From Octopus vulgaris (Eukaryota): a stretch of DNA of 64,000 nucleotides. How positions within the stretch are numbered: position 1 is the stretch's first letter; every line of letters begins with the position of its first letter. The notes under the pieces are model-generated. The model was not told the origin of the DNA and made no database searches. It saw nothing but the letters and a program-made list of their open reading frames with translations. Made by a program: the position numbers and the translations under genes. Positions 1 through 64,000 of this stretch are shown here, one piece after another. The DNA lies in the NCBI GenBank assembly GCA_951406725.2, contig OX597814.1, forward strand, positions 102,300,001 through 102,364,000, read 5' to 3'.

Positions 1-1351
1 ACTTCGGTTGACGAGAAGGATGGCCGAATAAGCTTGCCTTTTGGATATATGGTATCTGATTTAAAGGAACTAATGAATAAGGTGTTTCCTAACCTGAGGA
101 ATCAGTTTACACACCACAACTGGCTGACACCCGTGCCATTTTAGCTCCAAAGAATGTGGCGGTTGATGATTTGAACATCAAACTTCTGGAACAATTGCCA
201 GGTGAGCGTCACATCTACAATTCTATTGACACAGTACTCAACATCGGTGAAGCTGCGAATTATCCAGTTGAATTCTTGAATAGTCTAACATCACTCGGCT
301 TCCCACCTCACAACTTGCACCTCAAGATTGGGGCACCAGTTATGCTCCTTCGATCCGCCAAAGCTTTGCAATAACATATGACTTATAATAAAGAAGATGA
401 TGCTAACAGTCTTGGAGACAACAATTTTGACTGGTAAAGCAAGCGGTGAGCCTGTATTAATTCCTAGAATTCCACCTATTCCCTCGGATATGCCTTTCCA
501 GTACAAGCACCTGCAATTCCTGTTGAAACTGAGCTTTGCAAGGCCCAGGGGCAGTCCTTGGATGTGGTAGGTCTGAACCATGCAGAACCAGTTTTCTCCC
601 ATGGCCAACTTTATATGGGATGCTCTAGAGTCGGCAATCCTAATTACTTATTTATTTATGCCCCAGAAGGAAAGACCAAAAATGTTGTTTATCAAGAAGC
701 TCTGCAAACTTGATAAGATTCATCAAATTATCAGATATTTATTATTTAACTGTAATATTTGTAAGTGTTGTAAATGTATTGATAATCTACATGTTATTGT
801 ATTTTAAAATCTGTATGCAAATTTATTTGCATATCTACTGTAAAACTAAATGTCAGTCTGTTTTTACATTTATTGTAAATCTATTTCTACACTAGCGCCC
901 CTAAAGGTATATTCTCTGGGAACGCAGAAAAGCCTTTTTCAGAGTTATTTACTTTGAATTGTTATTATCTCATATCCTATTAGCCTGTTATTACGTAACA
1001 TGCTTCACGATTTTAGTATGCATACCTTATTAGTGTTTCCTCTTAAGTTATATATACTTTGGGAACACATTAAAACCCTTTTCCGGGTTACTTTATTTGA
1101 ATTCTTACTATCGGGTAACTGATTTCATGTTATTACGTAACTGACTTCACGATTTGGGCATTCATAACTTATTGGGATTTCCTAAAAACAAAATCCAATG
1201 TAAGACAGTTCGGTATTCTCTGCAAATTCACAAAAACCGTTTTTAGGGCTACATACTTTATATTGTTGTTATTAGATTAGCGAAACAGCAATGAGAACAG
1301 AACCAAGGGATAAGCCCCGCTTTTCCAGGAATTACCAGGTACGTCAGCTAA
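1..1351 (+). mobile_element. Helitron 3' portion with degraded PIF1-like helicase C-terminus (~130-713)
   Basis: ORF 156-374 (NYPVEFLNSL..GFPPHNLHLKIGAPVMLLR) continues after a frameshift as VLIPRIP..DMPFQYK..QGQSLDVVGL..VFSHGQLYMGCSRVG..TKNVVYQEAL, typical of Helitron RepHel helicase. The 3' end ccaggaattaccaggtacgtcagcta(a) resembles the Helitron end at 49963-49990. Confidence 0.9.
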
Positions 1352-1364
1352 TATATATATATAT

Positions 1365-1422
<58 letters not shown>
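1351..1422. repeat. (TA)n microsatellite
   Basis: Directly visible. Confidence 0.95.
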
Positions 1423-1424
<2 letters not shown>

Positions 1425-2570
1425 AGCAGACAATGGAATGGCAATGGCAAATGTCACTCTATGTGTGCTTCGTCGACTTTGAAAAAGCATTTGACAGCGT
1501 AGACAGACAGACAATCTGGGACATCTTACGACACTATGGTATGTCAGAGAAGATCGTGGGCATTATTCGATTACTCTACGAGGAGTTTTCTTGCCAGGTC
1601 ATCCATGCTGGGAGATTGTCGGAGGAATTCAGGGTCAGCACGGGAGTCAGACAGAGCTGTTTATTGCCACCGCTCCTGTTCCTCGTCGTGCTGGACTGGG
1701 TCACCAGGACGGCCTACGCTACCTCCGGCAAAGGTATTCAGTGGACACTGATGAACAAGCTGGAGGACTTGGACAACGCAGATGATCTCGCGCTACTGTC
1801 ACATCGCCTGCAAGACATACACGATAAGGTAGACCACCTGACAGAAACTTCACGGCGAGTGGACTTGAGGATCAGCCGGGAAAAGACAAAAGTGCTGCGT
1901 ATCAACAACAAGTAGGAAGAGCCAATCACAATCGAGGGGGCACCTGTAGAGGACGTTAGTGAGTCTGTCTATCTTGGCAGCAAGATCAGCAAATCAGGTG
2001 GATCAGACGAGGACATCACGGCAAGAAGCAAGAAGGCTTGGCAAGCCTTCGCTATTCTTCAGCCGGTATGGAAGTCCAATGCCATCTCAACTCGAACTAA
2101 ACTCCGCTTATTTAGTTCAAACATAAAATCTGTGCTTTTGTATGGCTCTGAAATATGGAGAGCCACCTGCAGCAACTACAAGAAAATCCAGACCTTCATC
2201 AATAAATGTCTCCGGCAGATCCTCCATCTGAAGTGGTTTGACAGAGTGCCAAACATCGACCTGTGGGAAAGGGCTAACCAGGAGTCCATACATGCTCAGA
2301 TTAGATGAAGGAAATGGAGATGGATCGGACACACACTGCGGAAAGAACCCTCAAATGTGACACGACAAGCACTTGACTGGAACCCGCAGGGGAAAAGGAA
2401 GCGAGGACGCTCGAAGCAGACATGGAAGCGGAGCATTTTGGACGAGCTCAGGACCACCGGCCCGACATGGGAAGCAGCCAAGAAACACGCCAATGACCGC
2501 AAAAAGTGGAAAACAACTGTTGAGGCCCTATGCTCGACAGGGGACAAAAAGGATTAAGAAGATTATATGC
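1421..2570 (+). mobile_element. 5'-truncated RTE-clade LINE (RT and C-terminus, several stops)
   Basis: FVDFEKAFDSVDR, TGVRQSCLLPPLLF, DLDNADDLALL, then LLYGSEIW and ALDWNPQGKRKRGR..TW..WKTTVEALCS, followed by a short taagaaga tail. Confidence 0.92.
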
Positions 2571-2680
2571 ACACATAGAATTCACACATTGACGCTGCTG
2601 TTAATGTAACTGTGTCGAAGCCTTTTCAATAACAATAACCAATTGATAGCATTAATAGCTATTATATATATACACACATA

Positions 2681-2909
2681 AGGCGGTGAGCTGGCAGAAA
2701 CGTTAGCGCGCCGGGCGAAATGCTTACTGGTATTTCGTCTGTCGTTACGTTCTGAGTTCAAATTCCGCTGAGGTCGACTTTGCCTTTCATCCTCTCGGGG
2801 TCGATAAATAACGTACCAGTTTTGCACTGGATCGATGTAATCGACTTAATCCCTTTGTCTGTCCTTATTTGTCCCCTCTATGTTTAGCCCCTTGTGGGTA
2901 GTAAAGAGA
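2681..2909 (+). mobile_element. tRNA-derived SINE, family A
   Basis: Head ggcggtgagctggcagaa..gagttcaaattcc (A/B-box-like), body gcctttcatcct..ggggtcgataaa..gtaccag, tail ttgtcccctctatgtttagccccttgtgggt. At least 7 copies in the window. Confidence 0.88.
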
Positions 2910-3439
2910 TATATATATATATATACACACACACACATATGTATATATAATTAATCAAAGGACATATATATGTGGGGGGTGCGTATATTACATGCATACA
3001 TATGTACGTACGAATGTATGGCTATATGTATATCGCTATAGATACATTCAGTATTTATATGAAAAAAACTATATAAAAATACTGCATTAAAATAAGCAAA
3101 TTTATAAGAGTAGCAGTTATCAGTTACCAGGTGACTAGGCGTCTTTCCCAGTTTATCACCCACTCAAGGAGATTCTCTCTTCCTTCCTCTCTCTCACTCT
3201 CTCTCTCACATACACATCTCTTTCGCACACATACACACACTACTCTTTCACACACACACTCGCTATCTGTCTGTCTCTTTCTTCTCTTCCTCTCACACGC
3301 ATACACAAGACAGGTACACACACACACACATACACAAATATACTCAATCGTATAGAGGTCTATTTCTTTTATTTTAATCTTATGTATGTTTGATAGTGCC
3401 TCGACAAAATCATGCATAACATACATACACAAATAGGTA

Positions 3440-3600
3440 CACGTTTAAACGCGCGCAAATATGCACGTAGTCCTCACTACTGCACGTCGCCACTGACTCA
3501 CAGCCGTACGTGTAACGAAGTCTAACTTTCACTGGTGGGGGTACGTGAGTCCGTAGAAAATTCACTAATTACAACAGATGTAAACTAGCTGCTGAACAGG
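3440..3600 (+). promoter_or_regulatory. Candidate promoter with clustered RCGTG (HRE-like) motifs and an AP-1 site
   Basis: CACGT/ACGTG at 3440, 3464, 3483, 3508 and 3543, TGACTCA at 3494-3500, in CpG-rich unique sequence. Confidence 0.45.
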
Positions 3601-3992
3601 CGTTACTTGTGTCTGCTGGTCGCTTCCTTTCCCCCGCTTTTCTCTCAACTCTTTTCACTTTCTCTCTTTCGATTAACACCACACGCACAGATTCAACCAA
3701 GCGTATAAATATAAACCTCTATATAAAAAAGCTTCGTACATAAGATTACTAAATAGCTGTCGTCGTCTATAAGCATTTATCGATTAACTCAAATGTATAT
3801 ATATATATATATAAAAACAGAAACTTATGTGTATCCATTTAACATTAATTAATAAATATTTAAATATAACATAAACCACCTCATTCTCTGATTTCCCAAA
3901 ACAAATCCCAAAGGAATTCAGGATGAGTTGATTTTCCGGAGATAATTACCTGAAGAGATGGGAACAAACTGGTAACTCTTACTATTTATAAG
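3600..3992 (+). other. Candidate non-coding first exon ending at donor AAG|gtacgt
   Basis: Unique sequence downstream of the motif cluster, donor-like site at 3992/3993, then T-rich intron-like DNA. Only tiny uORFs (ATGAGTTGA; ATGGGAACAAACTGGTAA). Start position is a guess. Confidence 0.35.
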
Positions 3993-4410
3993 GTACGTGG
4001 TATCTTTTCTATATATCTTTTAATTTTTTTTTTAATCTTCATCTCTGTCATAATTTAATTTCTTTTACTTAATGATTTTTAAATCGTAACTCTTACGTTT
4101 TCATCGATTCACGTTAAAAGTCTTTCCCATTTTCTCGTATAAACAATAAGCCAGCCAATACAAGTGGGTATACCGGTACCAGCCGGCGACACCAGCGAGG
4201 GTACTGTTATGTTGACAGCATACAGCTGCAATCAGTTTTGTTTGTATGAGTGACTTTTGTTAGGAGACATGCTAATAATGTGTACCTTTTGCTAGGCCTG
4301 TTTGTTGTCAATTTGATCTTCTGTATAAACATATGTCAGTGGAAACGATACAGGAGATGTAAAGGCGAAGAGAAAGTTATCAAGTTGAAAGCTTTCTTTG
4401 GTTTAACAAG

Positions 4411-4460
<50 letters not shown>
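4411..4460. repeat. (AAT)n microsatellite
   Basis: Directly visible. Confidence 0.95.
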
Positions 4461-4461
<1 letters not shown>

Positions 4462-5350
4462 TAGAAGTTCTAATTAGTCAATATATTTAAACTGTAATCA
4501 GAACACTTAGAGTAGTTCTAAAAGTGCATAATCATAAGCGTTCGCTGTCTTTTCTAAATTCTAAATCCTATTTATCAATTTTATTATATTGTTATAATCC
4601 TTGAATAACAAAAAATACAGGGGCATGTTTGATTTATAAGTACATGTAATGTGTAAGATTGTTTGTGGGTGCTACTTGAAGTTTACTTAGAAATATCTAC
4701 TTGGTGAGTAAGTGCGAGTGCGTGCGGGGTCTGCTTTCTTTTGACGTCAAAACGAGTGTTTGTTTACCTTTCTTATTTATTGTCCCAGTAGAAATCCAAT
4801 TATTTAAATAAATAACGTTAAAAAAGGAGAGAAGAGATATCGGCGCAGATCGAAAGAAATCTCAGCACATCGTCAATTTCTTATAAATTTCTGTTTACAT
4901 GGGTCTATAAAACATGATTATGAACTGTCTATTATTTATGTACTGAGGCGGCTGTTTACTTAAGATAGATATACTGTTTTTGTGTTGGCGGTGTAAAATA
5001 TTACATATGGTATAACATATACATGTGTATGTTTTGTTCATGTAAATACGTATTCCAATATTCGTCAATACGTGGGGGAATACCTTTCGAATTGAAAGTA
5101 AATACCTGGTGAACCGAATTTTCGATGCCCAGTTCTTTGATTTCACTTAGCTACTCAACTATGGGAAAAAGCACGGACCCTATAATTTTCATTCCTCTTA
5201 CGAAATAGACAATCTAATTATTTGTTGGGAGATATCGCTGATCAAAAAAAAAAAAATTGATATATTTTTGGGTTTGTGGGTTTGCCGATTAGATTTTTCA
5301 CAGGTCTATGTATGTTTGTAAAATGCGAACACACATACACACACACGAAC

Positions 5351-5385
<35 letters not shown>

Positions 5386-5569
5386 CTTTATGTATAAATG
5401 TTAAGGTTTTGTGTGTGTTATTTTTTTTCCCTAATATTTCAAGAATAGAACGTTTGTTTATTTTGATATGTACTCTTTCTTCCAAAGTGTGAGCATGCGT
5501 GTATGTGTGTGTGTGTGTGTGCGTGTGTTATGAGGATGTATCTGTTTATAAATAAGTACTCTCACAATT

Positions 5570-5850
5570 TTAAGGTTATGAGTTCGATGCCTGGTAACGC
5601 GCTGTGTCCTTGTGCAAGGCACTCTAAGTTTACTGCAGTCCACTCAACCGGCAAAAATGAGTTCTACCAGTAATTCAAAGGGTCAGCCTTGCCATATTCT
5701 GTGTCTCGCAGAAGCTCCCTAAGAACCACGTGAAGGGCACGCATGTCTGGGTGCTCACCCACTTGCTCGTTAATCATTCGAACAGGCTGTTCCACTGATC
5801 CTATCTGCTGGAACACTCATCGTAGTTACCGACGGAGTGCCAAAAGATGC
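5570..5850 (+). mobile_element. Degraded SINE, family C-related
   Basis: gagttcgatgcctgg..gtgtccttgtgcaaggcact..cagtccactca..ggcaaaaatgagt. Homologous to 60695-61010 (-). Confidence 0.7.
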
Positions 5851-6290
5851 TGGTATGTTAAGAAGAACAGCACTTTTATTTGTTTGTCATGACAGAATCA
5901 TCTCAAACATATGTCTATTTACTTGGAATGATACCAAATTCATCATTTACGTTCTGCTTGAATTCATTTTTGTTTGGCTCCAGATTCGCTCTGAGCAGAC
6001 CTATCGTCAAAGGTACTCCAGCCGTGATTCTGCCGTATTTTTGGTATACACATGAAACGTACGATTACATTGTTCCATATGTCTTTTTCGAAGACAGTCA
6101 AGTACAGTTTGAGAGAAATTTTGCTGCTATTTCTAGCATTTCCGAACAAAACACAGAAGCTCCCTCATTGGTTCGTTTGAATTCGTTATGAAAGATGAAT
6201 TTTTACGATCTAGATGTCTAACTGATATACTCAAGCGCATGCATATATATGTGTTTATATACACACAAACATCTTAAATATAACTATAAG

Positions 6291-6388
6291 GCGAAGGTAA
6301 AGAATACGCACACCATCCGTTTTCGGCGTTCAGGGTTAGGGTTAGGGTTACGCCGAGAACGGGTGGTGTGCGTATTCTTTACCTCCGC
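6291..6388. mobile_element. 98-bp foldback element with a telomere-repeat loop
   Basis: ~39-bp near-perfect inverted arms (gcgaaggtaaagaatacgcacaccatccgttttcggcgt / acgccgagaacgggtggtgtgcgtattctttacctccgc) around tcagggttagggttagggtt. Confidence 0.75.
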
Positions 6389-6736
6389 TGTTTATGGGGA
6401 CGTAAAGCAACTAACACGGGTTGTCAAGCGGTAGTGGTGGGGCAAACACAAATACACACATACACACGCGCACGCACATGCATACCCCCCCACACACACA
6501 CATATACACACATTCATACACATGAACACAGACATACACACAAACACACAAGGCCGTCCTAGCATTGTAGCACCACGGGTAAATCAAAGTACTTGGTCAT
6601 ATAGTATTTATGGTACATTTTTTTATCGTATTTATTTATTAACAGCAAGCAAAGCATACATAGATCAGAATTTCGACCCCCAACGAGTGGAAGCCCCAGG
6701 GCAACTGCCCAATGTATAAACGCCTTACGGCGGTAC

Positions 6737-6805
<69 letters not shown>

Positions 6806-6959
6806 AACGTTTCCGGATAATTTCCCTTCTTGGGTACTGGACAACCGCCTGGCTAGAGACAGCAGCCAGCCGACCTTACTCACAGTATATACTTACCTTA
6901 GCGGATATGTATATATATATATATCGCCATGTTGATTCGCTAGCTTCTGCACGCATTTT

Positions 6960-7134
6960 TTTTTCTCTCCTTGTTTCTTTCCGTATTTCTTTTCTGTGTA
7001 TCTTTCTGTTGAAGAGCGTAGGCTCGAAACGTAAAAGACTTGTTTTATTTATATTCCTGAGCGCCATACTAATACAATTGTTTGTTTGTATTCCACCTGC
7101 CTTCGACTTTTGTTTATTTTCATAAAGCTTCCCG

Positions 7135-7140
<6 letters not shown>
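6960..7140 (+). mobile_element. Penelope-like element terminal (pLTR) fragment with hammerhead-like motif
   Basis: ctgttgaagagcgtaggctcgaaacgt..actaatac..ccacctgccttcg matches the terminus attached to the PLE RT at 53145-54330. Abuts (TA)n. Confidence 0.7.
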
Positions 7141-7169
<29 letters not shown>

Positions 7170-7175
<6 letters not shown>

Positions 7176-7300
7176 TAATCCAAACGGAAAAACAGAAAAA
7201 ACAACAACACGTGGAACAATTAAAGTATTATTATTAGGCGCTCAGGAAAGAGGGAAGAAGGAGGGTATGACGTTTCGAGCGGAGCTCTTCGTCGGAAACA
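7170..7300 (-). mobile_element. Penelope-like terminal fragment with hammerhead-like motif
   Basis: Minus strand reads ccgacgaagagctccgctcgaaacgtca..cctgagcgcctaataatac. Adjacent to (TA)n. Confidence 0.6.
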
Positions 7301-8064
7301 TACACGCATGCACACACACATATACATGCACGCACGCACACACACGTACGCGCACACATACACATACATACATACATACATACATACATACATACATACA
7401 TACATACATACATACATACATACATACACACATACATACCGGGTTTGCGAGGTGTACGCTGCACACCCATCGAAAATGGCAAATTCATTATAAATATTAA
7501 CCTTACTCATTAATCTAATCGCATCTTAATGGAAAATTTTTGTTATGCGCCTGCTTGCAATTTGGTGGCATTGCGAGTGGCAGGACGACCCAATACAACA
7601 ACCACCATACCATACACGTGAATCCGTGCATCTGTTGAATTCAATCGTAAATATATATGTAGAGCCATGCATGTGTATATGTAACACTAAATACATTCTG
7701 ATTTTCCGACTTGATATCCAGCATCCCACAATAAAACTATTTTTTGTGAATTGGAATATTGGACAGATCCTCAGACGATTTCACAATAACCTGTAGTTTT
7801 CCTATGACAAGAATTTCAAAAAATAGAAAAGTATAAGTAAAATCATAGGATAGGCATGTATGTTTGAATGAGCTTCTGTGTGTTGATGAGCACACACACA
7901 CACACACAAATAGAGAGAAAAAGTGAAAGAGTGATGTATAGATATATAAATATATATACCTATATATAGATTTATACGTATATGCAGATATACATTTGTA
8001 TGTATATATGCATATATCTATATCTATATCTATCTATCTATTTAGCCAGTTGTCTGTCTATCTC

Positions 8065-8146
<82 letters not shown>

Positions 8147-8150
8147 CATC

Positions 8151-8585
8151 CACAGGGGTTGGACAAAATAATGGAAACACTTTAAAATTTCAAACAAATT
8201 TATTTTAATATGGGGTAAGACAGCCTTTGGCAGTAATTACAGCTTGGTTTCTACGAGATATGGGCTCGTACAAAATTTTGAATTGTTTCCAAAGGAATGT
8301 TTGTCCATTCTTCAGCTAAAACAGTCTCCAGTTCTTGTAGTGATGATGGTAGAGGATATCGACTCCTTGTTTTTCTAAAATGCACCATAAATGTTCAGTA
8401 ATATTGAGATCTAGGGACAGTGGTGGCCAGATAAGATGTTCAACTTCACTAGAATGTTTCTCCTGCCATTCAGTAACAAATTTAGCTGTCTGAATTGGTG
8501 CATTATCATCCTGAAAGATTGCATTTCCCTCCAGAAACAGTTTCGCAACCATAGGATGAATTTGATCAGATAAAATGCTTAACTA
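8151..8585 (-). mobile_element. Tc1-family transposon 3' fragment with TIR
   Basis: IFQDDNAPIQTAK..WPPLSLDLNITEHLW (Tc1 DDE C-terminal motifs) and TIR caggggttggacaaaataatggaaacac. Confidence 0.88.
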
Positions 8586-9280
8586 GTTTTGTGTGTATGT
8601 ATGTGTGTGTGTGTGCGTGCGCGCAGAAACATGTATTGGCATGTTAGACTAGTGTCTTAAAACTTAAGATCGTCCGCGCATTGCGAGTAAAATTTGTTAT
8701 ATGGAAACTGTATGGAACTTCCGTCCGGGGTGCTATATGTGCAATGCAAAGGACCCCACATGTCACACGCTACTGTCGATTGTGGCTATGGTAGGAAGAT
8801 AGCATTAAAGGTATAACATGCCTGTGGAACATTCATGCACTCGTACTATTTTTGAATGTATGGGTAGTTCACATGATCGAGCAACTAAATTATCCACGTA
8901 TATGTATCTATTCATGTACATACCTATGTACGTACATACGTACACATATACGAACATATTCACGTGTGTGTGCGTGTATATGTATGTGTGTACGTATATA
9001 TATATATACATGCATAGATAAGTACATGTATAGATACACAAATGTATGTGTGTGTGTGTAAACTATACGTGCACCCTCACGAACGAATAAACAACTAAAG
9101 TGGCGGTTTTTCCATAATCGCAGATGTGCATCATCTTTCGATCGTTGCGACACGGTCCACTTTTGAAGGTTAAAAAGGCTTTATTGCTGAGTAAGTTCAC
9201 AAAAAATTTGGTTTAAATGTGCTGCGGAGAAATGGCTAAAATTTGCCCTGTTTATACATATACCATATATTACGTATATG

Positions 9281-9356
<76 letters not shown>

Positions 9357-9359
9357 AAA

Positions 9360-9709
9360 TTAGAGATAAAACCACTATTAGACAAATCAATAAAAATGGT
9401 AAGACAACAAAAGAATGAAAGGGACCTCGATATTATGTGAATAGAGAAATTTATCTGTAAATGTAATATGTGACAATTATTCGGTAGCCATGATAAGACT
9501 CCGAGTTTCGAATGCCGAGATGGAAAACCACGCCGCCATCTTTTCAGTTATCCGGCCATCGGAAAAAATGCTATGAAAATGACCGTTATATAAAGGGAAA
9601 TAAATGTGTGATTGACCGTTATTAAGACAAAAGATCTATTTGAATGACCGCTAAGTGAGGGGAGGGAGTAAAAGTAAGGGGGTAAAAATGTTCATAGTAT
9701 TCGCGTAAG

Positions 9710-9710
<1 letters not shown>
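9360..9710 (-). mobile_element. Solo terminal fragment of a Penelope-like family related to the element at 50775-53120
   Basis: Clear similarity to 50775-50920 (tcggtag..gataa..actc.gagtttc..atgccga..tggaaa.ccac..ccatct..ttatc.ggc). Flanked by (TA)n. Confidence 0.7.
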
Positions 9711-9740
<30 letters not shown>

Positions 9741-9849
9741 TTCTAATTCTATACCACGTACACACATACACCACACACACACACACACACACACTGAGTA
9801 GAATTAGAAATAGAAAGTCTTTGATACATATATTGTATCATATATTGTC

Positions 9850-10272
9850 CTCAAAAATTTGTCCTATGAAGAAAGGCTGAGGACGCTCGACCTTTATTCT
9901 CTTGAAAAACGCCGCCGCCGTGGTGATCTCATTCTCGCCCACAACATCATAAGCGGAAAGTGTAACCTCTCGAAAGAGCTGTTCTTCACTCCTGCTCCAG
10001 AGCGTCGGCTGCGGGGTCATTCCGAAAAGCTCTACCTGCGACGATTTCATCTCAATTGAAGGAGAGGAGCTTTCTCCGTCCGGGTTGCGGATCCGTGGAA
10101 CAAGCTGCCAGACGAGATGGTGAAGATGCCGACGACCGCTTTGTTCAAAGCCTCCCTGGACCTCAAGTGGCCTGAACTCTTTACATGAACACCACCCTGT
10201 ACTTAACTCCATGTCCCCCTACATGACCTTGCTATTTGCTTTTGAGCCAAATTAACTAACTAACTAACTATA
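9850..10272 (+). mobile_element. CR1-clade LINE 3' fragment
   Basis: SYEERLRTLDLYSLEKRRRRGDLI..LRGHSEKL..*RRGAFSVRVADPWNKLP..FKASLD with a (ctaa)n tail. Confidence 0.9.
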
Positions 10273-10897
10273 ATTGTATTATCTCATATGGTACATATAT
10301 ATTTCTTTTTCTTCTTTCGGTCGCGCTGCTTTCGCAGATTCCTATGACTCTCGGTCGCCATCGAATTCCATTATGAATTTGAACTGGGAGCTCGAGTCAT
10401 AGGGAATTTTCCATTAGCTGATTATACAACCATGGGCACCTCCCCTATGGATGCGTTGTAGTTACTCTCTTGATGGAGCTTGGTGATTTTGACCATTGCT
10501 CTTCTGGAATTCTCTTCCGCTATCTCTTCACAATCCGCCATGCTGCAGTTCCATGACTCAGCCTTATTTCTGGCAGGGTGCTATACCTTGCCAAAGGGCA
10601 GCCCATAACTATGCAGGGTACGGTCGTCACTGCGTAAGGTATCCTCAAAATACCCGCATATAACACATATAATACATGTATTATGTAAAAAAAACACTCT
10701 GCTCGTTGCGATAGCAAATGAAATAGAAATAAATTATAAAACTTTATTCTTTCGATGTGACCCTGAAGATGGGGATCCCTGGTATAGAGCATGGTACCAG
10801 GCTTAAAAAAACAAAAAGAAAATGCTACTAGGGTCGATTTATCCGACTAAACACTCTCAGGTGGTGTTCTAGCATGGCTGGAATCTAGACTGACACA

Positions 10898-10956
<59 letters not shown>

Positions 10957-11354
10957 ACACACACATACATACACACACACATAGCGTGGTCAAACTACAT
11001 GTACTGAAGCACTACTAATAGTTTCATATGTCGAGAGAACTCAAACATATTCTTCAGGCGCAAACCACATATAACGAACTAAAGAATTTGATTAATAGAA
11101 GAAACGCGAAATAAACTGAGAACTAATTTAGGTGCAATATGGTTTGAAACAGTGTGGTGCGGAAACAATTGTAACGAATAATAAAAGTCGTGTCATTTAT
11201 TCTTCGTCTTTCTTACTTATATGTTACTCTTCGAAATCTAAATACATACACGCTGTTTTTACCAGTGAGGAATTTCGAGTTTTTTTGTACCAGCGAACTT
11301 GGAAGTTTTCTTAAAGTTGTAGTGTGTGTATATATGTGTACATATATATATATA

Positions 11355-11462
11355 GGAGAATTCACCAAAAAAAAAAAAGACGAAGACAGGTGGGTGGTGT
11401 AGACAACAAACTCTTCCCGAGCGTTATTAGTATAATGCTCGGGAAGTGAAAAAGTCTTTAAC

Positions 11463-11465
<3 letters not shown>
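11355..11465 (-). mobile_element. Penelope pLTR fragment
   Basis: ggagaattcac..gaagacaggtggg..tagacaacaaac..ctcgggaagtgaaaaagt, as at 53145. Confidence 0.65.
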
Positions 11466-11519
<54 letters not shown>

Positions 11520-11615
11520 GGAGTAAACATAAATGTGAAACAAGGTGGAAAAAAGAGTACTCAAATACCAGTGGTAGAGTAATATGCTTTATTTAAAGCA
11601 GCAGAAAATTCAACA

Positions 11616-11660
11616 AAATCTGTTACTCTGAGTTTCTCGTTGCCGTTCATCAGACAGTTT
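11616..11660 (-). ncRNA. Minimal type I hammerhead ribozyme motif in a PLE-like terminal repeat (11518-11660)
   Basis: Minus strand: aaactgt CTGATGA acggcaacga GAAA ctcagag TA acagattt. Stem I ctgt/acag, intact core, stem III ctc/gag. Confidence 0.65.
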
Positions 11661-12104
11661 TTATATATATATATATTCAAGAGAGACTCAACTTGACAAA
11701 CTAATATCATTTCCTCGCGTGTAGAATTATAAATGCAGGCTTTTATCCCTTTTATTGGCTTGCTGAATGTGATCTGACCCGAGGCAAAGGAAAACAACTA
11801 TACAAGTAGCTCGAAGAGATGCTGTCTCCACTGTTCATCGTCTCTACCACTAATTATAACTTTCTCTTAACTGACATGCGTTTTACTTGTGCTGCAGCAA
11901 GACCTACTCATTTTTATCATCATTCTTAATATGTCCCACTTCCAAATCATTCTTCCTAGAACAGTTTTTGGACTTCTTCAAGCAAGAGTTCAGTTTTTTT
12001 TTTGTTTCTTGCTTAAAAATGCAGTATTCTTTTTTTTTTGTCTTGAATATTACGATCTTGCTATATTTAATGGTTTTTATTATTTTGGCACAAGGCCAGC
12101 AATT

Positions 12105-12265
12105 TTCAGGAGAAGGAGAAGTCGATTACTGGTTCTTATTTTATCGACTACGAAAGGATAACAATGTCGACCTCGGCAGCATTTAATCTCAGAACGTAAA
12201 GGGCCAAAAGAAATGCTGCTAAGCATTTTCCCCGGCGTGGTAACGATTCTATTAGCTCGCCGCCT
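12105..12265 (-). mobile_element. SINE family A, degraded
   Basis: Reverse copy of the ggcgagc..agaatcgtta..gccgaggtcgac head and body. Confidence 0.75.
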
Positions 12266-13165
12266 TTTGCTATATTTCATCGTACTCTTCTGATAAGGGT
12301 GTCGCTATCATTCTTAAATTATTTCCTTAGCTAATTTTTTTATATATAGCTATGCAAATTATCTTTAACAAAATACATTCTGTTGTTTTTTTCTTCTGTC
12401 TGTATAAATATCTGTCCATTTATCAAAGCAAGTGTGGGATGACTATGCTTCACTGATGAAGTTTAAGAAGACCGAAATGTGTCCTGCTGTCACTTTAACG
12501 GCTTATAAAGATCAAATTCACACACACACACCACACAAATTCGATTTTTTTACTGAAATTAATTCTTCAGTTTTTGAAATATATCTCCTACTCCTTGAAT
12601 GTAACTAACAATTACCTGTTGATGCTTTGTTTTCTTCCTTCAGCTAAGAGGCAGATTTCAATTCAGTTCATTGAGAGTTTTATCCCATCTCAATCACAGT
12701 TTTTTTTATTCATTTTTTAAAACTAGGCAGTTTGAAACTTCGAATCTTGGTAGAATTTCTCGCGTAGAACACGGTTTACTCTGAACGTTATTGGCAAAAT
12801 TTTGTATTTTAGAAGTTATTTCGTGTTGAAGTTGTTGTATTTGGGTAATTTCAAGCAATCAACGACATGTATTTGGTTGAAGAAAGCTACTGCCGTTTGC
12901 GATAGTAATCGAAGAGGAACAGCTTCCAGGTATCACGACTCTGTTCGAAGAATCACAGCTAGCTCTTTTGTTGTTGACGTATAATGTAGTTTGAAAATGC
13001 CTTATTTTACAACTATGAGATGTATAATGGAATTGAAGGCTTGTGATACCTGTGGAGTATCTCCTTCTCTCTGTAGTCATAAGGAAGTTAGAGCGGGATA
13101 AGAGTCTGCTGTGAGTTGGCAGCTTCGCAGTGTTTCTCAGCGTAAGCGAGAAAAAAAGAAAGAGA

Positions 13166-14781
13166 TGATTTTTTTAATTACCCACAAGGGGCCAACAAAG
13201 AGGGGACAATACAAACACGTGGGGACATATAAAAACGAAAAAATAAATAAAAATGAAAAAAAAATTTAAATTAAAATGTATGATATACATGAATGATACA
13301 ATGAAAATGAAAATGAGCTACTTACTCCACCTCAAGCAGCCTCACTTGCTTCCTTTTATCTTTTAAATTCCGAGTCCTTTAAAATGTCTATACCATATTT
13401 CTCGGTCAGTTCCTCGTACTTTAAATCACAATTCACCTTCCAACACTCATAACCCCTCTTGAATTTCAATATTTCGTCTTTTTGGCTTTCGGACACCAGG
13501 ACACATGAGTGCTATCCATCAATGTTTGTCCATCCTTTGACATGGACAAATCTTGCAGTCTTCCATTTTGTTATCTTATTGAGCAATTCCTTGTCCACAG
13601 CTTCAACCATCATGCACGCGAAACAATTTTCAGTGGAAGAGTGAGTTTGTTGATCCTTTTGATTTTGTATTCCTTTTTCTCTTCCTTTGTGTATGAGGGG
13701 AATGGGTGGGTTTGGTGTCTATGGGGGAGGGTGGGTCAGAGAGGTATGGGTGGGTGGGTATGGTTTGGGGTTCTACTTCACTCTGCCCTTTCCTCTTCCT
13801 TTTTGTTCCTTTAGCTACCATCCACTGTTCTTCGTTTCTCTTTTCTTCCTGTTGCACCTTCTCCGGCTCCTTTGCAACTTCCTCCTGACTTCTCTGCTTC
13901 TGTAGAGGGCAGTGAGCTCTAATGTGACCTTTGTGGCCACATTTAAAGCAACGAGGGGTTCTACTCTCCACCCACACTCTCAACACTACATCTCCAATGG
14001 CCACCGTTTCAACCACATTTTCCAGTGTTTCTTCAGTGGCCTGTATGATCAGGTCCAATATTTGGCCTTTCCATACTGAATCTTCTGTTTTCGTGGCTTG
14101 GAGGACAGCTATTTCTTCTTTACTTCCTAGAAGAAAAGCTGCCGCAACCCAAACCACATCTATTTCCGGTGGGATTCCCTCCACTCTAATTCTGGAAGTC
14201 AGTCTTCCAAGATAAGTGGGTAGAAGGACCACTTTATCCGTCTTTACTATGGTTACTGCGAGTTCTTCTGCTTTCCCTTCTGACTTGAAATGAACCACAA
14301 TTGTTTCGTATCTGTTTCCTCTGGCAAACAGAGCACAACGTCTTTTCTATTATTTCTGCCTCAACATTTTCAATTTTCCTTTCTTCCACTGAATACACCT
14401 TATATATTACTGTTTTCTTACCCATTTCTTCCAATACTCTCTGTGGTGGTGACAACTTAACGTTACCACCCCTACATGCCATTTTCTCGTATTTCTCCAT
14501 GTCAGGTCCACCTCCTTTTTTGTGACTTCTGTTACTTCCGCAAAAAATGTTCTTCCTTAAGCACTTGTCTATTCTATCAACTGCTCGTACGAGCTCCTCC
14601 TCCGAAGAGAACAATTTGTACCCACTAAGGTTCGAATAGAACATGTTTCTTACTGTTGACATTGCTGACCCTCCTCAAGGCGGAGAGAAAGCACAACCAG
14701 AAAACCGCTACAGAGCAGCACAAGACAGTCGACTACTCCTCACACAATCAGTAAACACATCAGCACGATACGAACTTTATG
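13166..14781 (-). mobile_element. Apparently full-length ORF1/gag-only non-LTR retroelement (HAL1-like architecture) with ~20-bp TSD
   Basis: TSD agcgagaaaaaaagaaagaga (13145-13165) / agcgagaaagaagaaagaga (14782-14801), ~120-nt 5'UTR, one ORF, T-rich 3'UTR and A-rich end. No endonuclease or RT. Confidence 0.75.
13356..14662 (-). pseudogene. Disrupted ORF1-like CCHC zinc-knuckle protein (~435 codons; 2 frameshifts, 1 stop)
   Basis: Segments 14662-~14300, 14298-~13650 (LRVWVESRTPRCFKCGHKGHIRAHC; WMVAKGTKRKRK) and a third frame ..CFACMMVEAVDKELL..DG*HSC..KDSEFKR* ending at 13356. Resembles L1/Tx1 ORF1. Confidence 0.75.
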
Positions 14782-16339
14782 AGCGAGAAAGAAGAAAGAG
14801 AGAGAATGTCTTAATTCTCCTGCTTAAATTGTCATTGCCGGCGAGAGTCTCGCTGTCGTCTCGCGCATGGCAAATGGTTGCAGGCGAGATCTCGCTTCTG
14901 TCTCGGACATGGGAATGGCTACCGGCGAGATCTCGTACAAAATGGCTCTGGTTTCTTGTGCCTCGCTACAGATGTATTGTTATTGTCATGATTTTATCTT
15001 ACTATAATCAACAACAAACATTTCGTCAATATAAAAGTCTTTATTAGATAAAAAAAAGCATTATCAAAATATGAAGGTAAAACAAAACAAATAGCGGCTT
15101 ATTACACCGGCTGACTATAAAGGAAGAAAGGATACAGGTGGTTCGCTCGCCATACGAATACAACAGAGTGGTGACATTTAGTAGAGATGGCCCGGAAGTT
15201 GTTCCTCTTCGATTTCTATCGCAAACAGCAGTAGCTTTCTTCAACCGAATCCACGTCGTTGATTGGCTGAAATTACCCAAATACAACAACTTTAACACGA
15301 AATAACTTCTAAAATACCAAATTTTGTCAAAGACGTTCAGAGTGAGCCATGTTCTACGCGAGAAATTCTACCACTATTCGAAGTTTTAAACTGTTTAGCT
15401 AAAAAAAAAAAAAATCATGAAAAAATCTGTGATTGAGATAGAATAGATCCGAGTTTTGTTGCGTATAACATTCAATACGTAACCGCTTACGGGATTAAGC
15501 TCAAGGTTAGACTTAAGGCCGATTTAATGAAATCAATGATTGCTGAATAAACTCGTATTTTTTCAATGATGTTGTTTTGTTTAGCCCATATAATTAAATA
15601 ATAATTTCAATTTATCAGCAAATACAATATTTGTTGTTGTTGTTGTCGTCGTCGTTGTCGGTGTTGTTTAGCCCAAGGTCAGTCGTTTCTTGATCAATGT
15701 TGACTTGAGAGGTTAAAATAGCAATAATTTCGATGACTTGCATATTTATTCCTTAATAGGTTGGAACGCAAATAAGCTAATCGCGATTAGCAACTTTTTT
15801 TGTTTGTATTAAGAATAAATGTGCTAGTCGTCGTTTCGATTCTCGCTATTCACCGAACAGATAACGATTTATTAACAGTAATTTAATTTTCTACAACTGT
15901 AAGTCTACCTGATCTCTGAATTGGGGCGTTTTCCCATAAATTCCAAACCTTCTCCCTGAAAGACATGCTAACTTAAATATATTCTTTTATTCTTTTACTT
16001 GTTTCAGTCATTTTACTGCGGCCATGCTAGAGCACTGCCTTTTAGTCGAACAAATATTGTTATTGCTGTTGTTTAAACCCCGGGTCATCCCTGATCTACA
16101 TTTGAAGCATTCCTGCCGTGATTAATGTTCTTTTTTATTTTTGTTTTTCATTATTTTACGCGTTTTCCAAAATTTTACTCGTTTTAATATCAATCAATTT
16201 TTTTCTCTTATTTGCTTTCCTTGTAGTTTTTCATGTCAGTTGTAAAGGTGAAGAGGGTTAACTTGGACGCTGTTAAGTAATGGCGATGTTTAGTGTTTGT
16301 ATGTGGTGATAAGTTTTGACTGTTTTTTTTTAATAAGGA

Positions 16340-17015
16340 CTAGCAGTATCGCCCGGCGTTGCTCGGGTTTGTAAGGGAAATAACTATATAAGCATTTTTA
16401 GAGAGCTATAGCAAAAAAATTAGCAAAAGAATGCATTAAAAATGGAATAAAAAAATTATGGTAATTTTTTTTTTAATCGTTGACTCATCGTAGACATTTT
16501 TAGAGAGTTACTTCCCTTATATAATAGCGAAAAAATGCATTAAAATGGAAAAAATGATTGTAAATTTTTTTTTAAATCGTAGACTCATCGTAGACGCTTT
16601 CTTAGCCATTTCTGTTTTGGTGTCTTCAAGCCATGAAGTCGTTGTTCTAAAAGAACGCTGGTCTCCTTGACAACGCTTTACGACGTTGATTTCCTTACAC
16701 TCCCTTCCCCACAGCTTCACGAGGGAGGGAAGAAGGGGGAGAAGCAAACAGGTGCAGGTGTGACCATGGACGCCAACTCCGCCGCCATCGACACACGAAA
16801 AATTATGCATTAAAATGGAATAAAAAATTATGTTAAATTATTTTTAAAATCGTAGACTCATCGTAGACGCGCGCTAATACCCAGACGGGCTCGATATGAA
16901 TCACGACTATAAGATACCCGAATTTGGTTAAACTGCACCACAAAATGTGGGAGTAGTTAGGCATCTAAATCGAAGGGGACAGACACTCACACAACTACAG
17001 TTTTATATATAGAGA
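16340..17015 (-). mobile_element. Non-autonomous Helitron
   Basis: Minus strand A|TCTCTATATATAAA...cccgagcaacgccgggcgatactgCTAG|T. The empty site is visible in the inverted paralogue at 18604-18621. Confidence 0.92.
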
Positions 17016-17119
17016 TAATTGATTGATAACGAATCTTAACACAATATATAGACAACTTGAAGTGGAATTGGACGCCATAAGAGAAACAGAGAGAGGAAAG
17101 AGGAGAGACAGCGTAGCAA

Positions 17120-17407
17120 AGGTTTTGTCTGACTGTCATCCTGTACTCCCCTTGTTGCTAGCGAAATGGTGTGTGCCGGCTGTCTGAGCAACTGGTTGCT
17201 TTTAATGGCGGAACAAACAGGACAAAAAGATTACAAAAATAGCTATTCTCACTTTGAAACTAAGAATTTTGCAAATCTTTTTATATTACGGAACGCCCCG
17301 CGCTCTCATGTATCCATGTTTAAAATTTCAGCGCGATCGGATGAACAATATTCGAGTTATAAGCGCACAGACAGACAGACAGACAGAACGGATTTTATAT
17401 ACTAAGA
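17120..17407 (-). mobile_element. Helitron-like 5' fragment
   Basis: Minus strand starts a|TCTTAGTATATAAAATCCG..(tctg)n, typical of a Helitron 5' end. No 3' CTAG found. Confidence 0.5.
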
Positions 17408-19624
17408 TTATATATTAGATTATAATTCGTATTTCTCTTCAACTATTTTTATGTATTTGTGTGTCTGCGTTTGTCCCTACATCATCGCTTGACAACTGAT
17501 GTTAGTGTGTTTACGTCCCCGTAACTTAGCGGTTCGTCAAAAGAGACCGATGGAATAAGTACGAGGCTTAAAAAAAAAGTCCTGGGGCTCGATTTGTTCG
17601 ACTAAAGGCTTATGCTCCATCATGGCCGCAGTCAAATGATTGAAACAATCATTATTAAAATAATGAAAGAAAGATTACATAAAAGTGGTCGTAATTTTTG
17701 TTGTTTGTTTTCGCAAAGAAAAGAAAGACAAGAAATCCATTGGAATGCATAATCATTTTATAACATGAAAATGATTGGGAAAGTCGATTCAAATGATTGA
17801 AACAATCACTATTAAAATAATGAAAGAAAGATTACATAAATGGTGGTCGTAATTTTTGTTTAAACCCCGGGTCATCCCTGATCTACTTCAAAGCATTCCT
17901 GCTGTGATTAATGTTCTTTTTTGTTTTTGTTTTTCATTATTTATCGCGTGTATCTATGACTACACTATCTAATGTGTTACTCCTGCTTTTAAGATAAATG
18001 GAGATTTATCTGTTATTCAAGCATGTCGGGCGACTACGTGCATCTTCCCTAGTTGGCTCGAAAAGAGATAAAAATAGAAAGAGATTAAGAGAAGATCGAA
18101 GTGAGAAATTCCACAGTCTCTGTCTTCTTTATAGAAGTCTATATAGGTTAGTTAATTGGGTGAAACGGGGTTACGTATGCTTAAAAAGTACAAGAAATCT
18201 CTCGTGTTACGTGAATACCGCGATCCTGATAAGTTTGCTGTAACGAGAAATCAATTTTCCCAATCATTTTCATGTTATAAAATGATTATGCATTCCAATG
18301 GATTTCTTGTCCTTCTTTTCTTTGCGAAAACAAACAACAAAAATTACGACCACTTTTATGTAATCTTTCTTTCATTATTTTAATAATGATTGTTTCAATC
18401 ATTTGACTGCGGCCGTGATGGAGCACCACCTTTAGTCGAACAAATCGAGCCCTAGTACTTATTCTTTGTAAGCCTAGTACTTATTCCATCGTTCTCTTAT
18501 GCCGAACCGTTGCTATGTTGTATCTCTTCTTTCCTCTCTCTGTGTCTCTTATGACGTCCAATTCCATTTCAAGTTGTCTATATATTGTGTTAAGATTCGT
18601 TATCAATCAATTATCCTTATTGAAAAAAAAAAGCAGTCAAAACTTACCACCACATAGACTCACCAAACATCGCCACTACTTAACAGTGTCCAAGTTAACC
18701 CTCTTCACCTTTACATCTGACATGAAAAACTACGAGGAAAGCAAATAAGAGAAAAAAATTGATTGCTATTAAAACGCGTAAAATTTTGGGGTTAATAATC
18801 TTAATCTTTAGTTACAGTTTCTCATTCAAACTACATAACAGGCAGAATTGTCGGATTAAGACAGTAGAGTGTTTTCAGGGAGATTTGGCTGCTATTTCTA
18901 CCAGATCTACTACAATATAGAGGTCTCTTTCATTGGCTTATACATATATACATAAAATTGAAATAATATACTTAAAGCAACAAGCGTCAAATATAAAAGC
19001 CAAGGTCCATGCAGTGTCATGGGCCAAAAAAATTTCCAACGTCTTGCCTAATACGAGCCCAGAGCACAATCTCTTACAGTATTTCAGTATTACCTTTCTA
19101 TTGTAATGTGAGATACTGTCCCATATATGTATATTCCTTACGCATTCCAAAACCGAGTTACAGATTTTGATGTATGGGGTATCAAAAGATTCAGTACTAT
19201 TTCGGCTACAAATTAAACTTAATTTCCATTTACATGTTTGCATTTCAAAGATTTAACATTGTCTTTTCTATAAACCAACTATCGTAAACATTTTATATGA
19301 TGACATCACATTTTCTATATGCGTGTGTACCTTAAAAGACATCAATCATCACGACACACATCTTCACTCACTACTTCTATCTCTCTTTCTCACCCTCTTT
19401 CTCTCTCACATACACGCACGCACACACATGCATACACACACGTCCATTTCATATAGATATACGTACATTTTTCACTTTCTTTCTCTGTTCTTTTCGCTTT
19501 CTCTTCTTTCAATTTCTGCTCTCTTCAAATAAATCTTTGCGGATACAACTGCTTACAAAAATAGGGATTAATGTATAATTTCTTTCTATGTTCATAATTT
19601 TTTGTTTACAACATTGGAAAAAAC

Positions 19625-19780
19625 ATGCCACCAAAGAAAAGATGCAATCTCTCCAGAAACAAGTATAAAGCAAGGAGGATTATAGAAAACCGAAAGCGAG
19701 AGAGAAGTGAGATGAGATTTTCTCAAGATCAGCAAATGCATGTTGCAGCACTTAATACTGGATCAGTGTTGTTGCTGTAG
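19625..19780 (+). pseudogene. Short basic ORF resembling a Helitron RepHel N-terminus remnant
   Basis: MPPKKRCNLSRNKYKARRIIENRKRERSEMRFSQDQQMH.. (51 aa). Similarity judged by eye only. Confidence 0.3.
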
Positions 19781-20037
19781 TCTGAAATCAATCTTCACTA
19801 GCCTAAAATCAAAATTATTTCATTCGGCATTTAAGCTACACTAGGATACCTTCTTATTTTATATGATTTATTTTTTATTTAGCATAGATTTGCTGTTGAT
19901 AATGGTTGCGGTGTTGATGCTGGTTCTACTGGTGTTGAGGATTGATAGTGGTGGTAGAAGTTGGTGTACGTAGTTTAGTGTTCCGTTAAGGTAAAATCAA
20001 CAAAAATAGTCCCCCATCCAATGAGAAATAAATATCA

Positions 20038-20188
20038 TTTAATGTACACTGTATCAAAATAAAAGCCACTAATAGTTCCTTGCCATTAAGACATGTGGTT
20101 AAGTGGGTTTTTTTTTATAAAGTGCCTAACTACGTCTTAATGGCAAGAAGCTATTAGCAGGTGTTACTGTAATACAGTGTACTTTAAA
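20038..20188. mobile_element. 150-bp foldback/MITE
   Basis: tttaatgtacactgtat..ctaatagttccttgccattaagac / gtcttaatggcaagaagctattag..atacagtgtactttaaa. Confidence 0.65.
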
Positions 20189-20898
20189 TTATTTATATAT
20201 ATATATAGTTTTATCTAACTCATCTGATATATATTTGTGTGTGTCGAGAGAGAGAACAAAGAAACAGAGGGGGAGATACTGATCGTAACCCAAAATAATG
20301 TTCAAACATAAAATGTTCACTGTGAAAAATTTCACCTCACATTCCATAAGTGTTTCTCGTGACGCATTATGAACACCTGCACCCACGCAATATGTGTGTG
20401 TGTGTGTGTGTGTGGACAATTTATGTATCGCTTTAATTTTTTCAAATTGTTAAATACTTTGGCCATCTAAATTACCGAGAAATGCCCTTTTGGCTAAGAA
20501 GAAAGTGTACAGTTTTATAAAGTCTTAAAATTTATCCAAGTTTCCATAAGAACGAAATTTCAGACCATATCCCGAATTTTTTTTACAATTTCCGTAAGCA
20601 CGAAGTCCCGCAACTCGAGGTCGCCGTAACGCGGGTATACTTGTGCTGAGTCGAAGGTATTGTCCTATAGTAATTTATTTGAATTATTTATATATTTAGT
20701 AAATTCTTTTCCAATTGTGTACTGTTTTCAATGTTGGTGTCAGTTATAGTATTTTGACGTAACTGTGTCAAAAACATAATAAAGGATTGAAAAGGTGTTA
20801 TTGCTGTTGTTTACTCTCATACCAGATCTAATCAATAAGATATATGACTTTCCATCTATTTTCTAAGATATATAAGACTTTTCATCTATTTTCTGTTT

Positions 20899-20902
<4 letters not shown>

Positions 20903-20970
<68 letters not shown>
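20903..20970. repeat. (CT)n microsatellite
   Basis: Directly visible. Confidence 0.95.
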
Positions 20971-20975
<5 letters not shown>

Positions 20976-21106
20976 GTGCGTGTGTTAAATATAATGTATC
21001 TAATACAATGTTATGTAATGTACCTCTCCTTTTCTAAGTCGGTGTAGGTGTGATTTGTGATAAATATTTGTCTGCTTTTCCTGGCTAGTTGCGCAACTAT
21101 ATAGAG

Positions 21107-21252
21107 CAGTCATAGGCAATCTGTGGCCCATGGGGCTGTCTGAATGGCATACCGAACGAAAGATTACCTTGCATTTTTTTAGTAGAGCGGCCCGCCTGAT
21201 AATGAGCCATGTTTCTTGCATCCCGTTTCTCGAAAAGGGTTGCCCATTTCTG
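21107..21252. mobile_element. hAT (Charlie-like) MITE
   Basis: TIR cagtcataggcaatct / agggttgcccatttctg with perfect 8-bp TSD atatagag. Confidence 0.85.
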
Positions 21253-21492
21253 ATATAGAGACTTTCTCTGTATATAGCTATGTCCCGAGTTCACAAATAT
21301 CTATGCTAAGAGAAAATACTTAGTAAGCTATCTAGAGTAGAAGTTCTTATCCTTATCAAGTGAGCGTATAGGAACCAAAGGCTGAGGTTATGGGACTCAA
21401 AGTCTAGTATGGTATTCTATAAATACATATGAAAGGATTCTTTTGATTTTTCTTTTCCGATCTGTTTCAGATTTTATATAATAAAACTAAGC

Positions 21493-21787
21493 GGCATTCT
21501 TCCGTTTTAAGATTTGCAAGTGCCAAACTTGTGCCAGCTGATTTCCCTACCCATGACACCATTCTCGAGAGTTTACAGAAAACTTTATATATATTTTTTA
21601 ATTCGGCAATGTCTTTCCTGAGTTAGAGATTACCAAACACACACCCGTGCGCAAACATATCGATTTTACGATTCGCTTATGTGTATGTATTTTTTCTGTA
21701 AATTACGAAATTACAGAGAATTATGTTGTGTCGAGATATCAGCTGGTACAAATTTGACAACTGCCATACTTAAAACGAAAGTATGCC
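21493..21787. mobile_element. MITE with ~50-bp imperfect TIRs
   Basis: ggcattcttccgttttaag..ttgtgccagctgat / atcagctggtacaa..cttaaaacgaaagtatgcc. Confidence 0.7.
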
Positions 21788-21889
21788 AAACCAAGATATT
21801 GATCTTTTGAAGTTATAATGGTGCCTAATAGGTCTGTTGCTGATGATTTCGACAGCCTCCTTGCAAAAAGGATAGAAACCAAAATACTA

Positions 21890-22050
21890 TATTATTTACA
21901 ATGAACGGATAGTGTCCTCATCTTGTCTGTTGTTATCACAACGTTTTGGCTGCTGCACTCTCCAGCCTTCATCAAGTGTTCTGGTGGAATTTCGAACCCA
22001 GCCCTTTATTTGACTAATGGGACACACTGCTTTCATTCCTAAGATGTTAT
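21890..22050 (-). mobile_element. PLE-like short repeat with hammerhead motif (copy 1)
   Basis: Minus strand: acacttgatgaaggctg..cagccaaaacgttgtg. Homologous to 50385-50520. Confidence 0.6.
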
Positions 22051-22138
22051 TTTTCTGTGGATATTATTTTTCAAGTCCCTAGGATTGAATTTAGAATCTG
22101 AGGGTTAGTAGCCGGCGCTCTTATCCAATGCGCTACAT

Positions 22139-22348
22139 GTTGAGATAATATAGAATTTGGCATTACCAGATTCTTTTACAGATTTTAAATGCAGGAATTC
22201 TTGTTTTGTTGCCTATACAATAATTAGGTGGAATAACTACTGTATTGGGTCAAACAATACTATCATTATGAAATATACATTGTATACTGTTACATATTTT
22301 ATTTTTACATAATTACATATTACATATTACAAAAAGCTTGATAAATAT
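22139..22348 (+). repeat. ~210-bp direct repeat, copy 1 (copy 2 at 24800-25008)
   Basis: ttgagataatatagaatttggcattaccag...acaaaaagcttgat, near-identical in both copies. Confidence 0.9.
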
Positions 22349-22522
22349 AGAGTGAAATTTTTTGGCTTATAAACCTAGTATTTTATCTTTTCTTAATACT
22401 AGTTCCCATATTACATTCATATTTGCACTAAGTATGCGTAGGAGGTTATTCTGTCCTAGCATATGTGCAACCTCTTTTAATTTTCGTATTTTCCACCGGT
22501 ATTCTCTGCCGAGTTTTTAACT

Positions 22523-22630
22523 TCACCCCACATGTACGGTCTCCCGAAGATTCATAAGGATGGTACTCCATTAAGACCTGTAGTGAGCTGTAGAGGTTCG
22601 GCATGTCATCCATTATGCCGCTTCCTTATA
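22523..22630 (+). pseudogene. Penelope/Poseidon-type RT N-terminal fragment
   Basis: Translates SPHMYGLPKIHKDGTPLRPVVSCRGSACHPLCRFL, the canonical PLE YGLPKIHK..PLRP.VS..GS motif. Confidence 0.85.
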
Positions 22631-22839
22631 TCGACCCCAATACTTATTTTTTAAAAGCCTGGTACTTATTCTGTCTCTTTCCGAACCGCTAAGTTACGGG
22701 GACGTAAACTCACCAGCGCCGGTTGTCAAGCGGTGAAGGTAGGAGGGACAAACACACACACGTATGGCCGGGTCACTGTAATTATCTCCCTTTCATTCAG
22801 CTTCTAGCTATTTCGTCATGTTGAACTGTTAATCCCTAC

Positions 22840-23005
22840 AATTTTTTTTTCTTTCTCTCTCCCTTGTTTTCTCTCTTAATCCTTTCTGTCGAAGAGCGTA
22901 GGCTCGAAACGTAAAAGACTTATCCGTTCTTCCCGAGCGTTAAACTAATACCCCTGCTTCTTATTCCTACACATATCTTCGTTTTTTGTTTTCTGTAAAT
23001 TTGAA
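22840..23005 (+). mobile_element. Penelope pLTR fragment with hammerhead-like motif
   Basis: ctgtcgaagagcgtaggctcgaaacgtaaaagac..cccgagcgttaaactaatac. Confidence 0.7.
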
Positions 23006-23027
23006 TAATATATATATATGCATATGT

Positions 23028-23270
23028 GGAGGCGCGTGGCTTAGTGGTTAGGGTGTCAGCATCATGATCGTAAGATTGTGGTTTCGATTCCTGGACCGGG
23101 TGACGCGTTGTGTTCTTGAGCAAAACACTTCATTTCACGTTGCTCCAGTCCACTCAGCTGGCAAAAATGAGTAACGCTGCGATGGACTGGCGTCCCGTCC
23201 AGCTGGGGAACACATACGCCATAGAAACCGGGCCCATGAGCCTGGTTAGGCTTTAAAAGGGCGCATTTAT
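23028..23270 (+). mobile_element. tRNA-derived SINE, family C
   Basis: tggcttagtggttagg (A box), gtttcgattcc (B box), gtgttcttgagcaaaacactt. Other copies at 38605, 43366, 61300 and 60695 (-). Confidence 0.85.
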
Positions 23271-23299
23271 TTATTTTATTATATATGCATATACCACAT

Positions 23300-23460
23300 A
23301 GCTCCTGTCAGTTCCCGTCTACCAAATACACTCACAAAGTTTTGGTTGGCCCGAGGCTATAGCAGAAGACACTTGCCGAAGGTGCCACACAGTGGGACTG
23401 AACCGGGAACCATGTGATTGTGAAGCAAACTTCTTGCCACACAGCCATGCCTGTGCCTAT
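23300..23460 (-). mobile_element. tRNA-derived SINE, family B (5' half)
   Basis: Reverse complement of 45612-45780. Confidence 0.85.
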
Positions 23461-23784
23461 GTAATGCCATCATATATAAATTGTGCACAAGTCATATGCT
23501 GTCAGTTAATAACTGATTTAAAATATTTTTTTGTTTCATTACTTTAATTGTTTATGGTATCTAAATAAAATGTAATTTTTTCCAAGTGACTTTTTTCCTA
23601 GCTAAAATTGCAACTTTTTCCTGTAATTTTTCCAGACACATTTTGGTGTGCCGTTCAGTTAGCTTCTGAATAATTGTTTTCCTTTCTTTAAAAGCAAAAT
23701 TGTTGCTAATTATACAAAACAAATAAACAATTTCTGTTGCATTAGGAGTGTTGTTATTGTGTAGTCTATTTAAGTCCAGGTCGG

Positions 23785-23950
23785 GCAGCGGAGATAGTCG
23801 ATTAAATTGACGCCAGTACTTAACTGGTACTTTATTTTATCAACCCTCGGAAATATTAAAGCAAAGCCGACACCAGCAGAATTTGAACTCAGAACATAAA
23901 GACTCTAAAGAACTACTGCAAGGTATTCTTGTCACCGACAGCCTAACGAT
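23785..23950 (-). mobile_element. SINE family A, degraded
   Basis: ctggtacttt..tcaaccc..gcaaagccgac..atttgaactcagaac. Confidence 0.7.
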
Positions 23951-24364
23951 TCAAACAACATGAAGTAGAGAGGGTATGTTTTTGATGAGGCTTGCGAATG
24001 GCAACGAAAGGACTTTCACAAACGTCGCTAATTGATTAATTCACCGAATGATTAATCAATCAGTCGAGTATTTAATTAGTTAAATGGTTAAATAATCGAC
24101 GAATAAAAATAAATAATGAAATAGAACCAGTGCGTGCATTCGTTATTGACATAATGACCCTCCCGATATACACCAAACTAAGAATAATGCTTCAAATAAT
24201 CATGGTTTTCTTTAAGTATAAAGTAAGTAATTGTATAAAATATGAATTTAAGGAAGGTTAGTATTGTCTTATCCAATATCTTTTATAAGAAAGACTACTT
24301 TTATATATTATAACAGATTTATCTATCCATCTTCTCTGGCCACTATTCTTAGGAATAGAAGAAT

Positions 24365-24652
24365 CCTCAGGCACCTTCTCCATAGGGTCCTATCAGAAGC
24401 ACCGTCGTTTGATTTTCTGGCTTGATTCGGAAGCGTGACCATCTGTGACTATGGATATTATCAGACCATCTCATTCTTGGTCTACCCCAGATCTCCTGCT
24501 GGTTGGCTTGGCTTGAAGAATCACATGTCCGTAGTATCGATGCTGTGGTCTCTCAATGCGGAGAAGTAACGGCTCGACTTCGAGAGACTCCCTGATTTCC
24601 GAGCTACCGCACCTTGTCGAGTAATGTTACTCCAGAGATCCTTCGGAGGAAC
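24365..24652 (-). mobile_element. RTE-clade LINE 3' fragment, degraded
   Basis: Minus strand reads FLRRISGVTLLDKV(fs)SSEIRESLEVEPLLLRIERPQHRYYGHVI. Confidence 0.8.
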
Positions 24653-24799
24653 CCTGTTACAATAGATTTATTAGAACATCAGTATACAAAAGTAAACAAT
24701 AAAAAGTTTAAAATAAATAAATAAAATACAAAGAAACTCCCTAAATAACATATGTAGCATCACGGGACACTGTTGTTCCCCTCCTCCTCTTAAAAAAAT

Positions 24800-25008
24800 G
24801 TTTGAGATAATATAGAATTTGGCATTACCAGATTCTTTTACAGATTTTAAATGCAGGAATTCTTGTTTTGTTGCCTATACAATAATCTGGTAGAATAACT
24901 ACAATATTGGATCAAACAATACTATCATTATGAAATATACATTGTATACAGTTACACATTTTATTTTTTACATAATTACATATTACAAAAAGCTTGATTA
25001 AATATACA
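24800..25008 (+). repeat. ~210-bp direct repeat, copy 2
   Basis: Matches 22139-22348. Confidence 0.9.
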
Positions 25009-28000
25009 TATTTGAAATTACTTGATTCTTGAGAAAGTTTAATGACATTTGTGTTTGCATCGAGTTATTCTGGTCTAGAGTTTATGGGTGTAATATTAAT
25101 GATCACCACCACGACGGAGGGGCGATATTTCGTTATCTTGGATGTATTTTAAACCTCAGACTTGTATGGTACCTTGGGAAAATGTCTTCGATTATAACAT
25201 CCGGTTGACTCTTACCATGTGAGCGAAATTGTGTAAGACTGACTTAACGGGAGCCTGGTAGAAACCCATCGCTCGGTTTAACGTCATCACTGCATTGTCC
25301 TTGGGTTGCCATTTATGGAGTCCACTGATGCAAGCATTAAGTTAGATATCTATATCTAATTGAATTAACCTCACACTATTTGTTGTGGTTTCTTCCCCCT
25401 CCTTACCACCACCACCACCACTCAGTCTCATAGTTCTCTCCCATAAAGGTTAGAGGCTGCTCTTTAAATAATCCGTGATAAACCGAATACCAGCCAAAGA
25501 CGCGCATTTGGAAGAGCTTAAATATTCATAAACACTGCGCAGCTTGCAATCACCGAACATATTTGTGTTCTCAGACATGGCTGTGGTGGTTAAGAAGTTT
25601 ACTTTGTAACTGTATAGTTTCTGATTCGATTCCACTGCGCGATACCATGCATAAGTAGCCCTGTCTTCCACCGGAGCATCAAGTCGGCTGCTTTTGAGTA
25701 GTGGATTAATCCGTCAGCTAGTTTAACACCATCACGTAAAAAACGGATGGTTTTTAACGTGATGTATCTCGTTAAAAATCGATGGTTTTTAACATGGTGT
25801 ATCTTGTTAAAAGAGATACATCGAGTATCCCTTTTACGTTATGTATGTATCTCTATTGTAAGCATTACAGGCCAGGCCTCCGAACTGACATCCTTCTACT
25901 CGTCTCGGAGGTCCTTAAGACGATTTTCTTTATAGTTCTTGAAGATATATTTCTGCTACATGATTTACTTAAAAAAAAAGGGAAGTTTCTAATCAATCAA
26001 ACATGTTGAAAACTAATTAATTTTTAAGATTAAAATTTGTTATACTCTAAAGCAGGAGTCATTCCTTACTATCGCTTCCAAGGCATACGCAAGCACGCTT
26101 GGCGCGTCTTTTGCTTGTGTGACGGGAGTCAGTGTACTGTTTACAAAAAAAATTAGGTCAGTAGGTGATGCTAACTGAAACGGTGCTTATGATTGGCAGT
26201 CGTTAACAAGGAAGGCAGTAATGCTTTCTACCAGGATCATATGGATGTACGGAAATGAGATGAACTCTCAAACGTAAAAACAAAACAAAAAAAAAAACTG
26301 TTTCTTACGTTCTACTTACAAAACGAAATGAAAATATAAAGGGAAAAAAACCCAAAAAAACACGAGAAGATATAAATTTCTTCGGAGAAAAATGTCTGTT
26401 ATGATTTCTAAAATGTAGCTTTCAACAGCGTATTGTAATGTTCTTCAAATTAAATCGTTTTCAAAGAAAAACAAATTTTAGATCGATTTTTGTTTTGTAA
26501 GGCATCAAAGATAATTTTTTTTTTTAGGAGTAAAAGTGAAAATATCTATTTCCCTAAAGGTTACTAACTATAAGTGATGGCCTTTTCTCCATCAGATTTG
26601 TATAAATTACTCCCCAGTGTCTTTGCTCTAATTTCTCAAAAATATATATCGTGACAGGTGTTGTATAATAAAATGTTTCCATTTCCCGGTGGACACTTTA
26701 AATGTGTCACTGAACATTATTGTAGAAAAAAAAAAGAAGCATGAATGTTAACTTAAACCTTTTTCTCCTCGATCTATTAATCGAGGAGAAATTTGTGCCA
26801 ATTTAAAGAATTGGAATGTGAAATATCGATTTTCATATTTCAGGTGAATTTCTTCAGGCAGTTTGTCTTAACGAATTTGACTTTGTATCACTTTTTGATA
26901 TTGATGTTAATGTTGTTGAGCTTCTGATTTGATTGAAAAATAATTATTGATTTATTTAGTTCGAGATCACAAAATAGGGAAGAATATATATATATATATA
27001 TTCAACGGAATCGATTTTCAGAATGTTATCAATACTTATTTTATTGGCCCGAAGGGGTGAAAATCAAAATTGACTCCGACGAAATTTGAACAGAGAAAAT
27101 TAAAGGCGTGCAAACTAAATAATGCTAAATCGTTATCCACTCTGTTGCAAGCACCTATATTTGAGGTCTCCGATTTGAGGATACGTTTCTTCCTTCCAGT
27201 CTTGAAAACTTAATAGTTAGGAACACTGTCTTTCTTTTCGTGACTAAATTGCAAAAACAAAAGAAAGAAAAAAAAAGTGAATACATGTGTGGTCCATTCT
27301 AGAACTCTACCTACCCCTGCGGCTTCCTATTTCTCGTATTTATTAAATAAGATTGTGCGTGAGGATTCTTCATTTTCTTCTATAAGATGTATAGCCTTCT
27401 AATTTCATTCCTTCGACTTGTGCTTACTGCTACTGCTGCAACACAAACAAACTCTGGCATGATTTCTCTTCCATCTCTTTTTTATTCTCTTTCTCTCTCA
27501 CACACGACTGATTTCAGACTGTTTCTGTTGACAAATCATAACAAACATCATCTTCCTTCACCCTCTATTCCATTCATTTTAAATCTTGTTTTATGGCTAT
27601 ATAACAGCAGCAGCCGAATCTGACACAAACGTCATTTTTTCATTATGTGAATAATTATGGTTTTGATTAATATTAATTCTTTTTGTTCTTTAATTAATGG
27701 TACACACACTAACTTATCTTTATTTAATAAATCTATGAGTACAAATCATGTTTTATTCATGTGCAAAATACTGAATCTGTTCTAAAAAATACAAAAATAA
27801 ATATAACCATTGTTATGCGATAGCCTTTGGCTAAGCTTTTATCAGATACATCTTGATATTGGTTTTCTGGTTTTGTTAACTGACTTGCATTTCTGACAAG
27901 AATTTAGACACTTATGGTCTGAAAACAGTTTTGAAATATGAGCATCTGTAAAGGTCTTTCATCTTGTATGCTGCTGGCATGAGCCAGGAGGAACTTTATC

Positions 28001-29016
28001 AATCTGCTCTTTGAAACTGGAACTGATTAACAAAACAACAAAACAGTTATGAACAAATAATATAAAAGAATGAAAATGCTAAAAGAAAAGTTAAAGTGTG
28101 TGGTATGCATCTCTTAGTAATTCCAGCCAGAATTCTACAACTGATTCAGTTATTATCTGGCTTCAGTCTAAGGAAGCCTATACAAGATCAGTTTCTCTGC
28201 TAGAAATAATGGCTAAGTTTCCCCTCAAGTTACAACCTGCCTTTTTAAAAACTTAATCCTTCTTTTACAATACCTGAGTGAAGAATTGGATGTGACAGTC
28301 CCAGCTGAATGACTTTAGTCATAATTATGTTCAGCTAAGACTAACGTGGATTAAACAAAAACAACCCTGGTTTCACTTAAAATATTAAAATGTCAAAAAT
28401 AAGAAATCACCAAGGAGACCTTTGGCATCCATCTTAACGATTTTTTCTTCTTTTTTTTTTTTTGTGGCAGTCTAATATTGAAAAGAAGGGCAGTGCTCAT
28501 GACTCTCTTTTAAGAACTTCTGAGGCTGGAGGAACAAAGAATAACACTTATCCTTAAACCAGAGACCTTACACAGATGCATGCAACAGAATGGGCTTTGC
28601 TAAAGGTACTCAAGTGCCAAGTGGTTGTGTTACACTGGATAACAAATTTAGTTGATTATCAAAGAACTCAAAAAACAAAGACCCTGAACAAATTCTGTAA
28701 AGCATCTCATTTAAAGTTTTAACAATTCTCTTAATCCACTGCCCTGGTCTGTTACTTCATTTAACCATCCTGACTCGGTTAAACTGTCATTTTCAAAGAA
28801 AAACGAAAATGATGGAATTACAATGAAGTAAGAGGAAACTCAGTTACATTATTACTTGTGTCATTCCCTAGTGGGGAGATGATCATTTTTATTATATTTT
28901 AGATGAGAAATTTGAATTTGAAATTAAGGAATTAGGAGGAAAAAGACGCATAGTATATACATCATTCTTTGTTTTGTTATGAAGTCCTTATATTTATTTT
29001 TGCCAACAACTTTTAA

Positions 29017-29233
29017 CCTTTTAGCATTTAAACTGGCCATACCAGCCCAAAATATTCTACCTGTTTTATGTTCAAACTGACCATATCCAGCCTTTCATAC
29101 CTACCCTACTATGTCGTTCTAAAAATAATCACATCATCAAAATCTTGAAGGTACAAGATAATAGATGATTCATTCAAAACAATTTGAATAAATAAGCATT
29201 ACATTTAACAGACTTATCTGAATTTCTAAAGGG
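29017..29233. mobile_element. piggyBac-like MITE
   Basis: TTAA|ccttttagcatt...aatttctaaaggg|TTAA. Confidence 0.75.
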
Positions 29234-30219
29234 TTAAATACTACAGGTTTGGTTAGGCCTCTATTTTTATCTTGAGTTCCAAAATGAAATGTGAAAAAGT
29301 ACTAGAAAAAGTGGCAATCGAAATGAGGCTGTAACAATCAGTTTAAAATTTGAATGTCTGCTATATGCCGCTGTATAATTTACAATTGTTTTCCTGGTAC
29401 AAAACTATAAGTACGCTGAAATTTTTAATGCATGAAAACCAGAAACTATTAAAATAATTTTACCATGTATTTCATATCTGTCTTGGACATTTTAAAGATG
29501 TGGGGCCTCTTTTAAAAGAGTATATTACATTGCTTTCCCATGTGGTTTGTACAGTATTTAGCCTCACAATCTGCTCAGCATAAGGAGAACAAGTTGGGTT
29601 GATGTGATAAACAGAGTAGATGTTTAATGTATCTGTCTGATTGTTTATAATGTTTCAATTTGATCCTTGCATTAGCCTCCAGATGTGAAACATGGTTATA
29701 AGAAAAGAAATACCTAAGTACAATGCTTAGGCACAAGTATAGCTTTTGAGGCACAGGCATGGCTGTATAGTTAAGACGCTTGCTTTGCAACCACATTGTT
29801 TAAGGTTCAATCCCACTGTGTGACTCCTATAACCCTGGGCTGATCAATGCCTTGTGACTGAATTTGGTACTACCTTGAAGTTTTTAGTCAACCAAACTAT
29901 GCCCAGTGTTTATTTTAGATATGGTACTTATTCTAATGGTCTCTTTTTATTGAATTACTAAGTTACAGGAATTTAAACAAATGAACACTGATTGTCAAAC
30001 TGTGAGAGATAAACACACACACACACACACACGATGATTTCCATCTCCCAAATTTACTTACAAAGTATTGACTGACCCAGGGCTATAGCAGGAGACACTT
30101 GTTCAAAGTGCTTCACAGTGTGATGGAACTCAAGACCAAATGATTCCAAAACAAACTTTTTAACCATACAATTATGCCTGTGCCTTGTAAATTCAGGGTG
30201 CTAACATTTATCTTTATCT

Positions 30220-30572
30220 TTTACTGGTTCCTGTCATTAGACAGCAGCCATGCTGGGGCTCCGCTTTGAAGAACTTTCAGTTTGATGAATGGATCCCAGT
30301 ACTTCTGGTACTTGTTCTGTCGGTCTCTTTTTGCCAAACTGCTAAGTCACAGGTTGTCAAGCAGTTGGAAGTGGAGACAATCACAGACACAAAGACACAC
30401 ACAAATATTCGACTAGCTTTTTTCAGTTCCATCTACCAAATCTATTCACATGGCTTTGGTCAGCCCAAGGCTATAGTAGAAGATACTTGCCCAAGGTGCT
30501 ATGCAGTGGGACTGAACCCAGAACCATGTGGCTGGAAAGCAAGCTTCTTACCACACAGCCATGCCTGCACCT
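30220..30572 (-). mobile_element. SINE family B, near full length
   Basis: Reverse complement of 45612-45971 with CpG decay. Confidence 0.8.
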
Positions 30573-31389
30573 ATGGTTTCACATTCGCTCATATTTGTTA
30601 TACATGATTCTAGTATGTAGTATTTGGTTATCTTAATATAGCTTGTTAGTTGGTTAGCCACTTGATAATGAGAATAGGATATCGTAGGCTGATGATATAT
30701 GTGTTAACCTTTCACTATATGTCTCAAGCTATCTTTGGTATTTCTAATCTGTTGCTGCTTGTCTGCTACTACTTGGATTCAACATTATCTAAAACGTAAT
30801 TGTGTGTCCATGTGGGTTTCCACATGCTAATGCCACATGTTAAAATGATTTCATTTTCAGATGTTAACCCATACATGCTATTCCTCTAGATTATACTGCA
30901 TATATCTATGAGTGTGTATTCATCATCATCAGCAGCAACATCAGCATAACCACCACCACGACTACTATCATAGTGTTAATGTCCACTTTTCCATGCTTGC
31001 ATGGGTCGGATGGAGTTTATTGAGGCAGGTTTTCTATGGCTAGATGTCTTTTCCTGTTACCAACTCCCATCTGTTTCTATGCAGGTTAGTATTCCCCAAT
31101 GGCCAGACATGTTTTGTTGAGAGATTCGAGATGAATGACACCACTTGTATGACAGTGACACTCATTTACAACTATCAATGCAATGCCAAGACATAGAGAC
31201 ACAAACCTCACACACATACTCACATACAGACACATGCACACATATGTATACACATATACAACACGTTTCTTTCAGTATCCATCTTCCAAATCTCAGGACT
31301 ACAGCAGAAGATACTTACAATGGGGGACTGAAGGCAAAACCATGTGGTTGGGAAGCAACCCTCTTAACCACATACCTCCTTCCATGTGA

Positions 31390-31425
<36 letters not shown>

Positions 31426-31620
31426 TTAATATCCGTTTTCCACGTGGGCACGGGTTGGACTGTTTGACAAGAGCTGATCAGCTGAAGGGCTGTTCAGGCT
31501 CCCTGTCTGTTCTGGCATGGTTTCTATGGCTGGATACCCTTCCTAATGCCAACCACTTTACAGAGTGTACGGGGTGCTTTTACACGGCACCAGCATGGGT
31601 GCTTTTTACGTGGCACTAGC
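31390..31620 (-). mobile_element. SINE family D 3' part with (GAT)n tail
   Basis: ggataccctt cctaatgccaaccac motif shared with 35232-35545 and 40070-40345. Confidence 0.75.
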
Positions 31621-31953
31621 ACTTACAAGCCTGCAAGATTAGGGATGCTCAACTGGAGAGGGCTGCAAGGGATGAGCCTATATGCAAGGGCAACCACGCT
31701 TTTACTTTGCTTGACATGACTTTGCAAGCACATCAAACTGCCAGGAGTGTTAGTCCCCTGTCATCCCCTCTAATTATAATGCAAATAGCATTTTGTTTGT
31801 GTGTATGCATGTGCATAGGTTTAATATATAATTAAATCCATGAATTTAGTAACATTGTTCTATATATATAACACTGTATCACACAGTTTAATGTGTATAG
31901 TTTAATGTTTGTGTGTGTGAATCACCTTGTTCACTCATACACATGCAAATATG

Positions 31954-32029
<76 letters not shown>

Positions 32030-32749
32030 TATGTATGTAGGTATTCATACTCTGTGACCAATCTGTTTTACCTGGAATTTTAGTTTATATGGATTGCTTT
32101 CTTCTCATAAGCCAAGCCATCTTCAAAAGTACTGAGTGTCTGTAAATTACCTTTTCAATTTTAAAAATTCAGAAAAAATTTAAAATAAGGGTAACTCAGA
32201 AGAGTTTATTGGCAAACATAGGCAAACAAATAAAATTTTATTAGTAATTTCTTTTACTTACTCTGTGTGTGTGTGTGTGTGTGTCCCCTTTATCATCATC
32301 ATCATTTTAGCATGTTTCTCTTCGTTAGTGGCAGACACTGGATTTTGTGTTTGCTGATAGTGTTGCTCCTATTGAAATTAAAATAATAATTTAAGCCAGA
32401 CTTCACTCCTTAAACAATTCCCTTTGAGAAATTAAATTCATTGAAATTTGTTGTATTTTTAATTATACATTTGAAAGTTTGTCTAAAATCCATTTAAAAA
32501 AAAAAAAAAAAAAAAAAATTTGTCTTACTTAAATTCTCGTGAGAAAAATCTTCAATCTAATTAATATGCTGATGAAGCCTTTTCTTTAAGAATGGAAATG
32601 TTTCCAAGTGGAAAGGATAGTTTTCATTTCACATGTGATGATTGTAGACCTGTCTTTCTTGATGTCAGAGCTAATAAATCAAATAACACCAGGTACTACA
32701 GTTTGAACATAAACATGCCACTGAATCAACACATTCAGAGTCAAAGAGA

Positions 32750-32751
32750 AC

Positions 32752-32816
<65 letters not shown>
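32750..32816. repeat. (GA)n microsatellite
   Basis: Directly visible. Confidence 0.95.
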
Positions 32817-32820
<4 letters not shown>

Positions 32821-33534
32821 GAGAGGGGGATAGGCTATAAACTCTAGACAATAATTGTTTAAACAGATGGATTACTACATCAGCCAAACATTTCCAAACA
32901 GATGTATTTTACTCCTTTGAAGAAATTAATCTTTCCATGTTAATTTGCTTTTTGTTTTATTTATGTCATTTTTTATAATTTTTTTTCTTTATCTACATTA
33001 AGCTCCTACTATATTTGTAATGGGCTAATAAACCAACAATGTATGACCTGCAAGAAATAGCAGTTAAATCTCCCAGTTTTTCTTAAATTATATTTTTTTG
33101 AGTTTCTTTTTTCTTTATGTTCATTATGCTCTTATTTCATTTGTAACTACTAAACAAGAAAGCATCTTTACAATAGCATCTATATCTTACTTAAATCACC
33201 CCAAACTCTCTTAAAACAGGAAGAACACATTGGATAATGTAATCCAAGATTCATTATGTCTGAAAGTAAAATTGGCTAAGACCGGACAAGAGCAAGTTTA
33301 TTTACAGCTTACTCTTTGCTCAGACGTTGGAATAATATGATACTTGAATGATTTTCAAAGTGAGTTTACAAAAACCTGGGTTCTGTGAAAAAAATTTGTT
33401 GTTCTAGAAGAGGTCTTTTAATAAAACTGAATAAAAATTTGTATTATAAAAAATGGTAATTACCACTTTAAAGTAATGTTATTACATAAATAAGTCCTCT
33501 AACTGTGCATCATGAAACAAATACAGCCATGTAC

Positions 33535-33695
33535 AGATGTGGCTGTGTAGTTGAGAAGCTTGCTTCCCAATCATGTGAACTTACGTTCAATCCCACTGCA
33601 TGGCATCTTGAGCAAGTGTCTTCTACTATAGTCATGGGTTGACCAAAGCTTTGTGACTGAATTTGATAGATGGAAACTGAAGGAAACCCATCATT

Positions 33696-33730
<35 letters not shown>

Positions 33731-33955
33731 CCTTGTGATGACATCATATAATGGTTGTAAATGAGTATCACTGTTATACAAGCAATGTAGCTCGTTTCCA
33801 GTCTTCTGAGGAAAATATGTCTGGCCATGAGAAATACTACCTTGCTTGGAAACAGGTGAAGGTTGGCAACAAGAAGGGCATCCAGCTGTAAAAAATCTGC
33901 TTCAGTAAATTTTGTCTAACCTATACAAGCATAGGAAAGTAAACATTAAATGATG
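33535..33955 (+). mobile_element. SINE with family-B head and family-D-type tail
   Basis: tggctgtgtagttgagaagcttgc head, (TG)n, then ggttggcaacaagaagggcatccagctgta tail. Confidence 0.7.
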
Positions 33956-34714
33956 ATATTGGGTTAAAAGCCACTTGGAAGGAAAAAAATGCAGAAAGCT
34001 ACTCATGGGACTTGAAACACATCTTTAACCTAAGGGTTTTTAACCCGTTAAATTTATAAAGTATTATTTATAGCGCTATTCAGTTTAAATGACTTGTTTA
34101 ATACTTCTCTCCTTGTATTTCAACATATCTATGTCAAAACATAAAGATATGGCTCCCTTCAAAGATCAAGCCCCATAAGGATTAATGATATGGCTAGGGG
34201 CCTACTTCTACTCCTTTGAAAAGCAGGATGCCATAGTCTCTGCAATGCACCCCCACTCTCCTTGTCTTGCAATCCCTGTTGTTTCCCACCCCATACTCTG
34301 CCAATTTCTCTGTAAGCACTGTGAGTATCCAGTGAGTTTTGTTATTTACATTTTGTTTCATGTGTAGTCTTTACAATCAGCATGTTGGTTTTGTTTGAAA
34401 TGTAAATATGTATTTGCCATTTAGTATAACTACAACAAAGAAGAACCACATAAATGTGAAGAGAAGGTACTTTCTCTTTGTATCCCAATATACAGGGAGA
34501 AAGAGAATGTTACGAAACTGTGGTGATAATTTTTGAACATTATATTTGCGGGCTTGCATGGCTGTATGGTTAAGAAGCTTGCTTCCCAACCATGTATTTG
34601 GGGGTTCAGTCCCATTGCATGGCTTCTTCAGCAAGTGTCTTCTCATTTAGCATTGGGATGACCAAAGCCTTGTGAGTGAATTTGGTTGGTGGAAACTGAA
34701 AGAAGCCCATTGTG

Positions 34715-34769
<55 letters not shown>

Positions 34770-34792
34770 AGAGAGAGAGAGAGGGGGAGAGG

Positions 34793-35140
34793 GAGAATTC
34801 ACAAAAGACGAAGACAGGTGGTGTAAACAACAAACAGATATATTAGTTTAACTCTCGGGAAGTGAAAGTCTTTAATGTTTCAAGCCTATGCTCTTCCACA
34901 GAAAGGAACACAGAAAGAAAAGTTCGTTGGGTGATGAGAGGAGACAGGATCAACTGATGCGACCATGTGAGCATGTAATATATAGGGAGAATTCACAAAA
35001 ACACAAAAGATGAAGACAGGTGGTGTAGACAACAAACAGATGTATTAGTTTAACGCTCTCAAGAAGTGAAGAAGTTTTTAACATTTTGAGCCTACGCTCT
35101 TCCACAGAAAGAAAAGTTCATTGGGTGATGAGAGGAGAAT
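34793..35140 (-). mobile_element. Tandem pair of Penelope pLTR fragments
   Basis: Two ~150-190-bp units gagaattcacaaaa..gaagacaggtggtgta..gctcttccacagaaag..gggtgatgagaggag. Confidence 0.75.
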
Positions 35141-35231
35141 ATATATACATATTAAATATTACTGCTCAAAAAAATTTATATAGGGAATGCTTTTTGGAGG
35201 GGACCCTGTCTTTCACGAATAACATGTCTGG

Positions 35232-35545
35232 TCATCATCATCATCATCATCATCATCGTTTAACGTCCGTTTTCCGCGCTAGCACGGGTTGGACGGTTTC
35301 GACTGGGGTCTGGGGAGCCAGGGGCTGCCCCAGGCTCCAGTCTGGTCTGGCAGTGTTTCTACAGCTGGATGCCCTTCCTAACGCCAACCACTCCGCGAGT
35401 GTAGTGGGTGCTTTTTACGTGCCACCTGCACAGGTGCCAGAGGGGTCTGGCATCGGCCACGGTCAGTTGGTGCTTTTTATGTGCCACCTGCACAGAAGCC
35501 AGTCGGGGCGGCGCTGGCATCGGCCACGTTCGGATGGTGCTTTTT
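35232..35545 (-). mobile_element. SINE family D (young, CpG-rich)
   Basis: (cat)n cgtttaacgtccg..ggatgcccttcctaacgccaaccac, inverted relative to 40070-40345. Confidence 0.82.
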
Positions 35546-36250
35546 TTAAGTGGGGGGAGGGTGCAGAAATATAGGGGAGCACCAGTGGAGAGGGGTGTTC
35601 GGAGAAACGATGACAGGTTCTAGACAAGTAGAACGTAGGATATCACGAGAGGGGTAATGCATGGTGAAATAGCGTATTGAAGAGGGGGGTTCGAAGAGTA
35701 GACACCTATAATGGTGGTGGGAGAAGCGACATCCGGTATAGATGGAGCAAAAATATAGAGATATCCAGTATTGGTGGTGGTGGTGGTGGGGGTGGGCAAG
35801 GGTGGTGGTGGTGGGGGTGGGGTGGGCAAGGGCGGGTGCACTGGGAATATGCGAAGGTTGAACTTGACGGGCTGGCTTAAAAATGCTCTTAGCAATGGAA
35901 GGGGGGAAAGGAAGAGGGGGGGAGGGCATACAACGTAAAAGAGGGAGAGAGAGAGAGAGAGAAGGGAATAGTGGAACCCCACGAAAATCGGCCGCCATTG
36001 AAAAAATCCTGTATGGAGAAACTCAAATATCTATTCTGTATTTAGCGAGACACGAGGCCGGAAAACCGATGGTCAACAATAACTAATAAATTATACAGAA
36101 TATGCAATACGAGGCGAAATAATAATACTAATAAACAAATTGTCGACTGGGGGTCAAAGAGATAATACTAATACTACTAATAATAATAATAAACAGCTTA
36201 ACCACTAGAGATCAGACAAATTTGCATGAGAATATTACTGGTACAGATTA

Positions 36251-36287
<37 letters not shown>

Positions 36288-36289
36288 TA

Positions 36290-36425
36290 CGACGGGCTTC
36301 TTTCAGTTTCCGTCTACCAAATCCACTCACAAGGCTTTGGTCGGCCCGAGGCTATAGTACAAGACACTTGCCCAAGGTGCCACGCAGTGGGACTGAACCC
36401 GGAACCATGTGGTTTGTAAGCAGAA
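36290..36425 (-). mobile_element. SINE family B 5' half
   Basis: High similarity to the reverse complement of 45640-45780. Confidence 0.85.
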
Positions 36426-37579
36426 AGAAATATTAATGAGGATTGACAACACTTGCCCAAGGTCCCACACAGTGGCCCTGACCCATGAAATCATGTGGTT
36501 GCAAAGCAAGCTTCTTAAATACACAGCTACACTTGCTTTATTTATCAACTTTATTTTATCAATTCTGGAAGAATGAAAGGCAAAGTTAACTTAGATGAGA
36601 TTTGAAACCAGAATGTAACCTGTAACAAATACCACAAGGTATTTCATTTTGTCCATCACTGTAATGAGTTTGCCAATCCAAGTGCAACACATTTTGCAAG
36701 GAAAGACCTAGCAGATTTATAATAAATTCACAATATATTACTGGTACTTACTTTGCTGATCCCAGCAATGATAGCAAATAAAGTGGGACTTGAAATTAAA
36801 ATACAGAAAGACATGACTAACTAATATAAGACACTTAGTCTGACATTCCACTGATTCCTCCATCCATTGTCTTTCAACTGGAATAGCAACAACAATCATA
36901 ATACTGACAGCAGTGGCAGTTTTGGTGGTGGTTGTGGTGTTAATCACTTCAGTTGAAAGATTTTCCTGCACTCCTTTACTATAAAGCAAAATAGGCACCA
37001 CCAAGTAAGTGTTTATTATTTCAGCCCAAGGTCACCAAAAGAAGTAGGTCAACAACTAAGGAGTGCCACATTGTTATCCTTCAGTTTTATTTATTATTTA
37101 TTCAACAGGATATTACCAGACTTTAGAGCTAGGGAGAGGTAGGAAGGCGGAAGGATTTGTGAACTGTTCTGTTATATTTTTTCCTTCTTTTCTTTCAGTC
37201 TTTATTTTCTTGTTTGAAATTTGTTTTTCATTTTTTGTTCTTTTATGTAAGGCAAAATATAACATATTTCCCATGACAAGGAAGTGCTACACAAAAAAGG
37301 AAAGCACTAAATATAGAATTTATAAGCCAAGATTAGATGGTCTTCATGGGATACAGGCAAATATAAAAAAAACGATGTTCCTAAGGTTACCTGTCTTTCA
37401 CATTAATTTTAAAAATATGAATAATTGATAATGACACCAATAAGAAAATTATTTCATGTGTGCTGAACCGAGATCTTTGAGCTAAATAGGTAATATATAT
37501 TTCATTTGTAATATTGACTACACCTGTAAAATTTTAAAGGTTAAAAGCTTCTCATGTACTGAACTGGATAGATTTTTAT

Positions 37580-37650
37580 GGTTGTTTAACTACATTTAAC
37601 TGATATCCTCTCAGCAGGTGAGTAAAGTCAGCTCCAGTTGTTAGGTAAGA
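37580..37650 (+). other. Candidate recursive splice site with 27-nt RS-exon (37618-37644)
   Basis: tttaactgatatcctctcagCAG|GTGAGT aaagtcagctccagttgttag|GTAAGA. Confidence 0.5.
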
Positions 37651-37716
37651 TTGACTCTATGTTGAAGAAACAATAAATATATTGATAGTATTTGTAGCTA
37701 CAAGTCTTGCTTTTAA

Positions 37717-37939
37717 CTCTTTTGATACCATCGTGCCTGGGAGTAGAAGAGTTCTATGATGCAAACTTCTTGTTTTAAAATGATTTAAAATTAAATCTTT
37801 CCATCAAATTCTGTCAATTTATGTTCCAAATATCTGCTTAAAAATTACAGTTATTTTACTAAATTCTTCATTCTTTTCAAAATTAATTGGAACAAAGGCA
37901 GTGTATTTGTTCCAATACACTACCTTTGTAGCAAAAGGG
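37717..37939. mobile_element. piggyBac-like MITE
   Basis: TTAA|ctcttttgatac...gtagcaaaaggg|TTAA. Related inverted copy at ~61510-61731. Confidence 0.72.
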
Positions 37940-38483
37940 TTAAGAGGATAAAAAGGTATAATTCATGAACTCAGCTCCATTGTATTACTGGTACTTATGG
38001 AACCAGTAAAGATGAAAAAAATAGGCAGTTTTGAGAATATCAGATATAATAATAGTTAAGCCCTTCTATCAATGACTTTTCTTCACTGTTCTAGAGTCTG
38101 AGCTGTCATTTCTGCTTCTCTCCAATTAGATCTTTATCACCTGCCTGCATTACCTATAATATCCTTCATGTTTCATCCCCGAGGGAAGGCTTTCTTCTCT
38201 CAGGTCTCATTGGTTTTGAATTGTCATTGATGCTTCTGTAAGTTTGCATTTTTCTAGCTAGGGGTGTTGGCCCTCTACAAACCCATTTTTACCTCTGGGA
38301 AGTAGTGGTCCATATTAGTCTAGCCTCTTTACTTTGAACCTGTCTAGCATAGTAGGCCCTACTAAGAGTTTGTGTTCCACTGGTATAGCTTTCAGAGCAG
38401 GGCCATCTCAACAGCATTATAGGCCTGCAGATAAATCACTGCACTGAGGCCTATATTATTTACTGACTGTAAGCCACAGTATA

Positions 38484-39030
38484 CAGTCATGGCCAAAATT
38501 GGAATTTTTACATTAAATGCCCAGTTATATTTAATTTGCAATATATTATTACATGGCCAAAAGCTTGGAGCATAGGTATGGAAATTAGAATTTTAATATT
38601 AAATGCCCCATGGCTCAGTGGTTAGAGTGTCAGGCTCATAATCATGAGGTAGTGAGTTTGATTTCCAGACCAGGCTGTGTGTTGTGTTCTTGAGCAAGAC
38701 ACTTTATTTCATGTTGCTCCAGTCTATTCATCTGCAGAAATAAATTGCGTCATCACTGGTGCCAAGCTGTATTGGCCTTTGTCTTTCCCTTATATAACAT
38801 CAGTAGCAAGGGGAGGGAAGGCTGTATGCATGGGCAACTGCTGGTCTTCCATAAACAACTTTGCCAGGAATTATGCCTTGGAGGTGAACTTTCTAGGTGC
38901 AATCCCATGGTCATACATGACCTAAGGGAATCTTTACACTATATACATTGTATATATTTGAATTGAATTGTACTTGGGCATAACAATTTTAATTTTTTAA
39001 AGAAATGTTCCAAACCTTTGGCCATGACTG
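38484..39030. mobile_element. Tc1-type MITE interrupted by SINE family C (38605-38935)
   Basis: TA|cagtcatggccaaa...tttggccatgactg|TA. Confidence 0.8.
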
Positions 39031-40069
39031 TACATGGATCAGAACTGGGTTCCTTAGGCCCAGTGTGACCATACCTTAACACAGCAATGATTCAGTGTCT
39101 TTGAGGTACATAAGCCACCTTACAGTAACATGTACTGAACCTTGTGCTGGTTGTGCCTGAATTAAGAAAAGAAAAATATTAAGAAGGCAGCCTTGCAGTG
39201 GTAATACTTTTTCCTGACAATTTAATCATGAGAAATATTTACATAAAAAGCATACAGATATTTCAATTCAAATTCAGCACTAATTCTGTGGATTTAGAAT
39301 CCTATATTGCTGTTTTTGTTTTGTTTTTTTGTGAAAACATAGAATTCATTCTTTGTGATTATTATTCTGCATTGTTGCCATCATCATCATTGTTGCTGTT
39401 CATGTGATAAAATAAAAACAGTGACAAACGAATCCAAGGAGAAAGAATTCAATTCTCTATAGACTGTTTCTTCAGCTTATATCCACATCACTGTATTAGT
39501 ATGTTTTAGTTCTAATACTAACACGCATGCATACACACAAACACATGCACATGCACATGCTCCACACACGTGGACACACATATACACACACACCACAAAC
39601 ACAAATGCGCACACTTGCATACAGAGAAGTGCATACACATGCACTTAAATACATATGCATACATGAAAGAGAAACACACACACACACACAGACATGCATA
39701 CATGAATACACATGTAAAGAGAATAACAAGATAAATGTAAATAATCATGTGTATGTGCAAGAAAATTGTCATCATCAGTGTCAATAGACAACCGTAAACA
39801 TAGTGTGTGTGTGTGTGTGGTGAGAGAGAGTTTATGAGATTTATTCAAGAGCACAAGGCAATGGTTGAAGTAAGAATTGAAAATGATAAACTCTTTAATC
39901 TGTAAAACAATTATCTTGACTTCACATTTATTGTGTTCATGCTTGTCTAGATACATGTACACACTCACACCCAATCACAAACACACACACACACATTGAG
40001 TTGCAGGTATGACTGAGTGATTAAGAAGTTTGTTTTATAATCATGGGGTCTTGGTTTCAATTACATTGA

Positions 40070-40345
40070 CTAGCGTCCATGTCGGTGACACGTAAAAGCA
40101 CCAACCGATTGTGGCCGTCTGCCAGTGTCCCCTGGCCCCTGTGCCGGTGGCATGTAAAAACCACCCACTACACTCATGGAGTGGTTGGCGTTAGGAAGGG
40201 CATCCAGCTGTAGAAACACTGCCAGATCAGACTGGAGTCTGGTGCAGCCTCCAGGCTTCCCAGATCCTGGTAGAACCGTCCAACCCATACTAGCATGGAA
40301 AACGGACGTTAAACGATGATGGTGATGATGATGATGATGGTGATG
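40070..40345 (+). mobile_element. SINE family D 3' part
   Basis: gtggttggcgttaggaagggcatccagctgtagaaac..ggacgttaaacgatgat(gat)n. Confidence 0.82.
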
Positions 40346-40669
40346 TATGGCATGTTGGGTAAGTATCTTTACAGTAACCTTGAGTTTACATGAAGCCTTG
40401 TGAGGAAAACTGAGTAGACAGAAACCCAGCAAATTTATTGTACGCATAATTTGTAAGTCCAACATTGTCACACATACATTGTATCATGCTGATTCAGCTT
40501 GGGACATATGTTAAGAGTACACTTGTCTGTGGAGTCCTCAGCCACTTAGATGTTAATTTAACAAGATGAACATTTAGCCCAGTGAAAAACTGAGTGCTGT
40601 TTGTGAAAATCAATGAAGCATCAACTAAATGTTTATATTTCTGTATGGGAGATGTTTGGTGTACATAGA

Positions 40670-40900
40670 AGGCGGCGAGCTGGCAGAAACGTTAGCACGC
40701 CGGGCGAAATGCTTAGCAGTATTTCGTCTGCTGCTACATTCTGAGTTCAAATTCTGCCGAGGTCAACTTTGCCTTTCATCCTTTCGGGGTCGATTAAGTA
40801 AGTACCAAATTACGCACTGGGGTCGATATAATTGACTTAATCTGTTTGTCTGTCCTTGTTTGTTCCCTCTGTTTGTAGCCCCTTGTGGGCAGTAAGGAAA
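40670..40900 (+). mobile_element. SINE family A, full length
   Basis: High similarity to 2681-2909. Confidence 0.88.
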
Positions 40901-42052
40901 CGATAGAAGGACTATGCTAATGGAAATACTTCATGTTAGTTTTATCAACCATACTTTTCCATATTGGCTTAGGGCATATTGGAAGAAGGTGTTAATTTTG
41001 GAATTTTCCTTCTCCTAAGTTGATTGCCTTCACCACAGCTAAAAGCTCAAACTACCCTTACAAAAATCTATTTAACCCATAGATGGGACCCTAACTGGTA
41101 CTACTGCTTCGGGTCAGAACAGACCTGGGAATGAGTAATAGTAATTAAGGAATGACTCCACTCTCTCAAAAACTCCATAATTCCCAAACTGGACTCTCAC
41201 CACCAGATACAGTTTAATGTCATATCCGAAACAAATTACCACCAATCACTTCTTGGCCACATTAAGCAAATGGTTTGTGGTATCTGCAAAATCTGTTTGG
41301 AAGGCATGATTAATGGAAAGAGAAACAGCGGTCAGCATCCTAAGAGATAGACATATAACTAACATCACAGCATGGGTAGTTCTTGACATAGTTTCCTTGA
41401 ATGCTCTTGCCAAAATTTGAATACTATATAGGCAATTGTCTCATGTTGGCGCGCATTCTGCCACTGGTGGAGAAAGTGGGAAATGAGAAGTACTATCCCT
41501 CATATGATACCAAAAGTAGAAATACTACCAGACAGTAAATAACTCCATCTTTGTTCTTTCATCAAAGCTCTTTTTATCTGTTACTCACTGTGATACTGAA
41601 TCACAGTTAGACCCCACATTCATAAAGATGTTCTGTCTTTTCTTAATTTTTCTCTTTACTATTCATCTGTCTGTCTGCCTATCTATCTGTCTGTCACCTC
41701 TATCTGTTTACATACATATATATCATTACATCTCTCTCTCTCTCTGTCTCACACACACATACGCATGCGTGCATGCACATGCATATACAGACACACAAAC
41801 ATGCTATCTCTCTCATAAACATAACAAGCTCTATAGTGTTACTGTTATCAGAAACAAAATAGTTACTGTAATACATTTCCTATATACTTGGTATTTGAGG
41901 AAATACTTTCAATTTCTGTTGAAATCATTGGACATTCCAACAGCTTTTCTTTCCTCGTTTCTTTACACCCACATACATGTGTGTGTGTGTGTGTGTTATA
42001 TGTATGTGTTCATGTATGTATGTCAGTTTGTGTATGTGTATGTATAAGCATG

Positions 42053-42395
42053 TTTTACTTGTTTCAGTCATTGAACTGCTGCCACGCTGGAGCACTACTT
42101 TGTAAAGTTTAATCAAATAAATTAACTCCAGTACTTATATTTAAGTCTGCTATTTATTCTATCAGTCTCTTTTGCTGAACTACTAAGTTACTGGGATATA
42201 AATAAACCAACACTGGTTGTCAAGCAGTGGTGAGGAGACAAACACATACACACACGAAAAGCTTCCACATAGTTTTCATCTCTACCAAATTCACAAGGCA
42301 TTGGTTAGGGGCTATAGTAGAAGACAGTTGCTCAAAGTGCTGTGCAGTGAAATTGAACCTGTAAACATGTTATGAAGGAAACTTCTTAACCACAT
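42053..42395 (-). mobile_element. SINE family B, degraded
   Basis: ttttacttgtttcagtca..gctggagcac..ggttgtcaagcagtgg..ggctatagtagaagac. Confidence 0.75.
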
Positions 42396-42523
42396 GTTTT
42401 TTCAACTAGTGTTTAGCCATGCTTACACACTGGTTCAACATCTGGTTTATAGCTTTGATATGGTCCTGCCTTTTTGTGTTTTAATCAATCATGTCAACTT
42501 GGCATAAACTTTTTAAACTTGTA

Positions 42524-42905
42524 CAGTGATACCTTGCAGTATGAGTTTAATTTGATCCATGACCGAGCTTGTCTTGTGATTTACTCGTTTTACAAATGAA
42601 TTTTCCCCATTGAAATTAACTAAAATATAATTAATCCATTCCGGCCCTCAAAAACCACTCAAAAATAATTTTTTATGGGTTTTAAAACAGAAATGGTGTA
42701 GCTACAAGTAAAATGACAATTATATAAAAGAGAATGCAAAGGAAATATGTAAACTGGTTTTATTAACTGAATTACCTTAAAGATGGATAATTTATGTGCT
42801 CATACTGCAGATTTCCGCTCCTACTTCAAGACAAAAATTTGCACAAGTCTCGGCTCGTACAGCAAATTACTCGTACAATGGTGCACTCATACTTCAAGGT
42901 TCTTC
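42524..42905. mobile_element. Tigger-like MITE, degraded
   Basis: ta|cagtgataccttgcagtatgagt ... actcatacttcaaggtt. Confidence 0.5.
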
Positions 42906-43365
42906 TTTTAATATTTTATATTTTATTGAATTGCCTTTTGCACAGATAAACATAAACCCTATACACAGACTTTGACCCATACAATGCTCTTGTGTATATA
43001 TTTATCATCAATCATCATCATTATTTTACACTTGCTTTCCATGCTGGTATGAGTCGGATGGGACATGCTGGTCCAAATCATTTCCTACTGAGAGTCACTA
43101 CTTCCTTAACTGGTTTGCATATGCATTATTTGGCTTGGTTTCTATGGTTGAATGTCCTTCCTTTTGTGGATTTAGCTGAAAGGAACTGAAAGAATGATGT
43201 TGTTGTTGGTGGTGGTGGTGGTGACAATTCCTAGACTGATTAGTACAGTGTTCTTGAGCAAAACACTTTATCTCAAATTGTTCTGCAATTCAACGCCTGT
43301 GCTGAAACTTGACCCTCACTAAAAAGCTTGAAAAACAAATAGACGTCTGCTATACAACAATGTCT

Positions 43366-43610
43366 GGAGGCATATGGCTTAATGGCTAGGGTGTTGGACT
43401 TATGCTCGTAAGTCTTTGGTTTCGATTCCTGGACTGGGCAATGCATTGTATTCATGAGCAAAACACCTCATTTTATGTTGCTCCATTCCACTCAGCTGGC
43501 AAAAATGAGTAATCCTGTGATAGACTGTCATCCTATCCATGTGGAGAATATATATGCCATGAAACCAAGAAACTGGCCCTTATGAGTTTGTATGACTCAA
43601 AAAGAAGGTA
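43366..43610 (+). mobile_element. SINE family C
   Basis: Homologous to 23028-23270 with CpG>TpG/CpA changes. Confidence 0.8.
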
Positions 43611-44240
43611 ACTTTACCTTTTTTTTCTTTTTACACAGAATGTTAAGAATGGCTCTGAATGTTACTTGGAGAGCTCATTTAACCAGGACAGTGGAATGGC
43701 AAATGTTGATGAACTATGAACCTGCATGGGAGACCATGGTGGATGGTGTACTCATGTGAAATCATTGAAGCATCAGAGAGGACGGCAAAACTAACACATG
43801 CTTTGTTGATTTGATGGAGGGAATGAACTAATGTATAGCACATACATTTTGATTACTATAAACAAATCAATTACGCAGTTCATTCAGCAAAAACTGAATA
43901 CTAATATATTGTCTTCAACTGGAGATTCTGTCGTGTGTGCGTGTGTGTGTAAATAATTGAATAAGTTGAAATCAACAAGAAAGAGTACAGAGGAATATTT
44001 ATTTGTAATTACTACAATTGTTTCCATGCAGTGTAGTTCTCCAGTTTCTCAGGTATTTGGTTATGTAACCATTTCCCTGTATTATGAGATCTTGTGTTTC
44101 ATCAGGTGATATATAAATATTGTTTCTGAGCTCTGTAAATGGGTGAAATCTGAAGGTGTATGAGCTTTATACTGTACTCTATTACATTCTTAACAGAATA
44201 TAACCTAATTATATAATATATATATACACATATATATACA

Positions 44241-46136
44241 CCATAACACCCATATAATTTACACACTTTTTTTGCAAAAATAAACTTTAGGAGGTGCGTA
44301 AATTACATGAGTAGATCATTTCCAGAATTTTTTTAGAAATTTTTTTTTTGTTGAAAAATGATGTTCGGGAAGTTGACTCATTTCATGTCAGAATAGGTTT
44401 TTTACAGAAAAAATGTAATGAAGTTGACTTCTATTTAAGCTGGACAGTATAATGCTTACTTTTTCTGTATAAATTTACTAAAACTATTAAATGGTGAACT
44501 ATTTTTAAAGTTTGACATTCATGCTTGTAATCATGGTCCAGGCCATATTTTGCATAGCTTGGAGTTTCTACCTATTGCAATGGAGCATAGCAATTTCCTT
44601 AAATAGATCAGTTTTTCTCCCCTTTGGGCCTCTAACTTGTGTTTGCACCAGGAAGCTATTTGCTCACTTTCTCCATGTTACAACACAATGAAATTCCTCA
44701 CTGCTGATATCATCACTATCAGCTCTTACTGCATCTAATGTCAACAATGACAACATCTTAATTCATCCTTGTGCATGTGAACTCACTAAGTGAATATGAC
44801 TTCCTACAGAAATCTTCATTTACTTTATACAATGTTTAATGTCATTTCACATTCATGTTAAATTATGCAACAATCTTATGTTCTCTTCATAGAACACTTG
44901 TAATGTATGTATTAACAGTTCTTTTGGTATAGTAGATTTTTGCTTTTCTTGTTTATGTCTCCTCACAGATGTGTATATTCTAACAAGTTGCTTCTTAAAT
45001 TTTACACCTCTCTTGTTCAATAAACACTGGGTTAAATTTGCAAAGCTGTTTATTTTCTCCTTTCAATTTTTAATATCTATTTTAGAGGGTTACCAAACTA
45101 TCAGTTTGGTCTCCTGGCTAAAATGGTAATGACAAATTTTTAAGTTTGCTTGACATTTTATAAGCATGAAAGGGATTAAAATTTTAATACTCCATATCAA
45201 AGGTTCCGACAAGAATAAACAGAAAATCAGAGCTTAAGACAAGAAGACACTTTTGACCAATCATAATTCTGTTTACATTATCAATTTGGTCAGTCATCTT
45301 CCTCTGTCGGTTGAGTAAAGTGTTATCTAGGCTGATGCCTATTGGTAATTAAATTTATTTTGCAACACTTGTGTATATTTATCAGCTTTGTTTTTGTTGA
45401 TAAGAATTATCAACAACTTTTCCTGTGATTGTGATTTGAGAAGATATACAGAAGTATGCTAAAGATTGGACATAATCTCTTGTGGGCAAGAAATGTAAAA
45501 TAAAGTTTATTAGAAACAACACTAACACTTCGTATTTTAACAGCTTTCAATGTGATACCTGTTAAACAGAAATTATTTTTATTTAATGAAAATTTAATAA
45601 AATCTAATCATAGGCGCAGGAGTGGCTGTGTGGTAAGTAGCTTGCTAACCAACCACACAGTTGCGGGTTCAGTCCCACTGCGTGGCATCTTGGGCAAGTG
45701 TCTTCTGCTATAGCCCCGGGCCGACCAATGCCTTGTGAGTGGATTTGGTAGACGGAAACTGAAAGAAGCCTGTCGTATATATGTATATGTGTGTGTGTTT
45801 GTGTGTCTGTGTTTGTCCCCCTAGCATTGCTTGACAACCGATGCTGGTGTGTTTACGTCCCCGTCACTTAGCGGTTCGGCAAAAAGAGACCGATAGAATA
45901 AGTACTAAAAGGTGGTGCTCCAGCATGGCCGCAGTCAGATGACTGAAACAAGTAAAAGAGTAAAAGAGTATAAGTAAGGGAAATTATGCTAAATACAACT
46001 GAATTGAAAACCTTCTTCCCTTGGCCATATTGGCAATTCTGAAAACTTTTGGGTGCAAATTTTACATGAATAGAAGCTTATTTTTAACAAATTTTATCCT
46101 GAAAATCACCTGCATAAATTACATGGGTTTTTACAG
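44241..46136. mobile_element. Non-autonomous Tc1/pogo-superfamily element (~1.9 kb) containing a SINE B insertion
   Basis: Imperfect TIRs ccataacacccatataatttacaca / tgcataaattacatgggtttttacag|ta, with subterminal ggtgc.taaattacatga repeats. Confidence 0.6.
45612..45971 (+). mobile_element. tRNA-derived SINE family B, full-length young copy
   Basis: ggcgcaggagtggctgtgtggtaag..gggttcagtccc..cttgggcaagtgtctt..(TG)n..gactgaaacaa(gtaaaaga)n tail. Confidence 0.9.
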
Positions 46137-48152
46137 TATTTATGCACACACACACACACACATTAAAAGAAGAGGGCACAGTAAAGTGTGACATGCAACC
46201 AAGATGAGGCTCAGCTTTGGGTTCCATACTCCACTCCAGCATTGAGCATAGTACACTAAACTCAGGCTAGTTTAGAGTATGGTATACAAGCCAAATAACT
46301 GAAAAAAATAAACAGAAAATGGGTGTGGTATTCAAAGCCATATACACATGCCAAAGGACATGCACACATGTCAAAAGACATACTCACATGTCAAAGGACA
46401 TACACACATCAGCAAAATGCATGATTGCATAATGTTCTATTATGGCCATGTAATTATTTCAGTATTTTGCTGCCACACATGTATGTCCTACAAAGCTTTG
46501 AATACCACACATGCTTTCTGCTTATTATGTGTGTGTGTGTGTGTGTGTATTTTGTGTGTTTCCTTATTTCAACATCATGTGTGAGTTGTTAGTGTCACAA
46601 TCATAAACGGTGTCACTCATTTCTAGCTTTCTATGAAGATGTGTCCAGACAAGAGAAAATATCAGCTAATTTAGAAAGAGATAAGAGCTGGTGACAGGGA
46701 GGGGTTTCCATCTGTAAAAAAATAATGGCACAACAAATTTTGTTTGACCCATGCAAAAGTATGGAAAAATAAACATTCAAACAATGATGATGATATATGT
46801 GTGTGTATAAATCTGATGATTTTTCTCTGCTCTACACACAGTTTCTCACTATCTGTGACCCTCCAGGTGACAAAAAGAATTAGATATGTAACTAGGTAAC
46901 TAGCCGTGTGTTGTACATGAAATAAATGATAAAGCAGTTAAAAAGGTTAAAGCAATGCAAGAGAAAGAAGATAATGAGTGAAAGAGAGAGAGAGTAAGGA
47001 AGAAGGAGGTGGATCACAGTTTGTGGCCAGTCTAACTTCTCTATGCTATTCCAAAAGTGCTGTATTTGTAACCATCAAAAATTCTATGGTATGTAACTAT
47101 TTTATTTATAAAAACCACAAACTACATACACTGAATTATGTTTGAATTTATTGTAAACAAAATGACCTGAAATTGAAATAATCATGTGTTGGGGTGGTCT
47201 TGGAATATACGTTTGTATACATTTGTATAATATGCAAACACATACCACACATTAAAGAAGCACTTTATGTCTCTACTAAAGTTATCAGCTCTCTTAATGT
47301 CTATGAATACAGCCATAATCCTGTGTGATGATACTTGTACACAAGTTTAAATATTACTTTCTTTATTTTTCTTATCTCAGGACTTACTGTTCTCTTAGAT
47401 AATTTATCTAAAGTGTCAGTGTTAGAATCTGCAGAATATATTATATATCTTTCCACTCCATATGAAACAGAGACTACACCATACAAATTTCATAATTGTC
47501 CAAATGGAAACCAAACTTTTAAAATAGCCAATCAGCTGATGCAGTGTACTCATACCTGTAGCCCTGTGCATGGTTGCCCTTGACTTGTCTAATAACTGAC
47601 ACGTCATGCTACATCAGTTTGTGTTTGATTGACACATACCTGAGTGAACATATGTTTAGGGTATTTGGTGATTTGTTGCAAGTTGAACAATGAAAGATTT
47701 GGGAGACTAACATGTTCGTGTGAAATTCTGCTTCAAGTTAGGGAAAAAGTTCTTACAAAGACTTTTCTAATGCTATGATATGAATATCAGAGAATTGTCA
47801 TAGTTGTATGCAATGTCATGAGTAGTATTGATATTTGAAATCAGAAAGAACATCCATGAAAGACAATCTCAAACCTGGATGACCTTCCATGACAACAGAA
47901 AATAACCACATGATGTGATTTATGTGATACATGAAAATTGTTATCTAACTCTGCCCATGAAATTTCCAAAGAATTAAGTATCTGTTAAAAAAAATTCCTT
48001 CAGAAAAGACCCCAGTACAGGACTAGTTACTTTATTTTTGACACCAGGGCTTGAACTCAGATAACTGTAGCAATTTTTGTAAGGTAATTTAACTAATAAC
48101 TGCCAGTTCACTTACCTACAGTTTGTGGCTGTATATAAAAGAAAATTATAAT

Positions 48153-48487
48153 CTCTCTCTCTCTATCCGCTCAGTCAAAGTCGACTCTCGGTCACTTGTT
48201 GGATCAGTGTCCTCCAGTCAGTTCTATCCTGGGCCGCTTCTTTCAGATTGGCTATGTCCATTCCAGTACCACTCTTGATGGTGTCAAGCCAGCGGGTTCT
48301 TGGTCGGCCTCTTCCTCTCTTGCCACTGACCATTCCGAGCATGATATCCTTCTCCAGGGATTTTCTCCGCATAATATGACCGAAATATGCCAATCTATGC
48401 TTGGTGATCCTAGCTTCTAGCGACATTTTTGGCCCTATCTGCTTAAGAACTTCTCCATTGGTGAGCCTCGCTGTCCATGGAATCCGC
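48153..48487 (-). mobile_element. 5'-truncated RTE-BovB-like LINE with 11-bp TSD
   Basis: RIPWTARLTN..YFGHIMRR.SLEKDIMLGMVSGKRGRGRPRTRWLD, (GA)n tail, TSD aaaattataat at 48142-48152 and 48488-48498. Confidence 0.93.
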
Positions 48488-48804
48488 AAAATTATAATAG
48501 TGAAATAATTTATATGCTTATTATTGTTGTTTGTTGTTTAGACCAAGGATGATCCTTATCAAGCCAACATATCGTCAAGATTATTTTAGTCTTGAGCATC
48601 TCAATTTCTTTTTCAGATATACTATATCTAAGATTATATGTTCCTTCTTTTTTTAAGGTGGCAAAGCATGATTTGAAGGAGATTTGGCTGGTTGGGCAAA
48701 TGCATAGAGGTTGGTTTGGGATACTTTGATTTGGTTTAACTAAAGAAGAGATAGTAACTCATATGGTGGTGGTGGTGGTGGTGGTGTCCTGCAGAAGTGT
48801 CATA

Positions 48805-49990
48805 TCTACTACATATGTGGCAAATCGGTGTGTTTGTGTTTGTTTGTGGTGTTGTTAGCTAACTCCTCCTACACCATTTTATTGATTTTGGTGAAACTTG
48901 ACACGTGAGTAGAACTCATGTCTGGAAATCTTGTGACAAACATAGATTGTTAAAAAAATTGATAATATGGCCCCTGGAAGGGACCTTCATAACTACTTCA
49001 TATAACAAATGTTTTTAACACCCAAGGGAAATAACCCATAGCACCTGTACAATATTTTTTAAACACCCAAGGGAAATAACCCATCTCACTTTTTGTGTTC
49101 GATTACTTTGAATATTGATTTTTTGTGTCCTATTTCTAATGTTTACAGACAATATCACTTTTATACTTTATTTGACACATAAGTAGAACTCATAGCTGGA
49201 AACCTTGTCACATAGTTAGATTGTTGAAAAAAAAAATCAATAATAGGGCCCTTCCAATGGATCCTTCTATCTACTACATATTACTAATATTTTATTTAAA
49301 CAACCCAAGGGAAATAACCTATACCACCTGCAGATTTTAGTGAAGCGATCAATATTTGATTCTCATGATCAGCCGACCTAATTCTGCATTTCGCTACTCA
49401 TGATTTTGAACTGCTAAACATTATTATTGCACTTCCTTAATTTGAATCTTAAACAGCAAAGACTTCATTCATACATTTCTATACATACATACTTTTTTGA
49501 TTGTCCATTACTCTGATAATTCTGCATTTTTACAGTTACACTTTTCCATGACAGCAGATAAATTTTTTATTCCACAACGTATTTGTAGTGGCTTCATGCA
49601 AGCATAGCATGGATTTGATCCTCGATTGCCAAATTTCACTTAACACTTCAACAGCACTTTTCTTAGGGTAAACAATAGTTTTTTTCTGTGAATGACAGCA
49701 GTTATACCTTTCCCAGATGCCTTTGCTAAGCAGGATAATGTCTTCACCTCTCGCCAACCTCCAACAACCTCTCTCACCAACCTCTGACAATCTTTCTCGC
49801 CAACCTCCGAAACCTCTCTCGCTAACCTCCAACAATCTCTCCCTCCTCCAGCTGACAGTTTTTGTACTTTTTCATGACAGAAAATGCACTTTTTGTGGCA
49901 GTTATAACAAAATTGCTTTCTTATATCAGATTAATAAGGCGTTTCAATAGAACATCTTCACTCCTGGGAATTACTGGGTACACCAGCTAG
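48805..49990 (+). mobile_element. Non-autonomous Helitron
   Basis: A|TCTACTACATAT...cctgggaattactgggtacaccagCTAG|T, with internal subrepeats (cccaagggaaataacc x3). Confidence 0.8.
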
Positions 49991-50384
49991 TCCATTTATA
50001 AATGCATTTCTCTTTCATTTTTAGTAACAGAGAATCTTCTGTAATCTAGTGACTGTAAATGATCAAATTCTCAAACAAAGTATTGATTGTAAAATAAACA
50101 GTATTCAATGTTAAGTTGGCAATGACAATAAGTTATTCAATAAAGCCAGTGTAAAAAGGAAACATCAGTGATTTTCAAATTAGAACCTGCAGATTCTTAG
50201 AATATCAAGGACAATGTTTCTCAACTTTTTATGTCCCATGCTCCTCTTAGATTTTCCAAAAAGACATGCACCCACTTTTAAACATTTCACAGAAAACCAA
50301 CAAATTTGACAAAAACACAACAAATGGAAAATTCACAGCTAATTCCTCTTCAGTTCTATGTTTAAGAGATGAGGAATTATGTAC

Positions 50385-50520
50385 AGTATTTACATTTGAC
50401 GGATATTTGTTCTCATCTTGTTTGTTGTTAACACTTTTTGGTTGATATACACTCCAGCCTTCATCAGGTGTCTTGGGGAAATTTCAAACCTGAGTTCTCA
50501 TTCCTAAGGTATTTTTGTAA
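50385..50520 (-). mobile_element. PLE-like short repeat with hammerhead motif (copy 2)
   Basis: Minus strand: acacCTGATGAaggctggagtgtatatcaacc..gtgtt. Confidence 0.6.
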
Positions 50521-50632
50521 TGTAAATCCACTGGGAATAGCTAATGAACATACAGGACAATGACAGAAACAAGCACAACAAAATAATATATATATATATA
50601 TATATATATGTGTGTTTTTTGTGAATTCTCCC

Positions 50633-50668
<36 letters not shown>

Positions 50669-50704
50669 ATTCATAAAAAAACAGAAGATGAAGAGAGGTG
50701 GTGT

Positions 50705-50771
<67 letters not shown>

Positions 50772-50774
50772 CTA

Positions 50775-53120
50775 TACAATATGTTACATTACTCGGTAGT
50801 CAAGATAAAACTCTGAGTTTCAGATGCCGAAGTGGAAATCCACAACACCATCTCATCGGTTATCTGGCTATTTGAAAACGTTATGAAAAAATATACCGTT
50901 AAAAATGAAGGGAAATTACTCTGTTATAACTCTGCTTTGCCTGCGTACTTATACATTGCTCGCATTTTTCGTCATAAAAATTATATAAAAATACATAAAA
51001 ATATATAAAAATATATAAAAATATATAAAATCTTCTTGGGACATAACACAGAAAGCATGTTCTATCCGTTTTCTTTAGGGGACCAAAAACGTAACAGAAA
51101 TTTAGTCACATGTGGGCATGATCCGAAAAGTTCTGTCCTTGTATTTAGACATGTGGTAGGGTCTAAGCTGCTTTTCCAGATAAGCCATCTCTCCATGTCG
51201 CATAAACCGCACCTTCCGCTGCCGTTAGTATAGGGCTTACATCTGGCCAAAATCTTCCATTGTATGTTATAATCGACACCTTTATCTCTTAAAGACCAAA
51301 TATGATTGGATAATTGTGTCGCTTTTCTTTTGTTCCAGTGCCTAAAGCTCAAAGTGTGGTTATTGAACCTGGCCTTGAAATTACCCTCTGTCAGGCCCAC
51401 GTATTTCTTCGTCGAAACGGTGTCTTTAGTGGTTATAGAGTTTACGGTAGCTTCATATATGATGGTCTTGGACATGCAAGCTCCATTTAGCGGGCACAAT
51501 TCTTTATTCCTGCATGAACAGCTGTTTTCTTCTTGTGTTTTTTGTATGTTATGATTGATTATGTTTTTAAAATTGGTAGTTGAACTAAAACTAATTTTTA
51601 AATTGTGTCTATTGAAGAGTTTCCTATAAGCATGGTTAACTGGAAAATGTCTATCTATCAGTGCTAGGAAATATTTACCTATATTGAAGGCCACCTCGGG
51701 TGAGTAAGGGGGCGTAAACCAGATGACCTTCCTATTTCTATTATTCCTTTTCCTTATTGTTGGGCTGGTGATAGGTGTATATTTTATTTTTCGCTAAAAC
51801 CACTATCTTTTAAAGCTTTATTATAAACTGGGGCAACGCTATTGGAGATGTCCTCATTAGATGAGAGGCTAGAAATCCTCTTACTAATATTTTTAACTAA
51901 ATTTTTGAATACTATAGGGGGATGGCATGAACCTACATTAATATAACTTAGTCTATCATTGGGCTTCCTATAAGGCTTATAAATATTATTATTAAGATCT
52001 AAGGAAACGTCTAAGAAATTGACAACCGTCAGGTTAGTGTCTATAGTTATACTAAGTCCGAAGTGTTTCATTAACTGGATAATATCCTTCCTAAAACGAT
52101 CTTGTGCTGGTCCATTTGTATTAGCTGTTAAGGCGAGGGCATCATCTTTGTAGATGGCGAAATGTACGTTAGGGAATGTCTTACCGAAGGTATCTAGGAG
52201 AAAGAGTCCAATTAGATCACAGATGCCTGCCCCATCATATGAACCCATGCTCACATCGAAAGCGCCCTCCGTGTCGGTGTTTTTTACCCACTTTGCATTC
52301 TCACTGAAAAGTAATGTCTTTCTAGCATGGAAGATTATATCCTTATCATTGGTACTAATTTCTATGAAGTCACTAGCGAAGATTAGGGCTTTATCTAGCA
52401 GTTCTTTAGAGATAGAGGCATAAAAATCAACAATATCAAATTGTGTAAACCTCGCTTTTTTCTTATTCTTAATAGCTTTAAACCAGTCTACAACTTCTAT
52501 ACTATTGGACCATTGCACTAGCCTAGTATCGGTCTTAATTTTCGTATTTATTTTATCTAAAATTTCTTTGCTAATAATCCCTAGTTCTGACTTGGCTGGG
52601 TTGATAAGCCTACATTTAGGGTTGGAAAGGAAGTTTTCTTTGTGGTCTTTAATAGTAATAAAGGCCTCTTTTTGGGGGAGGGTTTCTATTTTTTTATCTA
52701 ATTTAAGTTTAGCGGCGATGACGCTAGCTTCTTTATTAATTTCGTTATATGTCTGTGCCCTAGCCTTAGTATAATTATTAATGATGCTGTTGTGTAAGAG
52801 TTGTGTGTATTTGCTGTTATCTACCAGGTATAAGTTCTTGGTTTTATCCGAAAAAAGTGCTTTTTTCTTGGAGCTTTTTATATGATCAATATCTTTTTTC
52901 AATTTATGTTGGAAATTGTTAAAAGACTTACGAAACTTTATTTTGCTCATGATCTTCAGCAGGTCCGCTTCGAAATCTTCCAAGCCTTTAATCCTAGGAG
53001 GGAATTTTTTGGATTTTATCCGATAGAAAATGTTTTCCTTGGTGTTCGCTTCTGTGTCAAAAAAGAAAGCCTTCCATCTCATACGCTTAATTACATCAGT
53101 AATTTTTTGCAGAAGTTTCT
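50775..53120 (-). mobile_element. Near-intact, 5'-truncated Penelope-like retroelement (RT + GIY-YIG), probably Naiad-type
   Basis: RT: RMRWKAFFF, CRLINPAKSELG, QFDIVDFY, MGSYDGA.ICDLIGL, YKDD. EN: CSCR..CPLNGAC, IIYEA..KYVGLTEG.FKARF, C.LC..E, ELFGSCPH. Hammerhead motif in the 3' terminus. Sits between (TA)n tracts. Confidence 0.92.
51062..53120 (-). pseudogene. PLE RT-GIY-YIG polyprotein with one frameshift at ~51786
   Basis: Restoring one A in gaaaaataaaat joins the two ORFs via EKIKYTPITSPTIRKRNNRNRKVIWFTPPYSPEVAFNIGK. Confidence 0.85.
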
Positions 53121-53144
53121 TATATATATATATATATATATATA

Positions 53145-54330
53145 GGGAGAATTCACAAAAAAAACAGAAGATGAAGACAGGTGGTGTAGACAACAAACAG
53201 ATGTATTAGTTTAACTCTTGGGAAGTGAAAAAGTTTTTAATGTTTCGAGCCTATGCTCTTCTACAGAAAGGAACACAGAAAGAAACAGGGAGAGAAAATA
53301 AAGAATGTATAGTGGCTAGCAATCTATCATGGCGAATGCCAGACAGAGGGGATCACACAGGAGAGTTAGGAAGGAGAGATAATAAAGTAGTGGTGATCCC
53401 AAAAAGAAGGTGTGTGTGCGTGTGTATAAGAGCATGTATGTGCATGTGGAAGTGGGATGATGACCTTGTTGTATACGTGTGTGCATGTGTGTGTGGATGA
53501 AGATGTGGGTGCTGGGAAGTGGTCAGTGCTAGTGTGTGCATGTGGTGTGGTGTGATATGGTATTGTGTGGTATAGTAGTGTGTGGTGTGGTGATGTGGGG
53601 GAGGTGAGAGTGTGGAAAGCAAGGGTGGGGTATGGATTAGGTTGAGGGTGGGGGTAGAGGTGAGGTATGTGTAAGGGATGGGGTGGGGGTGAGATGGGAT
53701 GGATAGGGAAGGTGGGGTTAGATTGTGTAGGGGTGGGGTTACGAGGGAGGGGTGATGATGAAGGTGAGGGGAAATGTGAAACAGGAGAAAACGGGGCAGG
53801 TGTGGGGCGAGAGAGCAGATGCACAGTCTACGGAATGTGCTCTGGCAAGGGTGGTGTGGATAGTGGTGAGGGGATATCCATGTAGGAAGAAGTGGCGAGC
53901 CATGAGTTGAGACTGAATCTCAAAGTCATGGTCGTCACTGCAGAGCCTGTGTAGACGGTGGAATTGGGAATAGGGGATGGAGAGCTTGGTGTGTTTGGGG
54001 TGGGAGGAGGAGAAGTTGAGGTATGAGTGTGAGTGTGTGTTGGTAGTAGATGGAGGTGGTGAGAGTGGAGCGATGAATGCTGACCGAAATGTCAAGAAAG
54101 GAGACAGAAGTATCAGAGATAGTACAGGAGAAGTGGAGGGCAGGATGGAAAGATTTGACAAAAGAGAGGAAGGAGTCTAGATGTTTGTGGGAGAGTGAGG
54201 TTGCACCAATACAGTTGTCAATATAATGGCCATATAGCTCAGGAGTGGGACCAGTGAAACTTGAGATTATTTGGGCCTCAATGTAGCCAACAAACAGGTT
54301 CATATAGTTGGGGCCCATTCTCGTTCCCAT
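53145..54330 (-). mobile_element. Second Penelope-like element (Neptune-like), degraded RT C-half plus pLTR
   Basis: MGTRMGPNYMNLFVGYIE..YIDNCIG..FHPALHF..SFLDISVS..SSSHPKHTKLSIPYSQFHRLHRLCS, with terminal repeat carrying gtagaagagcataggctcgaaacatt. Confidence 0.88.
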
Positions 54331-54333
54331 ATA

Positions 54334-54559
54334 CAGGGTCTCTACAAATTACCTTTATAATTTGAAAAATTTAGAGAAAAAAATAAGAATAACTCAGCAG
54401 AGTTTACTGGGAAACATAGGCAAATAAATAAAATTTTATTAGAAATACCAGAACACTTCTATGTGGGCTCCATTGGTTGCACACAACCTGCTGAGTTGTT
54501 CTTTTTTTTTTGTCTTTTCTGAATTCTTCAAAGTGTAAAGGCAATTTATGGACACCCTG
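54334..54559. mobile_element. Tc1/mariner-type MITE
   Basis: ta|cagggtctctacaaattaccttt / aaaggcaatttatggacaccctg. Partial second copy at ~32133-32250. Confidence 0.7.
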
Positions 54560-55188
54560 TTTTAATTAAAACTTCATTATTACAAGATTTATTCACTTGT
54601 TACTTATTTGTGTCCTATTCTGAAGTGATTGATACCCCATCAAATTATTGCCATTCCTCACCAGGGAGGCATATGCCTTATCCTGAGAAACTCTTCTCTA
54701 GAGATTGTGTTTTAAGGTCCTAGTAAAATAAACATAAAACTTTTATGTTAGTTGTGAGAGGTTACTCAAAGGCAAAGCGTTGTAGTATTTAGAAAGATAC
54801 ACAGAACCAGACTGTTTAATATAATATTTCTGCACTTTAAATTTCCTTAAGACTTTTAGACTCTTAAATGTATATATTATACTCCATGTGTATATGTGTG
54901 CGCGCACACATGCCTTTTTTACCATACTGGTTTCTGTTGTAGCCTGTATAAGCTATTTTAAATTATTCTTGGGTAAAATTTCTGTAACTACTGTGGAGGA
55001 AGTTTAGGAAACTGTATATGATCCTAAACTAAACTTGCTGTTGAATATTTTCTGATTTACAACTGACTGACTGAGATTCGTGGACTTGTGTATATTCACT
55101 TTTTTTTTGTCTGTTCATGTTAATGTTTTTATCTTTATCACTACCACCAACTTTGTCAGATAAGAGCAGAACTTACTCAGAGTATATG

Positions 55189-55221
<33 letters not shown>

Positions 55222-55610
55222 TACCTTTACAAATTCACACCACCTGTTGAGCTTACATAATTGTTAAGTCTTATCTGGAGGTTATGTGACAAGCTGCACT
55301 TTTATTTGTTTTTGTATGTCTAGAAAATTTGTTTTTTTTTCTTTAATTAAAACAGTTAAGATAAAAGGTATAATACATAGATTAAAAAAGCAACTTTCCT
55401 ATCCTTGTTTTGATTTTTATAGCAATTAAGTGAAAAGCATTTTGTTATGCTTAGAGGCAAAGTTGTACAATGTGGCTTAAAGAAATACATTTCCAGTATC
55501 TTCCTCTTTTTTATTTATTTTTATACTTCTAATTTTATTTATTTATTGAAGAACCATGTGGTAAGAAGCTTGCTTCCCAACCACATGGTTCTGGGTTCAG
55601 TCCCACTGTA

Positions 55611-55899
55611 TGGCAAAATGTCTGTGTGTGTCCTTTATACAAATCCGCAATTTTTCAGTTAGAGGGCTCGCACTTTCTATGGTGATTCAAAACCGTCCAA
55701 GGGTGGTCATGCACATTTTTACATTTCCCCAGTCACCCCGCAAAGCCATTAAAAAATCAATAGAAGTGACTTTTTTGTGAATTTTCTATCCAAAACCCAA
55801 TCAAAATGCCCGAAACTTGATACGCCAATTGAATGCCAACTTAGACAGTACTTACGTGTATGTGCGCACACAGCTGTATATGCTGGGTCATAGTGCTAG
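55611..55899 (+). mobile_element. Helitron (5'-clipped), same family as 59956-60456
   Basis: ggcaaaatgtctgtg..cctttatacaaatc..ccccagtcacc..gggtcatagtgCTAG|T. Confidence 0.75.
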
Positions 55900-56587
55900 T
55901 AGTTAATATTTCTATAAACAGCTCGTAAACCCTATCACTATCTCAATGGCCAATGGTATGAAACAGTACAGACTTAGATGCAATAAACTATTCCTTGTAG
56001 TTTTCATTGCCTTAGCCAGTTTCTTTGTTAGTAAATTACTGTATTCATATTTTAAGAAAATGCAATGTTTATTTATCTATAAGGCATTTCTAGTATTATC
56101 ACAACCAGACATGTATTGGATTGAAATGCTAACAATGAACCATAAACTCCATGAGTTAACTACTTCTTCACCCACTTAGCCTTTTCTCCTGATAATTCAG
56201 ACATCAGTTCCTAATTTCAAAATTGATATTCAGCTTATAGTCTTTAAAGAAAGATAACAGGTACTTTATACCTCAAGAACAGTACTTAATGCTATAATAC
56301 ATTACAGAACACGTGTTTAAATATTGATTATTTAATGAGAGGCTGTTAGACACTTATTTTCTAAAGAAATGCTTCAAAATCTTATCCCAGCTCCTATATG
56401 CAGAGTTGGGCCTATTTTACATGCTTTAATGTACTAAAAACTTCTTTTGTTTTTTATCTGAATAAGTACTGCTGAAATTAGGGTGCATCTAATATGCTTG
56501 TGTTTCTTTTATACCACCAAATATATGTGTGATATCTTGATCTATAATGTAATAGCATCATTATTATCTAATAATAATCATGAGAAA

Positions 56588-56796
56588 AGGAAGCTGGCAG
56601 AATTGATAGCATGCTGGGCAAAATGCTTAGTGGCATTTCATTTGCCCTTACATTCTGAGTTCATATTCCACCAAGGTTTACTTTGCCTTTCATCCTTTCA
56701 GGGTCGATAAAATAAGTACCAGTCAAGTACTGGAGGAATGTAATCGATTTACTTCTTCTCCCAAAGTTTCTGGCCTTGTGCCAAAATTTGAAACCA
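56588..56796 (+). mobile_element. SINE family A head/body with an alternative 3' tail
   Basis: Body as at 2681, but ends ..tctggccttgtgccaaaatttgaaacca. Confidence 0.75.
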
Positions 56797-57070
56797 GTAA
56801 TCATGGGAAAAGGGATGATGTGAAAAATATCATTGGCAGTTACAAAACAACAACACTAATTTTTGGTTAGATTTGTAAAGTAGCTACAAATCACTTACTA
56901 AAAAAAAGCTTTGATCCATTGATGCTGTAAAATCTCTATCAGGAAAGATAAGGTAACATCTAAACTTCAGAGTATCTTAACTTCAGAGCCCAAACCAGGT
57001 CTTTAAATATGTAACCATTTAAGGAACCTGTTTCTATACTAAATCTATTTCGAAGTAAAAAGACTAAATT

Positions 57071-57460
57071 TCTATATATATAAAGCTGAAGTTGTCTGTG
57101 TATGGCAGGTTTGGTAGCCTTCAACTAACACTATCTCCTCCGAGACCCTGCAGTGCAAGTTGACCAAAATTGAGAGTATGATAGAAGAAGGCTTGCTCTT
57201 CATTCCCTAGAAGATAAAATTCAAATCAGACCATATTAAGACCAAAAATTATTTACATAAAAAGGTGCTTTTTTTCTATGAAAATCCCTATTTTTTTACG
57301 ATCTTTTGATTGCTGTGTCGCCATTTTTCAATATATTTCAAGCAGAAAAATGTTCACTGAAAGAGAATAACAAGCTACATGATGCAAAATTTTTACTTTT
57401 CAAAAATTCCAATTCTAAAGGGTCGAAATAAACCCGAGCAACGCCAGGCAATACTGCTAG
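57071..57460 (+). mobile_element. Non-autonomous Helitron
   Basis: TCTATATATATAAAGCTG...aaacccgagcaacgccaggcaatactgCTAG|T, the same 3' end as 16340-17015. Confidence 0.85.
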
Positions 57461-57545
57461 TATATTTAAATTTTGTTTTACCAAATTTGCCTTGTTCTTT
57501 TTTTTATTTTAGAAATCCTTAATTTTTGACTAATTTACTCTATTT

Positions 57546-57798
57546 TAGTGGTTCTCAACTGGAGTCCACGTGACTTGGGGACCCATTTAAGATTTTGTTG
57601 TTAAAATTTATGTACAATAAGTTGGTTATACTTCTATAATACACAAAATATTTTAACAATTTTTTAATACAATTCCTAATAATATTTAATTATAACAATA
57701 TAGTAGGATTTTTTTAAACATTGACTGGATATGAGGGTCCAATAGAGTAAACTAGGAATCAAAAGGGTCCATAGGCAAAAAATAGTTAAGAACCACTG
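57546..57798. mobile_element. hAT (Charlie-like) MITE
   Basis: TIR tagtggttctcaac / gttaagaaccactg with TSD ctctattt / cactattt. Confidence 0.8.
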
Positions 57799-57834
57799 CA
57801 CTATTTTATAAAACTTAATTGAATCTGAACTTAG

Positions 57835-57928
57835 AACTTTGTTGAATTTTATTTTTCAGGTGAGTACAAGGATGGAAAATTTATTTTCTTGTGATAACTT
57901 TCATTATTGGATAACATTTAAGGTCAGC
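57835..57928 (+). other. Candidate recursive splice site
   Basis: gaattttatttttCAG|GTGAGT at 57859/57860, possible downstream donor AAG|gtcagc at 57922/57923. Confidence 0.5.
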
Positions 57929-58199
57929 TCAATTTTGTTTTTAAGCTATTTTGTTTTAACTTATTGTTGTAATAAAAGATCTCAGATCATAGATCTCATA
58001 TATTGAAAAAATACTGTGGTACTTATACTATGCTTGCAATTAATACGTATTGAGACAGTTACAATTTGCTCTACATGGTATGCCAAATAACTTGAAAACC
58101 AAACAAACACAAAAAGCCAATAATAAATTTTTAAAAAAAACAACATACTCTCTGAAAAACAGCATGCACATCCAATTTGATTCAACAAAGGAACATGTC

Positions 58200-58790
58200 A
58201 TTTAAAAAAACTGCCCTCAGTCTAAATAGTGGTATTGATGCAGCCACAGAAGAGACTGCATACCAAAATCAGGTGGCCTTCCAATTTCATACAATGCAAC
58301 CCCTTATGACTCTGTAATACCATGATATTGTTGCTAATCCTTCAATAATGTCTTAAATGTGGCAGTTCTGGAGGTGCAAATGCAGGAGCCAAATAATGTT
58401 GGTGACCACATTGTTTTCTTGGGTCTTGCTGGACATAAAGCACCCTCTCCTGATTATCTACTGTGCTATTTATGACACAGCTGATAATGGACTCCACCTT
58501 GGTATTCTCCTCATTGGCCCTCATCAATCTACTGGAGTTATTGTTGATGTCTTGAACTCGCTGGACAAACTTGGCCATACTGTAACCATGTGTGATATAA
58601 TCCAGCCAGAGTCTTCCAGCTCTTTCCTGACTTTGAATATGAAGAACTTGGCCATGTTCAAGAAGTTGGTAATTTCAGCAGCTAGAGCCTTGATCTTGGT
58701 GTACTTTTTATTGCTTCTGTCAACTATACCTGTGCCATGTTGATGATACTATCAATATATCTGAAAGAGAAATAAAAAAGTTAAAACTTG
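58200..58790 (-). mobile_element. Degraded Tc1/mariner-superfamily (maT/DD37D-like) transposase 5' region
   Basis: Fragments EITNFLNMA..FKVRKELEDSG and KFVQRVQDINNNSSRLMRA resemble N-termini of this transposase group. Many frameshifts. Confidence 0.5.
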
Positions 58791-59955
58791 GTACATGTCA
58801 TAAAATTATATTAGATTGTCTTCTATTTATGGTCTATTAAAAGTTTGAAATATATAACTTAATAAACATGGTATTACAGACAATATGTTTTGTGCTGTTT
58901 TATAATAAAAAAAAAAAACTGACAATAACTACTTATCAACTGCCAACCAAAATAGAAAGTATAATAAAGATCTGTACTATAGTTGTACTAGGAATGAAAT
59001 ACTTCTCTTTGTAAATAAAATAAAGGCAGGAGAACATTTTTGAATTGTAAGATATGGGCAACTTCTAAGATAATGTAAGATACCTTCAACGTGTTTGGTA
59101 TTGTAAGATCTCAGCAAATAAAATATGTAAAATCTGGAAAGCTATGAAATAATTGTAGGTTGTGGAGGAGCTAATAACACTTGTTATAGAAGATGGATAA
59201 CTACTATGTGTAGGATGGTGTTCTCTATAAAAAAACATCTTACATGAGATATGTGTTAGAAATGTGATATTATTTAGCTATAAAATGCAAACTGTAAATG
59301 TGAATGTATATCTAGCGGAGGAGACAAGATGAGTAAAGTTTGCTGGATGTACATATTTAATGGAAAATGTTTAACCCTTAAGCATTCAGATTACTCTTTC
59401 AAATGTAATGCTTATTGATTCACACACGCAAACACATACATGCATGCGTGCGCGCGCGTACACACACACACACACACACACATACACACACACACCATGA
59501 ATAAATACCAAAGGCTGCCATCTATAATTATTTGTTACCTCAGTAAGAAGAACTACCATGTGTGGAAACTTTTTTTGGAAAATATCAAGGAATTATTTGT
59601 GTAAGGTTAGAGCTGTTAATTCTCTGCATGAGTTGCTGAAGTTTGTAGGAATGTGTGGAAAAGTAGAAAATTGCAAATTGATACAATTTAATGAAGGAAC
59701 TTACATGTGTTCAGTGTTTATGACAAGAGGCATTTATTTTGATTCAAAAAATGGTGAAAGTCTGATGAAAAACTGAAATTTGGTAATTGAGCTGGTGACT
59801 TAAGCAAATAGAACCAGGTATGAAGAAAGTAACAAAGTAATACTGCTTTGTAAATACACCAATTTATTCAAGAATGTTGATTTTTCATATAGTGTAGTAA
59901 TCAGTGGAGAGAGGGAGTGATAAAGAAAGAAAGCTAAATAGTTTTATATCCTTGA

Positions 59956-60456
59956 CTAGCACTATGACCTGGTGTTGCCAGGTCTAATGCTAGTGCTTGT
60001 TGTTTGTTTCCGGGTCACAGTAAAAATTTCTCACTAAATGAAGAGCTAAGTTTCTTGTTACATTTCAGCCCGGGCCAGTTTTCTTGTTTATGAGCTAGTT
60101 GGAGCTTTTTATGAGAGTAATTAATATTCATTGGACTTTGGTTTTCACACCTGGAATGGCATAATCATGGAAAATTAGCGGGATTGTGCACATGCTATTA
60201 GTCAGACAAAAAAGGAGGCAGAAGAAAGTGAAAAACTCAAATTTGGCTGCAAAATAACTTATGGGCATAAGGGGTTGGTTTATCAATTTTTTTTAATAGC
60301 TTTCTGAGGTGACTGGGGAAATGAAAATTTCTTTACAACCACCCTCAGGCAGTTTTGAAAGCCCATAAAAAATGCGAGCCTTTTACATGAAAAACTGCAG
60401 ATTTGTATAAAGGACACACAGATACACAGACATTTTGCCGTTTATAGATATAGAGA
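59956..60456 (-). mobile_element. Non-autonomous Helitron
   Basis: Minus strand: A|TCTCTATATCTATAAACGGC...gacctggcaacaccaggtc (hairpin) atagtgCTAG|T. Confidence 0.88.
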
Positions 60457-60694
60457 TTTCAGATATATGATTTTAATGAAGCAGGGGTAAAGCAATGTAT
60501 TCATGGACATAACTTCTGACTACCACATGCAAGATTCCAACTCATTCTGTTGTCTCATCAATACACATTACTTTCTATAAGAGTTCAACGAGTCCACCTT
60601 TTAATCACACAGGGGTGTTAATGTCTATCACCACAACAAATAGGTAGATGACGAGAGAGAGAGAGAGACAGACAGACAGGAGACAATATGTGAA

Positions 60695-61010
60695 ACCTGG
60701 TGCTCCATTGGTTACAACAATGAAGGTTCCAGTTGATCTGATCAACAGAACAACCTGTGCATGAAATTAATATGCAAGTGGCTGAGCACTCCACAGACAT
60801 GTGTACCCTTAACGTAGTTCTCAGGGAGATTCAGTATGACACAGAATGTGATAAGAATGGCTCTTTGAAATACAGGTACTACCCATTTTTGCTAGTTGAG
60901 TGGAGCAATATGAAATAAAGTGTCTTGCTCAAGGACATGACATACCTCTGGGAATCGAACTCATTACCTTATGAATGTGAGTTGAATACCCCAACCACTT
61001 AGCCACATGC
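60695..61010 (-). mobile_element. SINE family C-related
   Basis: aagtgtcttgctcaaggac..gggaatcgaactc..accacttagccac. Confidence 0.75.
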
Positions 61011-61036
61011 TCTCAGAAGACAGTATGTAGTATTTA

Positions 61037-61230
61037 GGTGAGCTGGCAGAAACGTTAGCATGGGTGAAATGCGTAGCCGCATTTCTTCTGCCACTATGTT
61101 CTGAGTTCAAATTCCGCCGAGGTCGACTTTGCCTTTTATCCTTTTGGGGTCGTTGTAATGGACTTAATACCTATGTCTGTCCTTGTTTGTCCCCTCTATG
61201 TTTAGCCCCTTGTGGGTAATAAAGAAATAA
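61037..61230 (+). mobile_element. SINE family A
   Basis: Matches 2681-2909 including tail ttgtcccctctatgtttagccccttgtgggtaataaagaaat. Confidence 0.88.
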
Positions 61231-61299
61231 GTATGTAGTATTTAGAACACAGTGTTGCTTTCTTCATTTGAAAGTGAATAAGGGTTCAGTAATTATTCT

Positions 61300-61505
61300 T
61301 GGTGGTTGAGGCACATGATCATAAGATTGTGGTTCCAATTCCTGGACTGGGTGATGCATTGTGTTCTTGAGCAAAATACTTCATTTCACGTTGCTCCAGT
61401 CCAGTCAGGTGGCAAAAATGAGTAATCTGCAATGGAGTGATGTGGGGAATTTGGATGCTATGGAAACTGGGAAGCTGGCCCTTATGAGTCTGCATGATTC
61501 GAAAA
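61300..61505 (+). mobile_element. SINE family C
   Basis: Homologous to 23028-23270. Confidence 0.8.
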
Positions 61506-62198
61506 GGTACCCTTTTGTTACTGTATTTATTTTGAGATGCTCTGTGTTTCTTTCAATTAATTTTAAATACAACAAAGAATTTAGTAAAATAACTTAGTTA
61601 TCATTAAGCTGGTGTTAGGAACATAAATTTTGACTAAGGTTTGGTGGAAGATTTTAATTCAAAACTTATGAAAACCAGACATTTGTACTACAGAATCAGA
61701 GGTGGTTTCAGCCAGGTTAGTATCGAAAGGGTTAAGAAAAGTAATTATTCGTGGTGGGCTGCTATCACTAACTAAACAGGAGAATTGATCCATCCATGTG
61801 TTTCAGGATGTTATCAACAAACTTACCACACTTACTTACTATGATTAATCTGACAGGTTGTAGACTAACAGATTTTTCCTTCCTCCTATGAAAAAACTTA
61901 TTTAAAAAATAACTATTTGTATTTTTGTTACTGTGCTGAAAATATTATTTATCTTTAATCTTTTACTTATTTCAGTCATTTGACTGCAGCCATGCTGGGG
62001 CACTGCTTGGGAGAATATTTTAGTTGAATGAATCAACCCCAATACTTATTTTATAAGCCTGGTACTTTTTCTGTGGGTCTCTTTTACTGAACCTTTAGGT
62101 TACAAGGATGAAAACATACTGGAACTGGTTGTCAAGCAGTGGTGTGGAACACACACACAATATATAACACCAAAAAGGAAAAGTTGACTGACAGTGCA

Positions 62199-62612
62199 GG
62201 GTAGCACCTACATTACTAGAAATAAGAGTTAAAAACCCTTAGAGTTGCAAGGAAGCACATTTTCATATACTGACAGAGGAGATAACTACCCCAGAATGAG
62301 CAAGATCACTATACTAGTCTAGTTTCGCTCGGAAATTATGAACCTATTGGTAGTGACTACTCCATTGCTGGATGGTTTGCTTAAATCTTGACTGTCATTT
62401 TTGCTGTATGAATTTATGGCTGATTTAGCAAAATGCTAATATGAAAATTATAAAATAACGAAGGCAGCTATATGCAAAATAAAACCAAAATGGAAAAATT
62501 CAATTGCCACTGATTGTGAATGAGGGAGCAAGGTAGCACATTCACTGCTAGAAATAAGAGTTAAAAAACCCTTACATTTGCGAGGAAGCACATTTTCATA
62601 TATTGACAGGGG
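62199..62612 (+). repeat. ~80-bp direct repeat (62199-62280 / 62532-62612)
   Basis: ggtagcac..ctagaaataagagttaaaaaccctta..aggaagcacattttcatata.tgacag occurs twice. Confidence 0.8.
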
Positions 62613-62762
62613 TATATATATAATTAATTCAAAAAGCAGAGACAGTCTTCATTCAGTATCTATCTGCCAATTCCACTACAAGGCTTTGTGTGACTCAAAG
62701 TAGTGGGACTGGGCCCAAGATCATGTAGCTGAGAAGTAAACTTCTTTTTTTTTTCTTTTTTC

Positions 62763-62981
62763 CTTATTGCCCACAAGGAGCTAAACATAGAGGGGACAAA
62801 CAAGGACAGACAAAGGGATTAAGTCGATTAGATCGACCCCAGTGCATAACTGGTACTTAATTTATCGACCCTGAAAGGCAAAGTCGACCTTGGCGGAATT
62901 TGAACTTAGAACGTAAAGACAGATGAAATACTGCTAAACATTTCGCCCGGCATGCTAACGTTTCTGCCAGCTTGCCGCCTT
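62763..62981 (-). mobile_element. SINE family A inserted in a degraded SINE B
   Basis: Reverse complement of 2681-2909. Confidence 0.88.
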
Positions 62982-63427
62982 CTTACTACACAACCAACCC
63001 TGCACCTATATGTACCATATTAATGTGTATCATTGCTTATTTCTACTTTCACTTTCTCTAAATTAGTCACTCAAACCAGTGAATCATTATAACTACCATC
63101 TTCTTTGATACTGTATTATGGATTTTGAAAATTTTAACCAGGAAAATTAATCAACTGAAAACTTGAGTCAAACACATAGTACAGCATAAATGATATGATA
63201 CAGTCCCCCATTCCCAGTCTACCGATAAGCCAGAACTATAATTAATTTGTTAGCCATTTGTGACTTATCTTGAAGGCTTTCACTACTATGGGTTTTGTTT
63301 TTCTTTACATTATTTCTTCATTTGAAACAAGATATTGTTTTGCTGATATCGCTTATCATCTCAAGTATAGTTATCATGGTTGTCAGAGTCCTTTGGTTGT
63401 GGTGCACACCTTTCTCTTGTCCTGGCT

Positions 63428-63600
63428 GTCATCATCATCATCACCATCATCATTGTCATTGCCATAATCACCACCACTACCAGCACCACCATCATCATCG
63501 TCATCGTCGTCATCGTCCTCATTTCTTGTCCTCTTTGTTGTTGGCTGCAGTCAACATCATCATTATTCTCCTCAATGACATCATCATCATCAGCCTTATT
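63428..63600. repeat. (CAT/CAC/CGT)n low-complexity trinucleotide tract
   Basis: Directly visible. Confidence 0.9.
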
Positions 63601-64000
63601 AACTGCAGTGTTATTACCACTATCTTTCTCTTCTTCCTTCTACCTTCCTCCTCAACGCCATAATTGTTGGTACTGAATTTACTTTTGTTTTCCATTTGGC
63701 ATAGATTGCAAAGAATTTTTGCTCAGAGATATATGTTATTTATATTATGCTTCTATTGTCCCAGTCATTGGAAAGGGGCATATTGTGCCATTAGAGAGTC
63801 AGATAGATTACCTTGTAACATTTGTCTAGACTCTCTGCTCTCTCTCTCTCTCCTTCCTCCTCTCTCCACTTTCTCATGGAGAAATATAACAGTGCTCGAA
63901 AATGAATGTGGGTTGGCAGCAGGAAGGGTATTTGGCTGTAGAAAATCTATCTCAGTGAATTCTATCAGACCTTTGCAAACATGGAAAAGTGGACATTAAA

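What the first reader, a model, noticed from the sequence alone, without database searches (positions are those of the whole stretch)
13145..14801. ORF1-only retroelement whose 3' tail matches a tRNA-SINE family: a candidate three-member parasitic retroposon system
Seen: a 1.6-kb minus-strand element bounded by a ~20-bp TSD, with 5'UTR, one decayed ORF of ~435 codons containing a CX2CX4HX4C knuckle, and no endonuclease or RT. Its last ~45 nt (ttgtcccctctttgttggccccttgtgggtaattaaaaaaat) closely match the tail of SINE family A (ttgtcccctctatgtttagccccttgtgggtaataaagaaat at 61188-61229; also ~2870, ~40860, ~62765), including a small gccc-cttgt-gggt hairpin. Known: SINEs share 3' tails with the LINE whose RT mobilises them, and ORF1-only derivatives of L1 (HAL1) exist. 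Inference: an unseen L1/Tx1-type LINE mobilises both a protein-coding half-LINE and a SINE through one 3' recognition signal. The element may supply its own RNA chaperone with an unrecognised C-terminal domain. I am not aware of this being described in cephalopods.
Basis: partly seen in the sequence, partly recalled or inferred. Interest (0 to 1): 0.8.

Follow-up and report, generated by a model that had tools for sequence, protein, structure and literature searches.

The report
Octopus half-LINE sharing a SINE's tail
A decayed 1.6-kb jumping gene, likely from an octopus, keeps only its RNA-packaging-type gene and ends in the same short tail as a local SINE repeat, so both likely borrowed the copying enzyme of one full-length LINE that was not found here.

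Summary
Between two copies of a ~21-bp target duplication lie a ~120-nt leader, one broken ~435-codon ORF (RRM-like fold, one CCHC knuckle, extra C-terminal segment; four frame switches, one stop), a 190-nt T-rich trailer and a tail matching the 3' end of four SINE copies (31 of 34 nt in the core). There is no endonuclease, RT or LTR. The named homologues checked are all from octopods. New: the element sits inside a ~1.1-kb host with 255-bp inverted arms, and database gene model P0004 shows the same ORF between the same host flanks inside a Helitron, a context absent from this window. So the composite recurs, either by site-specific insertion (as Tx1-clade LINEs do) or as a passenger of the host. 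The proposed hairpin is not supported. No partner LINE and no DNA of a second copy could be fetched, so 'family' and 'three-member system' remain inferred. Best reading (0.55): an ORF1-only non-autonomous LINE of the HAL1/HeT-A/Ag-Sponge kind, probably Tx1-type. Main rival (0.27): a one-off deleted LINE spread by its host. A shared, sequence-specific L1/Tx1 tail in an animal SINE would be the unusual part.

The parts
14781..14801 (-). 5' copy of the target-site duplication (TC/TTTC-rich; may extend ~14 nt further, to about 14816)
14663..14780 (-). 5' untranslated leader, about 120 nt
   Evidence: sequence
13356..14662 (-). Decayed ORF1-like gene, about 435 codons, four frame switches and one stop
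13960..14220 (-). Predicted ferredoxin-like/RRM-like domain (model residues 43-129)
   Evidence: AlphaFold pLDDT 80-96 over this part; best Z 8.8, many ACT/S6/RRM ties; weak RRM hits
13909..13950 (-). Single CX2CX4HX4C zinc knuckle
13359..13640 (-). C-terminal segment of about 90 codons after a low-complexity linker; stop at 13514
   Evidence: matches P0004; homology to the relatives' C-terminal domain suggested by position only
13166..13355 (-). T-rich 3' untranslated trailer, 190 nt, directly after the ORF1 stop
   Evidence: sequence
13170..13214 (-). Tail shared with the SINE; secure core about 13177-13209
13145..13165 (-). 3' copy of the target-site duplication
12681..12930 (.). Left inverted arm of the host element (likely non-autonomous DNA transposon, about 1.1 kb without the insert)
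   Evidence: 86% over 255 columns to the right arm
15191..15445 (.). Right inverted arm of the host element
2674..2907 (+). SINE copy with the shared tail
40663..40900 (+). SINE copy with the shared tail
61037..61229 (+). SINE copy with the shared tail and an exact 16-bp TSD
62755..62981 (-). SINE copy with the shared tail

Best explanation
This is a dead copy of what is likely an ORF1-only non-autonomous LINE ('half-LINE'), probably of the Tx1/L1 group: it carries one broken ORF1-like gene and no endonuclease or reverse transcriptase, and its RNA would have been copied into the genome by a full-length partner LINE, not found here, that likely recognises the 3' tail it shares with the SINE. 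Steps. (1) Shown: leader, one ORF1-like gene, T-rich trailer, SINE-type tail, TSD. (2) Inferred: origin by internal loss of ORF2 from a two-ORF LINE, keeping ORF1 and the 3' trailer. (3) Inferred from the known role of ORF1p: its RRM-like plus knuckle protein packaged its own RNA in cis. (4) Inferred: partner ORF2p supplied in trans did target-primed reverse transcription from the tail into a TC-rich site of an inverted-repeat DNA element; AATTAA at both the tail end and the target edge could have helped priming. (5) Inferred: the SINE took the last 35-60 nt of the same LINE lineage's trailer and used the same enzyme. (6) Open: recurrence at the same host site arose by target preference or by later movement of the host.
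For: The ORF is homologous along nearly its whole length to a large set of ORF1-like proteins (343 clusters at E<=1e-3); of 22 looked up, all 13 that name an organism name an octopod. Fold RRM-like plus CCHC; a relative's nearest Atlas clusters are CCHC proteins and ZCCHC3-like proteins at 0.87-0.90, a lead only. The stop is followed directly by a 190-nt T-rich trailer and tail, with no ORF2 piece seen: a clean cut at both ORF2 borders is what ORF1-only families look like and is not expected of most random deletions (inference). Only the tail is shared with the SINE; the element has none of the SINE head or body. TSD lengths agree: about 21 bp here, 16-20 aligned columns at 4 of 6 SINE copies examined. 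Tx1-clade LINEs are reported to target non-autonomous DNA transposons and (TC)n/(TTC)n/(TTTC)n tracts (PMC4494074, passages), and O. vulgaris has 80 L1-Tx1 families (PMC13282606 supplement row). P0004 holds the same ORF between the same host flanks (83% over 36 aa upstream, 12 of 14 aa downstream) inside Helitron domains that are absent from this window. Fourteen of 24 listed runs hold 0.21-0.65 of the stretch's words, including four assemblies of only 48-95 million letters at 0.31-0.49, above the 0.25 that host flanks alone could give: indirect, unlaid sign of a repeated sequence.
Against: No partner LINE was seen and no second ORF1-only copy was read at DNA level. P0004 is a gene model that skips the stretch between the ORF's end and the downstream flank, so an ORF2 could lie there unmodelled. 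The one close relative found shares the host site, so distinct insertion sites are not shown. The tail's identity to the SINEs (74-85% over 47 columns) overlaps SINE-to-SINE identity (80-93%), so a captured SINE end is not excluded. SINE copies show no TC-rich target, which fits poorly with one strictly site-specific enzyme. The hairpin is unsupported. No intact close homologue of this ORF was found; the clade cannot be fixed without an RT.
Confidence: 0.55

Rival explanations
1. One-off deletion plus passenger spread: a normal two-ORF Tx1/L1-type LINE inserted once into the inverted-repeat element, lost ORF2 during or after insertion, and the host element then copied the remnant around. The SINE would still owe its tail to that LINE, but there is no third self-propagating member.
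For: The only close relative found has the same host flanks in a different neighbourhood. Both known copies are broken, at partly different places. No intact close homologue.
Against: The loss removes ORF2 cleanly between the ORF1 stop and a T-rich trailer. Same-site recurrence is also what target-specific Tx1 elements give (PMC4494074).
Confidence: 0.27
2. Chimera: an ORF1-bearing RNA (LINE 5' half, or a transcript of a domesticated ORF1 gene) was joined to the end of a SINE by template switching or by read-through into a SINE fragment, and inserted once by whatever LINE moves the SINE; the ORF1 and the tail then come from unrelated LINEs.
For: Tail identity lies within SINE-to-SINE divergence. 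This SINE head and body occur with two different tails in the window, so tail exchange happens here; tail exchange in SINEs is documented (PMC5786205, passages).
Against: The match stops after 35-60 nt with no SINE body, and a 140-nt T-rich stretch sits between the stop and the tail, as in a native 3' trailer.
Confidence: 0.14
3. Assembly artefact: a collapsed or mis-joined repeat dropped ORF2.
For: Repeat-rich region; no reads could be examined across the junction.
Against: TSD and host arms are coherent; the frame runs to a stop and into a trailer without a visible join; a separate record has the same order of parts.
Confidence: 0.04

Closest known systems
HAL1 (half-L1) of mammals
   Same: Non-autonomous, encodes only ORF1p, thought to need ORF2p in trans (PMC5753468 and PMC3627910, passages).
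   Different: Here ORF1 is of the RRM-like plus CCHC type with an extra C-terminal segment; the tail is a specific sequence shared with a SINE, whereas mammalian L1 recognises poly(A) (PMC3747384). Family status untested here.
HeT-A (Jockey clade) and Ag-Sponge (CR1 clade)
   Same: ORF1-present bipartite non-autonomous LINEs (PMC5786205, passage).
   Different: Different clades; that passage names no Tx1-derived or mollusc example and no SINE sharing their tail.
Tx1L in Tx1D (Xenopus); Tx1-Mar and SINEU in Mariner-N4 (crocodilians); Kibi/Koshi
   Same: Tx1-clade retroelement inserted in a non-autonomous DNA transposon or a TC-rich tract; a SINE thought to be moved by Tx1 (PMC4494074, passages).
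   Different: Those LINEs have ORF2; for SINEU-1 no LINE sharing the 3' end was found, the link rests on target preference. Here the link is a shared tail, the SINEs show no shared target, and the RT is unseen.
ZmSINE2/3 with LINE1-1_ZM; SINEX-3_CR with L1-1_CR
   Same: tRNA-SINE sharing a ~50-80-nt tail with an L1-clade LINE (PMC3747384, passages and Table 1).
   Different: Plants and algae; those tails form a hairpin with compensatory changes, which is not supported here; no ORF1-only member described in the parts read.

Membership tests
ORF1-present non-autonomous LINE (HAL1/HeT-A/Ag-Sponge kind) | Encodes an ORF1-type protein only; no EN/RT | tested here: met
ORF1-present non-autonomous LINE (HAL1/HeT-A/Ag-Sponge kind) | Insertion by TPRT: TSD, LINE-like 3' end, no LTRs | tested here: met
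ORF1-present non-autonomous LINE (HAL1/HeT-A/Ag-Sponge kind) | Many copies with the same ORF1-to-3'UTR junction at independent sites | tested here: inconclusive
   repeat status suggested; one relative at the same host site, junction not visible; no DNA of other copies obtained
ORF1-present non-autonomous LINE (HAL1/HeT-A/Ag-Sponge kind) | ORF1 kept under purifying selection while active | not testable with these tools
   needs DNA of several copies
ORF1-present non-autonomous LINE (HAL1/HeT-A/Ag-Sponge kind) | Autonomous partner with homologous 5' part and 3' end | tested here: inconclusive
   no EN/RT family in the 34 longer hits scanned of 150 listed; only P0004 among proteins of 677-2000 aa (weak search); ORF2 would normally be a separate protein
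Tx1 clade | RT phylogeny places ORF2 in Tx1 | not testable with these tools
   no ORF2 available
Tx1 clade | ORF1 with RRM-like domain(s) and CCHC knuckle (recalled; not unique to Tx1) | tested here: met
   Atlas lead
Tx1 clade | Frequent target preference (DNA transposons, TC-rich tracts) | tested here: inconclusive
   site is TC-rich and in an inverted-repeat host, same host in P0004; two observations, possibly one event
Stringent SINE/LINE pair | Shared sequence at the extreme 3' ends | tested here: met
   between SINE and this element; the LINE itself unseen
Stringent SINE/LINE pair | Conserved stem-loop in the tail | tested here: inconclusive
   single-sequence folding gives no consistent structure, 4 of 5 z-scores near zero; too few copies for covariation
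tRNA-derived SINE (SINE2) | tRNA-like head with pol III A and B boxes | tested here: inconclusive
   box-like motifs conserved (box consensus recalled); no ARAGORN or Rfam tRNA hit
LTR retrotransposon or provirus remnant | Long terminal direct repeats, short TSD | tested here: not met
   no terminal direct repeat beyond the ~21-bp TSD

The most novel reading that the evidence does not exclude
Octopods host a four-layer parasite stack: a Tx1-type LINE with sequence-specific ('stringent') 3' recognition drives both an abundant SINE and a protein-coding half-LINE family whose ORF1p carries an undescribed C-terminal domain, and the half-LINE homes into an inverted-repeat DNA transposon that spreads it further. 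It would be an animal L1/Tx1-group SINE/LINE pair with a shared tail, of which Ohshima's 2013 table lists none, and a Tx1-derived ORF1-only family.
Probability: 0.3. Interest if true: 0.68.

Novelty: new variant of a known kind. Interest (0 to 1): 0.45.

Why it matters
SINEs make up 11.6% of the O. vulgaris genome (PMC13282606), and the papers read name no partner LINE for the octopus SINEs. This element points to an L1/Tx1-type partner and to the likely recognition sequence. If confirmed it gives an animal case of sequence-specific 3' recognition in the L1/Tx1 group, which bears on Ohshima's open question of whether stringent or relaxed recognition is ancestral in L1-clade LINEs (PMC3747384), and a natural pair of parasites of one enzyme, one with and one without its own ORF1p, for asking what cis ORF1p buys. 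If it is a one-off deletion it is an ordinary fossil whose only use is to name the SINE's likely partner.

Tried and rejected
No whole genome is held. Tail pattern: 0 matches in viral and prokaryotic collections. ORF1 alignment scans: 2 metagenome loci, both knuckle-only and unrelated on inspection; 0 of 102 viral candidates; 7 prokaryotic loci matching only the 16-aa knuckle, not followed up; two alignments were too divergent to scan with. Word-indexed protein searches over 130-417, 238-760 and 677-2000 aa gave only P0001, P0002 and P0004. C-terminal segment: a profile of 7 relatives did not detect it; hhalign probability under 1%; Atlas first hit 0.90 with 96 shared features, no family; the relative's C-terminal part folded poorly (pLDDT mostly under 60) and was not searched. 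Foldseek gave no match at E<=0.001; PDB sequence search hit only knuckles and low-complexity stretches. Rfam over 13300-15600: 3 weak chance-level hits, no ribozyme or snRNA head. Earlier scan notes: nothing in 5 look-ups. Literature searches returned no paper whose listing or read passages describe an ORF1-only LINE in cephalopods; Repbase, Dfam, the O. vulgaris repeat library on Zenodo, Bao and Jurka 2010 (not held) and Ohshima and Okada 1994 were not seen and may already hold it. The O. vulgaris transcriptome supplement was unreadable (84 characters) and 4 of 8 files were not searched; tail motifs were absent from the supplements of PMC5786205 and PMC4824008 as far as searched (one file not searched). 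Rejected: LTR/proviral origin (no LTRs); chance tail match; the hairpin as evidence.
Full report
Check of the observation. The minus strand reads, from 14801 down: a TC-rich 21-mer, a leader of about 120 nt, an ATG at 14662, coding sequence to a TAA at 13356, a T-rich 190-nt trailer, and a second copy of the 21-mer at 13165-13145. The two copies agree in 19 of 22 columns; with neighbouring bases the local alignment reaches 36 columns, a score met by 2 of 3000 random 70-nt pairs from the window. That extension overlaps the A-rich end of the tail, so the TSD is 21 bp or somewhat over 30 bp, and the last dozen bases of the 'tail' may be target or priming microhomology. The ORF spans about 435 codons; relatives show that it changes frame near 14550, 14500, 14330 and 13670 and has a stop at 13514. 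It has one CCHC knuckle and no endonuclease or RT family. There are no LTRs.

The tail. The element's 3' end matches 61183-61227 at 87% over 46 columns (E 9.5e-8 within the window) and its core at 31 of 34 nt. The 16-nt core occurs five times with up to three mismatches against 0.31 expected: once here and at the 3' ends of four copies of one ~230-nt SINE. The element shares nothing else with the SINE. Over 47 columns the element is 74-85% identical to the four SINE tails, which are 80-93% identical to each other: slightly outside the SINE cluster but not separable from it. Folding gave no consistent hairpin. The same SINE head and body also occur with a second tail at 56592 and 12269. A/B-box-like motifs are conserved, but neither ARAGORN nor Rfam called a tRNA.

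The protein. The 238-aa open piece matches 343 clusters at E<=1e-3, the weaker ones partly through the knuckle alone. Of 22 proteins looked up, 13 name an organism, all octopods: O. bimaculoides, O. sinensis, O. vulgaris, Argonauta hians; the window is therefore very likely Octopus DNA (inference). Named relatives are 31-59% identical in the core, so they are other families, not copies. The model (mean pLDDT 79.5) has a ferredoxin-like domain at residues 43-129 that ties among ACT, S6 and RRM structures (best Z 8.8; Foldseek nothing at E<=0.001), followed by the knuckle. That layout is the ORF1 type I recall for Tx1/L1-group LINEs, but it is not unique to them; an Atlas search with a relative lists CCHC and ZCCHC3-like clusters at 0.87-0.90 (lead only). 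Several relatives end in an 80-90-aa domain after a low-complexity linker; two hand-picked groups of them align at hhalign probability 80%, E 1.4e-5. The window's C-terminal segment sits in the same place and ends in a similar short motif but did not align significantly. None of the 34 longer hits scanned carries an EN or RT family, which says little because ORF2 is normally a separate protein.

The surroundings. The element lies between inverted arms at 12681-12930 and 15191-15445 (86% over 255 columns); without the insert this host is about 1.1 kb, the size and shape of a non-autonomous DNA transposon (inference; ends and superfamily not resolved). The closest long hit, P0004 (1135 aa, no organism given), contains in order Helitron N-terminal sequence, a translation of the upstream host flank (14970-14863, 83%), the ORF core and C-terminal segment, the downstream host flank (13068-13027, 12 of 14), and a PIF1 helicase. 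Its Helitron parts have no real match in the window (one E 0.046 hit). So the same host-plus-ORF1 composite exists in another neighbourhood. As a gene model it cannot show whether ORF2 is absent there. Public runs under five organism labels and 12 studies hold parts of 12950-15150; 14 of 24 rows hold 0.21-0.65 of the words and four assemblies of 48-95 million letters hold 0.31-0.49, more than the 0.25 taken up by host flanks.

How it most likely works. Shown: anatomy, TSD, shared tail, host, recurrence of the composite. Inferred: a two-ORF LINE lost ORF2 but kept ORF1 and its trailer; the RNA was packaged by its own ORF1p and reverse-transcribed at a nick by a partner's ORF2p that recognises the tail; the SINE took the same tail. 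The clean join of stop to trailer favours a selected ORF1-only family (0.55) over a one-off deletion spread by the host (0.27), a chimera with a SINE end (0.14) or an artefact (0.04). The TC-rich site in a DNA-transposon-like host matches what is reported for Tx1-clade LINEs (PMC4494074, passages), but the SINE copies, whose flanks show direct repeats of 16-20 columns in 4 of 6 cases (two of them with other tails, one in a TA/CA tract), have no such target, which argues against one strictly site-specific enzyme.

Comparison with what is known. ORF1-present non-autonomous LINEs are known from the L1 (HAL1), Jockey (HeT-A) and CR1 (Ag-Sponge) clades (PMC5786205, passage); HAL1 kept ORF1 coding for tens of millions of years (PMC3627910, passage). 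The element works like these; membership is met for anatomy and untested for copy number and partner. Ohshima's table of SINE/LINE pairs (PMC3747384, Table 1 read) has no mollusc row and no row naming Tx1, and the text names L1-clade pairs only for maize, sorghum and Chlamydomonas. For crocodilian SINEU-1 no LINE sharing the 3' end was found. Other papers were seen as passages only (PMC5753468, PMC4824008, PMC4758252, PMC7245038, PMC11203168, PMC9115989, PMC3414825, PMC10294476). Ten searches showed no description of this element; Repbase and Dfam were not checked.

Verdict. A real feature, correctly described apart from the hairpin; a probable new variant of a known kind. Interest 0.45.

Noticed in passing
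window 56592-56800 (+), 12067-12269 (-), 23796-23903 (-): The same SINE head and body with a different 3' tail (two copies; the third is partial). Both tail types contain CCTTGTG. Suggests tail exchange and a second partner LINE.
   Followed up: partly
window 12681-15445: Host element of about 1.1 kb with 255-bp inverted arms; no other copy in the window; ends, TSD and superfamily unresolved.
   Followed up: partly
proteins P0002, P0062, P0040, P0042, P0055, P0018, P0046, P0078: A conserved 80-90-aa C-terminal domain in this octopod ORF1 family with no Pfam hit at E<=0.001 in the members scanned; fold not obtained.
   Followed up: partly
protein P0113: O. bimaculoides gene model joining this ORF1 family's N-terminal part to a C2H2 zinc-finger array; either a mis-joined model or an exonised ORF1.
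   Followed up: no
window 51062-53205 (-) and 53739-54348 (-): Two Penelope-like fragments by appearance: a 473-aa RT-like ORF followed by a 243-aa ORF with a weak GIY-YIG hit (E 0.013), and shorter RT-like pieces.
   Followed up: no
window 1352-2308 (+): Broken RT fragment (Pfam RVT_1, E 2e-12), RTE-like by recalled appearance.
   Followed up: no
window 16069-18789: Nested inverted repeats at 89-96% identity (e.g. 17530-17789 with 18249-18509), probably a younger foldback or MITE-type element.
   Followed up: no

Follow-up and report, generated by a model that had tools for sequence, protein, structure and literature searches.

The 64,000-nt stretch of Octopus vulgaris DNA analysed here (termed the window) contains, on its plus strand, the 3' end of a non-coding exon and the first part of the giant intron that follows it; within this intron lies an acceptor immediately followed by a donor (the 37,617 site), which is a candidate for recursive splicing. 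Table 1 lists these features together with three similar sites in the same intron. No coding exon was recognised within the window, whose long open reading frames are transposon pieces or microsatellite artefacts. Broken frames at 1352-2308, 13630-14674 and 51062-54348, inside or beside the intron, are presumably retrotransposon-like, the labels assigned to them by eye being reverse-transcriptase, zinc-knuckle and GIY-YIG-like pieces.

Table 1. Features of the window and of the remainder of the intron, in window coordinates (slashes mark splice junctions)
Feature	Position	Strand	Remarks
Upstream non-coding exon, 3' end	3965..3992	+	donor AAG/GTACGT at 3993; contig loose ends
5'-UTR intron, first part	3993..64000	+	whole intron 3,993-183,400, 179.4 kb
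Candidate site context	37580..37650 of the 64,000-nt window	+	Octopus vulgaris OX597814.1
Branch-point-like TTAAC, TTAAC, CTGAT	37586..37604	+	A at 37589, 37599, 37603; putative function
Tandem acceptor and short pyrimidine tract	37605..37617	+	CAG 37612-14, CAG 37615-17
Candidate ratchet-point donor GTGAGT	37618..37623	+	score 8.9 native, 7.9 regenerated; predicted use
Candidate cryptic RS-exon, 27 nt, ends TAG	37618..37644	+	without ATG; missing from mature contigs
Second donor TAG/GTAAGA	37645..37650	+	score 5.1
Sister site	57846..57928	+	TTTTTCAG/GTGAGT at 57859/60; 63-nt cryptic exon; second donor AAG/GTCAGC
Sister site	70,437, beyond window	+	62-nt cryptic exon
Sister site	118,759, beyond window	+	47-nt cryptic exon
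Exon at far side of intron	183,401-183,546	+	RNA contigs

The host gene and its 5'-UTR intron

The extent of the intron is given by contigs from four sequencing runs guessed to be RNA, of unspecified tissue; only contigs were used, and contigs lose rare forms. In contigs from three of these runs, which belong to three studies, the exon ending at 3,992 is joined directly, with no insert, to the exon beginning at 183,401: runs X1, X2 and X15 share one loose 5' end on the latter exon, and this end maps once and exactly to 3965-3990 (one match, none expected), having been found in none of 88 loci searched. Contigs of X2 and X15 continue into the last exon of the gene. Because these contigs bridge the two exons, the 37,617 site must be sense-oriented within a giant intron and be skipped in them; plus-strand transcription across a very long molluscan intron, which an earlier note on this DNA had proposed, is thereby borne out. 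Contigs reach up to 849 nt before the 3,992 junction, and additional upstream exons are possible; a CpG-rich stretch at 3440-3760, upstream of the mapped exon end, is a possible promoter.

Each of the two downstream ATGs has an in-frame stop codon directly before it, and no frame opened by an ATG was found to enter the intron from the upstream exon. Hence the intron lies within the 5' UTR, and the term 'poison', which the earlier note had attached to the 27-nt segment, is inapplicable: the segment precedes the start codon, and since no reading frame enters it, protein truncation is impossible. It resembles the poison exons described in PMC8605326 in being a short, normally skipped exon that contains stop codons, but differs from those acting through NMD in preceding the start codon, with no frame to carry into it. 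The stops do occur in each frame, as had been claimed; they also occur in 27% of random 27-mers of the form GTGAGT...AG and in 16 of 32 putative octopus cryptic exons, and carry no information on the segment.

A search of 864 kb surrounding the window for the host gene identified, as the next real plus-strand coding exon, the last exon of a gene, 395 codons long and situated at window coordinate 278,396. Octopus sinensis LOC115214979 is a match to the protein encoded there, which falls into a cluster with records from O. bimaculoides and O. vulgaris; its relatives comprise five hits, of which those carrying organism names are from cephalopods only, and no Pfam family was assigned to it (best E 0.44). 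The N-termini of its isoforms are encoded by exons at 149,738, 183,496 and 230,464 and by an 18-nt micro-exon at 268,294. The host gene encodes a coiled-coil protein, as yet uncharacterised, and combines a choice of three short N-termini and an 18-nt PKSQTL micro-exon with one large last exon; N-terminal variants also appear in Argonauta and squid-like records. At 149,587-149,794 a putative acceptor is followed after 13 nt by a donor, GG/GTAAGC, and after 208 nt by another; the long form encodes an MGQANT N-terminus, and this acceptor region may provide the intron with another intermediate point of splicing.

An FPGS-like gene was also considered as host and was rejected because its matched exons lie upstream, at least about 100 kb away, on the minus strand, and point away from the window (four FPGS/folC-like copies occur on C1, at 55.38-55.44, 102.18-102.20 and 190.48-190.50 Mb). 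A minus-strand exon at 447,126-447,289 is presumably kinesin-motor-like.

The motif at 37,617 and its possible uses

The elements reported earlier (CAGCAG, GTGAGT at 37618 and TAG/GTAAGA at 37645, with a spacing of 27 nt) are all present at those positions, and the DNA is unique as stated: among 40 scored genome matches to 37450-37800, the motif is covered by the self match only, the other 39 beginning at query position 257 or later (approximately 37706), although an absence of further matches need not mean rarity. Use of the distal AG of CAGCAG would make a zero-nt site, whereas use of the proximal AG would leave CAG behind. The branch-like motifs and pyrimidine tract are likewise present, the former within an AG-free stretch of 41 nt upstream of CAGCAG, but the tract is short and weak and the acceptor scores low (1.6 for the distal and 2.3 for the proximal AG, as against 5.4, 8.4 and 7.4 for three acceptors of the host gene scored with the same weight matrices, which were set by hand from metazoan frequencies rather than trained on octopus). 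With the same kind of hand-set matrix, the donor regenerated by splicing to the upstream exon, AAG/GTGAGT, outscores the second donor, 7.9 to 5.1.

What is lacking is the TT at positions -5/-6 that all but one of 197 ratchet points in the fly possess (bioRxiv 10.1101/006163), as do all three sister sites: the bases there are CA relative to the distal AG and TC relative to the proximal AG. For this reason the architecture, although it has the AG/GT and second-donor layout, is not the 'textbook' one that it had been called.

How often such a motif arises by chance was estimated from 60 Markov replicates at each of three orders. A 64-kb window should contain 0.6-1.15 pyrimidine-rich YAG/GTRAG and 0.03-0.05 pairs of AG/GTRAG within 60 nt, which puts such a pair in 3-5% of windows. 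The motif is uncommon locally, yet not rare over a 2.8-Gb genome, and at that frequency it is by itself weak evidence. One explanation is that it is a chance motif unused by the spliceosome, real ratchet points, if there are any, being the sister sites. Favouring this are the weak tract, the lack of TT and the selection of the site out of tens of thousands of windows, a double donor occurring in 3-5% of random ones. Against it, the motif lies on the correct strand and in the correct type of intron, its 41-nt AG-free zone contains branch-like motifs, and sites of its strength (second donor scoring at least 5) number zero both in 80 Markov sequences modelled on the unique part of the intron and elsewhere in the 864 kb. 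This explanation is given a low but appreciable probability.

Mature contigs have no 3-, 27- or 30-nt insert in three of three cases (the tissue being unspecified), which is also to be expected of an unused site. Unspliced contigs occur nearby, at 36707-37569 upstream and at 37874-38080 downstream; none from the four guessed-RNA runs lies over 37585-37694 (the shortest pieces being 36 nt, longer than the 27-nt exon), no junction or lariat across the site was found among the listed loose ends of those contigs, and no run recorded as RNA covers 36540-37705; this gap speaks neither for nor against the site. The saw-tooth of coverage that had been predicted, 'dropping at 37617', has the wrong sign: as described in PMC10156609, coverage declines toward a recursive site and rises beyond it. 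Depth is flat within each of the contigs obtained here. At 37039, three runs, which come from two organisms, yield contigs with G in place of A, due either to an allele or to A-to-I editing.

Another possibility is that GTGAGT and GTAAGA act in the conventional way, as alternative ends of a cryptic UTR exon of 419 or 446 nt starting from an acceptor at 37,199. This acceptor, located 419 nt upstream, is very strong (11.2); only 17 acceptors in the 179-kb intron score 8 or more, giving about a 5% chance of one within 600 nt, and the resulting exon would add 10 ATGs and could repress translation. Nevertheless, an X1 contig (37009-37569) and an X5 contig (37168-37319) run through 37,199 without splicing and align over their full length, the acceptor belongs to 80 nt of T-rich, low-complexity sequence, and an exon of this length would leave the branch-like motifs and the AG-free zone before 37,617 unexplained. 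Such an exon is judged improbable.

A further possibility is use of the proximal AG. The product would then be a micro-exon consisting of the 3 nt CAG, or else a minor cassette exon of the 5' UTR, 30 nt (or 27 nt) long and ending at TAG/GTAAGA. The proximal acceptor scores higher than the distal one, the native CAG/GTGAGT donor scores 8.9, and the MDLREM isoform sequence is common to at least four O. sinensis RefSeq accessions, suggesting varied 5' UTRs. The higher score of the proximal AG points against ratchet use, yet CAG is missing from all three contigs that join 3,992 to 183,401, although rare forms drop out of contigs. Neural micro-exons tend toward TGC beside the acceptor, and no TGC adjoins this one. 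Moreover, a branch A at 37,599 would be separated from the proximal AG by just 15 nt, a spacing that could favour the distal AG. An insert of this kind is accordingly judged improbable.

The reading favoured here, and considered marginally probable, is that the 37,617 site is a fly-type ratchet point within the 179-kb 5'-UTR intron that leaves nothing in the mRNA. The intron, its strand, the skipping in mature contigs and the three sister motifs are observed; the steps would be as follows. First, the acceptor would pair with the second donor, 27 nt farther on, the two defining a cryptic exon; the upstream exon, ending in AAG, would be spliced to GTGAGT at 37618 via the second AG of CAGCAG; and the regenerated AAG/GTGAGT would outcompete TAG/GTAAGA and then be spliced to the next site. 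Later stops would be at 57,860, 70,438 and 118,760, and finally at the exon beginning at 183,401, so that the intron would leave as pieces of 33.6, 20.2, 12.6, 48.3 and 64.6 kb. Were the 27 nt included now and then, the outcome would simply be a longer 5' UTR. Membership of the 37,617 site among ratchet points is not established: its position, layout and donor ranking agree with it, the bases at -5/-6 do not. The earlier interpretation of the site in terms of recursive splicing is, on this evidence, partly supported.

Ratchet-like motifs in the intron and the genome

On its sense strand the intron has four unique sites that pass acceptor, donor and second-donor thresholds, namely the 37,617 site and the sister sites at 57,859, 70,437 and 118,759, whereas none does so on the antisense strand of the intron or on either strand in the rest of the 864 kb. 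The Markov expectation for the intron is 0.125-0.15 sites; these thresholds were chosen after the data had been seen and admit 37,617, without which the probability of finding three or more is 5e-4. When the second-donor condition is dropped, the excess is modest (four sites against 0.8-1.1 expected, p 0.02, or 0.09 without 37,617). A raw strand bias of YAG/GTRAG (22 on the plus and 5 on the minus strand over 264 kb) was discarded; of the 22, 11 fall beyond the intron, and repeats account for several. The acceptor at 37,617 is the weakest of the four: those of two of the three sister sites are much stronger, and that at 57,859, where TT is present at -5/-6, scores 6.2. For testing, the sisters at 57,859 and 118,759 are preferable to 37,617.

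At the level of the whole genome, a strict ratchet-like motif, TTTYYYYYNCAG/GTRAGT, has 90 matches, as compared with 40 when the donor is broken, 45 when the acceptor is broken and 60 when both are broken (odds ratio for enrichment 3.0, p 6e-5); a tighter pattern has 11 matches against 2 for its reversed control. The strict matches also cluster on one strand: within 300 kb they form eight same-strand and two opposite-strand pairs, with 0.86 expected, while the control matches form 0, 1 and 2 pairs, with 0.17-0.38 expected. Three strict motifs on C23 at 40.05-40.35 Mb are an example of such a cluster.

Flanks were examined for 70 of the 90 strict matches and for 30 of the 40, 20 of the 45 and none of the 60 control matches. 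A second donor, GTRAG at +20 to +100, follows 12 of 30 strict matches in the first-look set and 15 of 40 in the held-out set, but only 6 of 50 controls (held-out p 0.005); farther out, the held-out count is down to 9 (at +200) and 5 (at +300) out of 40. TT occupies -5/-6 in 58 of the 70 strict matches versus 24 of the 50 controls (p 6e-5), and the two marks may tend to go together, a second GTRAG occurring in 25 of 58 matches with TT as against 2 of 12 without it (p 0.08), a point against 37,617. Putative octopus RS-exons measure 26-98 nt (n=32), and five of the 32 are no longer than 30 nt, so that a length of 27 nt is within range.

Two other sources of the excess were considered and rejected. 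A repeat family is disfavoured in that BLAST comparison among 30 loci matched the motif alone, and ordinary donors at exon ends are disfavoured in that the DNA upstream resembles intron ends, being more AT-rich, more T-rich and AG-free for longer than in controls. The enrichment, the one-strand clustering and the presence of both fly marks (TT and the second donor) together suggest, from motif statistics, that the octopus quite probably takes out its giant introns by recursive splicing of the fly type, with many silent ratchet points and cryptic exons of 26-100 nt. This claim for the class is stronger than that for 37,617 alone.

Relation to recursive splicing in flies and mammals

Recursive splicing has been described in Drosophila and in vertebrates, with differing output; the proposed model is one of cryptic exon definition followed by competition between donors (PMC8605326). 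Hundreds of silent recursive sites occur in flies, compared with about nine in mammals, which, besides these fully suppressed intronic sites, have many expressed RS-exons (same source). Fly recursive segments reach 63.6 kb, with a mean of 18 kb (bioRxiv 10.1101/006163), and the spacing in the octopus intron is similar to this. No report of recursive splicing in octopus or other molluscs was found in the literature searched, which included few subscription papers.

The octopus sites resemble Drosophila ratchet points in placing AG/GT within a very long intron and ahead of a short cryptic exon with a weaker downstream donor. They likewise resemble them in that there are several per intron (with a spacing of 12-65 kb in octopus) and nothing is kept in the mRNA (Duff et al., bioRxiv 10.1101/006163; Joseph et al., PMC8605326), and in that the class as a whole carries TT at -5/-6. 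The 37,617 site itself departs from the fly pattern in its CAGCAG, its weak tract, its lack of TT and a length of 27 nt rather than about 50 nt; furthermore, it is known from motif layout and intron contigs rather than from saw-tooth coverage, lariats or conservation.

With the mammalian RS-exons of long neural introns (Sibley 2015 and Blazquez 2018, as cited in PMC8605326 and PMC10156609), the octopus sites would share exon definition followed by donor competition. Octopus has long neuronal genes (PMC7222433). In contrast to mammals, the octopus pattern, to judge from motif counts, looks fly-like, with many silent sites.

If these sites are used, recursive splicing extends to a third animal lineage, the Lophotrochozoa, which would bear on whether bilaterians inherited this way of coping with giant introns from their common ancestor or invented it more than once, and on the reason for the sparing use of stepwise removal in mammals. 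The octopus genome, at 2.8 Gb, is twenty times that of the fly. By itself the 37,617 site, in the 5' UTR of an uncharacterised gene, matters little; the 90 strict sites and the 179-kb intron with its four sites constitute a ready test set for giant-intron genes. Some of the strict matches may be real exons that start with GT. At one of them (locus L180), GTGAGT comes right after the acceptor of a coding exon for collagen-like Gly-X-Y repeats, a candidate expressed RS-exon.
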